Source: an uncultured Actinomycetes bacterium
GTDB lineage: Bacteria > Actinomycetota > UBA4738 > HRBIN12
Assembly (NCBI GenBank): GCA_963816425.1
Contig: CAWFKP010000006.1
Coordinates: 747,787-811,786 of the forward strand
Length of the DNA stretch: 64,000 bases
Direction: 5' to 3'
Positions 1-64,000 of this stretch are shown piece by piece; the stretch's first letter is position 1, and the number at the start of each line of letters is the position of its first letter. The notes beneath the pieces were generated by a model. It searched no databases. It was not told the DNA's origin and saw only the letters and a list, made by a program, of their open reading frames with translations. Made by a program: the position numbers and the translations under genes.

Positions 1-498
1 CCCGTCGAACAGGAATCGGAGCTCCGGATCGATCTGCCCGTGAAGGCGTTCATCCCGCCGGGGTGGCTCGCCCAGGAGGCGCTGCGGCTGGAGCTGTACA
101 GACGGATCGGCATGGCGCGCGACCACGAGGGGCTCGCGATGATCCGCAACGAGACCGCCGACCGTTTCGGGGCGCTGCCCGATCCGGTGGAGGTGTTGTT
201 CGCGATCGGCTCGCTACGCCTGACGGCGCAGGCGCTCGGCGTCCAGGAGATCACCACGTACCGGGATCAGGTCCGGATCAAGCCGGTCACGTTGTCGGAG
301 GTCGTGGAGCTCGGCCTGTCGGCCGTGATCAAGGGGGCGACGTTCGCCGAGCCCACGAGCACGCTGAACCTCGTGCCGGGGCGCGTCTTCGGCGCGGATC
401 TCGTCCGGTGGGTGGAGTCACGGCTGCGACAGGCGGTGGGGGAGCCGACCGACCCGGGGCTGCCGCCGCTGGCCGCCGCAACGCCGCCCGCCTCGTAG
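1..498 (+). CDS. mfd: Transcription-repair coupling factor, C-terminal TRCF domain (5' truncated by window)
   Basis: RIDLPVKAFIP...LRLELYRRI...DRFGALP motif of the TRCF domain; lies upstream of mazG/eno as in Actinobacteria. Confidence 0.9.
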   Translation, partial: PVEQESELRIDLPVKAFIPPGWLAQEALRLELYRRIGMARDHEGLAMIRNETADRFGALPDPVEVLFAIGSLRLTAQALGVQEITTYRDQVRIKPVTLSEVVELGLSAVIKGATFAEPTSTLNLVPGRVFGADLVRWVESRLRQAVGEPTDPGLPPLAAATPPAS

Positions 499-507
499 AC
501 TTCTTGC

Positions 508-1553
508 ATGCATCCCCCCAAGCGATCCTTCTTGCGTGCCCTGGTGGGCGTCGTCGTGCTCGTGATGCTGGCGACCGCGTGCTCGGACAACACGCCCGCC
601 CCCGACGCCGCGGCCTCCGTCGGCGGCAGCGACATCACGATGGCGCAGCTGGCCAGCACCGCGGCGGTGTTCCAGAGCATCGCCTCGCTGCAGCAGTCCA
701 CCTGCGGTCAGGTCGACGGCCCCACCGACACGCAGCCGGCCGCCTGCAACCGGTTCTCGCTCGGCGCGATGATCCAGTTCCGGATGGCCGAGACCTACGC
801 GGCGGCCAACGGCATCACGGTCAACGACGCCGACGTGCAAAAGACCCTCGACTCCTTCCAGAAGAACGTCGGCGCGGACGTGCTGTCTGCGCAGCTCACG
901 GCGAGCAACGCGACGCTCGACGATGTGCGCGAGTTGGTGCGCCTGTCCCTCGTCCAGGAGGCGGTCGCCAAGGCGGTGACGGCCGCGCAGTTGGGGGAGG
1001 AAGAACTGCAGAAGCGCTACCACCAGCAGATCGCCGACTACACCACGCTGCACGTCGACCACATCCTTGTGGACTCCGAGGCGAAGGCCCAGGCGATCTA
1101 CGACCAGGTGACGGCACCCGGGTTCCCCTGGCTGACTTCCAAGCGTTGGCGAAGAAGGAGTCGACCGACCCCAACGCGCCTCAGGACGGCGGGGAGCTCA
1201 CGTTGCCTGCCGGCCAGCTCGTGAGCGAGTTCGCCGACGCCGCGCTCGCGCTGAAAGACGGCGAGATCTCCCAGCCGGTGCAGACGCAGTACGGCTGGCA
1301 CGTCATCTGGAAGCTCGGCGAGCAGGTCATGCCCTTCGACCAGGCTCGCGACCAGATCCTGCAGGGCGCGCAGGTCGACGAGTTCGGCGCCTGGATGCGC
1401 CAGCAGAACGCAGACGGCCAGATCACCGTCGATCCGAGCTTCGGCCGCTTCGACGACCAGCAACTCCAGGTCGTGCGGATCGCGAGCACCGATCCGAGTG
1501 CCACGGTGTCGCCGTCGGTCGATGCGGTGAACGGCATCCCCGCCTCGCCGTGA
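508..1553 (+). CDS. PrsA/SurA-like parvulin peptidyl-prolyl isomerase lipoprotein (frameshift near 1125)
   Basis: Lipobox LATAC; HILVDSEAKA in ORF 508-1224 continues as FQALAKKESTD...GGEL...SQPVQTQYGWHVI in the frame ending at 1553. Confidence 0.8.
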
Positions 1554-2358
1554 GCGAGCCGCCCGCGGACGGGCCGGTGCCGGCGTCGCAGGGAGGGCAG
1601 CGCGTGCTCGACCTGATCCGCGTGCAGGCGCGCCTGCGCGAGCCAGACGGGTGTCCGTGGGACCAGGAGCAGACGCATCGAACGCTCGCGCGGCATCTGC
1701 TGGAGGAGACGCATGAGCTGCTCGAGGCGATCGACGCCGACGATGACGCGGGGCTGCGCGACGAGTTGGGCGATCTGCTCCTGCAGGTGACCTTCCATGC
1801 GCAGATCGCGGCCGACGAGGGTCGGTGGGACATCGACGACGTCGCCGAGGGTCTGGTCGCCAAGCTGGTGCACCGACATCCGCACGTGTTCGGCGATCTC
1901 GAGGTCGCCGACGCAGACGAGGTGCTCGTGAACTGGGAGCGCCTCAAGGCGGAGGAGACCGGCGGGCGCAAGGCGGTCGACGCCGACATCCCGGCGTCAT
2001 TGCCGGCTCTCGCCCGGGCGGGAAAGGTGCAGCGCCGCGCGGCCGGATGGGGCTTCACGTGGCGCAGCGTCGCGCAGGCGCTCGCCAAGCTCGACGAGGA
2101 GGTCGCGGAGCTGGCCGACGCCGTCGACGATCCGGATCGAGCCGAGGAGGAGCTGGGCGACGTGCTCCTCGCCGTGGTCGGGGTCTCGCAGATGCTCGGT
2201 GTGGATGCCGAATCCGCGCTGCGACGCGCGACGACCAGGTTCGCCGCGCGCGCGGAAGGCACGCTCGCGCTCGCGAAGGAGCGCGGGCTCGATCCGGCGG
2301 CGCTGGCCGACGACGAGCTGCTTGCGCTCTATGACGAGGCGAAGGGCAGCGTCGAGTC

Positions 2359-2362
<4 letters not shown>
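1550..2362 (+). CDS. mazG: Nucleoside triphosphate pyrophosphohydrolase MazG
   Basis: GCPWDQEQTH, EETHELLEAI, ELGDLLLQV, RHPHVFG, and a second EEELGD motif. Confidence 0.95.
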
Positions 2363-4824
<2,462 letters not shown>

Positions 4825-4828
<4 letters not shown>

Positions 4829-5769
4829 CCCGAGGGAAAGCGGATCTCCGTCGCCTCGCAGACCCACTCGTAGCCGATGCGCCGATAGATCGCGTTCGAG
4901 GTCGGATTGGCCAGATCGGTGTGCAGGTAGCAGCGCGTGGCGCCGTGGGCGAGCGCCTCCGCGCTCGCGTGGGCGACGAGCGCCGTCGCGTATCCACGGC
5001 CGCGCAGAGCGGGCGGCGTGTAGACCGGGCCGACGCGGGCGCCTCCGGGCGGGGCGAGGCTCGCACCCGTCAACGACACGACCGCGCCGTCGGCCTCCCA
5101 GAACCAGTAGCCGCCTTCGGCGATCAGCGCGTCGATGCGTCGACGGATCGCAGCCTCGTCACCGACGTGGTCCGGCACCGCCTCGGCGAGGAACGCCTCG
5201 TGCCAGTCGAGGAGGAGCGCGAGGTCATCGGCGTCGGCCAGTCGAGGCCCTCCGTCCGCCGACCCCCGGTCCCGGATCGTCGTCAGCTCGTAGATCCCCT
5301 GCCGGTTGATCGTGCGGTGATCGCCGCCGTGCCGGGCGCCCCATGCGTCGGCGAACGCGTGCGCCTCGACGACGCCGCCGACGACACCGGGCGGACGGAC
5401 GTCCGCGTCGTCGATCGCATCGACGAGCAGATCGACCACCTCGGCGATCCCCGGCTCGGCCAGCACGATGTTGTGCGGCGGCGTCTGCATCGCCGCGCCG
5501 ACGATCTCGCCGTGGTCCTCGACGATCCACAGGTGGAACTCGGGGTAGGTGGTCGGATGCCGCTGCAGGGTGTCGAGGAGCGCGAGGTACAGGTTGTGGC
5601 GTGCAGGCGCGCGCAGCAGGAACGGCAGCACGTGACCGGCGTAGTCGGCCGGATCGTCGAGGCGCCGGGCTTCCATCTCGGCGATGGTACGGGCTTCAGC
5701 TGGGAGCCGCGGGACGGCCGTCGGAGGCCCGGGGGCGCCCGGCTGCGCGATCGGGGTTCGCAGCCGCAT
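4825..5769 (-). CDS. GNAT family acetyltransferase (true start probably the internal MEARRLDD near 5675)
   Basis: RVGPVYTPPALRGRGYA, LHTDLANPTSNAIYRRIGY. Confidence 0.85.
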
Positions 5770-5798
5770 TGACGTGCGGGTTCCCTCTCCCGCACACT
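5769..5798 (+). promoter_or_regulatory. Putative sigma70-type promoter for the S1-protein/DUF501-ppx operon
   Basis: TTGACG (5769-5774), 18-nt spacer, CACACT (5793-5798). Confidence 0.4.
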
Positions 5799-5846
5799 TG
5801 GCCCCTCCCTCGGGACGAGCTCGGGGATGAACGGGAGGAGAGCCAG

Positions 5847-6209
5847 ATCGCTATCGAGGTCGGCGCCACGATCCAAGCGACCGTCGCGCGCATCGAGAAC
5901 TACGGCGCGTTCCTGCAGCTCGAAGACGGACGCATGGGGCTGGTCCACATCTCCGAGATCGACCGGAACTACGTGAAGGACGTCCGGGAGCATCTCCGGG
6001 AAGGGGACACCGTCGAGGCGAAGGTCGTTGCGATCAAGGACGACGGGAAGATCGACCTCTCGATCAAGGCGCTCCAGGACCCCGCGCCGCCCCGTCCGTC
6101 GCGACGCGGCTCGGACCCGGAGTTCGAGACGATGCTGAAGAAGTTCATGCGGCAGAGCGAAGAGCGCCAGGTGGACTTCCGCCGGGCCACCGAGCACAAG
6201 CGCAAGTAG
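5847..6209 (+). CDS. YabR/YugI-like S1 RNA-binding domain protein, probable ATC start
   Basis: (I)AIEVG...YGAFLQL...GLVHISEIDRNYVKDV...KIDLSIK...FETMLKKFMRQSEER resembles Bacillus YabR; Shine-Dalgarno GGGAGGAG lies 6 nt before ATC. Confidence 0.85.
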   Translation: MAIEVGATIQATVARIENYGAFLQLEDGRMGLVHISEIDRNYVKDVREHLREGDTVEAKVVAIKDDGKIDLSIKALQDPAPPRPSRRGSDPEFETMLKKFMRQSEERQVDFRRATEHKRK

Positions 6210-6219
6210 CCGGGGCGCG

Positions 6220-7626
6220 ATGCCGCCCGAATTGCGCGCCGCCGACCTGGAGACGGTGCGGACGCAACTGGGCCGCGAGCCGACCACCACCTTCGACGTG
6301 GTCGCGCGCTGCGGGTCGGGGCACCCGCTGGTGATCCGCAACCAACCGCTCGACGCCCGCGGCGACCCCTTCCCCACGACCTTCTGGCTGACCTGCCCCG
6401 ACGCGGTGAAGGCCGTCTCGCGGGTCGAGTCGGCGGGATGGATCGCCCGTCTCAACGAGCGTTTCGACAACGACGCCGCGTTCCGCGCCCAGGTGGAACG
6501 CGCCCACGCCGAGGCGGCCGTGGAACGCGAGCGGTTGCTGCCCGGGTCGCGCGACCAGGGAGGCGTCGGCGGGACGCGGCGGGGCGTGAAGTGCCTGCAC
6601 GCCCACTACGCGAACCACCTCGCGGGCGGTGACGACGACGTCGGCGCGTGGGTGGCCGATCGAGTCGAGCCGATCCACGCGTCGGATGCGTCGAGCGAAC
6701 GCATCGCGGTGGTCGATCAGGGCACGCACTCGTGCCGTCTGCTCGTGGTCGAGCGCCGTGCCGACGATGCGCTCCAGGAGCTCGCCGAGGACATGATCAT
6801 CACGAAGCTCGGACAGGGCGTCGACGCCACGGGGGCCCTGGATGCCGAGGCGCTGGCGCGGACCGAGACGGTCCTGGCGCGATACTGCCGCCGCGCCCGG
6901 GCGCTCGGCGCACACCGGATCCGCGTGGCGGCCACCAGCGCGGTGCGCGATGCCTCGAACCGGGACGTGTTCGTCGCGATGGTGCGACGCCATGCGGACA
7001 CCGACCCCGAGGTGATCGCCGGCGAAGAGGAGGCGCGGTTGGCGTTCCTGGGGGGTACCCGTGGGCTGCCGACCGAGGACGGACCCTTCCTGCTGGTCGA
7101 CATCGGCGGCGGCTCGACCGAGTTCGTCGTCGGTCGCGAGCCGGGCCGGGCCGACCGAGCCACCAGCACGCAGATGGGGTCGGTTCGGCTGACGGAGCGG
7201 CACCTGCACCGCGATCCGCCGGCCGCCGGCGAGATCAAGGCGGTCCGGCAGGCGGTGAGCAGCGTCCTGTCCGAGGCCGAATTGGCGGTCCCCGAGATCC
7301 ACACCGCGCGTACCTTCGTCTCCGTGGCCGGCACCGCGACGACGATCCAGGCGATCGCCCTGGGCCTGGATCGCTACGACCCCGACGCGATCCATCGGTC
7401 GTGGCTGCGACTCGCCGACGCCGAGAGGGTCCTGGCCGACCTCGGGGGCATGACCAATGTGGAGCGCGCGGCGATCCCGGTCATGGCGCCGGGGCGAGGC
7501 GACGTGATCGTGGCCGGCGCCGTGATCCTGACCGAGACGATGCGACGCTTCGGGTTCGATCGCACGCTTGTCTCCGAGACCGACATCCTCTGGGGCCTGG
7601 CCCTGGACACGCTTGGCGTCCGGTAA
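6220..7626 (+). CDS. ppx: DUF501 domain fused to Ppx/GppA exopolyphosphatase
   Basis: N-terminal PFPTTFWLTCP...VKCLHAH (DUF501); C-terminal VDQGTHSCRL, ATSAVRDASN, DIGGGSTE, GRGDVIVAG. Confidence 0.9.
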   Translation: MPPELRAADLETVRTQLGREPTTTFDVVARCGSGHPLVIRNQPLDARGDPFPTTFWLTCPDAVKAVSRVESAGWIARLNERFDNDAAFRAQVERAHAEAAVERERLLPGSRDQGGVGGTRRGVKCLHAHYANHLAGGDDDVGAWVADRVEPIHASDASSERIAVVDQGTHSCRLLVVERRADDALQELAEDMIITKLGQGVDATGALDAEALARTETVLARYCRRARALGAHRIRVAATSAVRDASNRDVFVAMVRRHADTDPEVIAGEEEARLAFLGGTRGLPTEDGPFLLVDIGGGSTEFVVGREPGRADRATSTQMGSVRLTERHLHRDPPAAGEIKAVRQAVSSVLSEAELAVPEIHTARTFVSVAGTATTIQAIALGLDRYDPDAIHRSWLRLADAERVLADLGGMTNVERAAIPVMAPGRGDVIVAGAVILTETMRRFGFDRTLVSETDILWGLALDTLGVR

Positions 7627-7638
7627 CCTGAGCGCCCC

Positions 7639-8532
7639 ATGCCGAGCAAGTCCCGCGATCGACACCTGGCCAAGAACGCCGAACGACGACGTCTGGAGCG
7701 CACCCGGGCCAAGCGATCCAAGCAGGCCGCGCTCGGCGTCGGCGGCGTCATCGCGGCCGTGTTGCTGATCCTCGTCGGCATCGGCATCCTGTCCCGCGAC
7801 AGCCAGCGGGCGACCGATGCCACCCCGTCCCCATCGGTGTCGGCGCCGGGCGGATCGTCCTCGCCCACGAAGACCGGCACCGTCACCCCCCAGGGAAGCC
7901 CGGCCGACACGGTCGCGTGCGGGGCGGACGTGCCGTCGGCCGCCGCGAAGCCGAAGCCGCAGTTCGATCGGGCGCCGACGCCCGACGAGGTGCTGAAGAA
8001 GGACACGACCTATACCGCCGTGATCGAAACGTCCTGCGGCACCATCAAGGTGGAGCTCGACGACAAGGCGGCGCCGCAGACAGTCGCGAGCTTCGTCTTC
8101 CTGGCCGAACAGGGGTACTTCGACGGCCAATTCGTCACGCGCGTCGTCGATTCGATCGATGTCGTGCAGGCGGGCGATCCGACGGGCACCGGTGGGGGCG
8201 GGCCGGGGTATGCGATCCCCGACGAGCTCGGCGCCAAGGTCCACTACGCACCGGGAACGATCGCGATGGCCAACTCCGGGCCGAACACCGGGGGCAGCCA
8301 GTTCTTCCTGATCAGCGGGCCGGAGGGTGCGAACCTGGACGGCAACCCGAGCTACACCATCTTCGGGCACGTCACCGAAGGGCTCGACGTCGCCAAGCAG
8401 ATCAACGGCTTCATGAAGACCCACGACGGGAGCTACGACGGACCGCCGACCGAAGCGGTCTACCTCGAGAAGGTCACGATCGAGCAGACGAAGACGCCGC
8501 CGGCCTCCCCGTCGCCCAGTTCGAGCGGCTGA
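7639..8532 (+). CDS. Membrane-anchored cyclophilin-type PPIase
   Basis: TM helix; APQTVASF, QAGDPTGTGGGGPGY, AMANSGPNTGGSQFF, YTIFGHV. Confidence 0.92.
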   Translation: MPSKSRDRHLAKNAERRRLERTRAKRSKQAALGVGGVIAAVLLILVGIGILSRDSQRATDATPSPSVSAPGGSSSPTKTGTVTPQGSPADTVACGADVPSAAAKPKPQFDRAPTPDEVLKKDTTYTAVIETSCGTIKVELDDKAAPQTVASFVFLAEQGYFDGQFVTRVVDSIDVVQAGDPTGTGGGGPGYAIPDELGAKVHYAPGTIAMANSGPNTGGSQFFLISGPEGANLDGNPSYTIFGHVTEGLDVAKQINGFMKTHDGSYDGPPTEAVYLEKVTIEQTKTPPASPSPSSSG

Positions 8533-8535
8533 GGT

Positions 8536-9858
8536 CTACAGCCGCTCGACGTGCGGCTCGTCGATGCCCACCGTGGCCCCCCGCGCGTCGAACACGAGCG
8601 CCGCCGCCCGGACGATCGCGTGCAGATCGATCTGGGGATGCGGCGTCAGCAGGACCACGGCGTCGACGTCGGCGACCGTGGCGGCGTCGGGCGTCACCGA
8701 ACGCAGCTCCTCGCCCGCGATCGTGACCGCGGGCACCATCGGGTCGTGGAAGGAGATGCGCGCGCCCTTGGCGGCGAGTCGCTCGAGCACGGTGACCGAC
8801 GGCGAGCCCCGCAGGTCGTCGACGCCGGCCTTGAAGGCCACGCCGATCCCCAGGACGCGTGAGCCGTTGACCGCCTTGCCCGCACGGTTGAGCGCCTCCG
8901 CGACCCGGGTCGCCACGTACTCGGGCATGCGGTTGTTGACCTCGTTCGCGTGCTCGATGAACCCCACTCGATAGCCGAGCTGCTGGCCCGCGCGCCACGA
9001 GAGGTAGGTCGGGTCGATCGCGATGCAGTGGCCGCCGACGCCCGGTCCGGGCCAGAATGCCTGATAGCCGAATGGCTTGGTGGCGGCCGCGTGCAGGGCC
9101 TCCCAGATGTCGACCCCGAGGTCCTTGGCCATCACCGCCAGCTCGTTGACGAGCGCGATGTTCACCTGGCGGTAGGTGTTCTCGATCAGCTTGGCCATCT
9201 CGGCCTCGCGCGGGCTCGAGGTGACCGCGATCGAGTGCACGATCGGCGCGTAGAACGACACTGCCAGGTCGCGACAGCGCTCGGTGAGCCCGCTCACGAT
9301 CTTCGGCGTGTCCTGGATCTGATGGTGGCTCTGGCCGGGGTCGATGCGTTCGGGGGAGTATCCGAGGGCGAAGTCGACGCCGGCAACGAGTCCGCCGGTT
9401 TCGAGGATCGGACGCAGGTACTCCTCGGTCGTGCCCGGCCACGTGGTGGACTCGAGGATGACCAGCATCCCGGGGCGCAGCTGCGCGGCGACCGCGGCCG
9501 CGGCGTCGCCGACCATCGACAGGTCGGGAGCGCCATCGGCCAAGGGCGTCGGCAGGCAGAGCACGACGATGTCCGCGGCTGCCAGCGCCCGCGGGTCCTC
9601 CGCATACGTGACCCGGTCCAGCGAGGTCAGCTCCGAGGCAAGGATGTCGGCCAGATAGGAGCGCCCGGCGCGGAGCGAGGCGATCTTGTCCGCGTCGGTG
9701 TCGAATCCGATCGCCGGGTAGCCGGCGCGCCGGATCGCAACGAGCAACGGCAGGCCGACGTAGCCCAGCCCGACCACCGCGACGACTGCCTCGCGCTCGC
9801 GGATCGTGCCTGCGAGCCGTTCGAGTGGATCGAGGTCTGGTGGGGAAACGAGGTCCAT
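8536..9858 (-). CDS. UDP-N-acetylhexosamine/nucleotide-sugar dehydrogenase (WbpA/WecC family)
   Basis: GLGYVGLP, ESTTWPGTT, SPERIDPG, KLIENTYRQVNIA, GVGGHCI. Confidence 0.92.
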   Translation of the reverse strand: MDLVSPPDLDPLERLAGTIREREAVVAVVGLGYVGLPLLVAIRRAGYPAIGFDTDADKIASLRAGRSYLADILASELTSLDRVTYAEDPRALAAADIVVLCLPTPLADGAPDLSMVGDAAAAVAAQLRPGMLVILESTTWPGTTEEYLRPILETGGLVAGVDFALGYSPERIDPGQSHHQIQDTPKIVSGLTERCRDLAVSFYAPIVHSIAVTSSPREAEMAKLIENTYRQVNIALVNELAVMAKDLGVDIWEALHAAATKPFGYQAFWPGPGVGGHCIAIDPTYLSWRAGQQLGYRVGFIEHANEVNNRMPEYVATRVAEALNRAGKAVNGSRVLGIGVAFKAGVDDLRGSPSVTVLERLAAKGARISFHDPMVPAVTIAGEELRSVTPDAATVADVDAVVLLTPHPQIDLHAIVRAAALVFDARGATVGIDEPHVERL

Positions 9859-9880
9859 CGGGCTCCAGCCGGTCGGACGG

Positions 9881-10906
9881 TCAGGGTACCGCCGGCGTCG
9901 CCGGCGCCGCAACGGGATCGGTCAGCCAGGCATCGATCGCCTGGCGAAGCTCCCGCCGTATCGGCTCCTCGGCGAAGCTGGCATCGACCGCGGTGCGTGC
10001 GATCGCCGCGAGGTCGTCGTCATCCAGCGACCATGCATCGCGAGCCGCGACGTAGACCTCGGTGAGCCATCCACCGAACATCTCGGGATCGTCGCTGTTG
10101 AGGGTGACGACGACGCCGGCGTCGCGAAGCGCGGGGAAAGGATGGGCGGCCAGGTCCGGATACGAGCCGGTGGCGACGTTCGAGATCGGGCTGACCTCCA
10201 GCGGCATGCCTCGTCGCGCCAACTCGGCGACCAGGGCCGCGTCCTCGATCGCACGGACGCCGTGGCCGATCCGATCCGGACGGTAGTGCTCCAGCGTGGC
10301 CCACACGTTGTCCGGCCCGGCCCATTCGCCCGCGTGCGGCACGCTCTTCAGTCCGGCGGCCGCGGCGGCGCGGAAATGCCGTGCGAACGGTTCGATGCCG
10401 GTTCGCTCGCTGCCGGCACAATTCAGCGCCACCACGCCGCGGCCCGCATATCGGAGCGCGACCTCCAGCGTGCGGTCGGCGTCGTCCATCCCGGCGTCGC
10501 GCACGATGTCGGGGCACAGACGCACCGTGACGCCGTGCGCGCGCTCGCCCGCCGCGAGCCCGTCCAGGACCGCCTCGATCGGACCGTGCCAGTCGCCGCC
10601 CAGGCGCCGCGCATGGTTCCCGGGGCTGAAGACCGTCTCCGCGTAGCGGACCCCCGTGGCGGCGAGGTCGCCGCAGAACTCCTCGGCGATCCGTCGGAAG
10701 TCTTCCAGCGAGGTGAGCAGCCGACAGAGCTCGAGGTAGTTGCCGATGAAGTCCAGCGGTCCCTCGAACGTCCAGCCGTCCCGGCGCAGGCCGTGGGGCA
10801 GCGCCGTGCTGTCGCGGGCGGCCAGTTCCCGCAGGGTGTCGATCCGCACGCTGCCCTCCAGGTGGATGTGCAGCTCCGCCTTCGGCAGGGATCGGAGGTC
10901 GCGCAT
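9881..10906 (-). CDS. add: Adenosine/adenine deaminase
   Basis: LPKAELHIHLEG, PHAGE, RIGHG, SPISN, NSDDP. Confidence 0.92.
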   Translation of the reverse strand: MRDLRSLPKAELHIHLEGSVRIDTLRELAARDSTALPHGLRRDGWTFEGPLDFIGNYLELCRLLTSLEDFRRIAEEFCGDLAATGVRYAETVFSPGNHARRLGGDWHGPIEAVLDGLAAGERAHGVTVRLCPDIVRDAGMDDADRTLEVALRYAGRGVVALNCAGSERTGIEPFARHFRAAAAAGLKSVPHAGEWAGPDNVWATLEHYRPDRIGHGVRAIEDAALVAELARRGMPLEVSPISNVATGSYPDLAAHPFPALRDAGVVVTLNSDDPEMFGGWLTEVYVAARDAWSLDDDDLAAIARTAVDASFAEEPIRRELRQAIDAWLTDPVAAPATPAVP

Positions 10907-10945
10907 GCCTCGATGGTAGCCGCGCGCGCCGCGTAGCCTGGACCG

Positions 10946-11707
10946 ATGGCTCGCTACACGTACGGCGATTCGGTGTTGGCGGGCGATCGTCTTGCGCTGG
11001 TGGCCAGGCTGTTCGGTCCAACCAGCGAGGCGTTCGTGCGAGCGGCGGCGCCGACGGAGCCCGAGGTGGCGATCGACCTCGGCTGTGGGCCGGGCCGCAC
11101 GACGGAGCTCCTGCTCGAGACGGCTCGGGCGCGACGCACGATCGGCATCGACCGCTCGGAGCTCTTCGCGCGGCGGGCGCACGGCGACGTGCCCGGTCTC
11201 GCGTTCGTCACGGCCGACGTTGCGACGGGATCGCTGCCGATCGTGCGCGCCGATCTCGTCTACGCTCGACTCCTCCTGGCTCATCTCGCCGACCCGATCG
11301 CCGTCGTCGGTCGATGGTCAACCATATTGACCATCGGGGGTCGTGTGCTCGTCGACGATCTCGAGTCGATCGACACCGACGACGATGTCTTCCGGGAGTA
11401 TCTCGATGACGTGGCCCTCGCGGTGATCCGCGCGCAGGGGGGCGTGCTGTTCGTCGGACCCCCGTTGCACGAGGCGGCCGACCCGCCCGGCATCGAACGC
11501 GTGCACGATCGGGTCTCGGCCTTCGCGCCTCCCGCGATCGATACCGCGCGGGTGTTCGCGATGAACCTGGCGGTGCTGACGGATCGTGGCGAGGTCGCCG
11601 CCCGCCCGGCGCTGGCCGCGGCGCTGGAGGCGATCGCGACCGGCGCCCGCGCGGCCGAGTCGGTGCGCTGGCGCGTGCGGCAGCTGGCGTGGGAGCGGAG
11701 CCGCTAG
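10946..11707 (+). CDS. Class I SAM-dependent methyltransferase
   Basis: IDLGCGPGRTT motif I; GIDRS; ADLVYAR. Confidence 0.85.
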   Translation: MARYTYGDSVLAGDRLALVARLFGPTSEAFVRAAAPTEPEVAIDLGCGPGRTTELLLETARARRTIGIDRSELFARRAHGDVPGLAFVTADVATGSLPIVRADLVYARLLLAHLADPIAVVGRWSTILTIGGRVLVDDLESIDTDDDVFREYLDDVALAVIRAQGGVLFVGPPLHEAADPPGIERVHDRVSAFAPPAIDTARVFAMNLAVLTDRGEVAARPALAAALEAIATGARAAESVRWRVRQLAWERSR

Positions 11708-11716
11708 GCTCCGGCG

Positions 11717-13147
11717 ATGCACGCAAACCTGATCGCGGGGGACTGGGTCGAGGCTCCCACCGCGCTCGAGGATCGCAATCCGTCCGACCTGTCCGATGTG
11801 ATCGGCGAGTACGCGTCCGCCGACGCCGCGCAGACGGACGCCGCGATCGATGCGGCGATTGCGGCGGCGCCGGCCTGGGCAGTGGCGACGCCGCAGGAGC
11901 GGAGCGCGGCGCTGGAGACCGTCGGGCTCGAGCTCGCCGCCAGGGCCGAAGAGCTCGGCGAGCAACTCTCCCGGGAGGAGGGGAAGCCGCGGGCCGAGGG
12001 GATCGGCGAGGTGCAGCGCGCGTCCCAGATCTTTCGGTTCTTCGCGGGCGAGGCACTGCGCGTGCCGGGGGAGCACGTCCGGAGCGTCCGCCCCGGCGTC
12101 GACGTCGACATCCTGCGTGAGCCGCTCGGGGTGGTCGGCATCATCACGCCATGGAACTTCCCGATCGCGATCCCGGCGTGGAAGATCGCACCGGCGCTGG
12201 CGTATGGGTGCACGGTCGTGTGCAAGCCCGCCGAGCTCGTGCCCGCGAGCGCCTGGTCCCTTGCCGAGATCATCTCCCGCTCCGGCGTGCCCGAGGGCGT
12301 GTTCAACCTGGTGATCGGCCCCGGCCGCGTGGTCGGCGAGCGGCTGGTGCACGATCCGCGCGTACGCGGCGTCACGTTCACGGGCTCCCAGGCCGTCGGC
12401 GTCGGTGTCGCGACGGGGATGGCCGCTCGGTTCGGTCGCTCCCAGCTCGAGATGGGCGGCAAGAATCCGCTCGTGATCCTCGACGACGCCGACCTGGACA
12501 TCGCGGTGGACTGCGCGATCCAGGGGGCGTTCTACCAGACCGGGCAGCGGTGCACGGCGAGCAGCCGGTTGATCGCGACATCGGGCATCCACGATCGGTT
12601 CGTGGAGGCGACCGTCGAGCGCATGCGCGCGCTCGAGGTCGGGCACGCCCTCGCGGCGGGGACCCAGATCGGGCCGGTGGTCTCGGTGGAGCAGTTCACG
12701 CAGGACGAGGACTACCTGGCGGTGGGCGTCGAGGAGGGAGCCGAGCTCGCGTTCGGGGGGCGGCGTCTCGAGCGCGACACCGAGGGCTATTACCTGGAGC
12801 CGGCGCTGCTCGTCGAAACCCGCAACGACATGCGTGTGAATCGCGAGGAGATCTTCGGGCCGATCGCGACCGTGGTCCGCGCCGACGATCCCGAGGACGC
12901 GCTCGCGCTCGCCAATGACACCGAGTTCGGATTGTCCGCCGGCGTGTGCACGACCTCGCTGCGGCATGCGGCGCGGTTCCGCGACGGCCTCCAGGCCGGG
13001 ATCGTGACGGTCAACCTGCCCACCGCGGGGGTCGACTACCACGTGCCGTTCGGTGGCACGAAGGGGTCCTCGAGTGGCACGCGGGAGCAGGGCCGCTACG
13101 CGGTCGAGTTCTTCACCACGGTCAAGACGGCCTACGTGCGGCCGTGA
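11717..13147 (+). CDS. Aldehyde dehydrogenase (alpha-ketoglutaric semialdehyde dehydrogenase-like)
   Basis: ITPWNFP, FTGS, LEMGGKNP, GQRCTAS, EEIFGP, PFGG. Confidence 0.95.
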   Translation: MHANLIAGDWVEAPTALEDRNPSDLSDVIGEYASADAAQTDAAIDAAIAAAPAWAVATPQERSAALETVGLELAARAEELGEQLSREEGKPRAEGIGEVQRASQIFRFFAGEALRVPGEHVRSVRPGVDVDILREPLGVVGIITPWNFPIAIPAWKIAPALAYGCTVVCKPAELVPASAWSLAEIISRSGVPEGVFNLVIGPGRVVGERLVHDPRVRGVTFTGSQAVGVGVATGMAARFGRSQLEMGGKNPLVILDDADLDIAVDCAIQGAFYQTGQRCTASSRLIATSGIHDRFVEATVERMRALEVGHALAAGTQIGPVVSVEQFTQDEDYLAVGVEEGAELAFGGRRLERDTEGYYLEPALLVETRNDMRVNREEIFGPIATVVRADDPEDALALANDTEFGLSAGVCTTSLRHAARFRDGLQAGIVTVNLPTAGVDYHVPFGGTKGSSSGTREQGRYAVEFFTTVKTAYVRP

Positions 13148-13159
13148 GTGCCTGGGACG

Positions 13160-13189
13160 TTGACCCCGTCCGCGGGCCCCGGGTAGCCT
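13160..13189 (+). promoter_or_regulatory. Putative sigma70-type promoter of the mau-like operon
   Basis: TTGACC (13160-13165), 18-nt spacer, TAGCCT (13184-13189), 10 nt before GTG 13200. Confidence 0.5.
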
Positions 13190-13199
13190 GCGGCGCGTC

Positions 13200-13850
13200 G
13201 TGACAGTCGACGCCCTCGCGCCCGTCGTCTTCCTCGCCGCAGCCCTTCTCGTGCTCGCCGGTGCGGTCAAGGTGGTCCGCCCGCGCGCGACCGCGCAGGC
13301 GCTCCTGGATGCCGGATTGCCGGGGTCACGCGCGGTCGCGCGCGGGATCGGGGCTGTGGAGATCGCCACGGGGGCCTGGGCGCTCACGGCGCCGGCCGCA
13401 GGGGGCGCGCTCGCGCTCGGGGTCGTGTACCTGTCGTTCGCGGGCTTCCTCGGCTACGTGTTGCGCGCCCATCCCGAGGCCGTGTCGTGCGGGTGCGCGG
13501 GCCCCACCCCCGTGCCGCCGAGCCGCCTCCATCTCGTGCTGAACGTCCTCGCGGGCCTGGCGGGTCTGGCGTATGCGACGACCACGGCGCCGCCCCTCGG
13601 CGCGTGGATCGGTACGTTGGGCTGGGTCGCCGCGCCGATCGTGGCCTCGCTCGCGCTCGCCGGGTGGCTCGCGGTGGTCGCGGTCACCGAGGCGCCCGCC
13701 GCGTTCCGTTCCTGGGAGCCCCCGGTGCACGATCACGACGCGGAGCCCCACGGCCACGACCACGCAGTCGCGGACCACGAGCTCGCGACCGCCGGCATCG
13801 GCCCCGGTCACCCGAGCCTGTGGCCGGGCACGAAGCCGGAGCTCGGATGA
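13200..13850 (+). CDS. MauE/DoxX-family redox membrane protein with His-rich C-terminal tail
   Basis: LAGAVKV...AVEIATG...SCGCAG (compare MauE CGCFG)...HLVLN; tail VHDHDAEPHGHDHAVADHE. Confidence 0.8.
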   Translation: MTVDALAPVVFLAAALLVLAGAVKVVRPRATAQALLDAGLPGSRAVARGIGAVEIATGAWALTAPAAGGALALGVVYLSFAGFLGYVLRAHPEAVSCGCAGPTPVPPSRLHLVLNVLAGLAGLAYATTTAPPLGAWIGTLGWVAAPIVASLALAGWLAVVAVTEAPAAFRSWEPPVHDHDAEPHGHDHAVADHELATAGIGPGHPSLWPGTKPELG

Positions 13851-14419
13851 GCACGGTCCTCGACCTCGCGACTCGAGCGGTTTCGCCGCGCGCGTCGCGC
13901 CGCGCACGCGTCGCCGAGGCCGCAACCGCCCTCGCCGTCGCTCCCATCCGGTTCGCGACGCGACCCGTCTCGGCGGATGCAGTCGTGCGGAAGAGCTGCG
14001 CGAGTTGTCCAGGAGGCAGCCGCTGTTGCGGCTCCTACACCGCGTTCTGCTGCACGCTGCCCGGTGGCGACAACTTCGGGTGCCCGCCGAACACGTTCGT
14101 CGGCGGCTGGTGGCAGTGCAACTACGGCGGCACGAACCTCTGCAGTACGACGAACATGCGCTACTACCTGGACTGCTCGATCAACCCGGGCGCGTCCTGT
14201 CCCGGCGGGTGCCACTGCGGCAACGACGACTGCACGAACTTCAAGACCTGTTGCGTCGTGTTCCGGTACGGGCAGTGCAACACGGACATCCCGTACGTGA
14301 CGCCGATCCAATGCCGCTTGATCACGTGTGTGATCCCGTGTCGGATCGACTGCCTGGACTGCGACTGCTCCTCGGCCGTCGACCAGCACACGTGCCTGCA
14401 CGAGGCGGGCTGTCTGTGA
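13847..14419 (+). CDS. Exported Cys-rich protein (190 aa, 25 Cys), distantly similar to the methylamine dehydrogenase light chain
   Basis: ATGA overlap with the upstream gene; SRR-containing leader; FCC..GG.N.GCPP.T..GGWW.C...RYYLDC resembles MauA CDCSGG..TNCPPGT...SW..SC...AYRDCC. Confidence 0.7.
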   Translation: MSTVLDLATRAVSPRASRRARVAEAATALAVAPIRFATRPVSADAVVRKSCASCPGGSRCCGSYTAFCCTLPGGDNFGCPPNTFVGGWWQCNYGGTNLCSTTNMRYYLDCSINPGASCPGGCHCGNDDCTNFKTCCVVFRYGQCNTDIPYVTPIQCRLITCVIPCRIDCLDCDCSSAVDQHTCLHEAGCL

Positions 14420-15069
14420 GCGTCGGCGCGCTGACCGCGTTGGTGATCGTCGAGACGATCGTCCTCGCGCTGCTCGCCGTCGTGGTCGTGTCGCTGCTGC
14501 GGAGCCACGCCGAGCTGTTGCGCCGCCTGCCCGCGCCCGATGACGAGCAGGAGCATCACGCGCACGGCGCGGCGATGCCGATCGAACGGGCGCCGACGCT
14601 GTCCTCCTCGATCCCGGCGCCGAAGCGCCAGGCGTCCGAGGCCCACGACATCGTCGGCACGACGCTCGGGGGCGATCAGGTGGTCGTCTCGGTCGCGTCC
14701 GGCAGCGATACGTTGTTCGCGTTCCTGTCGACGGGGTGCCTGACGTGTCAGACGTTCTGGGACGGGCTGCGCCCGGGCGTCCGTCGGCCGATGCCTGGCG
14801 ACGCACGGGTGATCGTCGTGGTCAAGGACCCGGCGTTCGAGTCGCCGTCAAAGCTCGCGGCGTTGGCGCCTCCCGATGTGCCCGTGATCCAGTCCTCGCA
14901 GGCGTGGGAGGACTTCGGCGTGCAGATGTCGCCGTACTTCTGTTTCGTCGACGGACGGTCGGGGTCGGTGCGCTCGGAGGGTGCGGCGATGAGCTGGGAG
15001 CAGGTCTCGTCGTTGTTGACCGACGCCCTGTTCGACGAGGCGGCCGCGCGCGCCAAGGGGAGCGGATGA
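14416..15069 (+). CDS. MauD-like membrane-anchored thioredoxin-fold protein (CLTC)
   Basis: GTGA overlap; N-terminal TM; FAFLSTGCLTCQTFW; cis-Pro motif SPYF. Confidence 0.75.
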   Translation: MSVGALTALVIVETIVLALLAVVVVSLLRSHAELLRRLPAPDDEQEHHAHGAAMPIERAPTLSSSIPAPKRQASEAHDIVGTTLGGDQVVVSVASGSDTLFAFLSTGCLTCQTFWDGLRPGVRRPMPGDARVIVVVKDPAFESPSKLAALAPPDVPVIQSSQAWEDFGVQMSPYFCFVDGRSGSVRSEGAAMSWEQVSSLLTDALFDEAAARAKGSG

Positions 15070-15740
15070 GCCCGATCGTCGCCGTGGGGCTCGGCGTCGC
15101 GATCGTGGCCGGCCTCCGATCGACCTGGTCCCCCTGAGGCGTGTCGATGCTGGGGAGCATCACCCCGCTCGGGGAGCGGGGCCGCGGATCGAGATGGTGG
15201 ATCACCGCATCGGCCTATCTCGTCGGGTCGCTGGTGGGCGGCGCGCTCTTCGGCGGGATCGTGGCCGCGGTCGGGGTGGGGATCGGGGTCGGCGGCTGGC
15301 CGACGAGCGCGCGGCTCGCGACGATCGCGGTCGCTTTGGTGATCGGTCTCGCGCTGGACCTGGGCGTCGGCGGTCTTCGACTGCCGACCGTCCGCCGGCA
15401 GGTGGACGAGGAATGGCGCGGCCGCTACCGCGGCTGGGTCTGGGGACTTGCGTTCGGGTTCCAGCTGGCGGTCGGTGTGGTCACGATCGTGACCACCTCG
15501 ACGGTCTATGTCACGTGGCTTGCGGCGGCCCTGAGCGGATCGCTGATCGGGGGCGTCGCGATCGGGCTGGTGTTCGGGGTCGCGCGGGCGGTCCCCGTGT
15601 TCGCCGTCGCGGGCGTGCGCACCCCAGGACAGTTGCTCGGGGTGGATGCGACGCTGCGGCGCTGGGCGCGCCCCGCGCGATCGGCCACATACGCGGCGGC
15701 GGGCGCGCTCGCCGGGGTCGCCGTGGCGGTGGCGCGATGA
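15066..15740 (+). CDS. MauF/CcdA-like multi-TM thiol-redox protein with in-frame TGA (probable selenocysteine, codon 24)
   Basis: ATG 15066 overlaps the upstream stop; reads ...RSTWSP-TGA(15135)-GVSMLGSITPLGERGR and continues in frame into ORF 15141-15740; RRQVDEEW...GFQLAVG..T motif. Confidence 0.75.
15141..15181 (+). promoter_or_regulatory. Candidate bacterial SECIS element
   Basis: GATGCT-GGGG-AGCATC hairpin (15146-15161) begins 8 nt after the TGA; a second hairpin CCCCGCTC-GGG-GAGCGGGG follows (15163-15181). Confidence 0.45.
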
Positions 15741-16189
15741 CGCAGCTGCGGGGCCACGGGCTCGCGCTCACGGTGCGACGAGGCTGGGAGGCGCGCATCT
15801 GGATGCCCGACGCGCCGCCGCCCGCGGAGAACCGGCCGGTGATGCGGCTGGCGAACTTCGCGTTGCCCTCCACGAAGGACACCTACGCCGAGGACATCGC
15901 CGACGAGTTGCGGCAGGGGCAGGTGGTCGCGTCGCTGGTGGAGTTCGCGCCGCGGCTCGCCGATCGCGGGCTCTACGCGCCCCAGGGCGTGCCCGCGTTC
16001 GACCTCGAGGATCTCGATCCGCGCGCTGTGCAGCGTCACCTGCCGGGACGAGCGGGGCTGCAGCGGTTCTTCTCCGTGGGCGGGCGTGCGTTCAGTCTGT
16101 ACGTGATCGCCCGCGACGGCGCCGGTCTCGGCGCCACGCTGCGGGAGCTCCAGACGCAGCTGCTCGCCCTAATGGTGGAGCCGGCATGA
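15737..16189 (+). CDS. Hypothetical soluble protein of the mau-like operon
   Basis: ATGA overlaps at both ends; MTQLRGHGLAL...GWEARI...ANFALP...AGLQRFFSVGGRAFSLYV. Confidence 0.7.
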   Translation: MTQLRGHGLALTVRRGWEARIWMPDAPPPAENRPVMRLANFALPSTKDTYAEDIADELRQGQVVASLVEFAPRLADRGLYAPQGVPAFDLEDLDPRAVQRHLPGRAGLQRFFSVGGRAFSLYVIARDGAGLGATLRELQTQLLALMVEPA

Positions 16190-16782
16190 GCGCGGTCGGC
16201 TGGGTCGTTGCGGCGGTGCTCGGGGTTGCGCTCGTCTGGCTCGGTCTCGCGCTGGCGGGGGCGGTGCGCGAGCTGGCCGCGCTCCGGGAACGGGTCGAGG
16301 CGCTCGAAGGAGCCGCCGACCCGATCAATCTGGACGGCGGGCTCCCGATCGGCAGCCCCGAGCCGGCCTGGTCGTTGACGGCTCCCGACGGGGCCCTGGT
16401 GACGTCGTCGCTGCTCGGGGGCCGGCGACACCTCGTGGTGTTCGCCGACGCCGAGTGTCGCGCGTGCGACGACGTGGTGCCCGAGGTGGTCCGGGCGGCC
16501 GCGGCAGGCGCGCTGCCCCCACTCGCCCTGGTCGGCCGCGGCCGCCCGGACGCGACGCCCGTCGGTTGGCGCGCCGACGACCCGGCGCGGGTGGTGGCCG
16601 GCGTCGAGCGGGACCGCGAGGTGAGCGACGCGTTCCGCGTCGAGGTGAGCCCGTACGTGTTCGTGATCGACGAGGGCGATGCGGTGGTCGCCCAGGGCGG
16701 CGCCGTGACGCTCGCCGATGTCGAGGCGCTCGTGCGCGGCGCGCGCGGCATCCAGATCGTGCCGGGAGCGACCGGTGGCTGA
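16186..16782 (+). CDS. Second MauD-like membrane-anchored thioredoxin (CRAC)
   Basis: N-terminal TM; GLPIGSPEP; VVFADAECRACDDVVP; AFRVEVSPYVFVIDEG. Confidence 0.75.
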   Translation: MSAVGWVVAAVLGVALVWLGLALAGAVRELAALRERVEALEGAADPINLDGGLPIGSPEPAWSLTAPDGALVTSSLLGGRRHLVVFADAECRACDDVVPEVVRAAAAGALPPLALVGRGRPDATPVGWRADDPARVVAGVERDREVSDAFRVEVSPYVFVIDEGDAVVAQGGAVTLADVEALVRGARGIQIVPGATGG

Positions 16783-17041
16783 TCCGATCACCCGCCGCGG
16801 CTTCGTCACCAGGGCGACCGGCCTCGCGCTCGCGAGCGTCGGCCTGGCCGCCGGGCTCGGGCGGGATCGGGCGTCCGCGCATGTGAAGCCCTCGCCGTGC
16901 CGGGTGCGCTGCGAGCCGATCACTCGCACCGGCTGTCTGTGCGGCGGCAACCTGTACCGGTGCTCTGGGTGCGGCGACACGTTCCATGCGTGCATCGACC
17001 GCGACCGATTCGGCTGGTTCTGTCTTCGGCGGGCCTGCTAG
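16775..17041 (+). CDS. Small Tat-exported Cys-rich peptide (88 aa, 9 Cys)
   Basis: GTG 16775; ITRRGFV twin-arginine motif; ASA cleavage site; mature part has 9 Cys and ends in Cys. Confidence 0.7.
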   Translation: MADPITRRGFVTRATGLALASVGLAAGLGRDRASAHVKPSPCRVRCEPITRTGCLCGGNLYRCSGCGDTFHACIDRDRFGWFCLRRAC

Positions 17042-17042
17042 C

Positions 17043-18350
17043 TCAGATCGAGGAGCGCAGCCATACCGCGTAGTTGCTGAACGAGGGCTGGTAGCGATCG
17101 AACGCGACCCGTCGTGTCGAACCGGTGAGCGCCAGCGATGGCTCGTCGTTCGCGCGGAACCTCCCGCGCGTCGCGTCGGTCAGCCGCGTTGGCGCGTCCC
17201 ACGTCGTGCCGCCGTCGGGGGTCTCGACGTACAGGATGTCGATCCGGGAGCCGGCGGCGAAGGGATCGCACGGATGCTTCGCGAGCGTGTTGCGGCGGCA
17301 GCCCGCCACGGCCACCGCGATCCGCGCGGAGCCCAAGGGCAGCACCGCCGGGCCGTAACCGTCGTCGAAACGGGTGCCCGCGATCGTGGTCTGCCACGTG
17401 AACACGGTCGACGGCGCGCCGAGCGTGACCCCGTCGAAGGTGCGCAGCTCGAGGCTCGTGGCGGTGGAGTAGGCGAGCGCCACGCGCGGATCGGCCGGGT
17501 CGGCGGCGCCGCCCACGGCGGGGTAGTGCTGCCCGTCGTTCGGGCTGCGGCCCGTCAGCTGGATCGGTGTCGCGCCGACGAGATCGTCTCCACCGACCGC
17601 CGACGTCAACGCCCGTTGGATGCCGGTGTCGGTTGCGATCCACGCGATCGCCAGGTTGGCGCCGCTGGCGCCGATGTCGGGCAGCCCCGCGTAGCCTTCC
17701 GCGGCACCGAACGGTTTCGACGTCGTCTGTCCGATCGTGGCCTTGGCCCAGCGTCGGCCGTCGTTGTCGCTGTGCGCGATGCGGATCGCGCCGTTGTCCG
17801 CCGAGGTCCACACGGCGAACAACCGGCCGTCGCCGATCGCGACACGCGGATAGTCCACGCGGCCGTTCGTCGGGGACAGGCGTGTGCGCGCCGACCACGT
17901 CTTCCCCTGGTTGCGGCTGACTCGCACCCAGAGCACCCTCGGCGCACCGTGGCGGTATCGGGTGTAGCTGCGCTGCGTCACCCAGCTCGCGACGACGGTG
18001 CTGCCTTCGGCCGCGATCGACACGCGTTCGGCGTGGATCGACGTGGGACTCAGCCGACGTGGCTTGCTCCACGACGGGGGATCAGCTCCGGCCGGGGAAC
18101 GCTGCACGAACACGCCCACGTGCGGCCCCGCGTCGGTCGCGCACCGCTCTGATGGCGGCGGACAGTCGCTCGCCCAGATCGACAGCAGCTTCGAGCCCGT
18201 GGCGGCGAGCGATTTGCCCGGGTTCCAGGCGTAGGCTGCCGAGGCGCGGTGCGGGGCGCCGAACGTCGCCGCGAGCGACGGCGCCGTCCCCGCCAACGCC
18301 GCCGTCACCACAGAGCCGACGACGAGCAGGCGCAGACCGCGGCGTGTCAT
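17043..18350 (-). CDS. Secreted sialidase/BNR (Asp-box)-like beta-propeller protein
   Basis: Signal peptide; Asp-box-like SRNQGKTW, SDNDGRRW, TPDGGTTW. Confidence 0.65.
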   Translation of the reverse strand: MTRRGLRLLVVGSVVTAALAGTAPSLAATFGAPHRASAAYAWNPGKSLAATGSKLLSIWASDCPPPSERCATDAGPHVGVFVQRSPAGADPPSWSKPRRLSPTSIHAERVSIAAEGSTVVASWVTQRSYTRYRHGAPRVLWVRVSRNQGKTWSARTRLSPTNGRVDYPRVAIGDGRLFAVWTSADNGAIRIAHSDNDGRRWAKATIGQTTSKPFGAAEGYAGLPDIGASGANLAIAWIATDTGIQRALTSAVGGDDLVGATPIQLTGRSPNDGQHYPAVGGAADPADPRVALAYSTATSLELRTFDGVTLGAPSTVFTWQTTIAGTRFDDGYGPAVLPLGSARIAVAVAGCRRNTLAKHPCDPFAAGSRIDILYVETPDGGTTWDAPTRLTDATRGRFRANDEPSLALTGSTRRVAFDRYQPSFSNYAVWLRSSI

Positions 18351-18385
18351 GGCTCGGCATCGTACCCGGGGTAGCATCCCCGCAG

Positions 18386-18468
18386 GCCCGGGTGCCGGAA
18401 CGGTAGACGGAGGCGCCTTAAAAGCGCCCGCTCGAAAGGGCGTGTGGGTTCGACTCCCACCCCGGGCA
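18386..18468 (+). tRNA. tRNA-Leu, anticodon UAA (bldA-type, reads TTA)
   Basis: Acceptor stem GCCCGGG/CCCGGGC; anticodon arm GGCGC-CTTAAAA-GCGCC; long variable arm CGCTC-GAAA-GGGCG; T-loop TTCGACT; discriminator A. Confidence 0.95.
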
Positions 18469-18544
18469 CCGAACGTGGAATGACGCATGGCAGGGACGCA
18501 CGGGTTGCGTCAGTCGCCGGTCGCTCTCTCGGTAAGCTGGCGGC

Positions 18545-19402
18545 TTGACCGCCGACAGACTTCGTTCACTGTGGGACTTCGACGATCTCGGTGTCACCGA
18601 GACGCGCATGCGAGCGCAGCTGGACGATGAGACCACCGATGCCGGGCGCGCCGAGGTCCTGAGCCAGCTCGCGCGGGTCGAGGCGTTGCGAGGCGCCTTC
18701 GATGCCGCCGATCGGCTGCTGGACGAAGCGGTGCCGCTCGCGGGCGACGACGCCGTCGCCGGGGCGCGGCTCGCCCTCGAGCGGGGGCGCACCCGCCGAT
18801 CGAGCGGCGATCCGGACGCCGCGCGCCCGCTGTTCGACGCCGCGTTCGCGGCCGCGATGGGCGCCGGCGAGACCTTTATGGCGGTGGACGCGGCGCACAT
18901 GGCGGCACTCGTCGCACCCGGCCGTGACGGGTTCGCTGCCTGGACCGAGCGGGGGATCGAGCTGGCCGGCGGCGACGAGGATGCCCGCTCCTGGCTCGGC
19001 CCGCTCTACAACAACATCGGATGGGAGTACTACGAGGCGGGGGAGTTCGAAGAAGCGCTCACGGCATTCCGACAGGGGCTCGCGGTTCGCGAGGAGGCGT
19101 CGGAGGAAGAGCAGCCCGTCGAGATCGCCCGATATGCGGTCGGGAAGGCCCTGCGCGCGCTCGGAGGTCCGACGAGGCGGTACCGCTGCTCGAGCGGGCC
19201 GTCGCGTGGGCCACCGCGGCCGGCGCACCCGACGGCTGGTTCCACGAGGAGCTCGCCTTGGAGTACGCGGCGCTCGGTCGCGATACGGACGCTGCGGTGC
19301 AGGCGCGTGCGGCGATGCCTTTGCTCGAACGCGACGATCCGCGACGTCGCGCCGGATGATGAGCGGATCGCCGAACTCAGGAAGATCGCAGCGGCCGAGT
19401 AG
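18545..19402 (+). CDS. Tetratricopeptide-repeat protein (two compensating frameshifts near 19165 and 19340)
   Basis: LWDFDD...LERGR...SSG...AVDAAHM...WLGPLYNNIGW; segment DEAVPLLERA...GWFHEELA lies in an alternate frame. Confidence 0.75.
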   Translation: MTADRLRSLWDFDDLGVTETRMRAQLDDETTDAGRAEVLSQLARVEALRGAFDAADRLLDEAVPLAGDDAVAGARLALERGRTRRSSGDPDAARPLFDAAFAAAMGAGETFMAVDAAHMAALVAPGRDGFAAWTERGIELAGGDEDARSWLGPLYNNIGWEYYEAGEFEEALTAFRQGLAVREEASEEEQPVEIARYAVGKALRALGGPTRRYRCSSGPSRGPPRPAHPTAGSTRSSPWSTRRSVAIRTLRCRRVRRCLCSNATIRDVAPDDERIAELRKIAAAE

Positions 19403-19505
19403 CCGCGTTGGGCGCCGGTTCCCGCCCAACGTGACCTCAGAAACGCCGTCGTGACGAACGCTGCGCGCGTTTGACCCTGGGGGTGCCTAAGAGCACAATC
19501 CGTCG

Positions 19506-21752
19506 ATGAGAGGAACACCTGCCCGTATCCAGCGGGTCAGTGCCCTCATCGCGATCGAAGCCGTCGCGTGCGCGGTGGCGCTCGCGTTCGGTCGCATCCT
19601 GGAAGGGCGGGCGCCGACCTACCGGCTGCTGTGTGTTGGGCTCGTGTCCGGCGCCGTCGCCTGGGCGAGCGAGCGACGCGGGATGCTGATCGCGACGCTC
19701 CTCAGCGCGATCGGTCTCATCGTGGCGCTTGGCTGGATCGTCGCGTCGCGCACGCTGTGGCTCGGAGTGCCGACGCTCGAAACGGTGCACACGTTCGGCC
19801 AGCTCGCCACCCAGATCGGCGCACAGGCCCGCGAGTACGTGTCCCCGGCCCCGGCGACACCGGCGTTGCTGTTTGCGGGTGCGATCGCGGTCTGGGCGGC
19901 CATCTTCTCGTGCTACGCGCTCGCTTTCCGCGCGCAGAGTCCGCTGCTGGCGCTCGTCCCGCCACTCGCGTTGGTGGTGTTCGCCGACGGGGTCTTGGAC
20001 CAGTTCTCTCGACCGGCGTACGGCATCGGCTTCCTGGTCGCCGCGCTCGCCGTGCTGTTCGCGGATTCGTTGCGACGGTTGCGATCGTGGGGGCCGGTGT
20101 GGGGACAGGCCGGGGACGCCCGCGATCGGCTCTGGCCGGTGACGGGGCGGAACGCCCGACGTGTGGGGCTCACGGTGCTTGCGGCCGCGGTTGTCGCCCC
20201 GTGGGCGGTGCCAGGGTTCGGCAGCAACCTCGGTCTCGGTCTCTTCTCGGTCGACGGTGGCGGCGGTGGGATCGGGGTGAGCCCGTTCGCGTCGATCGGC
20301 GCGGTTCTCAACGATCCGTCGAGCTCGACCACTCCTGTGTTCACCATCCGGGCGACGCGTGGTTCGTACTGGCGGATGCTGTCCCTCGATCAGTTCGACG
20401 GCACGACGTGGGCGGCTACTCCCAGCGAAGGGGCGTCGATCCCACGGGGTGGCGTCATCCCCAGCCTTGCGCCGGGTGGACACGAGCTCACCCAGCACGT
20501 GACCGTCGAAGGCGATTTCACCTCCCCGTGGCTGATCGCGGCGGCCGAGCCGACTTCGATCCGCGTCCACGGGAGCGTCAGCTGGCACGCCGCGTCCTTG
20601 TCGGTACAGGTCGACCCGTGGCTCGATCCCGGCGACGGCTACGTCGTCACGTCCGTGCAGGACCTGCCGACCGATGACGACCTTCGGAGCCTGGGCATCC
20701 TCGCGCCGAATCCGGAACTGAGTGTGCTGCCGTCCGGCATCCCATCGGTGGTGGCCGAGACCGCGCACGCATGGGCGGACGGCCAGCCGACGACCTTCGA
20801 TGAAGTCATGTCGATCGAGCGGAACCTGCGGAGCCCGCCCTTCTACTACGACCCGACGGCGTCCTATCCCAACGACCCCCGGAGCTTTGCGGACGTCCTG
20901 ACCACGCACGCCGGGTTCTGTCAGCACTTCGCGAGCTTGATGGCTGTGATGCTTCGCGAGCTCGGTATCCCGGCGAGGGTCGCCTATGGATTCACCCCGG
21001 GGACGCACGCCGGAGACACTTGGACCGTGATGCTGTCGAACCTGCACACCTGGGTGGAGGCGTTGTTCCCGGGTTACGGCTGGCTTACGTTCGAGCCCAC
21101 ACCTGGTGGTGGTTTCGGCGACCCCTCGGCGGCCACGTACGACTCACTCACTCCCGTTCAAGATCTGGGGGAGGGCTGCAAGAAGCCGGGCGGGTGCGGT
21201 TTGGGCGGTGGGAGTATCACGCCGACCCCGTCGCCGACAGAAACTCTGACTCCCACCCAATCCGTGTCTGTAAACGGCGTCCAGGACGAAACCGGATCCG
21301 GACCGCAAGGCTCGAACGCCGGTTCCCGATCCGGCGGCGGGATCCGTTCGGCGCTCGGCGTCGCGCTTCTCCTCGTTGCCATCGCCGTCGGCGTCCCGCT
21401 CCTGCGCCAGGCGCGTCGCGAACACCGCATTCGAGCCGCACTCGACCCACGCAGCGCGATCTTGGTCACGTACGACATCTTCGTGGAGCGGGCGGGAGCT
21501 CTCGGGTGGCGCCGAAGACCGTACGAGACCGTCGATGAGTTCCGACGGCGGTTGGAGGGGCGGGGCCTGCTCGGGAAGGATCTGGATCCCGCGATGGCCG
21601 TCCTGGCGACCACGGTGGTGGAGGCGGCGTACGGGCGACGCGTGCCCGACGTGGACGACGCGATCGTCGTGGCGGCGAGCGCCTCCTCGGTCCTGGCGAG
21701 ACTCCGAGACGCGGCGTCGTGGCCTCGACGGCTCCTCGGCGCGTACCGCTGA
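19506..21752 (+). CDS. TgpA-like membrane transglutaminase-domain protein (DUF3488 + transglutaminase + DUF4129-like)
   Basis: Multiple TMs; YWRMLSLDQFDG; GFCQHFAS, GIPARVAYGF, HTWVEALFPGYGWLTFEPTP; promoter TTGACC-17-CACAAT. Confidence 0.88.
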   Translation: MRGTPARIQRVSALIAIEAVACAVALAFGRILEGRAPTYRLLCVGLVSGAVAWASERRGMLIATLLSAIGLIVALGWIVASRTLWLGVPTLETVHTFGQLATQIGAQAREYVSPAPATPALLFAGAIAVWAAIFSCYALAFRAQSPLLALVPPLALVVFADGVLDQFSRPAYGIGFLVAALAVLFADSLRRLRSWGPVWGQAGDARDRLWPVTGRNARRVGLTVLAAAVVAPWAVPGFGSNLGLGLFSVDGGGGGIGVSPFASIGAVLNDPSSSTTPVFTIRATRGSYWRMLSLDQFDGTTWAATPSEGASIPRGGVIPSLAPGGHELTQHVTVEGDFTSPWLIAAAEPTSIRVHGSVSWHAASLSVQVDPWLDPGDGYVVTSVQDLPTDDDLRSLGILAPNPELSVLPSGIPSVVAETAHAWADGQPTTFDEVMSIERNLRSPPFYYDPTASYPNDPRSFADVLTTHAGFCQHFASLMAVMLRELGIPARVAYGFTPGTHAGDTWTVMLSNLHTWVEALFPGYGWLTFEPTPGGGFGDPSAATYDSLTPVQDLGEGCKKPGGCGLGGGSITPTPSPTETLTPTQSVSVNGVQDETGSGPQGSNAGSRSGGGIRSALGVALLLVAIAVGVPLLRQARREHRIRAALDPRSAILVTYDIFVERAGALGWRRRPYETVDEFRRRLEGRGLLGKDLDPAMAVLATTVVEAAYGRRVPDVDDAIVVAASASSVLARLRDAASWPRRLLGAYR

Positions 21753-21778
21753 TCGCGAACCGACGGCGCGGGTCGGGA

Positions 21779-22069
21779 CTAAGAGTCGGTGACGGGTGGG
21801 ACGTCGATCACGATCCGCTCGGCCCGTCCACCGTCGAGTTCCCAGTCGCGCAACGCCTCGACGGCTTTGATCACGAGCGCGGCGCCGCCGAGCGCCTCGA
21901 GCCAGCGGAACAGCGGGTGCCGGCGCAACAGGGGGATGCGGAACAAGAGCGGCACCGAGATGATCACACCGGTCGCCAGCAACCGACGGAATCGCGCTCC
22001 CGCCGGCGACGCCAGGAACGCGCGCGCCTGATCCCGTGTCAGCACCACCTTCGGTCCGATCGTTCCCAT
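21779..22069 (-). CDS. Small hypothetical membrane protein
   Basis: 96-aa ORF with hydrophobic segments, preceded by a TAGACT -10-like box. Confidence 0.55.
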   Translation of the reverse strand: MGTIGPKVVLTRDQARAFLASPAGARFRRLLATGVIISVPLLFRIPLLRRHPLFRWLEALGGAALVIKAVEALRDWELDGGRAERIVIDVPPVTDS

Positions 22070-22334
22070 CGTCACCGAGTCTACGGTTGGCCGTCCGAAC
22101 GCGACTCGATCACGCATGGGAGCCTTCGGTCGTAGGTCGGTCGGCCACACCGGCAACTCGCACGGCCAACGTCCGAAGGCTCGGCCCCCCTCACCCGGCG
22201 TCGGCGTCCAGGCCCCGTCAGGGGGGCATGGATTGTGCCCAATCCGCCCGATTCCCAGGTGACTACAGCGGCGGATACTCCATCGAACAACGCCGGTACC
22301 TGGAGAGGCTGGCGGTCGGAGGAGAGGTAGCACG

Positions 22335-23858
22335 ATGAGGCGAACGTTCCGCAGATATGTTGGCTCGTCCCTCGTCGTCATGCTCGTGACGGCGGCCACG
22401 GCGCTGGTCATGGCCGCTCCGGCCGCGGCGACCGCCGCCTACGATCCCGCGGCCGACGTCAACTCGATGAACGGCACCACCGCCTACACCGGCGTCACGG
22501 ACTGGTGGGACGCGGGCCTCACCGGCGCGGGCGTCGACGTCGCCGTGATCGACACGGGCGTGCTGCCGGTCGCCGGTCTCGCGACGCCCGACAAGATCGT
22601 CTACGGCCCCGACCTTTCGCTCGACTCGCAGGATTCGGAGCTGCGCAACCTCGACGCGAACGGGCACGGAACGTTCATGGCCGGCATCATCGCCGGCAAC
22701 GGGGATTCGTTCCTCGGTGTCGCGCCCGACGCCCGGATCGTGAGCGTCAAAGTGGGCGCCGCCAACGGCAGCGTCGACGTGTCGCAGGTGATCGCGGCGA
22801 TCGACTGGGTCGTGCAGCACCGTCAGGACAACGGACTGAACATCCGGGTGCTCAACCTGTCGTACGGGACGGATTCCACGCAGCCCTACACGGTCGACCC
22901 GCTGGCTTTCGCCGTTGAGCAGGCGTGGAAGGCGGGCATCTTCGTGGTGGCCGCCACTGGCAACGAGGGCTACGTGTTCAAGACGGGCACGCTGACGAAC
23001 CCGGCCTTCGACCCGAAGATCTTCGCCGTCGGCGCCTCCGATTCGATGGGTACCGCCAGGATGGGCGACGACACGGTCGCTCCCTTCTCCTCCACCGGGA
23101 GCAACGCTCGCTACGTCGACGTCGTGGCGCCCGGCGCGCACATCGTCAGCCTGCGGGTGCCGGGCTCCTACATCGATCAGGCGTACGGATCGACCGGGTA
23201 CGTCAGCGACACGCTGTTCCGCGGCAGCGGCACGAGCGAGGCGGCCGCCTTCACGTCGGGCGAGGCAGCGCTCGTGATCGAGCAGCGTCCCGCGATCACT
23301 CCCGACAAGCTCAAGAAGCTGTTCCTGAGCAACACACGCTCCCTCAGCGGCTACTCCTCGATCCAACAGGGCCAGGGCCTGGTCGACATGTCGGCGATGC
23401 TGAGCGCCCGCGCGTGCAACGCCCCGAAACAGTGGAACACGATCGCCTGGTCGACGGGGACCGGCTCGCTCGAGCTCTCCCGCGGCACCGAACATCTGAC
23501 GGACGGGGGCCTGCCACTCATCGGTGAGGTCGACATCTTCGGAAACGAGTTCGACTCGCGGGAGATGGCGGCCTCGGAGGCATCGCAGTCGTCCTGGGCT
23601 GAGGGTGACTGGAACGGCAGCACATGGAGCGGGAGCACATGGTCGGGCAGCACCTGGAGCGGGAGCACATGGAGCGGCAATACGTGGAGTGGAAGCACCT
23701 GGAGCGGCAATGCGTGGAGTGGAAGCACGTGGTCCGGCAACACCTGGAGCGGGAGCACGTGGTCCGGCAACACCTGGAGCGGGAGCACGTGGTCGGGCAA
23801 CACCTGGAGCGGCAACAGTTGGTCGGGCAACTCCTGGTTGGGCGCGACCTGGCGCTGA
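22335..23858 (+). CDS. Secreted S8 (subtilisin-like) serine peptidase with C-terminal WSGxT repeat tail
   Basis: Signal peptide; catalytic triad VIDTG / HGTFMAG / GTSEAA; oxyanion-hole GNEG; SD GGAGAGG. Confidence 0.93.
   Translation: MRRTFRRYVGSSLVVMLVTAATALVMAAPAAATAAYDPAADVNSMNGTTAYTGVTDWWDAGLTGAGVDVAVIDTGVLPVAGLATPDKIVYGPDLSLDSQDSELRNLDANGHGTFMAGIIAGNGDSFLGVAPDARIVSVKVGAANGSVDVSQVIAAIDWVVQHRQDNGLNIRVLNLSYGTDSTQPYTVDPLAFAVEQAWKAGIFVVAATGNEGYVFKTGTLTNPAFDPKIFAVGASDSMGTARMGDDTVAPFSSTGSNARYVDVVAPGAHIVSLRVPGSYIDQAYGSTGYVSDTLFRGSGTSEAAAFTSGEAALVIEQRPAITPDKLKKLFLSNTRSLSGYSSIQQGQGLVDMSAMLSARACNAPKQWNTIAWSTGTGSLELSRGTEHLTDGGLPLIGEVDIFGNEFDSREMAASEASQSSWAEGDWNGSTWSGSTWSGSTWSGSTWSGNTWSGSTWSGNAWSGSTWSGNTWSGSTWSGNTWSGSTWSGNTWSGNSWSGNSWLGATWR
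23610..23855 (+). repeat. About 16 tandem 15-bp coding repeats encoding W-S-G-[S/N]-[T/S/A]
   Basis: TGG AGC/TCG GGN AGC/AAC ACN units with synonymous variation. Confidence 0.95.
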
Positions 23859-23884
23859 TCGCGACGCGAGGCGCAGGCGGAAGG

Positions 23885-26527
23885 ATGCAGATGGGAGCCG
23901 TGGTCTCGACGAGGGATCGACGAGCATCGATCCTCGGCTCGGGGGTCGTGCGCGTCTGGTGCTTCATCTCGGTCATCGCACTCGCGTCCGCAGGGGTCTG
24001 GGCGTACAACCTGTCGCACTTCGGCTCGCTGCGCACACCGGGGGCGAACGCGCTCCCGTGGCCCCTGCTCGCCATCGTCTTCTACCTCGCGGAGACATAC
24101 GTCGTGCACCTGCAGTTCCGCAAGCAGGCCCACACGCTCTCGGCCTCGGAGATCGGTCTGACCCTCGGCCTGTTCTTCGTGTCGCCGATCGGTCTGCTGG
24201 TGGCGCAGCTGGTGGGCACGGGTGTCGCGATCGTCGTGCATCGGCGGCAGAAGGCGATCAAGCTCTGGTTCAACCTGGCCGAGGTCTCGCTTGCCTGCGG
24301 CCTCGGGCTGCTGGTGTTCCGGTCCCTCGTGGACGGGGGCAGCATGGGTCCCCAGGCGTGGGCGGCCGCCTTGCTCGCGGCCGCCGTGGCGCATACGTGC
24401 GGCGTCCTGTTGGTGACGGCCGTGATCTCGGTCGCCGAGGGGCGCCTGGTCGCGCCGCAGTTGCCGCGCACGCTGGCCGTGTCGCTCGTCGGCGCGCTGT
24501 CGGCGTGCTGTCTCGGTCTCCTCGTGGTCGAGCTGGTCGTGAAGGATCCGCCGGCGCTGCTGTTGGTGGCCCTTCCGTTGCTCGCGTGCGGGGTCTCGTT
24601 CCGCGCCTACATGATGCAGCGGGAGCAACGGGAGCGCGTCGAATTCCTCTACGAGTCGATGCGCGCGACCCAGGGCGCACCCGAGTTCGGGCTCGCGGTC
24701 GGCGAGCTGTTGGTGGCGGCACGGCGGCTCCTGCGCGCGGAGTACGCGGAGATCCTCCTCCTGTCGCCGATCGCCGGTGAGCCGGCGCTGCGCAGCACGA
24801 GCGGACCCGAGGGCGAAGTGCTGATGCGGCGGGAGAGCCTGACGCGCGGCGACGACCTCGCGCTCGAGGTGGCGTCCGGCGCCCCGCGCCCGGTGTTGTT
24901 GCCGCGACGCCGCGCCCCACACCCGCTTGACAGGCTGCTCACGTCGCGCGGCCTCGACGACGCGATCGTCTGCACGCTGAACGATGAGGATCGGGTGTTC
25001 GGTCTCATGCTCGTCGGCGACCGGGTCGGGGACGTCAGCACGTTCGCCGACGAGGACCTCGGCCTGTGCGAGACGTTCGCCGGCCACGCGAGCGTGCTGC
25101 TGGAGAATGGTCGACTCGAGCGTTCGCTCGCCCAGGTGACCGAGCTCACCGAAGAGCTTCACCACCAGGCCTACACGGATGCGCTGACCCAACTCCCGAA
25201 CCGGTTGCTGTTCGCCGAGCGTCTGGGCGAGACGCTCGAGGGCGGCGATCGGCGCACGCACGCGGTGCTGTTCCTCGACCTCGATCGATTCAAGGTCGTG
25301 AACGACAGCTGGGGGCACGCCGCCGGCGACGAGCTCCTCGTGCAGGTCGCGCAACGGATCCAGGGCGCCGTCCGGCCGCAGGACACCCCCGCCCGCCTGG
25401 GCGGCGACGAGTTCGCGGTCCTGATGCGCGACACGGATGCCGCCGGCGCGATCCGCGCCACCGAGCGGTTGATCGATCTCATCAACGCCCCGATCTCTCT
25501 GTCCTCCGGCCACCAGGCGACGGTGCACGCGAGCGTCGGCGTCGCCGTCACCGGCCCCGATGCCTCGACCCCCGAGGAGTTGCTTCGCAACGCCGACCTG
25601 GCGATGTACACGGCCAAGACCGAGGAGCGCGCATACGCGCTCTTCGAGCCCGCCCTGCACCATCGCATCCGCGATCGCCGTTCGCTCGCCCTGGAGCTCG
25701 AGCAGGCCGCGGAGCGAGGCGAGTTCGTTGCGTACTACCAGCCGGTGGTCTCGCTGGTCGACGGCACGATCCAGGCCTTCGAGGCGCTCGCCCGCTGGCA
25801 GCACCCCGAGCGGGGGCTGCTCGAGCCGGCCGAGTTCCTGAGCGTGGCGGAGGAGACCGGACTGATCTTCGAGGTCGGCGCCAGCGTTCGGACCCAGGCG
25901 CTGCGGTCCGCCGGGCGCTGGCCCGACGCGCATCCGGAGGCCGGCAACCTCGGCCTCTGGCTCAACGTGGCCCCCGGTGAGCTCACCGACGATCGGCTGG
26001 TGGAGGACCTGGCGCTCGCGATGACGCGCTCGCACGTCGACGCCCGACGGGTCACGGTCGAGATCACGGAGTCAACCGTCATCCGGGATGAATCCGGCGC
26101 CTTGCGCGCGATGCATCGGCTGCGCGACCTGGGGTTGCAGTTGTCGATCGATGACTTCGGCACGGGCTACTCGTCGCTGTCGCGTCTCGCGGAGTTCCCC
26201 ATCGAGCTCCTGAAGATTCCGAAGCCCTTCGTCGACCGTCTCGTGGGGGCGGACGCCGACCAGACCTTCGTCGATGCCATCCTGCGGCTCGCGGGATCCC
26301 TCGGTCTCGTCTCGACCAGCGAGGGCGTCGAGCACGTGGGGCAGGCGCGCGCGTTGCGCGACCTCGGGTGCGGGCTCGCACAGGGCTTCCTGTTCGCCGA
26401 GCCCATGACCGGCGAGAGCGTGTTCCGCCTGTTGCGAAGCAGTGCCGCCCATCGTGGCGCGCCCACGCTTCCCGCCGCGCGCTCGTTCGCGCGCTCGTAC
26501 GAGCCGTCCGCCGTCGCGTCGTCCTAG
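23885..26527 (+). CDS. Membrane-sensor diguanylate cyclase/phosphodiesterase (multi-TM + GAF-like + GGDEF + EAL)
   Basis: About 7 TMs; DALTQLPNR, RLGGDEF, FEALARW, IDDFGTGYSSL, QGFLF. Confidence 0.93.
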   Translation: MQMGAVVSTRDRRASILGSGVVRVWCFISVIALASAGVWAYNLSHFGSLRTPGANALPWPLLAIVFYLAETYVVHLQFRKQAHTLSASEIGLTLGLFFVSPIGLLVAQLVGTGVAIVVHRRQKAIKLWFNLAEVSLACGLGLLVFRSLVDGGSMGPQAWAAALLAAAVAHTCGVLLVTAVISVAEGRLVAPQLPRTLAVSLVGALSACCLGLLVVELVVKDPPALLLVALPLLACGVSFRAYMMQREQRERVEFLYESMRATQGAPEFGLAVGELLVAARRLLRAEYAEILLLSPIAGEPALRSTSGPEGEVLMRRESLTRGDDLALEVASGAPRPVLLPRRRAPHPLDRLLTSRGLDDAIVCTLNDEDRVFGLMLVGDRVGDVSTFADEDLGLCETFAGHASVLLENGRLERSLAQVTELTEELHHQAYTDALTQLPNRLLFAERLGETLEGGDRRTHAVLFLDLDRFKVVNDSWGHAAGDELLVQVAQRIQGAVRPQDTPARLGGDEFAVLMRDTDAAGAIRATERLIDLINAPISLSSGHQATVHASVGVAVTGPDASTPEELLRNADLAMYTAKTEERAYALFEPALHHRIRDRRSLALELEQAAERGEFVAYYQPVVSLVDGTIQAFEALARWQHPERGLLEPAEFLSVAEETGLIFEVGASVRTQALRSAGRWPDAHPEAGNLGLWLNVAPGELTDDRLVEDLALAMTRSHVDARRVTVEITESTVIRDESGALRAMHRLRDLGLQLSIDDFGTGYSSLSRLAEFPIELLKIPKPFVDRLVGADADQTFVDAILRLAGSLGLVSTSEGVEHVGQARALRDLGCGLAQGFLFAEPMTGESVFRLLRSSAAHRGAPTLPAARSFARSYEPSAVASS

Positions 26528-29334
26528 CCGGTCGTCACGCTCAGCTGCGGACGGGTCCCGATCGCGCCCTCACGAGATCCGAAGTCTGCGCCGTCGGCGT
26601 TCGCGGTCACGATGCGCAGCGTGTACGTGCCGTCGCCGTGGATGATCGACGAGAGATCGATCGCGTAGGTGGTGCCGGCGACGACCTTGCCGAGGGTCGC
26701 GACCGTTGCGCCCGCGGCCGGAGCCGTGTTCCAGGTGACCGTGCTCTCCGTCCAGTCGTTCGAGGCGGCCACCGTGAACACGCCGCCGCTCGGCGAGCCG
26801 TCGATGCACGACACCCGGAGGCTCGCCGCCGTCACCGTCCGGGTGCCGACGCCGCTCACGGTGAAGCGGATGAGGTACTGCTTCACCGGGCTGTTGTCGG
26901 TCTCGAGCTTCACCGAGGCGCCATAGTTCGTCGTCGGAGACGCCGCGTAGATCGACGCGTCGGCGTCGGGGGCGAACGTGAGGACCGACGCCTGCGGCAC
27001 CGTCGCCTGTGCGGGCGATGACATCGGCGACGGGTTGCCGGCCGTGTCGTATGCAGAGACCGTGTACGTGTATGTGGCGCCCGAGGCGACGGAGGGATCC
27101 GAGAACGTGGTGGCGGCGGTCGAGGCCACGTACAGACCGTCCCGGAAGACCGCGTAGTTCCGGATGCCGGCGTCGTCGGTGCTGGCGGTCCACGACAGGT
27201 CGACCCGCCCCGGCGTCGTGGTCGTGGCGACCAACGCGGTCGGTTGGCTCGGCGCCATCCGGTCGGCGACGGGGGGCGCGCCGGCGACGATCGCGAAGGA
27301 GTCCTGCAGGGTGCCGTCGATCTTCGTGAACGCGGCGTCGATGCGATCGGCCGTGACGGTGTACTGCATGAAGCCGTGGCTCGAGGTATCGAGCTTCACG
27401 AAGTAGGGCGACTCCGGATCGGCGGGGTAGGTGTTGTACAGGCCCTGACCGAACGTGCCGGCGATCACGTCGACCGAGCCCGCTCCCTTCGGATAGACGC
27501 CGTCGAGGCCGTCGTCGGTCACGCACCCGGCGATGTAGCCGGTCCCGGGGATGCTCGGACACGTCGTGGGATCGAGCGCCAGCTGCTTGCTCCGTTGGTA
27601 GCTGTGCTCGTGGCCGTGCAGGATCAGGTCGACGTGCTTGGCCACGAGCAGGTTCATCAGCTGTGGACCGGTCGCGCACGTGTACTGGCCGGCGGACAGG
27701 CACGGGAAATGCATCCCGACGATCACCCACGGGATCCCGGCGGCGTGGGCGGCATCGATCGTGCTGGCGAGCCAGTCGTAATGCGGGTTGCCCGGCACGT
27801 AGTGGTAGTTGGTGCCGGCCACGGTCAGCTCCGGCGAGAGCATGATGAATCGCGCGAGCGGTGCGCCGGCCGGGTAGTCGAACGCGTACTCGGCGCCGTA
27901 GACCGAGCCGGGCCCGATCGACGCCCCGAGGCGATCGGGCAGGCAGGCGGCGTGGTTCAGGATCGAGCCGTTCGCACCGACGTCGTCCTCGTGGTTGCCG
28001 GATACGACCTCGAACGGGAACCCCATGCCCTTGGTCGGCAGGCCGGCGTGCACGTAGTCACACCACGCGGCGTCGGTGAGCGTCTGGTCGTAGTCCATGT
28101 CGCCGAGCGCCAGGTAGAACGCGGCCGGCGAGGCGTCCAAGGCGGCGAGGCTCGCCGCCGCCTTCGGGTTCGCACCGTGATCGCCGGCGGCCGCGAACGT
28201 GAAACTGCTTGGCGCGGTGGGTGTCGTCGCCGTCACCGTCACCGACGCCGACCGGTTGCCCGACGGGTCGATCGCAATCACCGCATACACCACCGTGCTT
28301 CCCTGCGGAGCGGTCGTGTCGATGTACCCGGGCACCGCGACGTCGCCCTGGACGATGCCGTCGCGCTGGACCTCGTAGGTCGCCACGGCCATATCGTCGG
28401 TCGAGCCCGTCCAGGACAGGGTGACCCGTCGAGGTCCCTCGACCGTCGCCAGGAGATCCGACGGCGGGCTGGGTGGGGTTATGTCCGTCGCGTTCGCCAC
28501 CGTCACGGCAACGGGGCCGGATGTCGCCGCGTGACCGGCCGCGTCGTGGGCGATCGCGGTGATCGTGTGGATGCCATTGGCCGCGAGGAGGGTGTTCCAG
28601 CTCACCGCGTACGGCTCGCTCGTGTCCGATCCGATCACCGCTCCGTCGACGGCGACATCGACCGCGGTCACGGCGGTGTCGTCGTGTGCGGTGGCCTCGA
28701 TCGGCACCGTGCCGGCGACCGTCGAGCCGGCTGCGGGGCCGGTCATCGACACGGTGGGCGCCGTGATGTCGGGCGGAGGGGCCGCCGTGACGACGATCTG
28801 GGGCCGCTGTGTGGCCGTCCCTTCGCGAGACGCGTAGTCCACGCCGTCGGCCGAGCTCGAGGTGATCCGGACGGAGTACGTGCCGTCGCCTGCGACGATC
28901 GGGGTCAGGTTGAAGCTCACCCACGACCCCACGACTGCCTTGCCGGCGGGGGAGGAGATCGGTGTCGGGTCGGCGGCGGGCGCGTTCGTCCACGTCGCGT
29001 TCTCGCTCCAGGTCTGTGAAGCCACCTTGTAGGCGGTGCCCGCGACGGGCGAGGGGTTCGTCACGTAGAGCCGAAGGCTCGCGGCGGCCACGATGTCGGT
29101 CCCCACGCCGCTGACCGAGAAGCGAAGCAACGTGTGTTCGGTGGGTGTGTTGTCGGCGGTGAACGAGGTGGTTGTGCCGTAGGAGCGGGTGGGCTTGTCC
29201 GAACGGACCGTCGTGTCCGCGACCGCCCCGAACGTCAGGGTGCGGGTCGAGCCCGACGCGGCGGCGGCGGACAGGAGCGTTGCGAGCAGCGCGACGACGG
29301 CGATGCATACGGGGAAGCGACACGCGGACCGCAT
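26524..29334 (-). CDS. Secreted modular purple-acid-phosphatase-like metallophosphoesterase (DNRLRE/CBM96-like + Ig + Fn3 + PAP + Fn3 + DNRLRE-like)
   Basis: GDHG, GDMDY, GNHE, VGMH, GHEH motifs; related terminal domains (AD..V/I...P...YG...WSE...TW...P...SRE...RPQ). Confidence 0.8.
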   Translation of the reverse strand: MRSACRFPVCIAVVALLATLLSAAAASGSTRTLTFGAVADTTVRSDKPTRSYGTTTSFTADNTPTEHTLLRFSVSGVGTDIVAAASLRLYVTNPSPVAGTAYKVASQTWSENATWTNAPAADPTPISSPAGKAVVGSWVSFNLTPIVAGDGTYSVRITSSSADGVDYASREGTATQRPQIVVTAAPPPDITAPTVSMTGPAAGSTVAGTVPIEATAHDDTAVTAVDVAVDGAVIGSDTSEPYAVSWNTLLAANGIHTITAIAHDAAGHAATSGPVAVTVANATDITPPSPPSDLLATVEGPRRVTLSWTGSTDDMAVATYEVQRDGIVQGDVAVPGYIDTTAPQGSTVVYAVIAIDPSGNRSASVTVTATTPTAPSSFTFAAAGDHGANPKAAASLAALDASPAAFYLALGDMDYDQTLTDAAWCDYVHAGLPTKGMGFPFEVVSGNHEDDVGANGSILNHAACLPDRLGASIGPGSVYGAEYAFDYPAGAPLARFIMLSPELTVAGTNYHYVPGNPHYDWLASTIDAAHAAGIPWVIVGMHFPCLSAGQYTCATGPQLMNLLVAKHVDLILHGHEHSYQRSKQLALDPTTCPSIPGTGYIAGCVTDDGLDGVYPKGAGSVDVIAGTFGQGLYNTYPADPESPYFVKLDTSSHGFMQYTVTADRIDAAFTKIDGTLQDSFAIVAGAPPVADRMAPSQPTALVATTTTPGRVDLSWTASTDDAGIRNYAVFRDGLYVASTAATTFSDPSVASGATYTYTVSAYDTAGNPSPMSSPAQATVPQASVLTFAPDADASIYAASPTTNYGASVKLETDNSPVKQYLIRFTVSGVGTRTVTAASLRVSCIDGSPSGGVFTVAASNDWTESTVTWNTAPAAGATVATLGKVVAGTTYAIDLSSIIHGDGTYTLRIVTANADGADFGSREGAIGTRPQLSVTTG

Positions 29335-29419
29335 CGGAGCTCCCCCTCCCCCATCGGGCCTACGGACGTTGACGCGCCACCCTATCCCTGCGACGCAACC
29401 GACGCAACGAGGCGCCCGT

Positions 29420-29893
29420 TTACGCTGCCGGGGAGGGTGTCGTGGCCGCCGCGACCGTCGCCGTCGCGGTCGTGGGCGCGCTCGTCTGGAACGTGAACGA
29501 CAGGGTCACCGTCCCGCCGGGGGCGAGAGCCGGGGTGACGCCCAGCAGCACGATGTGCGGCCCGCCGGGTCCGAAGAACACGGCCTTGTCCGGGGGCAGC
29601 GGAATGCCCGAGACGGGCCCGGTGTCGCCCGCCGTCGATCCGCCGTGGATCTCGGCGGCCGTCGCGCACGTGCACGAGACGCCGAGCAACCGGTCGCGTG
29701 CCGTCCCGGCATTGTGCAGTGCGAGCGCGACGTCGGCGGTGTCGGTCCCCTCCGGGGTCACGACGGGGGCGAGCACGTGGACGTCCGACGCTGACACCGA
29801 TTGCGTGCTGGGCGGGCTCGAGCTCGACCCCGACCCACCGCAGGCGGCGAGCCAGACCAACCCGAGGATCGCGAGCCACCGCGATCCCGTCAC
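29420..29893 (-). CDS. PCu(A)C-like copper chaperone lipoprotein
   Basis: Lipobox LAAC; DRLLGVS...AEIH...FGPGGPHIVLLG...L.PG..VTL.FTF. Confidence 0.7.
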   Translation of the reverse strand: MTGSRWLAILGLVWLAACGGSGSSSSPPSTQSVSASDVHVLAPVVTPEGTDTADVALALHNAGTARDRLLGVSCTCATAAEIHGGSTAGDTGPVSGIPLPPDKAVFFGPGGPHIVLLGVTPALAPGGTVTLSFTFQTSAPTTATATVAAATTPSPAA

Positions 29894-30909
29894 CGTGCGG
29901 TGCTCGCCCTCGGCACCAAGGTGGTCGGCACGACGTCCTCACACGGCGGGACCCGGACGCCCTCGATCACATCGAGCAGCATCGCGGCCGCGCGTCGACC
30001 GAGCTCCGCGTAGTTCCATTCCAGCGTGGTGAGCGACGGCGTGGTCTCGACGCCGCGACCGACATCGTGCGTCGTCGCGAGCATGAGATCCTCCGGCACC
30101 GCGACCCCTCGGGCGGCGAGCTCGCCCAGCACCATGACGCCGGCGAGCTCGATCGGCGCGAACAGCGCGTCGGGCGTCGGGCGCCGCGCCAGCAGCCGGT
30201 CGAGTGCGGCGAGGTAGGAGGCTTCAGGGTCACGTGTGAGGTCGGCCATGCCGACCACCTCGAGCAGGGGCGGTCGCCCCCCCGAGGTGCACCACCGTCG
30301 ATAGGTCTCCGCGCAGTCCCGGGTGAAGGCGTTCAGCGGCGGCGGCGCGAGCATGGCGATCCGTTCGGCACCGGCCGTCGCCAGGTGATCGAGGACGCGC
30401 ATCGTGCCGTCGCGGTCGTCGGAACGCACGACGGCATCGGCCCCGCCGCCCGCGGGGTCGACGGAGATCGTCACGAACGGTATGCCTCGCCGGCGAAGGT
30501 CGGGCAACGCAGGCTCGCCCACGACGGGCTCGATCACGATCACGCCGTCCAACGGCACACGGTCCCAGATGAACCAGTCGGCGCCCGGCGGGGACACGAC
30601 GAGCGCTTGGTCGCGGCCGACGGCCACACCCGTGGCCGCGGTGATCAGCTCCGAGAAGAACCCGAACTCCGTGAACTCGAATCGAAGCTCTCGGGGGAGG
30701 GACGGGATCGCGGCGATCAGCCCGGTGTGACCGGACACCAGGGAGCGAGCGGCCGGATTCGGTCGATACCCGAGGCGATCGGCCACCTCGCGGACGCGCG
30801 TGCGCGTGTCGGCGTTCAGACGGCCCTTCCCGTTCAGGGCGTGGGAGACGGTGGTGACGGACACGCCCGCCTCACGGGCGACATCCCGGATGCTCACTCG
30901 CCCCGTCAT
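29890..30909 (-). CDS. LacI family transcriptional regulator
   Basis: SIRDVAREAGVSVTTVSHALNG; LGYRPNPAARSL; VPEDL; PSLTT. Confidence 0.95.
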   Translation of the reverse strand: MTGRVSIRDVAREAGVSVTTVSHALNGKGRLNADTRTRVREVADRLGYRPNPAARSLVSGHTGLIAAIPSLPRELRFEFTEFGFFSELITAATGVAVGRDQALVVSPPGADWFIWDRVPLDGVIVIEPVVGEPALPDLRRRGIPFVTISVDPAGGGADAVVRSDDRDGTMRVLDHLATAGAERIAMLAPPPLNAFTRDCAETYRRWCTSGGRPPLLEVVGMADLTRDPEASYLAALDRLLARRPTPDALFAPIELAGVMVLGELAARGVAVPEDLMLATTHDVGRGVETTPSLTTLEWNYAELGRRAAAMLLDVIEGVRVPPCEDVVPTTLVPRASTAR

Positions 30910-30980
30910 CGCAGCCGGAGCCTATCGCGGGGGGTTGCTCGGTCACCACACCCATCGGCCGTGGTGTGCGACGGTGGTCG

Positions 30981-31640
30981 CTACGCCGCCGCCTCGATCC
31001 CGAGCAGGGTCTTGGCGCGGCTCACCGCCTCGGGCGCGTCCGGCGCGAAGCCATCGGCCCCGATCTCGGTGGCCCACTCCTGCGTCACCGGCGCGCCGCC
31101 CACCATCACCTTGATCGAGTCGAACAGACCCTCCTTCTTGAGGGCCTCGATGACGATCTTCTGCTGGGGGACCGTCGTGGTGAGGAGCGCCGACATGCCG
31201 AGGATGTCGGGCTGCAGCTCGCGCACCGCCGTCAGGATCTTCTCCAAGGGGGTGTCTTTGCCGAGGTCGGTCACCTCGAATCCCGCGGTCTTGAGCATCG
31301 CCCCGACCATGTTCTTGCCGAGGTCGTGCAGGTCGCCCTTCACGGTGCACAGGATCACCTTGCCGGTGATCTGCTTCTCGCCGCCGGCCGCGAGCAGCGC
31401 AGGCTCGACGAGGTCGTTGCACATCTTGAACAGCGTGGCGGAGGCGACCACCTCGGGCAGGAACACCTCGCCGCGCGACCACATCGCACCCAAGGTGAAC
31501 ATCGCCGTGGCCATCGCGTCCTGCAGGATGATCACGGGGTCGGCGCCCTCGTCCAGCAGCGCCTGCGTCGCCTCGACCCCTTCGTCGCGCTTCGCGCCGA
31601 TCAGAGACTGGCGAAGCTTCTCCATGTTCTCTTCAGACAT
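30981..31640 (-). CDS. Corrinoid (B12-binding) methyl-carrier protein, MttC/MtgC-like
   Basis: B12-binding cap EVFLPEV; GDLHDLGKN (DxHxxG); SALLTTT; VGGAPVT. Confidence 0.92.
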   Translation of the reverse strand: MSEENMEKLRQSLIGAKRDEGVEATQALLDEGADPVIILQDAMATAMFTLGAMWSRGEVFLPEVVASATLFKMCNDLVEPALLAAGGEKQITGKVILCTVKGDLHDLGKNMVGAMLKTAGFEVTDLGKDTPLEKILTAVRELQPDILGMSALLTTTVPQQKIVIEALKKEGLFDSIKVMVGGAPVTQEWATEIGADGFAPDAPEAVSRAKTLLGIEAAA

Positions 31641-31721
31641 CTGCGTTCTCCTCAGAGGGGCCGGCGAGCCGGCCGCGTTTGAATGGCCGTTCAATATACC
31701 TTGTCGCAGGTCGGGGGGTAC

Positions 31722-33197
31722 TCAGGCGGCCTCGACGTGCTCCTGCTCGAACCGTTCCACGATGCCTCGGATCTCGTCGGCCGCGCCGTCGGGCAGCGGG
31801 TAGGGCTCATGGGTCTCGAGGATCTCGTTGGCGCGCGCGATCGCCTTGGTCTTGGAGATCGGACGACCGTTGGCCTCCCAGTCCTCCCAGTTGCCGCGGT
31901 CGAACATCTTGGACTGCCACACCTCGCGCATGTGCGTCAGCGTGTGATCTTGATCGAGGAAGTGTCCGCCGGGCTGCACGGCGTCGATCACGTCGACCGC
32001 GAGCGATTCGGGGTCCCAGCTCTGGATCCCCTCCGACGTGGAGCAGATCAGGTCCCAGACCTCGGCGTCCAACACGAGCTGCGCGGCGCTGAACACACGG
32101 GCCGCGTACAGCAGACCCGCGCCACTGGCCATGTCGACCCCCGCGATCCAACTTGCGAACCCCGACAGCGCGTTCTCGACGCCGCCTTGCCAATCGCTCG
32201 TCTTCGATCCGGTCGCGAAGGTGCCCACCATCGACTTCAACCCGTAGGCGCGCGCGAGCTGGGCGTTCGACATCTGGAACACGAGGTCCTCCGGTCCGCC
32301 GCAGTTGGCCGCGCCCGACCACAGGTCCATCGTCGTGACCGCGCTGGCGTAGAACGTGCGAGCGCCGGGGGCGAGCAGCTGATGGGCGATGACCCCGCCG
32401 ATCACCTCGGCGTTGTTGACCACCATGGTGCCGGCGCGCGTGATCGGCGAGGTCGCGCCGAGGATCGGCATCACCATGAAGCCGCTCGGCACGTCGGCCT
32501 TGGCGAACTCCACGGCCGCGGCGAGTGGGCCGCCGTCGTAGACGAGCGGCGACACGCTGCATTGGAACGCCGACAGGATCGGCTGCTCGCGGAGCGCCTG
32601 TTCACCGCCGACCGCGACGGCAGCCATCTCTGCGCTGGCCACGGCCTGCTCCGGGGTGACGGCGGTCATCATCACGATGTGCTTGCCGGTGTTGTTCAGG
32701 TTCGCCTCGAGGTTGTGCAGCGGCTCGGAGGGCACCGGCATCTCGCGGCTCACCGCGGGCTGCCACACGTAGCCGATCTGCGGCAGCGCGTCGCCGATCC
32801 TCGTGCCCGCGGCCACATCAGCCTTCGTGGAGGCGCGGCGCAGATCGGTCTCGAGATCGACGACCTCGGCCGCGTTCCCGTCGACGCCGAGATAGCCGCG
32901 CGTGCCGTCCAGGATGAGGTCCAGCCCCGGCTCGCGGGAGGCCAGCGGTAGGTCGCCCGGCACGGTCGCGAGCGCCCCCGCCTGCACGTCTTTCGGGAAG
33001 CGGGCACGGCCGTCCTGCTCGTCGATCACAGCGCCGGCGGCGCCGAGCTGCGCGAGGAGGCCGTCCGAGCGCACCTGGATGCCCGTGCGCCACAGAACCT
33101 CGGCCGTGGCGTCCCTGATGGCCTCCACGGCCTCCTCGGGCAGGATGTCGACGGGCGTCGACCGGTGACGGACGTAGCGGATCTCGCGCTCTGGCAT
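31722..33197 (-). CDS. MttB-superfamily corrinoid methyltransferase, non-pyrrolysine
   Basis: SPL.YD, GATSPITRAGT, MDLWSGAANCGGPE, SKTSDWQGGVE, AGLL, PGGHFL...HT; no in-frame TAG; SD GAGGAG. Confidence 0.9.
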   Translation of the reverse strand: MPEREIRYVRHRSTPVDILPEEAVEAIRDATAEVLWRTGIQVRSDGLLAQLGAAGAVIDEQDGRARFPKDVQAGALATVPGDLPLASREPGLDLILDGTRGYLGVDGNAAEVVDLETDLRRASTKADVAAGTRIGDALPQIGYVWQPAVSREMPVPSEPLHNLEANLNNTGKHIVMMTAVTPEQAVASAEMAAVAVGGEQALREQPILSAFQCSVSPLVYDGGPLAAAVEFAKADVPSGFMVMPILGATSPITRAGTMVVNNAEVIGGVIAHQLLAPGARTFYASAVTTMDLWSGAANCGGPEDLVFQMSNAQLARAYGLKSMVGTFATGSKTSDWQGGVENALSGFASWIAGVDMASGAGLLYAARVFSAAQLVLDAEVWDLICSTSEGIQSWDPESLAVDVIDAVQPGGHFLDQDHTLTHMREVWQSKMFDRGNWEDWEANGRPISKTKAIARANEILETHEPYPLPDGAADEIRGIVERFEQEHVEAA

Positions 33198-33276
33198 GAA
33201 GGGTTGCTCCTCGAAGTCGTCGGCGTTGGAACGGGCTCTCGCGAGCCGTCGATGCACGGTGCCACGAGCGAGGGTC

Positions 33277-33294
33277 GTCCGGAAATGTTCGGAC
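33277..33294. promoter_or_regulatory. Imperfect palindrome, candidate LacI-type operator upstream of the mttB-like gene
   Basis: GTCCG-GAAATGTT-CGGAC resembles GGAAACGTTTCC-type LacI sites; a LacI gene lies at the end of the same unit. Confidence 0.3.
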
Positions 33295-33344
33295 TGACCG
33301 CGGGTCAGCATCGTCCCCGGAAGCTGCGTCCGTACACTCCCGCC

Positions 33345-34629
33345 GTGGAGGAAGGGGACGTCCGACGGGCGGTCGAACAGGCCGGCGCCGAGATCTGGCT
33401 GCCCGCGCATTTCGCGGGGTCTCCACCCCCGGGCATCGTCCTGGACGACGTGATCCGGACGGGAAGCGGCTGGATCGCGATCGGATCCCTCGGTGAAGAC
33501 GTGCTCGTGACCCCGATCGCCACGGACGACGACCGGGTTCGTCGAGCCTCGGCCGGCGATGGCGTCTTCGCGTCGCTGCTGGGCCTCGTGGCGGCAGGCT
33601 CCTCCGGCTCGCTGACCGCCGAACGGTACGCCGCGACGATCCCGGTCGGCGGGACGGAGCGCGCGATCGGCGTCGACCAGTCCAACGAATCGGTCGTGGT
33701 GGGGGAGCGGGTCGTCGTCAAGCTCTTCCCGCGCACGCGACCGGGGCGCCAGCCCGGTCTGGATCTGCCCGCGCACCTCGCGTCCGTGGGCTTCGAGGAG
33801 ATCCCGAGGCCGCTCGGCGCCGTCGTGTGGCGCGGGGACACGCTCGTCGCGAGCGTCGCCTCGTTCGTGCCCGGTGCGCGCGACGGTTGGGCCTGGTACG
33901 TCGAGGACGTCGTGAACGCCTGTGTCGGGGATGACTGGACGGTTGCGGACGGTCACGCCGCCGCGATCGGCGGCTTGGTCGCCCGGCTCCACCGCGCGTT
34001 GGCGACGCCCTCGGCGGTGTCCCCGGTGCCGGTCGTCGAGGCGCGGCCGGATCTCGTCGAAGGTTGGCGAGCCGACGCGGAGGCGAGGCTCGACGAGGCG
34101 CTGTCCGTCACCACCGGCTCGGACGGGCGAGCGCCTCCGAGGTCTCATCCCGGCCGCGCGGTCCGTCATCGGCGCGCTCGCGACGATCGACCGCACGCCC
34201 ACCATGCGGATCCACGGTGATCTCCACGTCGGGCAGGTGCTGCGAAGCTCGAACGGAGAGCTGTACGTGAACGACTTCGACGGCGATCCGCTGGCCGCCG
34301 ATCGGACGGCGCTGGATGCGCCGGCGCGCGACGTCGCGTCGATGACCTGCGCGATCGATCACGTCGGCCGGGTGGTGGCGCGCCGGCACCCCGAGCACGC
34401 CGCGGCGGCGGCCGCGTGGTCGGAGCGTTCGCGCGGGACGTTCCTCGATGCATACCGGAGCGGTCTCGGCGATCGGCGCGTGCTGTTCGACGATCGACTC
34501 CTTGCGCCCTTCGAGGTCGCGCAAGAGGCACACGAGTTCGTGTACGCGGCTCGCTATCTCCCCAGATGGACATACGTGCCGGATGCCACGATGCCCGCCG
34601 TGCTCGAACGTTGGGCGGTGGGGCGATGA
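33345..34629 (+). CDS. Maltokinase/glucosamine-kinase-like phosphotransferase (frameshift near 34128)
   Basis: ERAIGVDQSNESVVVG, DGW, RIHGDLHVGQVL, NDFDG, RDVASM, HEFVYAARYLPRW. Confidence 0.8.
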
Positions 34630-35000
34630 TGTGGCAACCGGACCCTGACGCCTTCGTGCTGGACCTGGAGACGAAACCCGCCGCGCAGGGAGCGCTGATG
34701 TTCCGCGAGGACCCGCGGTCACACGCCGACGCATGCGAGACCGGCGACTGGCTCCACGTGGACGTGTACCTGACGAAGCCGCTGGATTATCGCGCCCTGC
34801 TGTTCGCGGGCACGCGGTTCGACGCGGACGTCCTTCGATGGCTCGCGGACCGCCGCGGGCAGGCGCTGGTGGTGGGCGGCAACGTCGCGGGCGCCACGCA
34901 GACCCTGCGATTCCGGCACGATGACGACGAGCTCGTGGCGCTGCTCACCGAGACGCTCGTCGCGGAGCTTGTGGCCGCCGAGTTGTGGCGGTTGGCGTAG
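34626..35000 (+). CDS. Hypothetical protein
   Basis: ATGA-coupled ORF of 124 aa with typical codon usage. Confidence 0.55.
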   Translation: MMWQPDPDAFVLDLETKPAAQGALMFREDPRSHADACETGDWLHVDVYLTKPLDYRALLFAGTRFDADVLRWLADRRGQALVVGGNVAGATQTLRFRHDDDELVALLTETLVAELVAAELWRLA

Positions 35001-35009
35001 CATCGATCG

Positions 35010-35526
35010 ATGACCGAGGGCGTGCCCGGCCGGACCGAGGCGATCCGTCTCCTCCGCGAAGATCGCGTGCGAACGAGCGCGCTGCTGGACCGGTTGTCGA
35101 CGCGATGCGTTCGTGACGACCGGCCTCGGCGGCGGCACCTGGTCGCCCAAGGATCTGGTCGGGCATCTCGAGACCTGGGAGCAGTTCGCGATCGATGCGC
35201 TCGAGGCCATCGAGCGCGGCCAGCCCGCCCCGATCTCGCAGGAGCAGCTCGACACCGACGCTCTCAATCGCCGGGAGGTGGAGGACAAGGCGGGCCGCGG
35301 CGAGACGGAGACCCGCGCGTCCGCGAGCGCCACGTACGAACGGCTGCTCGCCGCCATCGACGCGCTCCCGGATGCCCGCTGGGGCGGGCCCGAGGGGCCG
35401 GGCACGGATCGAACCGTCGGGGATCGTGTCGGCTCGATCCTCGGGGGATCGCTCGGGTTGTTCCGCCACGACGCCGACCACTGGCAGGATCTCGAGGCGT
35501 TCGCCGAGGTGCCTCCGACGGGCTGA
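35010..35526 (+). CDS. DinB/ClbS-DfsB-like four-helix-bundle protein (frameshift near 35103)
   Basis: WSPKDLVGHL..WE and C-terminal H...H (HDADH). Confidence 0.7.
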
Positions 35527-35533
35527 GCCCGCC

Positions 35534-36433
35534 TCAGGCGTGGATCAGGACCGGTGTGCCGAGCCGCAGGAGCGGCTTGAACCGATCCAGCGCCCATTCG
35601 CTCACCCGCACGCAGCCGGCCGAGGCGTTCGTGCCGATCGAGGCGGGGTTGTCGGTGCCGTGGATCGCCAGCTGGTCGCCGCCGCTCCATCCCGCCGGCA
35701 GTCGCGGCTGGATCCCGCTGATCCCGAACGCGAACGTGCCGAGCGCCCCGCCGGACGGGAACGGCACGCGGTCGGTCACCACGTACTCGCCCGTGGGCGT
35801 CGGCGTCGACCACGCGCCGGTCGCGCCGGCGACGGCATACAGGCGCTCGTCGCGCTTGAACACGACCACGCGGTGCTCGGACAGGTCGACGTCCACGTGG
35901 ACGAACGTCGTCTCGCGCGTGAGCCCCGCCAACCGGATCCACCCGTCGACCCGCGGCCACACATAGGGAAGCTCGACGCGACCCCAGGTTCCCTTCGCGT
36001 TGGTCGCCTCCACCCACAGGACGATCGGGACGCGGTAGTACTTCGACGCGGACACGACCGCGCCCACCGCCGGGGCCGACGTCCACGGGTTGCGCCTGGC
36101 GATGATGCCGCCGGCCGGGACGTGCACCAGCGTGCTCGGCCCGCTCCATCGAGTGTCGACCGACCGGCGGCGATCCCGCCGCCCGGCGTCGGCCGATGGG
36201 CGATGGTCGGCCGGTCTGGCTCCTTCGGCCGCGAGCACCTCGGTGCGCACCGCCGTGTGTTGCGCGCCCGGGTGGGTGCGCGCGGCCGCGACGACCACCA
36301 CGCTTCCCGAGGTCGGCGCCGCGGCCGCGACCCCCGCCATCGAGGCGGCCGTCGGTAGCGAGACGCTCAGCGCGGCAGCCAACGACACGGTGAGCCACGA
36401 GGTGCGCAGCGCGGATCGAACTCCTTGCAGCAT
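35534..36433 (-). CDS. L,D-transpeptidase (YkuD) family protein
   Basis: VDVDLSEHR, TPTPTG, AIHGT...SAGCVR. Confidence 0.9.
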   Translation of the reverse strand: MLQGVRSALRTSWLTVSLAAALSVSLPTAASMAGVAAAAPTSGSVVVVAAARTHPGAQHTAVRTEVLAAEGARPADHRPSADAGRRDRRRSVDTRWSGPSTLVHVPAGGIIARRNPWTSAPAVGAVVSASKYYRVPIVLWVEATNAKGTWGRVELPYVWPRVDGWIRLAGLTRETTFVHVDVDLSEHRVVVFKRDERLYAVAGATGAWSTPTPTGEYVVTDRVPFPSGGALGTFAFGISGIQPRLPAGWSGGDQLAIHGTDNPASIGTNASAGCVRVSEWALDRFKPLLRLGTPVLIHA

Positions 36434-36574
36434 GCACCCTGCATCGGCGCCTGCGCCGGGAACCCTGAGGGTGGTTCATCGTCGTGGTCGGGGGACGCCC
36501 GAACGCACTACGCTGCGGAGATCCACTGGTAGCGAGCCCGGGACCCCCGACGCCCGGAGGAGGGACACGCACCG

Positions 36575-37588
36575 ATGAGCGACGCGATGCGCACCACCGC
36601 CACCGACCTGGTCGCGCCCGGCAAGGGCATCCTGGCCGCCGACGAATCGACCGGCACGATCAAGAAGCGGTTCGATTCGATCGGTGTCCCCAACACGGAG
36701 GAGAACCGACAGGCGTACCGGCAGCTGTTGTTCACCACCGCGGGGCTGGGGGAGCACATCAGCGGCGCGATCCTGTTCGACGAGACGATCCGGCAGTCGA
36801 CGGTCGACGGGGTCTCCTTCGTCAAGGTCTTGGAGGAGGCCGGCGTGATCCCGGGGATCAAGGTCGACACCGGCGCGAAGCCGCTGGCGCTGTTCCCGAA
36901 CGAGACGGTGACCGAGGGCCTCGACGGCCTTCGCGAGCGGCTGGCCGAGTATCGCGCGCTGGGCGCGCGCTTCGCGAAGTGGCGCGCGACGATCATCATC
37001 GGCGAGGGCACGCCCAGCAATTTCGCGATCGACGCGAACGCACACGCGATGGCGCGCTACGCCGCCCTGTGCCAGGAGGCCGACGTCGTCCCGATCGTCG
37101 AGCCCGAGATCCTGATGGACGGCGACCACGACATCGCCGCGTGCGAGGAGGCGACGGGCCGCACGCTCGGCGCGCTGTATCGGCAGCTCGCCGCGCACCG
37201 GGTCGAGCTGCCCGGATCGCTGCTGAAGGTGAACATGATCGTGCCGGGCGCCGGCAACGCGATCCAGGATGACGATCGCGCGATCGCCGAGGCGACGATC
37301 CGGTGCCTGACGCAGCAGGTGCCGCCCGACGTCCCCGGGGTGGTGTTCCTGTCCGGCGGCATGAGCGACGAGCAGGCGACCAGCCGCCTGAACGAGATGA
37401 ACCGGATCGGCGGCTTCCCCTGGCAGCTGTCCTTCTCGTACGGGCGGGCGCTGCAGGCGCCGGCGATCAAGGCGTGGGGTGGCGACCCTGCGCACGTTGC
37501 GGCGGCGCAGCGAGCGCTCGCGCACCGCGCGAAGATGAACGGTCTCGCGCGCGCCGGCGCCTACGACCCGTCGATGGAGGCCGCGTGA
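36575..37588 (+). CDS. Class I fructose-bisphosphate aldolase
   Basis: GKGILAADES, GIKVDTG, FAKWR, VPIVEPE, FLSGG, SFSYGRALQ. Confidence 0.96.
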   Translation: MSDAMRTTATDLVAPGKGILAADESTGTIKKRFDSIGVPNTEENRQAYRQLLFTTAGLGEHISGAILFDETIRQSTVDGVSFVKVLEEAGVIPGIKVDTGAKPLALFPNETVTEGLDGLRERLAEYRALGARFAKWRATIIIGEGTPSNFAIDANAHAMARYAALCQEADVVPIVEPEILMDGDHDIAACEEATGRTLGALYRQLAAHRVELPGSLLKVNMIVPGAGNAIQDDDRAIAEATIRCLTQQVPPDVPGVVFLSGGMSDEQATSRLNEMNRIGGFPWQLSFSYGRALQAPAIKAWGGDPAHVAAAQRALAHRAKMNGLARAGAYDPSMEAA

Positions 37589-38762
37589 CGTCGTCGCCGC
37601 GGACCGTCGCCGCGAGGTAGAGCGCGATCACCACGAACGCGGCGGCCTCCACCAGGTAGACCGTCCGGAAGCTGACGAAGCCCACGATCAGCGCGCCGAA
37701 CGCGAGCGAGAGCGCGAAGGGAACCGTGAACGCGGCGTCGATCGCGGCCATCACGCGGCCCTGCATCGCGACGTCGGTCCGGCGCTGCACGAGCGTGACG
37801 AACGCGACGTTGTAGAACGAGACCGCGATCCCGACGAACGCCGCGGACGCGAGCACCAGCCAGAGCTCGGCGGTCGCGAGCAGTCCGACGCCGATGCCCG
37901 CCGCGATCAGCGCCCACGCGATCGTCGGGAGCTCGCCGATCCGGCGGATCGCGGTGCCGACGATGACGCCGCCCACCACCGCGCCGACCCCCTGCGCGGT
38001 CGACAGCACGCCGAGGAACTCGGGCGGCTTGTGCAGTCCCGCGTCGATCAGGGCGAAGATCATGACCTCCATCACGCCCGCGGCCAGCGTGACGAAGAGG
38101 GTCGCGACCGTGAGCCGGCGCACATCGGTCGTGTGGACGATGTGTCGAAGTCCGGCGCGGAGCTCGGCCCAGAAGTCGTTCTCCTCGGCGCGCTCGATCG
38201 TGGGCGCGGCCACGCCGAGCAGGAACAGTGCCGAGACCACGAAGGTGATCGCGTCGAGGCCGGCGACCGCCTGTCCGCCGAAGATCGCGAACAGCGCCGC
38301 CCCGGCGAGGGGAGCCAACAGCCGCATCGCCTGGTTCGTCGACTGCAGGAGGCCGTTGGCGTCGCCGAGCTCGTCGCCGGGGATCAGGCTCACGAGCAGA
38401 CCGGCGCGCGCCGCGTCGTACACGACGGTGGCGAGACCGAGGAGGAACGAGGTGACGTAGATCAGCCAGATATCGCCGGCGTCGTGCACGCCGAGCAGCG
38501 GCAGCAGACTCAGCGCCGCCGCGAGGTCGGTGCCGATCATGACCCGGCGTCGTGAGAAGCGGTCGACGTAGACACCGAGCGCCGGGCCGAACAGGCTCGG
38601 CAGCACGAACGGCAGGATCGCGAGGCCGGCCTTCGCGTTGGAGCCGGTCAACGCCTTCACCCACACGGCCAGCGCGAGGAACATCGCGTGGTCGCCGAAG
38701 GCCGACAGCGTCTGGCCGATCAGCAGGCGACGGTACGCGCGGTCTCGGAGGAGTGCTCGCAT
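37467..38762 (-). CDS. MFS transporter (3' end uncertain; overlaps the aldolase gene)
   Basis: About 12 TMs; GVYVDRFSRRRVM motif A; MQGRV. Confidence 0.88.
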   Translation of the reverse strand: MRALLRDRAYRRLLIGQTLSAFGDHAMFLALAVWVKALTGSNAKAGLAILPFVLPSLFGPALGVYVDRFSRRRVMIGTDLAAALSLLPLLGVHDAGDIWLIYVTSFLLGLATVVYDAARAGLLVSLIPGDELGDANGLLQSTNQAMRLLAPLAGAALFAIFGGQAVAGLDAITFVVSALFLLGVAAPTIERAEENDFWAELRAGLRHIVHTTDVRRLTVATLFVTLAAGVMEVMIFALIDAGLHKPPEFLGVLSTAQGVGAVVGGVIVGTAIRRIGELPTIAWALIAAGIGVGLLATAELWLVLASAAFVGIAVSFYNVAFVTLVQRRTDVAMQGRVMAAIDAAFTVPFALSLAFGALIVGFVSFRTVYLVEAAAFVVIALYLAATVRGDDVTRPPSTGRRRRRARDRSSSRGARALAAPPQRAQGRHPTP

Positions 38763-38764
38763 GT

Positions 38765-39568
38765 CTATCGCTTCGACGTGGCCACGCGGCTGATGTCGAC
38801 GTCGCCCGAGACCGTGTTCACGGTGAGCTCCAACTGGGGGTCGCTGTCCGACGCCTCGCCGCGTGGCGCGGGGTTGAGCCCGCTGTGGACGTCGCCGCTG
38901 GTGGAGGACACATCCATCCACACCCCCATGCCTTCGCGCACGCCCACCTGCACATCGCCGGAGATCGCGCGGACGTTGACCGACCCGTCGCCCACCTCTC
39001 GGAGCTCGACGTCGCCGGACCCGGCGGTGATCGTGGAGGGCCCGTCGAGCCGCCGGATCTGCAGATCGCCCGACGCGCTGCGGATCAGCGCTCCGCCGCC
39101 GATCGAGCCGATGTCGAGATCGCCCGAGGCCCCCTTGAACGAGAAGTGCCCGCCGATCGCACGGCCGCTGACGTCGCCGCTGGCACAGGAGATCTGCACG
39201 TCGCCGGTGATCTCGTCGAACGCGACATCGCCCGAGCCCGTCCGGAATGCGAGCGATCCGAGCGCGCCGCTCACCTCCAGCTCGGCAGACCCGGTGGAGC
39301 CGTCGATCCTGCTACCGGTCGGGACCGTCAGCTCGAACGAGGGGCCTCGGCCGAAGGAGAAGCCCCATCCGCGCTTCGACCGATGCTCGATCGTCACTCG
39401 GAAGCCGTCGCCGACGGGCTCACAGCGGACACTCGGCGGCGCCGCCTTGTCGTAGCCGGAGATCTCGATCGAGGTCCGGTCGGTGTCGGTCGCGTGCACG
39501 GTCACGTCGCCGCTCGCGATCTGCAGCGCCACGGTGACCTCTCCCGGTGTGTCATACGTCTGTTGCAT
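38765..39568 (-). CDS. DUF4097 (adhesin-like beta-strand repeat) protein
   Basis: Repeated [S/T]xSGD[V/L] units. Confidence 0.85.
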   Translation of the reverse strand: MQQTYDTPGEVTVALQIASGDVTVHATDTDRTSIEISGYDKAAPPSVRCEPVGDGFRVTIEHRSKRGWGFSFGRGPSFELTVPTGSRIDGSTGSAELEVSGALGSLAFRTGSGDVAFDEITGDVQISCASGDVSGRAIGGHFSFKGASGDLDIGSIGGGALIRSASGDLQIRRLDGPSTITAGSGDVELREVGDGSVNVRAISGDVQVGVREGMGVWMDVSSTSGDVHSGLNPAPRGEASDSDPQLELTVNTVSGDVDISRVATSKR

Positions 39569-39580
39569 CGCATTCCCTCC

Positions 39581-40048
39581 TCAGCTGCGGGCGTACCCGG
39601 AGATCCGATTGCCGCCGGCCGGGCGTCGTCGCTCTTCCGTCATCTTTCCGACCGCCGTCTGCGCGGACTGGACGAGCAGCGCGTTGACCGATACGCCGAT
39701 CGTCTCCGCCGCCTCCTCGAGCGTCGCCTTGAGCGCATCCGGCATCCGAAGCGTGACGCGGGCTGTGGTGCCGTCGTCATCCGGCGACGCGGGGGGGACC
39801 GGGGCATCGGGAGCGTCGACGTAGATCAGGCTGGCGTCCTTGCCCGACACCCGAACCTCGGCGTGGCCGGTCGAGAGTTGCTCGGTCAATTCGAGGGCGG
39901 CGTCGCCGAGGACGTCGAGGAGCCGGAGATGGAGCGACGCCTCGAGCGGCCGGGCCATGCGTTCCAGCGCGGCAGCGAGCGCGTCGTCGGAGCCGAGCGA
40001 CGACTCCAGGTCGCCGCGGATGGCCTCGAGGTGCGGGGTGAGATCCAT
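39581..40048 (-). CDS. HicB-like/ribbon-helix-helix DNA-binding protein
   Basis: MDLTPH...LRLLDVL...TARVTLRMPDALK...AAE..GVSVN; common actinobacterial pairing with DUF4097. Confidence 0.8.
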   Translation of the reverse strand: MDLTPHLEAIRGDLESSLGSDDALAAALERMARPLEASLHLRLLDVLGDAALELTEQLSTGHAEVRVSGKDASLIYVDAPDAPVPPASPDDDGTTARVTLRMPDALKATLEEAAETIGVSVNALLVQSAQTAVGKMTEERRRPAGGNRISGYARS

Positions 40049-40085
40049 AGAACCGTCCTTCCGTCTGGGAGCCGTACCATATTCC

Positions 40086-40176
40086 GTCACCAACCTTCCG
40101 TCATTTTGACGTCCTCGTCTGACATATCTATGACGTCATAGTGACGTCTCTCCCGACGTCTGTCAACCTGACGCCA
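40086..40176. promoter_or_regulatory. Array of TGACGTC(A)-like boxes, putative operator of the RHH regulator
   Basis: TGAC at 40107, 40120, 40131, 40142, 40169; CGAC at 40154; perfect palindrome ATGACGTCAT at 40130-40139. Confidence 0.6.
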
Positions 40177-40204
40177 TATCACCTGCCTGGGATAGGGTCC
40201 GAAG

Positions 40205-41203
40205 ATGAAGATCTGCACGATCGGCGGCACGAACTTCTCGGGCAGGGCCTTCACCGGGCTCGCGCTCGAGGCGGGTCACGACGTCACCGTGTTCCACCGC
40301 GGACGGGGGGACGACCCGTGGCCGGAGGCCGAGCACATCCACGCCGATCGCGAGGGAGGTCTCGGCGCCCTCTCGGGCCGTTCGTTCGATGTGATCGTCG
40401 ACTTCTGCGCCTATGTCCCCCGGCAGATCGACGAGGCGACGGCCGCGCTCCCGGACGGGCGCTACGTCTTCATCTCCTCGGTCTCGGCACATGTCGAGCA
40501 GGTGCGGGAAGGCGCCACCGAGGTCGACGACGTCTACGGCCCGCCGTTCCCCGACACGGAGGACGTCACGTGGGAGACCTACGGGCCGTTGAAGGTCGCC
40601 TGCGAGCAGGCGCTGCTGGCGTCGCGCGGCGACCGCGCCACGATCGTGCGGCCGCACTACATCGTCGGTCCCTACGACCCGACCGACCGGTTCACCTACT
40701 GGGTGCGTCGAGCGTCGATCGGCGGGCGCCTGCTCGCGCCGGCGCCGGCCGATCAGCCGCTGCAATGGATCGACGCACGCGATCTCGCGGCGTTCGTCCT
40801 GCATGTCGGCGCCGACGATGTCGCCGGCACCTTCAACGTGGCGGTGCCGCCGGGGCGGCATTCGCTCGGCGAACTCATCGAGACCGCCGCGGAGGCCGCG
40901 GGCTCCTCGGTCGAGGTCGCCTGGTGCGACCCGGAGTTCGTGGCTGCGAACGAGCTGCTCGTCTCGGAGACGAGCGACCCGTTCCCGCTGATCACGCCCG
41001 ATGAGCCGAACGCCCACCTCTTCGACACCTCACACGCGGTCGCCAGCGGGCTCACGTTCCGCACGCTGGAGTCCACGGTGACCGATACCCTCGCCTGGGA
41101 CCGCGCCCGAGAGCTGCCGGAGCTGAGCGCAGGCCTTGCGGCACAACGGGAGGCGGAGCTTCTCGCCGCCTGGGAGGCGCCGCCGGAGCCGTCGGCACCC
41201 TGA
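40205..41203 (+). CDS. NAD-dependent epimerase/dehydratase (atypical SDR, isoflavone-reductase-like)
   Basis: IGGTNFSG, FISSVS, YGPLKVACE, RPHYIVGP, DRFTYW. Confidence 0.88.
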   Translation: MKICTIGGTNFSGRAFTGLALEAGHDVTVFHRGRGDDPWPEAEHIHADREGGLGALSGRSFDVIVDFCAYVPRQIDEATAALPDGRYVFISSVSAHVEQVREGATEVDDVYGPPFPDTEDVTWETYGPLKVACEQALLASRGDRATIVRPHYIVGPYDPTDRFTYWVRRASIGGRLLAPAPADQPLQWIDARDLAAFVLHVGADDVAGTFNVAVPPGRHSLGELIETAAEAAGSSVEVAWCDPEFVAANELLVSETSDPFPLITPDEPNAHLFDTSHAVASGLTFRTLESTVTDTLAWDRARELPELSAGLAAQREAELLAAWEAPPEPSAP

Positions 41204-41285
41204 CCCGTGGTTCGCGCCGACGTTCACTGCGGCGCCCCCGCCTCCGATACCGTGGTGAGCACCCAACCGATCAGGAGCACAGCCG

Positions 41286-42500
41286 ATGCAACGCACGAGC
41301 GCACCGCTTGACCTCGCGGCCGTCGAGCGGGTCCTGCGACCCTACGACCGGGCCTTCACGCTTCCCGGCGAGGCGTACGGGTCTCCCGACGTCTTCGCGT
41401 GGGAGCAGGCGCACCTGTTCGAGGGATCGTGGTCCTGTGTGGGACGGACCGCAGACCTCGGCTTGGACACGCCGGGGGATCAGGTCGCGCTGCAGGTCGG
41501 TCGTCAGAGCTTCCTCCTCGTGCGCGGCGACGACATGGTCGTGCGCGTGTTCCACAACATCTGCCGCCATCGAGGTCACGAGCTGCTCGGCGTCGGCGAG
41601 CACCGCAACCAACGCGGCATCCGGTGCCCGTACCACGCCTGGGTGTACGGGCTCGGCGGCGATCTCCGCGCAACGCCGCGGTTCAACATGGATTCGCTGG
41701 ACAAGGCCGACTTCCCACTCGTCGAGGCGCGATCAGCCGAGTGGCGCGGGTGGCTGTTCGTCAACGCGAGCGGTGACGCGCCCGACCTGACGGACTACCT
41801 GGGAAACCTCGACATCGTCGTCGACGGTTATGCGCCGGAGACGCTCCGGCTGGGCGCCAAACACGAATACGAGCTCGCGGCGAATTGGAAGATCGCCGTC
41901 GAGAACTACTGCGAGTGCTACCACTGTTCGGAGATCCACCCGGAGCTGTGTCGCGTCACGCCCCCGGACTCCGACCTCGCCTACCCCGAGCGCTCGACGG
42001 GCGTCTGGCTCGGCGGGCCGATGGACCTGCTGGATCACGCGGTGACGATGTCGTTGACCGGTGCGTCCGACGGCGTGCTCATCCCGGGCCTGCCCCAGGA
42101 GAAGGCTCGGCAGGTCGGCTACTCCGTCGTGTTCCCGAACCTGCTGATCAGCCCGCACCCCGACTACGTGATGACGCATCGCCTCGTCCCCGTGGCCGCG
42201 GACCGCACGTGGGTCGAGTGCGCGTGGTACTTCCCCGAGGAGGCCTTCGCGAAGCCCGACTTCTCCCCGGCGTACGCGACCGAGTTCTGGGACATCACGA
42301 ACCGTGAGGATTGGGCCGCCTGCGAGTCCGTGCAACGCAACGTCACCTCAGCGGGGTATCGACCCGGGCCGTTCTCGTATTGGGAGGTCGACGTGTTCCG
42401 CACGCAGGCGACGATCGCACGCGCGTACCTGGAAGGGCATCTGTCGCCGCCCGAGCACGGGTACGTCGACGGTGTCGGGCGCGGTCTGACCGGCTTCTGA
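41286..42500 (+). CDS. Rieske non-heme iron oxygenase alpha subunit (GbcA/choline monooxygenase/N-demethylase-like)
   Basis: CRHRG...CPYHAW Rieske motif; NWK...ENYCECYHC..IHPEL; ED...CE.VQ. Confidence 0.9.
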   Translation: MQRTSAPLDLAAVERVLRPYDRAFTLPGEAYGSPDVFAWEQAHLFEGSWSCVGRTADLGLDTPGDQVALQVGRQSFLLVRGDDMVVRVFHNICRHRGHELLGVGEHRNQRGIRCPYHAWVYGLGGDLRATPRFNMDSLDKADFPLVEARSAEWRGWLFVNASGDAPDLTDYLGNLDIVVDGYAPETLRLGAKHEYELAANWKIAVENYCECYHCSEIHPELCRVTPPDSDLAYPERSTGVWLGGPMDLLDHAVTMSLTGASDGVLIPGLPQEKARQVGYSVVFPNLLISPHPDYVMTHRLVPVAADRTWVECAWYFPEEAFAKPDFSPAYATEFWDITNREDWAACESVQRNVTSAGYRPGPFSYWEVDVFRTQATIARAYLEGHLSPPEHGYVDGVGRGLTGF

Positions 42501-42535
42501 TCGCATCTCGGCACGGCGGCTAGGATGCCGCGGAC

Positions 42536-43696
42536 ATGACCCCCGGAAGGACCCTTGTCACCGTCGCGCTCGTCGTCTCGCTGCTGTCGGCGTGCACGGG
42601 CTCGACGACGTCCTCTGCGGTGTCGACCACACCGCCGTCGACGGCGACGACGAGCGACGCGCCGACACCGTCCGAGCCGAAGACCGGCACGATCGTGGCG
42701 GAGCCGGTCGCCACCGACCTCGATCATCCGGCCACGTTCGTCTTCGACGACAGCGGCGCGCTCTTCTACGGGGAGCGGCTCACCGGTGAGATCCGCAGGA
42801 TCGATCCGACGACCGGAAAGGACACATCGGTCTTCACGGTCCCCCACGTCGTCGGCGACGTCGCGAACGAGCAGGGTCTCGTCGGGCTCGCCCTCGCCCC
42901 GGACTTCCCGCACGACCCCTGGCTGTACGCGTACGCGACGCGCATGGTCGACGGGGTCGCGCACGACCAGATCGTGCGGCTCCGCGTCGACGGCACACGC
43001 GGGTCATCGATGCAGCTGGTGCTCGACGTCCAGGTCGCGGGAGAACGCCACAACGGGGGCCGCATGCTGTTCGGACCCGACGGGATGCTCTACGTCGTCG
43101 TGGGCGAGACCTACGACTCGGCGCTCGCGCAGGATCGGTCGGTCAACGGCGGCAAGGTGCTCCGCATGACCCCCACCGGCGGGATCCCGGCGGACAACCC
43201 CTTCCCGGGGAGCCGGATCTACTCCTACGGGAACCGCAACTCCTTCGGTCTGGCGTTCGATCAGAAGACGGGCGATCTCTGGGAGACCGAGAACGGCCCC
43301 GAGTGCAACGACGAGCTCAACAGGATCCAGCCCGGTCGCAACTACGGCTGGGGCCCATCGGAGACCTGCAAGGGGAAGGCGCCGGGCGACACGAACGCCG
43401 ACGGCCCGAAACCTGTTGCACCGCTGCTGTTCTACCCGACGACGATCGGACCGACCGGCATCGCGTTCTGCAACGGCTGCGGGCTCGGCACGGCGCGCGA
43501 GGGCGATCTGTTCTTCGGCTCGTTCAACACCGGCGATATCCACGAGGTGACGCTCAACGCCGAGCGCACCCGTGTGTCGCGCGACGCCACGCCGTTCAAC
43601 CACGGGAACCTCGTGCTGTCGATCGAGACGGGCCCCGACCACGCGCTGTACTTCAGCGACGGCGTGGGCATCTTTCGGCTGGCGCTCGAGGGCTGA
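42536..43696 (+). CDS. PQQ-dependent sugar dehydrogenase (GSDH family) lipoprotein
   Basis: Lipobox LSAC; EQGLVGLA, HNGGRMLFGPDG, GKVLR, YGNRNSFG, DELN...G.NYGW. Confidence 0.9.
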   Translation: MTPGRTLVTVALVVSLLSACTGSTTSSAVSTTPPSTATTSDAPTPSEPKTGTIVAEPVATDLDHPATFVFDDSGALFYGERLTGEIRRIDPTTGKDTSVFTVPHVVGDVANEQGLVGLALAPDFPHDPWLYAYATRMVDGVAHDQIVRLRVDGTRGSSMQLVLDVQVAGERHNGGRMLFGPDGMLYVVVGETYDSALAQDRSVNGGKVLRMTPTGGIPADNPFPGSRIYSYGNRNSFGLAFDQKTGDLWETENGPECNDELNRIQPGRNYGWGPSETCKGKAPGDTNADGPKPVAPLLFYPTTIGPTGIAFCNGCGLGTAREGDLFFGSFNTGDIHEVTLNAERTRVSRDATPFNHGNLVLSIETGPDHALYFSDGVGIFRLALEG

Positions 43697-43700
43697 GCGC

Positions 43701-44594
43701 TCACCCCACGGGAGGCGCGCCCGAGGAGCCCCGGGCCCGCTCCATCCGGCGGAACGCCACCACCGCCACCACGATGACGATCGTCGAGGTGACGAGCATC
43801 AGCGTGCCGATCGCGTTGGCGGCCGGCGTCGGCGCCGTCCGCGCGGCGCCGTAGATCGCCATCGACACCGTCTGCGTCGTCGCGTCGAGGGACAGCTGGT
43901 TCGCGATCACGAAGTCGTCCAACGCGAGCGCGAACACGATCGCGGCGCTCGCGAAGATCGACGGCCCCAACAATGGGAGCGTGACGCGGCGAAGCGTCTG
44001 ACCGGGCGACGCGCCGAGGTCCTGGGCCGCCTCCTCGTAGGAGGGCCCGAGCGAGAGCAGACGCGCGCGGACGATCACGACTGGGTAGGCCACGGACAGC
44101 ACGATCAACCCGGTCGCCTGCGCCGTGGTGCCGTACCCGATCGATCGGAACGCCTGGTTGAACAGCAGGAAGAGCGCCACGGCCAGGATCAGTTCGGGCG
44201 TCACGAACGAGAACATCATCATGAAGTTGGACGACCGCGACGAGACGCCCCGCCAGCGATGCAGGCCGATCGCGAACAGCACGCCCAGCGGCACCGCGAT
44301 CACCGCGGTGAGCAACGACAGCTTCAGCGTCTGGATCACGGCATGTTGCAGCGCCGGGTCGTGCAGCACCGACGCGTCCGGATCGGTGATGTACCAGCGC
44401 AGCGAGAATCCCTGCCACTGCGTGATCGATCGGCCACCGTTGAACGAGAAGATCACGGCCTGCACCACCGGGACGAAGATCCACACGACGTAGGCGATCG
44501 CCAACACCCACAGGAACCGCGCCTTCCCCCAGGGGTTCGCCAGCCAGTCGCGGACCCGATGCCGCTGCCGCGGTGGAGCGACGAACACGCTCAT
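43701..44594 (-). CDS. Polyamine ABC transporter permease (PotC-like)
   Basis: FSFN...WQGFSLRWY; EEAAQDLGAS EAA motif; LDDF. Confidence 0.9.
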   Translation of the reverse strand: MSVFVAPPRQRHRVRDWLANPWGKARFLWVLAIAYVVWIFVPVVQAVIFSFNGGRSITQWQGFSLRWYITDPDASVLHDPALQHAVIQTLKLSLLTAVIAVPLGVLFAIGLHRWRGVSSRSSNFMMMFSFVTPELILAVALFLLFNQAFRSIGYGTTAQATGLIVLSVAYPVVIVRARLLSLGPSYEEAAQDLGASPGQTLRRVTLPLLGPSIFASAAIVFALALDDFVIANQLSLDATTQTVSMAIYGAARTAPTPAANAIGTLMLVTSTIVIVVAVVAFRRMERARGSSGAPPVG

Positions 44595-45512
44595 GCCGCA
44601 CCCACCTGTGTCGCCGCGCGTTGCGTGCTGCGCAGGTAGTACACGATCGGGATGATCAACAACACGAGCAGGAACAGGATCAGCGCGGCCCCCTGCGGCA
44701 CGAAGATCGGCGTGCGCGAGACTGTCGACGACCGCGTTGCCGATCATCCTCGTGCCGCTGGTCCCCGCCAGCAGCTGCTGGGTGAAGTAGTCGCCGAACA
44801 TCGGCAGCGCGCAGATCACGAACCCGGCGAGGATCCCCTGGCGCGACTCCGGGAACGTGACGCGCCAGAACGTCTGGGCCGGGCTCGCGCCGAGGTCACG
44901 GCCCGCCTCGAGGATCGAGGGATGGATGCGATCCAACGTGGCGAACAGCGGGAGCACCATGAACGGCACGTACCCGTAGACGAGGCCGATGATCAACGTC
45001 GCGGGCTTGCCGGCGAGCCACGGGTACGGGCTGTGGATGATCCCGAGGCGCTGCAGGACCGAGTTGATCAGCCCGTCGTCTTCCAGCAGCGAGATCCACG
45101 CCAGCATCCGAAGCATGTAGGAGATCCAGAACGGGGCGAAGAACAACGCGATGAACAGCCCCCGCCACCGCCCCGCGTGCCGAGCCAGGAAGTACGCGAA
45201 CGGGTAGCCGACGAGCAGACACAGGAACGTCGCGATCCCCACGTAGAGGAAGGTCCGCACCAGGGCGGCGTGATACAGCCCATCGGCATGTGTCACGTTC
45301 GACAGCGTGAACGTGAGCACCGCCGGGTTCCACCGCAGCGGGTTCCACGCCGGAACGGGCAGCCGCAGGATGTCGTCCACGCCGCCGAAGGCCACCGCCA
45401 GCACGACGAAGAACGGGAAGACGAAGAACACGAGCAAGAAGACCGTCGCCGGCATGGCGAACGACGGCCAGTACCACCGCGGGTACCACCCGGTGCGAGG
45501 TGCTTTAGACAC
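44591..45512 (-). CDS. Polyamine ABC transporter permease (PotB-like; frameshift near 44715)
   Basis: GYPFAY, PFWISYMLR..AW, YVPFMVLPL, EAGRDLGA, MIGN. Confidence 0.88.
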
Positions 45513-46830
45513 CCGCCGTCAGCTCGGCGTACGCGGCCTGCCACAAGGCATCCGCGGTCGCCGGCAACTCGAGCTCCCGCGAGCCGCGGTCCATGTCGCT
45601 CTCGACGATGTACACGTTCGCGAGATGCTCGGGCGACCAGCCCGCTGCTCACGAGCGCGTCACGGGTCATCGCCTTGATCGGCATCTGGTAGCCGGTCCA
45701 GGTCTCGAAGTTCGTCATCGCGTTCTGCGAGTCGAGGATGTGGTTCAACAAAAGGTGCGCGAGCACCGGCGCCTTGCCGGTGTTCAGCAGGACGAGCGTG
45801 TCGTTGTCGACGTTGCCCGGCACGCCGCTTTCGACCGGCCAGACGTAGGACAGGTTCTCGGCCTGATCGCCTGCCGGCAGGAACACGAAGGCGTCGCTGA
45901 CGTTGCCCGACCAGGACTGATGCAGGTAGGCCTGTCCCTTCGGCACGTCGGTGTAGTCATCGTGATCGAAGACGGCGTTCGTCGCGTTGACGACCTCGGA
46001 GATCGCGTCCTTCGCGGAGGTGATCGTCGCCTGATCGGTCGATGTTCACGTCGGTGAGTCCCTCGCGGAACATCGCCATCGACAACACGTCCTGGGCGTT
46101 CGCGAGCAGGTGGGTCTTGTCCACCGGCGCGCCGCTCCAGAAGATGTCGTATGGGTTCGCCATGCCGGCGATGTCGTCGCTGATCTTGTCGTTCCGCCAG
46201 AAGATCCCGGTGCTCCACACGGAGTACGGCAGCGTGTAGTGCGAGTCGACGTCGTAGAACGGGCTCTGGAACGTGTCCCAACAGTTGGCCGGGAGGTTGG
46301 GGATGTAGTCCAGGTTGATCGGGCGCAGCAGCCCGGCGGCGATCGAGCGGCCGACCGCCCAGACGTTCATCCCGACCAGCAGGTCGAAGTCGCCCTGACC
46401 GGTGTTGATCTTCGCAAGCCCCTTGTCCATGTCGACGAACTCGGTCTGCTCGACGGTGCAGCTGTACTTCTTCTCGAACGACTTGATCACCGAGGGGGCC
46501 AGGTAGTACGGCCAGCGGAGGATCTTCACGGTGGCGTTCTCCTCCGGCGGGAGGTCGCTCGCGATCAGCTCGGCTGTCATCGACGTTCCAGGTGACGGGC
46601 GCGTCGGGACGCGCCAGGGGATAGGCCGCGCCGGAGATGCCGCCGGTGCCGTACTGGCTGCCGCTGCCACCGGAGGCCGCGGACGTCGCCACGCTGCTCT
46701 GCGCGCCACTGCCGCACGCGGCGAGGATCGCCGACAGGCTGGGGACCGCGATGCCGGCGAGCGCTGCCCGCTGGAGGAACGCGCGACGACTGTAGAGCTG
46801 ACGTTCTTTCGGGTGCAGCGGTCGGACCAT
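45505..46830 (-). CDS. Tat lipoprotein polyamine-binding protein (PotD-like; frameshifts near 46575, 46035, 45630)
   Basis: SRRAFL Tat motif plus LAAC; WPYYL, FEKKY, PFYD...YTLPY, QSWSG, DND spread over three frames. Confidence 0.8.
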
Positions 46831-46940
46831 GCTGAGCTCCTCCTCCGGGGTGCGCGGATGCGTTGGTGCGCTTCGTACACCGGAATACGGTGCCGACGCA
46901 AACTCCGGCTTGGGTTGCGGGTCATCTCTACACTGCAGGC

Positions 46941-48773
46941 ATGCCCAGCAGAGACGACATCCGCAACGTGGCCATCGTGGCCCACGTCGATCACGGCAAG
47001 ACCACCCTGGTGGACGCCATGTTGTGGCAGTCCGGCGCGTTCCGGGCGAATCAGGACGTGGCCGAGCGGGTGATGGATTCCATGGATCTCGAGCGGGAGA
47101 AGGGCATCACGATCCTGGCCAAGAACACGGCCGTGCGATTCGGCGACATCAAGATCAACATCGTCGACACGCCCGGGCACGCCGACTTCGGGGGAGAGGT
47201 GGAGCGGGCGCTCACGATGGTCGACGGCGTCCTGCTGCTGGTCGACGCGTCCGAGGGTCCGTTGCCGCAGACGAGGTTCGTGTTGCGGAAGGCGCTCGAA
47301 TCGAGGTTGCCCGTCGTCCTGGTGGTCAACAAGGTTGACCGTCCCGACGCCCGGGTGGAGGAGGTCGTCCACGAGGTCGAGGAGCTGTTCTTGGACCTCG
47401 ATGCCGACGAGCACCAGATCGATTTCCCGATCCTGTACGCGAACGCGCGGGACGGTCACTGCGGACGGGCGCCCGACGCGTTGGAGGACTCGCTCCGACC
47501 GCTGTTCGACACCCTGCTCGCGCACGTGCCCGCGCCGACGTACGAGCAGGATGCGCCGCTCCAGGCGCTGGTGACCAACCTGGACGCCTCCCCCTACCTC
47601 GGTCGCCTGGCGCTCTGCCGGGTCCGCAACGGGACGATCCGTCGCGGGCAACAGGTGGCGTGGTGCCGGGCGGACGGCACGATCGAGCGGGCCAAGATCG
47701 TCGAGTTGTACGTGACCGACGCCCTGGATCGGGTCGAGGCCGAGGAGGCGGGCCCCGGGGAGATCTGCGCGATCGCCGGGATCGCGGACGTGACGATCGG
47801 CGAGACGCTCGCCGACCCCGACGACCCGCATCCGCTCCCGGTCGTCCGCGTCGACGAGCCCTCGTTGTCGATGACGATGGGGATCAACACCTCGCCGCTG
47901 TCCGGCCAGGACGGCTCGAAGGTCACCGCGCGGCTCGTCAAGGCGCGGCTGGACCAAGAGGTCATCGGGAACGTCTCGATCCGCGTGCTTGACACCGAGC
48001 GGCCCGAAACGTGGGAGGTCCAGGGCCGCGGCGAGCTCCAACTGGCGATCCTGGTCGAGGTGATGCGCCGCGAGGGGTTCGAGCTGACGGTCGGCAAGCC
48101 GCAGGTCGTGACGAAGACGGTTGACGGGAGGCTGCTCGAGCCGATGGAGCGTGTGGCGATCGACGCGCCCGAGGACTACCTCGGCGTGATCAGCCAGCTC
48201 CTCGCGCTGCGGAAGGGCCGCATGGAGCAGGTCGTGAACCACGGCACCGGATGGATCCGCATGGAATACATCGTGCCGTCGCGCGGTCTGATCGGGTTCC
48301 GAACGGAGTTCATGACCGAGACACGCGGCACGGGTCAGCTGCACCACGTGTTCGACGGCTACGAGCCGTGGCACGGGGAGCTGCGAACGCGGCCCTCGGG
48401 CTCGTTGGTCGCGGATCGACGCGGGCCGACCACCAACTTCGCGCTGCTCAACCTCCAGGAGCGTGGCGTGATGTTCGTCGGCCCCGGGGAAGAGGTCTAT
48501 GAGGGGATGATCGTCGGCGAGAACGCCCGCGCCGACGACATGGACGTGAACCCGACGAAGGAGAAGCAGCTCACGAACATGCGCAAGGCCAACGCCGAGG
48601 AGCTCGTGCGGCTGATCCCGCGGACCCTGCTGTCGCTCGAACAGGCGCTCGAGTTCATCCGCGAGGATGAGTGCGTCGAGGTCACGCCGAAGAACGTGCG
48701 ACTGCGCAAGGTGCTGCTCGGTGCGAACGACCGCGTCCGCGCGTCGCGTCGTGGGCGGCCCGCGAAGGACTAG
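46941..48773 (+). CDS. typA: Translational GTPase TypA/BipA
   Basis: [53 protein letters not shown]. Confidence 0.98.
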
Positions 48774-49580
48774 GGACGGCTTGTAGCTGCGTCACGCACG
48801 GGGAGATCCGTGTGGTCGGGCATCCATCGATCGAAGTCGGTCGCCTCGTCGAGCCCCACGAGCTGCCGCTGCGTCGGGCGTCAGGCGCTCGGCGACGGTC
48901 GGCATCCAGGGCGAGATCGTCGCGCGGCCGGATCCATCGGTACGTGTACGCGAAGAACAATGCCTTGCGGACCCGGTCGGATGGGTTGGGACCGCGCATG
49001 TGCCAGAGCCGGCGGTCGAACACGACCGCGTCGCCGGGCGCGGCGAGGATCGGGATGGCGGCCGGCGCGTCGTCGTCGCTCGCCCGCTCGAGGGTGTTGC
49101 GCACGTGCGACCCGGGCACCACCAAGAAGTTCCCGCGGTCGGGACTCCGCAGATCCGTGAGGAAGAACGCGACCTTCAGGGAGAGCCGAGGGCGGGGATC
49201 CGTCTCGAGATCCCGATTCTGGATCCCGCCGTCTTGATGCCACCGCCAGCGTGTGCGGCGGCTCGTTCTCGGGCGGATGGACGTCGAGATGACAGTGGTA
49301 CATGAAGATGTTCGGTCCCAGGACGTCCACGATCGTCCCCAACGTGCGGGGGTGATCCAGCAGGTCGAGGAACCGCGGATCCTCGTTGAGGAACGCGAGG
49401 AGGTGCAGGGGCTCTCCTCCCCGGCGGGGAGGCGTCGTCGCGATGCCGGCGCCACACCTCGTCCACGGTCAGGCGGAGGTCGGCCACCTCCTCGGGGGGA
49501 AGCACGCCCCGGAGCAGCGCGTATCCGTCGGTTTCGAGCTGCATGACGGCGTCGATCGACGGCTCGGTGAGCGTGTGCAC
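48770..49580 (-). CDS. Phytanoyl-CoA dioxygenase (PhyH)/EctD-like Fe(II)/2-oxoglutarate dioxygenase (about 3 frameshifts)
   Basis: [33 protein letters not shown] spread across frames; SD AGGAGG. Confidence 0.78.
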
Positions 49581-49642
49581 GACTGACCTCCTGCTCGGCC
49601 TACCCCACAGAGACCGGTGCGAGCCCGGGAAAGTTCCCGGAG

Positions 49643-51658
49643 CTAGGTGGAGGGCGCGGGCACGACGTCGGCGTTGCCGAGGGCGTCGCCCTCCGGTGCC
49701 TCGACCGTCGAGCGGCCGATCTTCCGGGCGCCGAACACCCACGCCAGCATGTAGAGGATCGCGGCGATCACGAGCAACCCGCGGTACCCGGTGATCAGCG
49801 AGAGGTACTCCAGTACCCCGCCGAACATCGCGCCGAGGAGGTTCGCGCCGAACGCCGTGGTCGGGTCCGCGGTGTCGCGGAAGCGTTCGGCGAAGACGAG
49901 GTTCGCGATGAAGACCGGGAAGAAGGCGAGGGCGGAGGCGGCCAGGAAGCGCGGCGCGGTCGAGAGCGAGAGCAGCCATGAGCCCGGCACGAGGCCGGCC
50001 ACCAGCAGTCCGCCGAAGAGCAAGCGAGAACAACAGCCCCGGTCGTCTGATCCGCGTTCGACGTTCGACCTCGATCGCGGCGAGGATCACCAGCAAGATG
50101 CCGGCGAACACGAGCGCGTTGACGAACCACGTCGTGCCGAACAGCAGTGCGAACTGCACCACGGACTTGGTCTCGAGCAGCAGGAAGCCCGCGCCCATGA
50201 AGAAGAGGTCGAGGTAGCCGCGCATCGCGCCGAACTTGCCCCCGGCGAGGCGCACGGACAGGGCCGAGACGATCAGGATCAGGCCGAGGGTCCACAGGTA
50301 CCGCGAGGGGATCGACGGGCGTCTTCAGGTAGACGAAGGGCCGGTCGTCGGTGGCCGGCGGCACCACTTCGCCGCTCGGAGCCCAGGTGGCGTCGCAGTG
50401 TGTCGCAGCCGGGTCCGTGCCGACGTCAGCATCGAGAACGTTCCGACCCCGTCGCCGCCGCGTCTCGCCCAGATCGAGGCACGGCGCGTGGCCGTAGACG
50501 CCTTCCAGCCCGCCGGCCAGGCGATCCAGGAGCCACGGTTCGCGGTAGAAGTTGTACATCGAGAAGGCGCCTTCGTCGGTCAGATGATCGCGAGCGGCCT
50601 CCATCGCCTCCTTCGTGAAGAGGAAGCTCTCGAATCTGACGGCGGACTGTCCGCTGACGAGCGTGAGGGAGTCGGGCAACGCGAAGATGATCAGGTCGTA
50701 CTTCGTGTCGGTCTGCTGCAGGAACGCTCGGCCGTCGTTCGCGATCCGTGTGACCCGTGGGTCGTCATACGGGTGCAGGGGGTGATAGGTCTCGCCGAGG
50801 TCCTGCAGGACCGGGTCGATCTCGACCGCGTCGACGTGCTCCGCCCCCGCCGCGAGCGCCGCGGCGACGTCGTTCCCGTTCCCGGCCCCCACGATGAGGA
50901 CGTTCTTCGGCGGCGAGGACATCAGCTCATACGGCTTTTGGTAGATCGTGCCGTTGATGTCGATCATCCCCTGGTGGGGGATGCCGTTCACATCGATCTG
51001 GCGGAGATCGGCGTAGTACTGCACCCGGTAGTACTGCGACCAGATCGTGAGTCCTGCGCTCGTCCCGACGACGGCGATGAGCACGAGCGCGATACCGGCC
51101 GCGACGTCGATGGCCCTCGGCCGCCATTTCAGCAACACGATGAGGACCGCGATCACGATCATCCAGCCCACCGGCGGATACACGGAAGTAGGCCAGGAGG
51201 GAGTAGGCGATGATCCCGGAGAGCGATCCGATGATGTCGAGTCGGTAGGCCTCGAGCGCGGAGAACTTCTGGAACCGTTGCGCGACGCCGTAGGCGATCA
51301 TCATCATGATCGCGGCCACCGCGAGGAAGACGAACGGCAGCACGACCCAGGTGGGCAACCCCTTCGTTTCGAGCGAGCCGAAGAAGATCAGGTTGCTCCC
51401 GCCACGGTCGATCTGGACCGGGAACCCTTTGACGAGCCCGATGAAGATCGCCAATGAGACCGGAGCCCATCGGAACAGGTCGGGGCCGCGATGCGCACGC
51501 AAGAACCCCAAGCCGATCCCGAGGAAACTCCCGAGCAGCACGAAGTTCGAGAAATACGACAGATAGACGATGTACGCCCCCGCCCAGCGGATCAACACGA
51601 GCTCCGTGAAGAGCATCAGGAAGCTGGCGAGCAGCAGCTGCAGCCGGTCGTTGCGCAT
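49643..51658 (-). CDS. Membrane-fused spermidine-synthase-like SAM-dependent transferase (about 3 frameshifts)
   Basis: TM block; WSQYY; VLIVGAGNGNDV; AVEIDP; NDGRAFL; YDLIIFALPDSL; TDDRPF; FGANLLGAM. Confidence 0.82.
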
Positions 51659-51677
51659 CAGCGGAGTGTAGGGGAGG

Positions 51678-52577
51678 TCATGAGGCAGTGGCGGGACCCT
51701 GGCCGGCCTCTTTGACGGCACGCAGCACCGTGTCGCCGATCTCGGCAGGGTTGCGGACGACCCGGTGCCCCAGCGCCTCGATCGCGTCGAGCTTCTCGGT
51801 GGCGGTGTCTGCATCGCCCGCGATCACGGCGCCGGCGTGGCCCATCCGGCGTCCGCGCGGCGCGGACACGCCCGCGATGAAGCAGACGAGCGGCTTCGCC
51901 ATGTACTGCGAGGCCCACGTTGCCGCCTCGACCTCCTGTTGCCCGCCGATCTCGCCGATCATCACGACCACGTCGGTATCGTCGTCGTTCTCGAAGGCCT
52001 GAAGCACCGTCTTGAAGTCGGTGCCGTTGACCGGATCGCCCCCGATACCGACGCAGCTCGACTGGCCGAGTCCGAGGGCGGTCATCTGGCTGACCGCCTC
52101 GTAGTTGAGGGTGCCCGACCTCGACACAACCCCGACGCGGCCCGGCAGATAGATGTGGCTCGGCATGATCCCGACCTTGCATTCGCCGGGCGTGATGATG
52201 CCTGGTGAATTCGGGCCGATGATCGTCGTCGAGCGGCCGGCCAGGTAGCGCTTCGTGCGGACCATGTCCTGAACGGGCACGCCGTCCGCGATGATCACGG
52301 CGATCTGGATGCCTGCCTCGACAGCCTCCAACAGGGAGTCGGTCGCGATCGCGGGCGGCACGAAGATCCCGCTCACCGTCGCGCCGGTCTCCTCCACCGC
52401 CTCGGCCACGGAGTTGAACACCGGCAACCCGAGATGCACCCTGCCGCCCTTGCCGGGCGTGACGCCGCCAACGACCTTCGTGCCGAACCGGATCGACTCC
52501 TCGGCATGGAAGGTGGCGTGCTGGCCCGTGAAGCCCTGGATGATCACCTTCGAGTCTTTGTCGACGAACACGCTCAT
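51678..52577 (-). CDS. mtkB: Malate--CoA ligase (malate thiokinase) alpha subunit / SucD homolog
   Basis: QGFTG, GGVTPGKGG, IGPNSPG, SRSGTL, GEIGG, RMGHAGA; sits in an operon with mtkA and mcl. Confidence 0.75.
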   Translation of the reverse strand: MSVFVDKDSKVIIQGFTGQHATFHAEESIRFGTKVVGGVTPGKGGRVHLGLPVFNSVAEAVEETGATVSGIFVPPAIATDSLLEAVEAGIQIAVIIADGVPVQDMVRTKRYLAGRSTTIIGPNSPGIITPGECKVGIMPSHIYLPGRVGVVSRSGTLNYEAVSQMTALGLGQSSCVGIGGDPVNGTDFKTVLQAFENDDDTDVVVMIGEIGGQQEVEAATWASQYMAKPLVCFIAGVSAPRGRRMGHAGAVIAGDADTATEKLDAIEALGHRVVRNPAEIGDTVLRAVKEAGQGPATAS

Positions 52578-53743
52578 GCCACGGCCTCCGAGACCGCGGC
52601 GACGGCCTTGGCTGCCGCATCGTCCAGGTCGTCGGCCTGGATCACTGCGAGACCGGAGGCCGTCAGGATGCGACGGCCTTCCTCGACGTTCGTGCCGGCG
52701 AGACGCGCGATCACGGGAACGCCGATCTGCTGGTCGCGTGTCGCCTGCACGATGCCCTGCGCGATCCAGTCGCAGCGGTTGATACCGGCGAAGATGTTGA
52801 CGAGGATCGCCTCGACGTTCGGGTCGGTGAGCACGATCCGAAAGGCGTTCGCGATCTTCTCCGGGCTGGCGCCGCCGCCGACATCGAGGAAGTTCGCAGG
52901 CCGCCCGCCGTGGTGCACGATGGCATCCATCGTCCCCATCGCGAGCCCGGCCCCGTTCACGATGCACCCGACGTTGCCGTCGAGCGCGACGTAGTTCAGC
53001 CCGTGCCCCGAGGCGTCGACCTCTTTGGGGTCCTCTTCGTCGAAGTCGCGCAGTTCGGCCACGGCCGCCTGCCGGTACAGCGCGTTGTCGTCGAACTGCA
53101 TCTTGCAGTCCAGCGCGATCAGATCCCCATCCTCCGTGACGATGAACGGGTTGATCTCGAGCAGCAGGCAATCCTTGTCGCGGAACAGCCGGTAGATCCG
53201 CTTCAACAGCCGAGTGAACGACGCCGCGCGGTTCGCCAGGCCGATCGACGTCGCGATCTTGCGGCACTGGAAATCGAGCAGGCCAACGCCCGGATCGACG
53301 TGCTCGGTGTGGATCGCGTCGGGGCGCTCGGCAGCGACCTCCTCGATCTCGACACCTCCTTCCGCAGAGACGATCACGACGATCTTCTGCGAGGTGCGGT
53401 CGACGATCATGCTGAGGTAGAACTCGCGGTCGATCCGACTGGCACGCTCCACCAGCACGCGGTGGACCCGTTTGCCCTCGGGCCCCGTCTGCGCCGTGAT
53501 CAGGGTCGAGCCGATCATCTGGTCGGCGACCTCGGCAACCTTCTCCACCGAGTTGGCGACCTTGACGCCCCCACCCTTGCCGCGGCCCCCGGCGTGGATC
53601 TGCGCCTTGACCACCCAGCGGACGCCACCGAGTTCCTCCGCCACCCGAGCCGCCGCGCGGTCGCTGTAGACGACCTCACCGGCGGGCACGGGCACGCCGT
53701 AGCCCTTGAGCAGTTCCTTCGCCTGATACTCGTGGATGTTCAT
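52574..53743 (-). CDS. mtkA: Malate--CoA ligase beta subunit / SucC homolog
   Basis: MNIHEYQAKELL, KAQIHAGGRGK, NGAGLAM; VNIFAGINRCDW (MtkA-type, whereas SucC has IFGGI.RCD). Confidence 0.8.
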   Translation of the reverse strand: MNIHEYQAKELLKGYGVPVPAGEVVYSDRAAARVAEELGGVRWVVKAQIHAGGRGKGGGVKVANSVEKVAEVADQMIGSTLITAQTGPEGKRVHRVLVERASRIDREFYLSMIVDRTSQKIVVIVSAEGGVEIEEVAAERPDAIHTEHVDPGVGLLDFQCRKIATSIGLANRAASFTRLLKRIYRLFRDKDCLLLEINPFIVTEDGDLIALDCKMQFDDNALYRQAAVAELRDFDEEDPKEVDASGHGLNYVALDGNVGCIVNGAGLAMGTMDAIVHHGGRPANFLDVGGGASPEKIANAFRIVLTDPNVEAILVNIFAGINRCDWIAQGIVQATRDQQIGVPVIARLAGTNVEEGRRILTASGLAVIQADDLDDAAAKAVAAVSEAVA

Positions 53744-53764
53744 CGTCCTCGCCCTCGCGTCCCG

Positions 53765-54730
53765 TCAGCGGGCGCGCATCTGCTCGACCTTGGTGATCAG
53801 GTTCTGCGCCATGCGGATCGAGGCGGCATCGATCAATCGGCCGTCGAGCGAGACCGCCCCCTTGCCCTGCTTCGCACCGTCCTCCATCGCCTGGAGGATG
53901 CGGTGGGCGCGTTCGATCTCGGCGGCGTCCGGCGTGAAAACCTCGTTCGCAAGCGCGATCTGGGACGGATGGATCGCCCATTTGCCCTCGCAACCGAGGG
54001 CGGCGGCGCGTCGCGCCGCGCTCCGATAGCCGTCCGCGTCGTTGAGGTCGCCGAACGGCCCGTCGATCGGCCGCAACCCTTCCGCGCGGCAGGCGGCGAC
54101 CATGCGCGAGATGCCGAAGTGCCACTGGTCGCCCCAGTGGGTCTCGCGCGCGCCGGTCGCGTCGCCGTCGGTGAGCACGGCGTAGTCGGGATTCGCGCCG
54201 CCGATGTTCGTCGTTCGCGCCTGCACGCTGGCCGCGTAGTCGGCGACGCCGAAGACCATCGCCTCGAGCCGGTCTGGTCGCGCGCGCGCGATCGACTCGA
54301 CGTTGGCCATGCCCTTGGCGGTTTCGATCAGGATGTGGATGCCGATCCGACCCGGCTCCCACCCGTTGCGCTGCTCGATCTGGTCCAACAGGGTCGCGAC
54401 GAAGACCACGTCGGATGCCGACCCCACCTTCGGGACCAGGACGGTATCGAGCACGTCGCCGTGTGCCTCGACGACGTCCACGATGTCCCGATAGCACCAG
54501 TGGGTGTCGAGGCCGTTGACGCGCACGCTGATCGCCGTCGATGACCAGTCCTGCGCGCCCAACGCGTCGATCACGTTGGCACGCGCCTGTTCCTTGTCGT
54601 CGGGCGCGACCGCGTCCTCCAGGTCGAGGAACACGAGGTCCGCGCCCAGGGTCGCGGCCTTCTCGATCGCGCGCACGTTGGTGCCGGGCACGGCGAGCTC
54701 GCTGCGGTGCAGCCGGGCTTTCTCGGTCAT
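53765..54730 (-). CDS. mcl: Malyl-CoA/(S)-citramalyl-CoA lyase
   Basis: RLHRSELAVPG, FLDLEDAVAPDDKEQAR, FGVADYAAS, IGGANPDY...HWGDQWH, IDGPFGD, GCEGKWAIHPSQ. Confidence 0.88.
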   Translation of the reverse strand: MTEKARLHRSELAVPGTNVRAIEKAATLGADLVFLDLEDAVAPDDKEQARANVIDALGAQDWSSTAISVRVNGLDTHWCYRDIVDVVEAHGDVLDTVLVPKVGSASDVVFVATLLDQIEQRNGWEPGRIGIHILIETAKGMANVESIARARPDRLEAMVFGVADYAASVQARTTNIGGANPDYAVLTDGDATGARETHWGDQWHFGISRMVAACRAEGLRPIDGPFGDLNDADGYRSAARRAAALGCEGKWAIHPSQIALANEVFTPDAAEIERAHRILQAMEDGAKQGKGAVSLDGRLIDAASIRMAQNLITKVEQMRAR

Positions 54731-54736
54731 GGCGGC

Positions 54737-55874
54737 TCAGCGTGGCAGGACGGTGTCGAAGGCGCCAAGCACCCGATCGGCGGCCACGCGGTTCGCGTTC
54801 ACGCCCATCAGGCCAACGCGCCAGATGGGGGGAGCCTTCGGACCGAGCCCGCCGCCGACCTCGAGGTTGAACTCCCGCAGGAAGCGTCCCTGCACCTCCT
54901 TGCCGTCGACGCCCTCGGGCACCTTGACCGCGGTGAGCTCGACCAGCTGGTGGTCGCCGTCGGCGAGCAGCTCGAAGCCACGGGCCGTGATCTGCTCCTG
55001 GAAATAGCGACCGGCGTCCGTATGCCGAGCCCACCGGTTCTCGAGGCCCTCGTCGAGCGCCAGACGGATGCCGGTGTACAGCGCGTAGTACTGCAGGATC
55101 GGCATGGTGTGGTGGTAGGCGATCGGCCGGTCGATCCAGTACTTCGCCAGCTCCTCGAAGTCGTAGTAGTAGGGGACCGCGCTCGTGTGCGCCTTCATGA
55201 CCTCGATCGCGCGATCGCTGATCGTGACCGGCGCGATACCGGGCGGACACCCGAGGGCCTTCTGCGAGCAGGAGTATCCGTAGTCGATGCCCCAGGCGTC
55301 GGCGTCGACGCGTTGGCCGCCGAGCGATGTCACGCAGTCCGACGTAGAGCAGCGCATCCGAGCCGCTCGCCCGCATCGCCTCGGCGAGCTCCTGCAGCGG
55401 GAACTCCACACCGGTGGACGTCTCGGCATGCACGACCGACACGACCTTCGCCGCGGGGTTGGCCCCCAGCGTCTCCATGATCCGGTCGACCGAGACGAGT
55501 TGACCGAAGTCGGCGGTGAGCTCGACGACCTCGGCGCCGACCCGGTGCGCGAAGTCGTTCAGCCGCGAGCCGAAGAACCCCCAGTGGCAGCTGATGACCG
55601 TGTCGCCGGGCTCGATCAGGTTCATGAGGCCGGCCTCCATCGCCGACGTGCCCGAGGACGACAGGCAGATCGACAGTCCGTGCGAGGAGCGCCAGAGGGC
55701 CTGTAAGCCCGAGACGAGGTCCACGAGGACGTCCCAGAAGTCGGGGTCGAGATGCCCGTTCATCGGCAGGCGCATCGACTCGAGGACGTCCGGGTGCACG
55801 TTCGAGGGACCGGGACCGCAGAGCAGTCGCTCGCCCGGGTCCAATGCGGGGATCGAGGTCGCCAGGTCGGCCAT
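54737..55874 (-). CDS. Serine/alanine--glyoxylate aminotransferase (class V PLP; frameshift near 55343)
   Basis: LLCGPGPSNV, GTSAME, VHAETSTGV, DCVTSLGG, SCSQKAL..PPG, YHHT, WRVGLMG. Confidence 0.88.
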
Positions 55875-55936
55875 GGCTCTTCCTTTCCTGTTCGAGTCCC
55901 GGTCGGTCCGCCGGCCGGGATTGAGGGGCGGAGCAT

Positions 55937-55999
55937 AGGGCACCCGTTCAGCCAGGAGGTAGCGGGTGCCCTTGAACGCCGGTCAGTGGCCGGCGTTCA
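55937..55999. other. Two abutting perfect 10-bp hairpins between the hpr-like and sga-like genes
   Basis: AGGGCACCCG(55937-46)/CGGGTGCCCT(55963-72) and TGAACGCCGG(55973-82)/CCGGCGTTCA(55990-99). Confidence 0.7.
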
Positions 56000-56028
56000 T
56001 CCCGTGTTCTGCAGCCCCGTCGCCACCG

Positions 56029-57010
56029 CTACACGAACGCGTCGGGGTTGAGGAGCGTGGGCGGTCGGGCGCCGTCGAGCGCCGCGAACACGTTGTCGAC
56101 CGCGAGGTTGCCCATCGCGTCGCGCGTGTCGATCGTCGCGCTGCCCAGATGGGGGATCACGACCGCGCGCTCCAGCTCCAGGAGCTTGGCGGTGACCTCC
56201 GGCTCCCGCTCGAAGACATCGAGGCCGGCGGCGAACAGCTCGCCTGCCTCCAGCGCATCGGCGAGGGCGGCCTCGTCCACGACCGGCCCGCGCGACGTGT
56301 TGACGAGCACGGCGCTCGGCTTCATCCGGCGGAACTCCTCGGTGCTGAACAGGTGGCGCGTCTCGGGCGTGAGGTTCGTGTGGATCGAGATGAAGTCCGC
56401 CTCCGCGAGCAGGTCGTCGAGCTCGACCCGGCGCGCACCGGTCTCGGCCTCGACCTCGGGCGGGCAGCTGCACTGCGTCGCTGTACAGGACGGTCATGCC
56501 GAAGCCCTTCGCCCGGCGGGCGACCGCCTGCCCGATCCGCCCGAAGCCGACGATGCCGATCGTCTTGTGGTGGACGTCTTGGCCCAGCATCATCAACGGA
56601 CCCCAGATCCACGGGGTGCGGGCACGCAGGAGACGCTCGCCCTCGCCGATCCGGCGAGCGCCCGCCAACAGGAGTGCGAACGCCGTGTCGGCCGTGGTCT
56701 CCGTCAATACGTCGGGCGTATTGGTCGCGAGCACCCCGGCGGCGGTACACGCGGCGACGTCGACGTTGTCGAACCCGACGGCGTGGTTCGCCACGATCCT
56801 CAGCTGCGGCCCGGCGGCGGCGAGCAACTCCGCATCGACGCGCTCGGTGAGCATCGTGATCAACGCGTCGCGACCCGCCACGACCCGCAGGAGTTCATCG
56901 CGCGGGATGCCGAACTCGTTCTCGTGCACGGTCACGTCGCATCGCTCGCGCAGACGAGCGAGCGGCTCATCCATGATCGGGCGGGTCACCAGCACGTTCG
57001 GTCGACTCAC
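56029..57010 (-). CDS. D-glycerate dehydrogenase / hydroxypyruvate-glyoxylate reductase (frameshift near 56465)
   Basis: AVGFDNVD, NTPDVLTETTAD, GFGRIG, NTSRGPVVDE, GLDVFEREP, PHLGSAT. Confidence 0.9.
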
Positions 57011-57100
57011 GGGTTCGCTCCTCGCGACAGGAAACGCGGAGCTTGCCACGGCGAGGCATGCGAGCGGTAGTCGGGGTCACCGGCCGGCGGTCATGCGACG

Positions 57101-57616
57101 ATGACGAGCGTGACCTGGCATGTGGAGACCGAACGGCTGCGGCTGCGGCCGATGTCGCTCGACGACCTCGACGCGTTCGCGGCGGTCGTGGGCGACCCCG
57201 AGTCGATGCGCTTCTATCCTCGGCCGTTCGACCGATCGATGGCTCGCGCGTGGATCGAACGGGTGGGGGAGCGCTACGAGCGCGACGGGATCGGACTCCT
57301 CGCGGTGGTCGAGCGGGCGACCGACGACATGATCGGCGACTGCGGCCCGATGGTGCAGGAAACCGGCCATGGTTCGTTCGTCGAGCTCGGGTGGCACATC
57401 CGTCGCGATCGACAGGGTCTCGGGTTCGCGACCGAGGCGGGCGCCGCGTGCCGCGATCGAGCGTGGGCCGAGCTCGACGCCGACCGACTGATCAGCATCA
57501 TCCGACCCGAGAACGTGCCGAGCTGGTCGGTCGCCCGCGCCCTCGGATTCCGGCCGTGGCGCGGCGACGTGCGCGCCGGCATGGCACACATCCTGTGGAC
57601 GATCGAGCGCCCCTGA
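57101..57616 (+). CDS. RimJ/RimL-type GNAT acetyltransferase
   Basis: ETERLRLRP, IGDCG, ELGW, QGLGFATEA, PEN.PS. Confidence 0.88.
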   Translation: MTSVTWHVETERLRLRPMSLDDLDAFAAVVGDPESMRFYPRPFDRSMARAWIERVGERYERDGIGLLAVVERATDDMIGDCGPMVQETGHGSFVELGWHIRRDRQGLGFATEAGAACRDRAWAELDADRLISIIRPENVPSWSVARALGFRPWRGDVRAGMAHILWTIERP

Positions 57617-57629
57617 GCGCCCCTGAGTG

Positions 57630-58139
57630 TCAGTCGACGATGTCGATGCGTTCGATCACGACGTCGTCCACGGGGCGATCGTTCCCGCCGGTCGCGAGAC
57701 CCGCGATCGACTCCACGACGTCGTAGCCCTCGGTCACCTGGCCGAAGATGGTATGCCGGCCGTTGAGCCACGGCGTCTCCGCCACCGTCACGAAGAACTG
57801 GCAGCCGTTCGTTCCGGGGCCCGCATTGGCCATCGCCAACCGGCCCACCTGGTTGAACGTTGGTCCGTCGGGCGGGCACTCGTCGTCGAAGGTATAGCCG
57901 GGGCCGCCGGAGCCCGTGCCGGTCGGATCGCCGCCTTGGATCATGAACCCGTCGATCACCCGATGGAACATCGTCCCCGGGTAGAGCGCGCCCGTTTGCG
58001 CCGATCCATCTCGCGGATCGGTCCAGGGCTTCGCACCGGTCGCAAGCCCGACGAAGTTCTCGACGGTCTTTGGAGCGTGGTCGGGCATGAGCGACACGGT
58101 GAACGACCCCTTGTTGGTGACGAACGTGGCGTTCGACAT
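57630..58139 (-). CDS. ppiA: Cytoplasmic cyclophilin PPIase
   Basis: APKTVENFVGLA, FHRVIDGFMIQGGDPTGTG, AMANAGPGTNG.QFF, HTIFGQV. Confidence 0.93.
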   Translation of the reverse strand: MSNATFVTNKGSFTVSLMPDHAPKTVENFVGLATGAKPWTDPRDGSAQTGALYPGTMFHRVIDGFMIQGGDPTGTGSGGPGYTFDDECPPDGPTFNQVGRLAMANAGPGTNGCQFFVTVAETPWLNGRHTIFGQVTEGYDVVESIAGLATGGNDRPVDDVVIERIDIVD

Positions 58140-58235
58140 GGGTGACGCCTCTCCTCCGAGACTGTCAGCCTACGGGTTCGAGTCGGCGCACGTCGGGTCG
58201 TTGCTGGCGACCCCGTGCCCACCTACGCTGCCGGC

Positions 58236-59340
58236 GTGTCCACAGCTGTGCACGCGTCGGCTCGCCGACTCGGGACCTCCGAGTTGTTGCCACTGTCGCT
58301 GATGGCGCTGGTGTGGGTGGTCATGCTCGCGTGGATGCCGGTAGACGCGCTGCGCGGCGATGTCCTTCGGTTCTGGGAGATCGCACACGCAGGGGGTCGA
58401 CCCTTACGTCGACTTCCCCGTCGAATACCCGCCACTCGAAACGTTCATCGTCGCGCTTGTCGGCCGCGGATCCGTGACGGCCATCGCATACAGACTCGCG
58501 ATCATCAACGGTGCATCGACCCTGGCGTGCTGGTGGCTCCTTCGGCGTCATTGGTCCGTGAACGTGTCGACGCTGTTCCTGTGGTTCGCGTTGCCGCTCC
58601 AAGTCTTCATGCCGTTCCGGATCGACGCGCTGGTCCTCGTTGCCGTGATCGGCGCCGTCGTGTTGGCCGATCGGGACCGGGAGCTGGTGGCCGGCGTGTT
58701 GATGGCGGCCTCGATCCTCTTCAAGCTCTGGCCGATCGTGATCCTGCCGGTATTCGCGATCCGCGCGCAGCGGCGCGCGGTCATCGTTACGGTCGCGGCC
58801 TGCGTCGTCGGGACGGCTGTGTGGGTGGGAGCGAGCAACGCCGACGCCGTGCACCAGGTGGTGTCCTATCGGGACGCGACCGGGTGGCAGATCGAGAGCG
58901 TTTTCGGGATCGTGGTCAACGCCGTTTCGGACGCGCAGCCTCGGATCGAGGCGGGGGCGTCCCGGATCGGCGTCATGGCGCCGTGGGAGGTGACGGCGGC
59001 TCGGCTGCTGACACTCCTGCTCGTGTCGGCCGCTTGGATGCTCGCCGTCAAGCGGCGGTCCGACCCGATGGGCGCGCCGTCGCTCGCAGCGCTCGCATCG
59101 CTCATCCTGTTCTCGCCCGTCGCGTCACCGCAGTACGTCGTCTGGCTGCTGCCGTTCGCGGCGATCACGGCTGCGCACCGGCGAGAGTCGGATGTGCGGA
59201 TCCTCATGATCGGTGCGGGCGTCTTCGCGTCCGCGGTGTTCTCGGTGTATTGGGGCTTCCGCGACCTGTTCGTGTTGCAGGTGATCGCCGCCGGGCGCGC
59301 GCTCTGCCTCCTGGGGCTTGATCGTTGTCGGTTTCGCTGA
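58236..59340 (+). CDS. GT87-like (GT-C) membrane glycosyltransferase (frameshift near 58395; 3' end uncertain)
   Basis: PYVDFPVEYPP, KLWP, QIES, SPQYVVWLLPF. Confidence 0.72.
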
Positions 59341-59341
59341 G

Positions 59342-60571
59342 TCATACCGGGGCGGGATCCCGAAGACCGTTGAGGGCGTCGGGTAGGCGGACCCTGACAC
59401 CATCGGTGGGCATCGGATCGCGCATCCACTCCACCACGCAGCGCAGCAACAGGAGTGCCCGGATGATGATGATGATCGAGAGCACACCGTAGGAAGGCCC
59501 CGAGCCCCCGCCGAGCGTCTCGAAGAAGAGGAACCGAACCATGAACTCCAACACCTCGGCAAGCTGGTACTCGACGAACGTGATGGTGCGGACCCGCGTC
59601 ATCGCGAACCACGGCAGGAGCCAAAGCGAGTACTGCGGCGACCAGACCTTGCTCGTCACGAGGAGCATCGCCAGCAGCGGAAAGGTGAGCATCCAACGGG
59701 GCACGTCGGGTGCACGACGGGTCACGCGACGCCAGATCCAAGCGGTGACCGCCGCCGCGATCAACAGCGAGGCGATGTTGACGACGCGTGTCGGCACGCA
59801 GACTGCGGCCCGGCAAAGCACCCACCAAAGGCTGTCGTAGTCGGGGAGCCGCTCACCGCTGAATCGGAAGAAGACCATCCATCCTTCGAACGCCAGGATC
59901 GCGAAGGGGATGTTCGCTGCGATCCAGGTGGCACCTGTGGCCAGGAGCAATCGAATCGCGCCGCCTTGATCCGCGCGACGTCGCTCCTCGGCGGCCGATG
60001 GAAGGGCGAGCAGCGCGGGGTACAGCTTCGCGGCCGCCCCGACCCCCCACAGGATGCCGGCGAGCACGGGGCGGCGTCGCACATACGCCAGGAAACCGAG
60101 CGTCGCAAGTGCAACGGGAACGAGGTCCCAGTTCACGGACCCCGCGAGCGCAAGGACCGGGGAGGCGGCGAACATGAGGGTTCGCGCCCCGAGCCGCTCG
60201 AGCGCCCATGCCGTCGCAAGGGCAGCGGCCAGCAGCACCGCCATCGACCACCAGAAGAATGGCCCGTAGGGGTTGGAGCCGTGCCCCGACACCCAGGCGA
60301 CCGCGCGCATGAGGTACATGGTCCCGACCGGGTACTCGTCGCATGCGCGGGCCGATGGTGTGCACCGATCGAGATACGGCAATCGATCACCGAGGAGCTG
60401 CTCCCATGAACGAAGGTTGACGATGTCCGAATCGCAGGACCAACGGATGGGTTGCCGATCCTCTACCCACGACACTGTCGCGCACGGGGCCTTTTGTGCC
60501 GCACCCACGAGGAAGACGGCGGCTGTCGTCACCAGCATCACGACCAGGTGGGAAGCGAGGGCACGCCGCAC
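59342..60571 (-). CDS. GT87/DUF2029 family membrane glycosyltransferase
   Basis: QKAPC...CDSDI...EYPV, NWDL, KLYP, KVWSPQYSLWLLP. Confidence 0.82.
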   Translation of the reverse strand: MRRALASHLVVMLVTTAAVFLVGAAQKAPCATVSWVEDRQPIRWSCDSDIVNLRSWEQLLGDRLPYLDRCTPSARACDEYPVGTMYLMRAVAWVSGHGSNPYGPFFWWSMAVLLAAALATAWALERLGARTLMFAASPVLALAGSVNWDLVPVALATLGFLAYVRRRPVLAGILWGVGAAAKLYPALLALPSAAEERRRADQGGAIRLLLATGATWIAANIPFAILAFEGWMVFFRFSGERLPDYDSLWWVLCRAAVCVPTRVVNIASLLIAAAVTAWIWRRVTRRAPDVPRWMLTFPLLAMLLVTSKVWSPQYSLWLLPWFAMTRVRTITFVEYQLAEVLEFMVRFLFFETLGGGSGPSYGVLSIIIIIRALLLLRCVVEWMRDPMPTDGVRVRLPDALNGLRDPAPV

Positions 60572-60637
60572 GCGGGCATCGTAGCCCTCGACCTCCTGCC
60601 TCCCGCTTATCTGGAGGCTTCTCTGGGTCGATGGATA

Positions 60638-61447
60638 ATGCCGGAGGTGGAGATCACGCTCGAACGCCGGCTTCGGCTTGCCCAGAATCCCGATGGTGGG
60701 TTCGGAAGCATGCCCGGCGTTGCCTCGGAACCGGAACCGACAGCCATGGCTGCGCTCGCGCTTCGCGACCAACGTGCCGTGGACTGGCTCGTGGATGCCC
60801 AGCGAACCGACGGCGCCTTCGGCATGCAGGCGGGCTCTGTTCTGTCCGACGACACCGCGGTTGTCTGTCTGGGATTGCCCACAGGAACGGCGCGCGAACG
60901 CGCGCTCGATCATCTCGAGCGGATCGCAGGCGCGAATGCGGTGGCAGACCCCGGTGCGCCCCCATACGGTTGGCCGTGGACGCAGGGTGCCCACGGATGG
61001 ATCGAACCGACCGCGTGGGGGATGTTGGCACTGCGTGTCGGCCGCCCCGATGCGGCCGCTCGTATCGCCGACGGACTGGCGGTGCTCCGCGATCAAGAGT
61101 GCGTTGGTGGTGGGTGGAACTACGGCACGAGAGAGGGGTTCGGCGTGGACCAGCCTCCCTTCGTGCAGACGACGGCGGTCGCCGTGCTGGCGGTCGCCGG
61201 TCTTGACGATGCGCTCCGCAGGCGCGGACAAGTCGTCTTGGAGCGACGGTGGCCCGCGGAAGTGGCGGGACTCCTGTCCGTGGCGAGCGCGGCCGCCTCG
61301 CTCGCCGCGCTGGGGTCTTCCCAAGCAGCCCACGCCCTGGAGGCGATGATCGGGACGGCCGAACGCACTGTCGTCGCGGATACGGTCGCGCTCGCGTGGG
61401 CATCGCTGGCCGAGCAGGGTCGCGGCCCGATCGAGGTGCACGGATGA
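60638..61447 (+). CDS. Prenyltransferase/squalene-cyclase (QxxDGG) repeat protein
   Basis: AQNPDGGFG, AQRTDGAFG, GWPW...WIEPTA, GGGWNYG. Confidence 0.72.
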   Translation: MPEVEITLERRLRLAQNPDGGFGSMPGVASEPEPTAMAALALRDQRAVDWLVDAQRTDGAFGMQAGSVLSDDTAVVCLGLPTGTARERALDHLERIAGANAVADPGAPPYGWPWTQGAHGWIEPTAWGMLALRVGRPDAAARIADGLAVLRDQECVGGGWNYGTREGFGVDQPPFVQTTAVAVLAVAGLDDALRRRGQVVLERRWPAEVAGLLSVASAAASLAALGSSQAAHALEAMIGTAERTVVADTVALAWASLAEQGRGPIEVHG

Positions 61448-62484
61448 ACGAGCGGGATCCCTCGCAGAGGCACGTCGTCCCGCGACGTACCTTCCTTCGA
61501 GGTGCGGCGGCGGTGGGTGCGTTCGCAGCGGCAGGGGCGATCGGCGTCCGACTACGTCAACCGGGGGATCCCGAGCCGTGGGATCACGCCGTCTTCTCTC
61601 CACCCGGTGGCGCGCGGGTCAGTGTGCTTCGGGCGCCGACGTACGAGGCCGACCTGTCCGGCATCGTCTTGGATGGTTTGCGATCGATCGGAGCAGATGT
61701 GCGGGGAGCCTCGGTCCTGCTCAAGCCGAACATGGTGGAGTTCGATCGCGGCGCGGCGATCAACACGGACCCCAGGCTGATCGCCGCCGCGGTCGTTGCG
61801 TTTCGACGATTGGGTGCGAGGCGCGTCGTCGTCGGCGAGGCGCCGGGTCACCGTCGAGACACTGGCTATCTGGTTCGGGCGTCGGGTCTCGCCGAGTCAC
61901 TGACGGAGGTCGACTCGTTGTTCGTCGATATGAACGTCTCTGCAGCGTCGGAAGTCCCGCTCCACAGCTCCTATACGAAACTGGGCTCGCTCTGGTTACC
62001 GGACGCGATCTCGGACGCCGACGTGGTGGTGTCGATGCCCAAGATGAAGACCCACCACTGGGCGGGAGTCACCCTCTCGCTCAAGAACTGCTTTGGCTGT
62101 CTTCCGGGCCGTGTCTACGGATGGCCGAAGAACGCGCTGCATTGGCAGGGGATCGACGGGTCGATCCTCGATATCGCCGGTGTCGTGCGGCCGGCGTACG
62201 CGATCGTCGACGGCATCGTGGCGATGGAGGGCAACGGACCGATCGACGGCACACCGAAGGCCGTCGGCCTTATCGTTGTGGGGGACGACCCGGTCGCGGT
62301 CGACGCCACCACAGCCACGCTGATGGGCTTCGACCCGCGCGGGGTGGCCCACATCGCCGAGGCCGGTCGTTACCTCGGGCAGGCGGACATGGCTCGGATC
62401 GAACAGCATGGAGAGGATGTCGCCTCGTCCGTCAACCCGTTCGCGCCCGCCCCTGGTTTCGACGGGCTGCCCGTCGCTCAGTAG
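61444..62484 (+). CDS. Tat-exported DUF362 protein
   Basis: PRRTFL Tat motif; VLLKPN, PKMKTHHWAGVTLSLKN, VDGIVAMEGNGP, DPVAVD. Confidence 0.85.
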   Translation: MNERDPSQRHVVPRRTFLRGAAAVGAFAAAGAIGVRLRQPGDPEPWDHAVFSPPGGARVSVLRAPTYEADLSGIVLDGLRSIGADVRGASVLLKPNMVEFDRGAAINTDPRLIAAAVVAFRRLGARRVVVGEAPGHRRDTGYLVRASGLAESLTEVDSLFVDMNVSAASEVPLHSSYTKLGSLWLPDAISDADVVVSMPKMKTHHWAGVTLSLKNCFGCLPGRVYGWPKNALHWQGIDGSILDIAGVVRPAYAIVDGIVAMEGNGPIDGTPKAVGLIVVGDDPVAVDATTATLMGFDPRGVAHIAEAGRYLGQADMARIEQHGEDVASSVNPFAPAPGFDGLPVAQ

Positions 62485-63668
62485 ATGTGTCGGTAGTGCA
62501 TGAACAGCAGCGCGTGCCACAGCGCCGCCGGGATCGAAATGATCAGCCAGGTTGCCAACACCGCCGGCCGTCTGGTCCAGCGCGCCATACCCCAGAACGC
62601 CGGAAACGCGACCAGCGCGAAACGTGACATCGAGGTCAGATCTCGTCCCGGATAGGGGAAGCACAACGGGACGACGAGTGCGAGCGCGCCAAACAACACC
62701 AGGCTTGGCGCCGCCCGTCGCCAGATCGCGATCACCCCACCGATCGCGATGCAGGAAAGCACCGCGTCCGAGATCCAGTAGCCGCCGTCGGGAGCACCGA
62801 CCACGTGGATCGCCTGGTAGAGGCCGCGAGCGAGGGTGACGAAGGGAAACTGGATCGTCCGCTTCCAGTGAGCCTGCACTTCGAGTGGCCGAAGCGCATC
62901 CCCCGCGTGAACCTGCCACCAGCCGAGATAAAGGAGCGTCCCGACCACCACGAGCGCCGCGGCGATGAGACCACGGGTGCGTTCGCGTCCGGGCGGGCGT
63001 TTCCACGCCTCCCAGGCGAGGGAGGGGGCAAGGATGAGGCCGATCGACCTGGTCGCGGCGGCGGCGATCCCGGCTGCGGCGCCCGTTGCCCAGCGATTCG
63101 ATCGAGCCGCCGCGAGTGCGACGACGGCCAAGAGCAGGAAGAGCGACTCGCTGTAGGGCGCGAAGAGGAAGAAGGACGTGGGGAAGGCAAGGAGCAACAC
63201 GGTCGTCCGTCTAGCGTCGTCTTCCGACAGCTCTCGAGTTGTCAGCACGTACAGCAGCACAAGCGCACCCAGTAGCGCGAGATTCGAGATCAGCGTTGCG
63301 GCCGCAAACGTGCCAATGCCTGGGATCGCAGACACGCCCCGTATCAGGACGGGGTACAGCGGGAAGAAGGCAGCGGCGTCCCGATCGAAGTCATAGCCGC
63401 GATCCGCGATCGTTTCGAACCACGCAGCGTCGAGCCGATCGGTCCCGTCCCAGAGGTTGTGCCAGCCGGCGGACGCGGGCGCCGACGTGCCCGGATCGAG
63501 TGGCAGCGGATTCGTCGTCAACGATCCGACCGCCAGTCCAAGGAGACTCACCGCGAGTCGCGCGATCACGAACGCGACGGCACAGAAGCGCAACGCGCGC
63601 CGGGTGAGGTCGGCCGGACCGAGGAGCGTGCCAACATGTGGCCGGGATCGATCGGCTGTTTGTTGCAC
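62478..63668 (-). CDS. PIG-V/Gpi18-like mannosyltransferase (GT-C); start approximate
   Basis: DAAWFETIA.RGY, AFFPLYP, FPTSFFL.APYSESLF, ATRSIG, SMSRF. Confidence 0.82.
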   Translation of the reverse strand: MQQTADRSRPHVGTLLGPADLTRRALRFCAVAFVIARLAVSLLGLAVGSLTTNPLPLDPGTSAPASAGWHNLWDGTDRLDAAWFETIADRGYDFDRDAAAFFPLYPVLIRGVSAIPGIGTFAAATLISNLALLGALVLLYVLTTRELSEDDARRTTVLLLAFPTSFFLFAPYSESLFLLLAVVALAAARSNRWATGAAAGIAAAATRSIGLILAPSLAWEAWKRPPGRERTRGLIAAALVVVGTLLYLGWWQVHAGDALRPLEVQAHWKRTIQFPFVTLARGLYQAIHVVGAPDGGYWISDAVLSCIAIGGVIAIWRRAAPSLVLFGALALVVPLCFPYPGRDLTSMSRFALVAFPAFWGMARWTRRPAVLATWLIISIPAALWHALLFMHYRHIY

Positions 63669-63696
63669 GCCTGTGTGTATCACGGCGCCCTGCAGA

Positions 63697-64000
63697 TCAC
63701 GCGCTAGAGATGAGATCCGCGAGATCGGTGGCCGACGTGACCGGGCGCTCGCAGACGAAGTCGCGACAGACGTACGCCGTCGCCACACCAGCGATTGCCT
63801 TCCTGCCTTCGAGCAGGGGCACGCGGACGCCGCCGTCATCCGGGGAGCCGTCGGCTATCGCGACGACCGCGTTGGGCAGCAGACGAGCGCTCACGACCTC
63901 TCGAAGCAAGGCGTGGAAGCCCTCATCGTTTCGGTGCCCGACGATCGCGATCTCGTACAAGGGGCCGAGCAGCAGGTCGGCGACACACAGGGTCTGGCCG
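63697..64000 (-). CDS. YyaL/SSP411-like thioredoxin-domain protein, C-terminal part
   Basis: EIAIVG...PLLEGR...ATAYVCRDFVCERPVT C-terminal motif. Confidence 0.8.
   Translation of the reverse strand, partial: GQTLCVADLLLGPLYEIAIVGHRNDEGFHALLREVVSARLLPNAVVAIADGSPDDGGVRVPLLEGRKAIAGVATAYVCRDFVCERPVTSATDLADLISSA

Follow-up and report, generated by a model that had tools for sequence, protein, structure and literature searches.

A serine-cycle-type gene island in its ppc-less form in a family of uncultured Actinomycetota

The 64,000-nucleotide stretch of DNA analysed here (the window) carries on its minus strand five co-oriented genes (57049..51678), encoding in this order a glyoxylate/hydroxypyruvate reductase (hpr), a class-V aminotransferase, a malyl-CoA lyase (mcl) and the SucC-like beta and SucD-like alpha subunits of a ligase. 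They form a genuine serine-cycle-type island in a family of uncultured Actinomycetota, present here without ppc. The locus is probably, if far from certainly, a ppc-less form of a serine-cycle island, hpr-[ppc]-agxt-mcl-mtkA-mtkB, carried as an accessory trait of one uncultured soil Actinomycetes family. The co-oriented cluster had been recognized in a first-pass annotation, which overlooked frame changes in hpr and in the aminotransferase gene. The actinobacterial lineage proposed there was upheld, the nearest records being those of an uncultured Actinomycetes bacterium, and its description as unexpected was supported by the rarity of the island in the phylum (17 of 401 genomes sampled). The findings suggest a family-wide handling of C1/C2 carbon by serine-cycle-type genes in soil Actinomycetes, with one step of the cycle missing here.

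The 154-nt spacer between hpr and the aminotransferase gene (55875..56028, minus strand), delimited by reading of the sequence, is the site of ppc in relatives, and contains a 9-bp perfect inverted repeat, GGGCACCCG ... CGGGTGCCC. In the relative L004, approximately 2.5 kb (ppc) lies between matching flanks of this spacer. PEP carboxylase was not found in the source genome, either by a Pfam search or by tblastn with the Ppc of a relative; its absence had been named in the first-pass annotation as evidence against a serine cycle. The ppc-less form is real, since a gapless soil contig (run X4, record 30, 55748-56082) spans this junction with no ppc in it, and no ppc was found in a 98%-complete relative with an island of the same form. 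Among the 12 genomes of the family in which Mcl was matched, the order hpr-ppc-sga-mcl-mtkA-mtkB was observed in five, the ppc-less form seen here in one, sga-mcl-mtkAB in two, mcl-mtkAB in three and mcl alone in one. No ppc was found in any of the four island-less family genomes (94-97% complete), and 8 of the 10 ppc-bearing genomes of the genus also have mcl. In this family ppc behaves as a part of the island to which it is linked, and is located mainly inside it.

The aminotransferase gene ("sga"; 54737..55874, minus strand) starts at an ATG at 55874, preceded by a purine-rich stretch. Pfam and PDB matches place its product in the AGXT type (alanine/serine:glyoxylate/pyruvate), the best PDB match being the alanine-glyoxylate aminotransferase 1vjo (348 bits), compared to about 245 bits for human AGT 1h0c and 129 bits for Arabidopsis SGAT 6pk1. 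Identity to the Sga adjoining mtk amounts to 26-34% in all 10 proteobacterial genomes that were searched. The earlier assignment thus held for a class V glyoxylate aminotransferase, but orthology to methylotroph Sga was rejected on these identities and scores. AGXT enzymes take the amino group from serine and pass it to glyoxylate. According to Pfam, NCBIfam and PDB matches, hpr (56029..57049, minus strand) encodes a GRHPR-family glyoxylate/hydroxypyruvate reductase (D-2-hydroxyacid dehydrogenase); its start is the GTG at 57049 or a later one, and its stop the TAG at 56031-56029. The best NCBIfam match was glyoxylate reductase NF009714, and the L004 orthologue matched best the glyoxylate reductases 6bii, 5aov and 2dbq in PDB (285-319 bits), compared to 210 bits for D-glycerate dehydrogenase 1gdh.

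Most of the genes proposed earlier as checks of the remaining pathway were found elsewhere in the genome: glyA, a glycerate kinase (class I, not MOFRL-type), formate-THF ligase, icl and ccr (507 bits), the latter with epimerase, thiolase and carboxyltransferase genes nearby; ATP-PEPCK is also present. Three of these, glyA, glycerate kinase and FTHFS, are family core genes whose distribution does not follow that of the island (FTHFS in 22 of 22 family genomes, glycerate kinase in 19 of 22). The enolase gene (eno, 2952..4469, plus strand; Pfam Enolase_N and Enolase_C) does lie inside the window, as had been noted; enolase is a serine-cycle step as well as a housekeeping enzyme, and the gene is unlinked to the island. 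Neither a full-length pyruvate carboxylase nor GTP-PEPCK was found in the genome and, with ppc not found either, the carboxylation step has no dedicated enzyme here. For primary C1 oxidation, enzymes of the PQQ methanol/ethanol dehydrogenase type were sought, with no match over the cut-off in the genome, and no primary C1-oxidizing system was identified within this scope. The genome gave no match over the cut-off for 3-hexulose-6-phosphate synthase either, and hence no RuMP alternative. C1 assimilation by the serine cycle, as first proposed, is consequently upheld in part: the ligase clade, Mcl, glyA, glycerate kinase and the ppc of the relatives' islands favor it, but since ppc and a PQQ C1-oxidation gene were not found and "sga" is of the AGXT type, a closed serine cycle is not supported here.

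In a working serine cycle, SHMT (the product of glyA) would form serine from methylene-THF and glycine, the AGXT-type aminotransferase would transfer the serine amino group to glyoxylate to yield hydroxypyruvate and glycine, the GRHPR-type reductase would produce glycerate, and the class-I glycerate kinase and enolase would lead to PEP. In the relatives, the island-encoded PEP carboxylase would convert PEP to oxaloacetate and hence malate; in this genome, ATP-PEP carboxykinase or malate derived from the TCA/glyoxylate reactions may fill the ppc step, or else the cycle would be open. The MtkAB-type ligase would then activate malate to malyl-CoA, and Mcl would cleave it to acetyl-CoA and glyoxylate, closing the glycine/glyoxylate loop; the acetyl-CoA would enter Ccr (the ethylmalonyl-CoA route) and/or isocitrate lyase. 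Candidate sources of the C1 unit are formate, via formate-THF ligase, and methyl groups, via MttB/corrinoid systems. Both the substrate specificities and the direction of flux in this scheme are what we infer.

A serious alternative, because no malate synthase was found in the 87%-complete genome, is the opposite, malate-forming direction, which we nevertheless consider rather unlikely. In this scenario malyl-CoA would be formed by Mcl from acetyl-CoA and glyoxylate, the latter supplied by isocitrate lyase or by the ethylmalonyl-CoA route, and the Mtk-type ligase would release malate and ATP; the two would replace the missing malate synthase with no net C1 assimilation, and glyoxylate would be drained or buffered as glycine/glycolate, and serine turned into glycerate, by AGXT and the reductase. 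Both the Mcl and Mtk reactions are reversible, and among 18 same-genus genomes malate synthase was found in 2, ICL in 17 and ccr in all 18. The only Mcl-like gene in the genome (a single tblastn match at E<=1e-5) must also serve any ethylmalonyl-CoA pathway. The missing ppc, the retention of mcl-mtkAB rather than hpr/sga as the family's core, and the best matches of the reductase to glyoxylate reductases are likewise consistent with this scenario. However, the linkage of ppc to the island, and its absence from the island-less family members searched, would be hard to explain with malate as the product. Moreover, in about half of the genus both malate synthase and this Mcl are lacking although ICL and ccr are present, so that the island is not simply the family's malate synthase, and the known Mtk-clade members used here all belong to serine-cycle-type clusters with mcl.

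The mtkA-like gene (52574..53743, minus strand; 389 aa) was assigned as a malate-CoA ligase-type beta subunit by NCBIfam, tree and motif, and the mtkB-like gene (51678..52577, minus strand; 299 aa) as the alpha subunit by the NCBIfam SucD models (421 bits) and Pfam CoA_binding and Ligase_CoA. The mtkB-like ATG overlaps the mtkA-like stop (ATGA), an arrangement that points to a probable translational coupling of the two. A second, canonical sucCD, suggested earlier as a check, is located on contig C4 and is 44% and 50% identical to the window pair, which is therefore not the sole SucCD. The beta subunit scored 561.9 bits against NCBIfam NF010647 (malate-CoA ligase beta), under the cut-off of 604, and 552.9 bits against NF001913 (SucC), over the SucC cut-off; canonical alphaproteobacterial SucC score 503-573 against NF010647, a range that includes the window subunit (562). 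Subtracting the Suc from the Mtk model score gave +9 bits for the window subunit against +165 for a true MtkA representative; the C4 copy came out at -109 and 39 further representatives between -6 and -104. Membership of the beta subunit in the Mtk clade was shown by a tree of 53 rows, including 28 of its nearest 50%-cluster representatives, in which it shared a clade with two mcl-adjacent Thioglobus copies and with 13 MtkA that pass the NCBIfam cut-off (UFBoot 99/SH-aLRT 97), branching at the base of the Mtk clade. The beta subunit thus sided with malate thiokinases, as had been proposed, and not with succinyl-CoA synthetases; a 71-row beta tree also grouped it with MtkA (SH-aLRT 96), and the alpha-subunit tree gave the same grouping unsupported (SH-aLRT 19). 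The IFAGINRCDW signature, to which the first-pass annotation had drawn attention, proved real and discriminating. It occurs in 3 of 3 actinobacterial-clade rows, in both Thioglobus copies located beside mcl and in 21 of the 25 MtkA that pass the cut-off (the other four read VFAGINRCDW), and in none of 69 canonical SucC; FAGINRCDW is found in all 30 rows of the Mtk clade and in 0 of the 69, and the C4 SucC has IFGGITRCDV at this site. The order mcl-mtkA-mtkB, with mcl directly upstream, recurs at 15 of 25 true-mtkA loci and at both Thioglobus loci.

The intact mcl (53765..54730, minus strand; 321 aa) encodes a CitE-like malyl-CoA/beta-methylmalyl-CoA lyase by PDB matches and Pfam HpcH_HpaI. The identity first suggested was supported by its closest solved structure, the malyl-CoA lyase/beta-methylmalyl-CoA lyase 5ugr (423.8 bits, E 4e-126, residues 5-318), presumably the enzyme of the methylotroph M. 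extorquens, followed by 4l9y (309 bits) and 4l7z (203 bits). It is 57-63% identical to mcl genes adjoining true mtkA; other families of the same order have a different Mcl type, 41-48% identical. A quite improbable scenario is that the ligase is a second SucCD-type synthetase for succinate or another dicarboxylate (itaconate, citramalate, methylsuccinate), with the lyase acting on the matching CoA ester in a dicarboxylate-degradation module rather than in glyoxylate/serine metabolism. It would account for the NCBIfam scores of the beta subunit, for the lyase's top NCBIfam match (the itaconate-degradation lyase RipC, 187 bits, under its cut-off) and for the names given to close beta homologues, among which "succinyl-CoA synthetase beta subunit" and "malate-CoA ligase" are roughly equally frequent. 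However, the ligase is placed with Mtk by tree, motif and synteny alike, the lyase scores 424 bits with the solved malyl-CoA lyase versus 141 with the RipC-type 3qll, and the adjoining genes encode a glyoxylate aminotransferase and a glyoxylate/hydroxypyruvate reductase, joined in relatives by ppc.

As assembled, hpr and the aminotransferase gene each contain one frame change, an extra C in a C run near 56458-56462 and an extra G near 55342, respectively. The Pfam domains 2-Hacid_dh and 2-Hacid_dh_C of hpr and the halves of Aminotran_5 are accordingly divided between two frames, and the intact hpr orthologue of L004 and the whole aminotransferase orthologue of L005 each align to the window in two frames. 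Contigs of four public short-read soil runs (X1-X4) were aligned to the window. At 55342 exactly one base is absent from the contigs of X1, X2 and X4 at full depth, and at 56458/56459 one base is absent in X1 (depth 10.1/10.1), X2 (7.5/14.1) and X4 (5.17/5.17); X3 had no cover at either site. These contigs, together with the intact genes of the relatives, indicate that the frameshifts are consensus errors of the assembly and not signs of pseudogenes, and that the reading frames are intact in nature. That the island is a decaying, functionless relic, with two of five genes frameshifted and ppc lost (not found in the genome), is scarcely credible given the soil contigs, the GC3 coding signal that runs unbroken through both frame changes, the similar changes in other window genes, and the different breakpoints among relatives (ppc and the aminotransferase gene broken in L004, the latter whole in L005), a pattern of long-read consensus errors.

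Gene sets of this kind are otherwise typical of proteobacterial serine-cycle (one-carbon) assimilation. One published operon reads sga-mcl-mtkB-mtkA-hpr-gck plus glyA-ppc (PMC13199381). The island resembles the clusters of proteobacterial methylotrophs (Methylobacterium/Methylorubrum extorquens type: sga, hpr, mtkA, mtkB, ppc, mcl) in grouping the same enzyme functions, in the position of mcl directly upstream of mtkA-mtkB, in the beta-subunit clade with FAGINRCDW and the similarity of Mcl and, in the actinobacterial relatives, in having ppc inside the island. M. extorquens uses one Mcl for both the serine cycle and the ethylmalonyl-CoA pathway, as the single Mcl would do here. Unlike those clusters, the island belongs to an uncultured Actinomycetota family, lacks mtdA, fch and gck, and has a basal Mtk under the curated cut-off, an AGXT-type aminotransferase with low identity to their Sga and a reductase nearest to archaeal/thermophile glyoxylate reductases; the glycerate kinase of this genome is class I rather than MOFRL-type, and ppc and PQQ methanol dehydrogenase were not found in it. 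With SucCD (E. coli 1jkj/2scu) the ligase pair shares fold, two-subunit layout and Pfam domains (412 bits for E. coli SucC), but it lies outside the canonical clade, in a genome with a separate canonical sucCD, and reads A-G-I-N-R-C-D-W where the canonical enzymes have G-G-I-[MVT]-[RK]-C-D-[VILR], a stretch that we take to line the succinate site in solved SCS structures. Mcl shares the CitE-like TIM-barrel lyase type with the Mcl/Mcl1 enzymes of the ethylmalonyl-CoA pathway and the 3-hydroxypropionate bi-cycle (5ugr, 4l9y and 4l7z, at the scores given above), of which 5ugr is the nearest. The aminotransferase, finally, has its best matches in AGXT enzymes (1vjo and human AGT), but its gene lies between hpr (or ppc) and mcl-mtkAB, in the slot occupied in Proteobacteria by an SGAT of the plant/methylotroph type.

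The island lies on the minus strand at 57049-51678 and, as the first-pass annotation had claimed, is made up of five co-oriented genes. These encode a D-2-hydroxyacid dehydrogenase of the glyoxylate/hydroxypyruvate reductase family (hpr, 57049..56029), a class-V aminotransferase ('sga', 55874..54737), a CitE-like lyase (mcl, 54730..53765), a SucC-like beta subunit (mtkA, 53743..52574) and a SucD-like alpha subunit (mtkB, 52577..51678), the ATG of the last overlapping the SucC-like stop as ATGA. The window occupies C6:747787-811786 of the source genome, G000, a 3.0 Mb assembly in six contigs (69% G+C, 87% complete, 0.7% contamination), in which hpr and the aminotransferase gene change reading frame once each, a feature not mentioned in the first pass. 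The shift in hpr corresponds to one surplus C near 56458-56462 and that in the aminotransferase to one surplus G near 55342, both in short runs. Contigs of four public soil runs from four studies (X1-X4) were aligned to window positions 54700-57100. The base at 55342 was missing from the X1, X2 and X4 contigs at full depth, and that at 56458/9 was missing at 10.1/10.1 in X1, 7.5/14.1 in X2 and 5.17/5.17 in X4, X3 having no cover at either site; record 10 of X2 was otherwise identical to the window, letter for letter, across 259 bases. At the loci of the two nearest relatives, both titled 'uncultured Actinomycetes bacterium', either hpr is whole and both ppc and the aminotransferase are broken (L004) or the aminotransferase is whole (L005). 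That different genes are broken in different assemblies is a pattern of consensus error and not of decay; a pseudogene reading of both frameshifts was ruled out by the soil contig alignments and the relatives, and the two frameshifts are assembly errors.

Comparable frame changes are seen in other parts of the window, such as 45.7-51.8 kb, both in the GC3 frame plot and in the ORF translations. Along 45700-51814 (minus strand) the coding frame changes several times, affecting a PhyH-like fragment and a membrane spermidine-synthase-like gene that is spread over at least three frames; positions 48971-51457 have no counterpart in L004, where typA comes directly after mtkB. These changes are probably further consensus errors within an inserted segment. 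A promoter and terminator scan of 51300-57400 yielded no promoter-like site and a single terminator-like site, which was not above shuffled sequences. The 154-nt spacer between hpr and the aminotransferase contains a 9-bp perfect inverted repeat (55940-55990, minus strand; GGGCACCCG ... CGGGTGCCC, flanking a loop of some 18 nt), and this spacer is the exact position of ppc in the relatives. The repeat could act as a hairpin or operator, and may be a scar of ppc loss or gain.

The possibility that the window pair is the only SucCD in its genome was rejected, as a second, canonical sucCD was found on another contig (C4:290351-292332), 44% and 50% identical to the window pair and adjoining a B12-binding mutase-type gene. 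The NCBIfam models leave the window beta subunit ambiguous: it scored 561.9 bits on NF010647 (malate-CoA ligase), below the cut-off of 604, and 552.9 bits on the SucC model. Across the 121 genomes of one proteobacterial order from which reference ranges were drawn, the NF010647 scores of true MtkA (so called for being over the NCBIfam cut-off, not by experiment) were 666-754, and those of canonical alphaproteobacterial SucC 503-573. The Mtk-minus-Suc score difference was +9 for the window subunit, +165 for a true MtkA representative, -109 for the organism's own C4 copy, and -6 to -104 for 39 other nearest representatives.

A careful beta-subunit tree was built from 53 sequences, a selection out of 107 extracted ones and 150 representatives. 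It comprises 13 MtkA over the cut-off, two mcl-adjacent Thioglobus sequences, those of the window, L004 and L005, 28 of the nearest 50%-identity representatives, six canonical SucC and the C4 copy. In this tree, whose bootstrap correlation of 0.985 is slightly short of settled, the 13 MtkA, two Thioglobus and three actinobacterial sequences formed one 18-row clade (UFBoot 99/SH-aLRT 97), of which the actinobacterial rows are the basal (earliest) branch; quick beta trees gave SH-aLRT values of 96 (71 rows) and 97. The beta subunit groups with MtkA rather than SucC, a point which the phylogeny settles as far as sequence can. The IFAGINRCDW signature, claimed in the first pass to be of the MtkA type, proved valid: [IV]FAGINRCDW is present in 30 of 30 clade rows (3/3 actinobacterial, 25/25 MtkA, of which 21 begin with I and 4 with V, and 2/2 Thioglobus) and in none of 69 canonical SucC, which carry IFGGIxxCDx (4 of the 69 matched the pattern not at all). 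The alpha-subunit tree returned the same topology, a grouping with MtkB, at an SH-aLRT of 19, which is no support. A scan of genome contigs with the beta subunit retrieved mostly canonical SucC of other phyla, at 48-58% identity, with close relatives at 2 of 79 loci; close homologues are named inconsistently by their sources, as succinyl-CoA synthetase or malate-CoA ligase. Two loci of Candidatus Thioglobus (SUP05 group; L017 and L018) carry mcl-mtkA-mtkB in the window order, with the FAGINRCDW motif, and branch between the actinobacterial clade and the MtkA over the cut-off.

Among the CitE-like/HpcH_HpaI enzymes compared, the lyase (Pfam HpcH_HpaI) is closest to characterised malyl-CoA lyases. 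It scored 424 bits over residues 5-318 against the solved malyl-CoA/beta-methylmalyl-CoA lyase 5ugr and 309 against 4l9y, compared with 141 against the RipC-type 3qll and about 50 against M. tuberculosis CitE entries. It is 57-63% identical to the mcl genes that, at 15 of 25 true mtkA loci, lie immediately upstream of mtkA, and is the sole Mcl-like gene in G000 at E<=1e-5. Matches of the aminotransferase were scored via the intact L005 orthologue and those of the reductase via that of L004. The aminotransferase gave 348 bits against AGXT 1vjo, about 245 against human AGT and 129 against Arabidopsis SGAT 6pk1. Its best matches in ten of ten Mtk-bearing proteobacterial genomes were 26-34% identical, a match adjoining mtkA in nine of them, and orthology with the mtk/mcl-linked proteobacterial Sga (SgaA/plant SGAT type) was not found in these ten genomes. 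The low identity and the AGXT-type scores indicate that the island employs a different subfamily at the aminotransferase step, in the Sga position. The first-pass name 'sga' thus stands as to a class-V glyoxylate-type aminotransferase at the Sga place, and fails as to subfamily, which is AGXT-type and not that of methylotroph Sga. BhcA of the beta-hydroxyaspartate cycle was rejected as an identity for this gene, its scores of 86 and 89 bits falling far short of the cut-off of 650. The reductase, of the GRHPR family, scored 285-319 bits against glyoxylate reductases and 210 against the Hyphomicrobium-type D-glycerate dehydrogenase 1gdh; GRHPR-family enzymes often accept both glyoxylate and hydroxypyruvate.

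As for the rest of the pathway, eno is in the window, and glyA and glycerate kinase, looked for outside it, are both present in G000: glyA at C6:1022312 in a housekeeping setting, and a class-I glycerate kinase at C2:256777, adjoining metH. In the family, all three belong to the core or housekeeping set. A MOFRL-type glycerate kinase was considered and dropped, none being found in G000. Formate-THF ligase is also present in G000; FTHFS occurs in 22 of 22 family genomes and glycerate kinase in 19 of 22, with no co-variation with the island, and for this reason they cannot separate a serine-cycle (C1) from a C2 reading. Glyoxylate regeneration is represented by ccr (507 bits, over the cut-off), with epimerase, thiolase, carboxyltransferase and hydroxybutyryl-CoA dehydrogenase genes nearby, and by ICL. 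Malate synthase, full-length pyruvate carboxylase, GTP-PEPCK and any PQQ methanol/ethanol dehydrogenase over the cut-off were not found in G000, and the RuMP alternative was set aside, no hexulose-phosphate synthase scoring over the cut-off in this genome. The first-pass annotation had let its reading hang on glycerate kinase, PEP carboxylase and GlyA; the first and last of these are present, and ppc was not found in the 87% complete G000, where ATP-PEPCK is a possible substitute. The absence of ppc is probably real, since a soil contig (X4 record 30) bridges the hpr-sga junction without it, and G307, a family genome of 98% completeness, is alike.

The distribution of the island was followed in 401 genomes, sampled evenly across the phylum. 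Seventeen of them carry a close Mcl (at least 63% identical): G000, 12 of the 22 other genomes of its family, and 4 of the 378 outside that family. The island is a mark of about half of this one actinobacterial family and is almost absent from the rest of the phylum. The 12 family loci comprise five of the form hpr-ppc-sga-mcl-mtkA-mtkB, one hpr-sga-mcl-mtkAB (the window form), two sga-mcl-mtkAB, three mcl-mtkAB and one mcl alone. At L004, too, ppc lies between hpr and sga, and in several same-genus genomes the distance between ppc and mcl is 1-3 kb. Searches of four island-less family genomes of 94-97% completeness found no ppc in any of them; in one genome (G469) it is present solely inside the island, in three island-bearing genomes it is elsewhere, and in four more island-bearing genomes, including G307 with its window form, no ppc was found. 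In this actinobacterial family, ppc is not a housekeeping or core gene. Six family genomes are cited in this respect (G141, G535, G227, G333, G307 and G169), and two island-bearing genomes without ppc are 98% complete. Six clustered genes that match the serine-cycle-specific set, the co-travelling carboxylase among them, form the strongest argument for a serine-cycle-type function.

Within the genus, mcl was tallied in 10 of 18 genomes, ccr in 18 of 18 and ICL in 17 of 18, with a malate-synthase match in G148; these tallies rest partly on the unpublished genomes G143 and/or G148. Roughly half of the genus combines ccr with isocitrate lyase while lacking both malate synthase and a close Mcl (tallies including G143). 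In public metagenomes the beta subunit is represented by at least 120 clusters of 81% or higher identity, and related sequence occurs in the soil runs of 7 studies. L151, a locus of another family of the phylum (G384, 9752-15756), holds a second serine-cycle-like cluster in Actinomycetota, of different build: 2 kb separate its Mcl gene (62% identical) from a cluster of sga, hpr and glycerate kinase (56%, 53% and 38%), with no mtkAB inside the 20 kb examined. At L148 (G199), mcl adjoins a divergently oriented sga.

We lean towards reading the island, from its gene content, as a serine-cycle module, of which G000 would carry a ppc-less form. In G000, PckA or malate from the TCA/glyoxylate routes would then make up for the PEP carboxylation step; otherwise the cycle would run open. 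The island is a real feature, and the first-pass interpretation, C1 assimilation by the serine cycle in an unexpected lineage, is partly supported: the Mtk clade, Mcl, glyA, glycerate kinase and the ppc-linked island of the relatives speak for it, and the missing ppc of G000 and the failure to find a PQQ methanol dehydrogenase there speak against it. The main rival explanation is that the same enzymes operate towards malate, in which case Mcl and a reversed thiokinase, fed by ICL or the ethylmalonyl-CoA route, would do the work of the missing malate synthase. This is possible though doubtful; it accommodates the missing malate synthase and ppc of G000, but fits poorly with the linkage of ppc to the island and with the many family members in which ICL and ccr are present and both malate synthase and the island are missing. 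A different dicarboxylate-CoA ligase/lyase module, in place of the malate thiokinase and malyl-CoA lyase proposed here, is improbable, and a decaying relic is very hard to credit, the broken frames following the pattern of consensus error.

An extension of the serine-cycle reading, offered tentatively and perhaps unlikely to hold in full, is that the whole family of soil Actinomycetes runs a working serine cycle with a deep-branching Mtk, an AGXT-type aminotransferase and a GRHPR-type reductase, fed by THF-bound C1 units rather than by methanol oxidation, ppc being a swappable accessory. The C1 units would come from formate via formate-THF ligase, and from methyl groups of quaternary amines via cobalamin-dependent MttB/corrinoid systems; in strains lacking ppc, such as that of G000, ATP-PEP carboxykinase would close the cycle, or an open half-cycle would operate. 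If true, an unrecognised, widespread C1-assimilating group would be added to soils.

Three MttB-family genes are present in G000, two of them with corrinoid proteins. One set lies in the window at 29893-33218 (minus strand), 17-20 kb from the island, and comprises a LacI-family regulator (29893-30921), a B12-binding corrinoid protein (30984-31721, minus strand), whose best NCBIfam match, MtgC, is below its cut-off, and an MttB-family methyltransferase (31725-33218, minus strand) with 399 bits on TIGR02369, below the cut-off of 525. One of the two further MttB-family matches in G000 is near the second corrinoid protein. The set at 29893-33218 may carry out cobalamin-dependent quaternary-amine demethylation feeding methyl-THF. 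Cobalamin-dependent betaine demethylation in aerobic bacteria, with induction of serine-cycle proteins, is described in the retrieved portions of PMC12478193, which makes the MttB/corrinoid pair of the window a plausible candidate C1 source. At 41259-45518 lies a gene for a Rieske oxygenase alpha subunit, whose best NCBIfam match is GbcA (glycine betaine monooxygenase; 177 bits, far below the cut-off of 670); next come a glucose/sorbosone dehydrogenase-type gene and, on the other strand, a 605-aa fused PotB/PotC-like ABC permease. An ORF at 13164-13847 (plus strand) matches Pfam MauE ('methylamine utilisation protein', 53.7 bits), a DoxX-like membrane family; by itself this match is no evidence of methylamine use.

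To our knowledge, the serine cycle has been regarded as a trait of Proteobacteria, and the actinobacterial methylotrophs characterised so far rely on the RuMP pathway. Full-text literature searches, with subscription journals outside their scope, yielded no report of such a cluster in Actinobacteria, and the passages retrieved from PMC5103831 and PMC11648730 describe no actinobacterial serine cycle; those from PMC13199381 describe an operon of Proteobacteria in which the same genes occur. Soil carbon models and surveys of methylotrophy markers (mxaF/xoxF, proteobacterial mtk) overlook these organisms if the island is active. The island occurs naturally with and without ppc, and comparing the two forms would be a convenient way to learn which steps a serine cycle needs; both the basal Mtk and the AGXT-type replacement would be of use in engineering such cycles.

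The pathway and every enzyme family in it are already known. New are the host, a family of uncultured soil Actinomycetota, and the natural polymorphism of ppc presence and absence, together with what appears to be a basal Mtk lineage, missed by the NCBI model, and a predicted AGXT-type aminotransferase in the Sga position. In proteobacterial serine-cycle clusters, by contrast, the Sga at this place belongs to another subfamily than the AGXT-type enzyme of the actinobacterial island.
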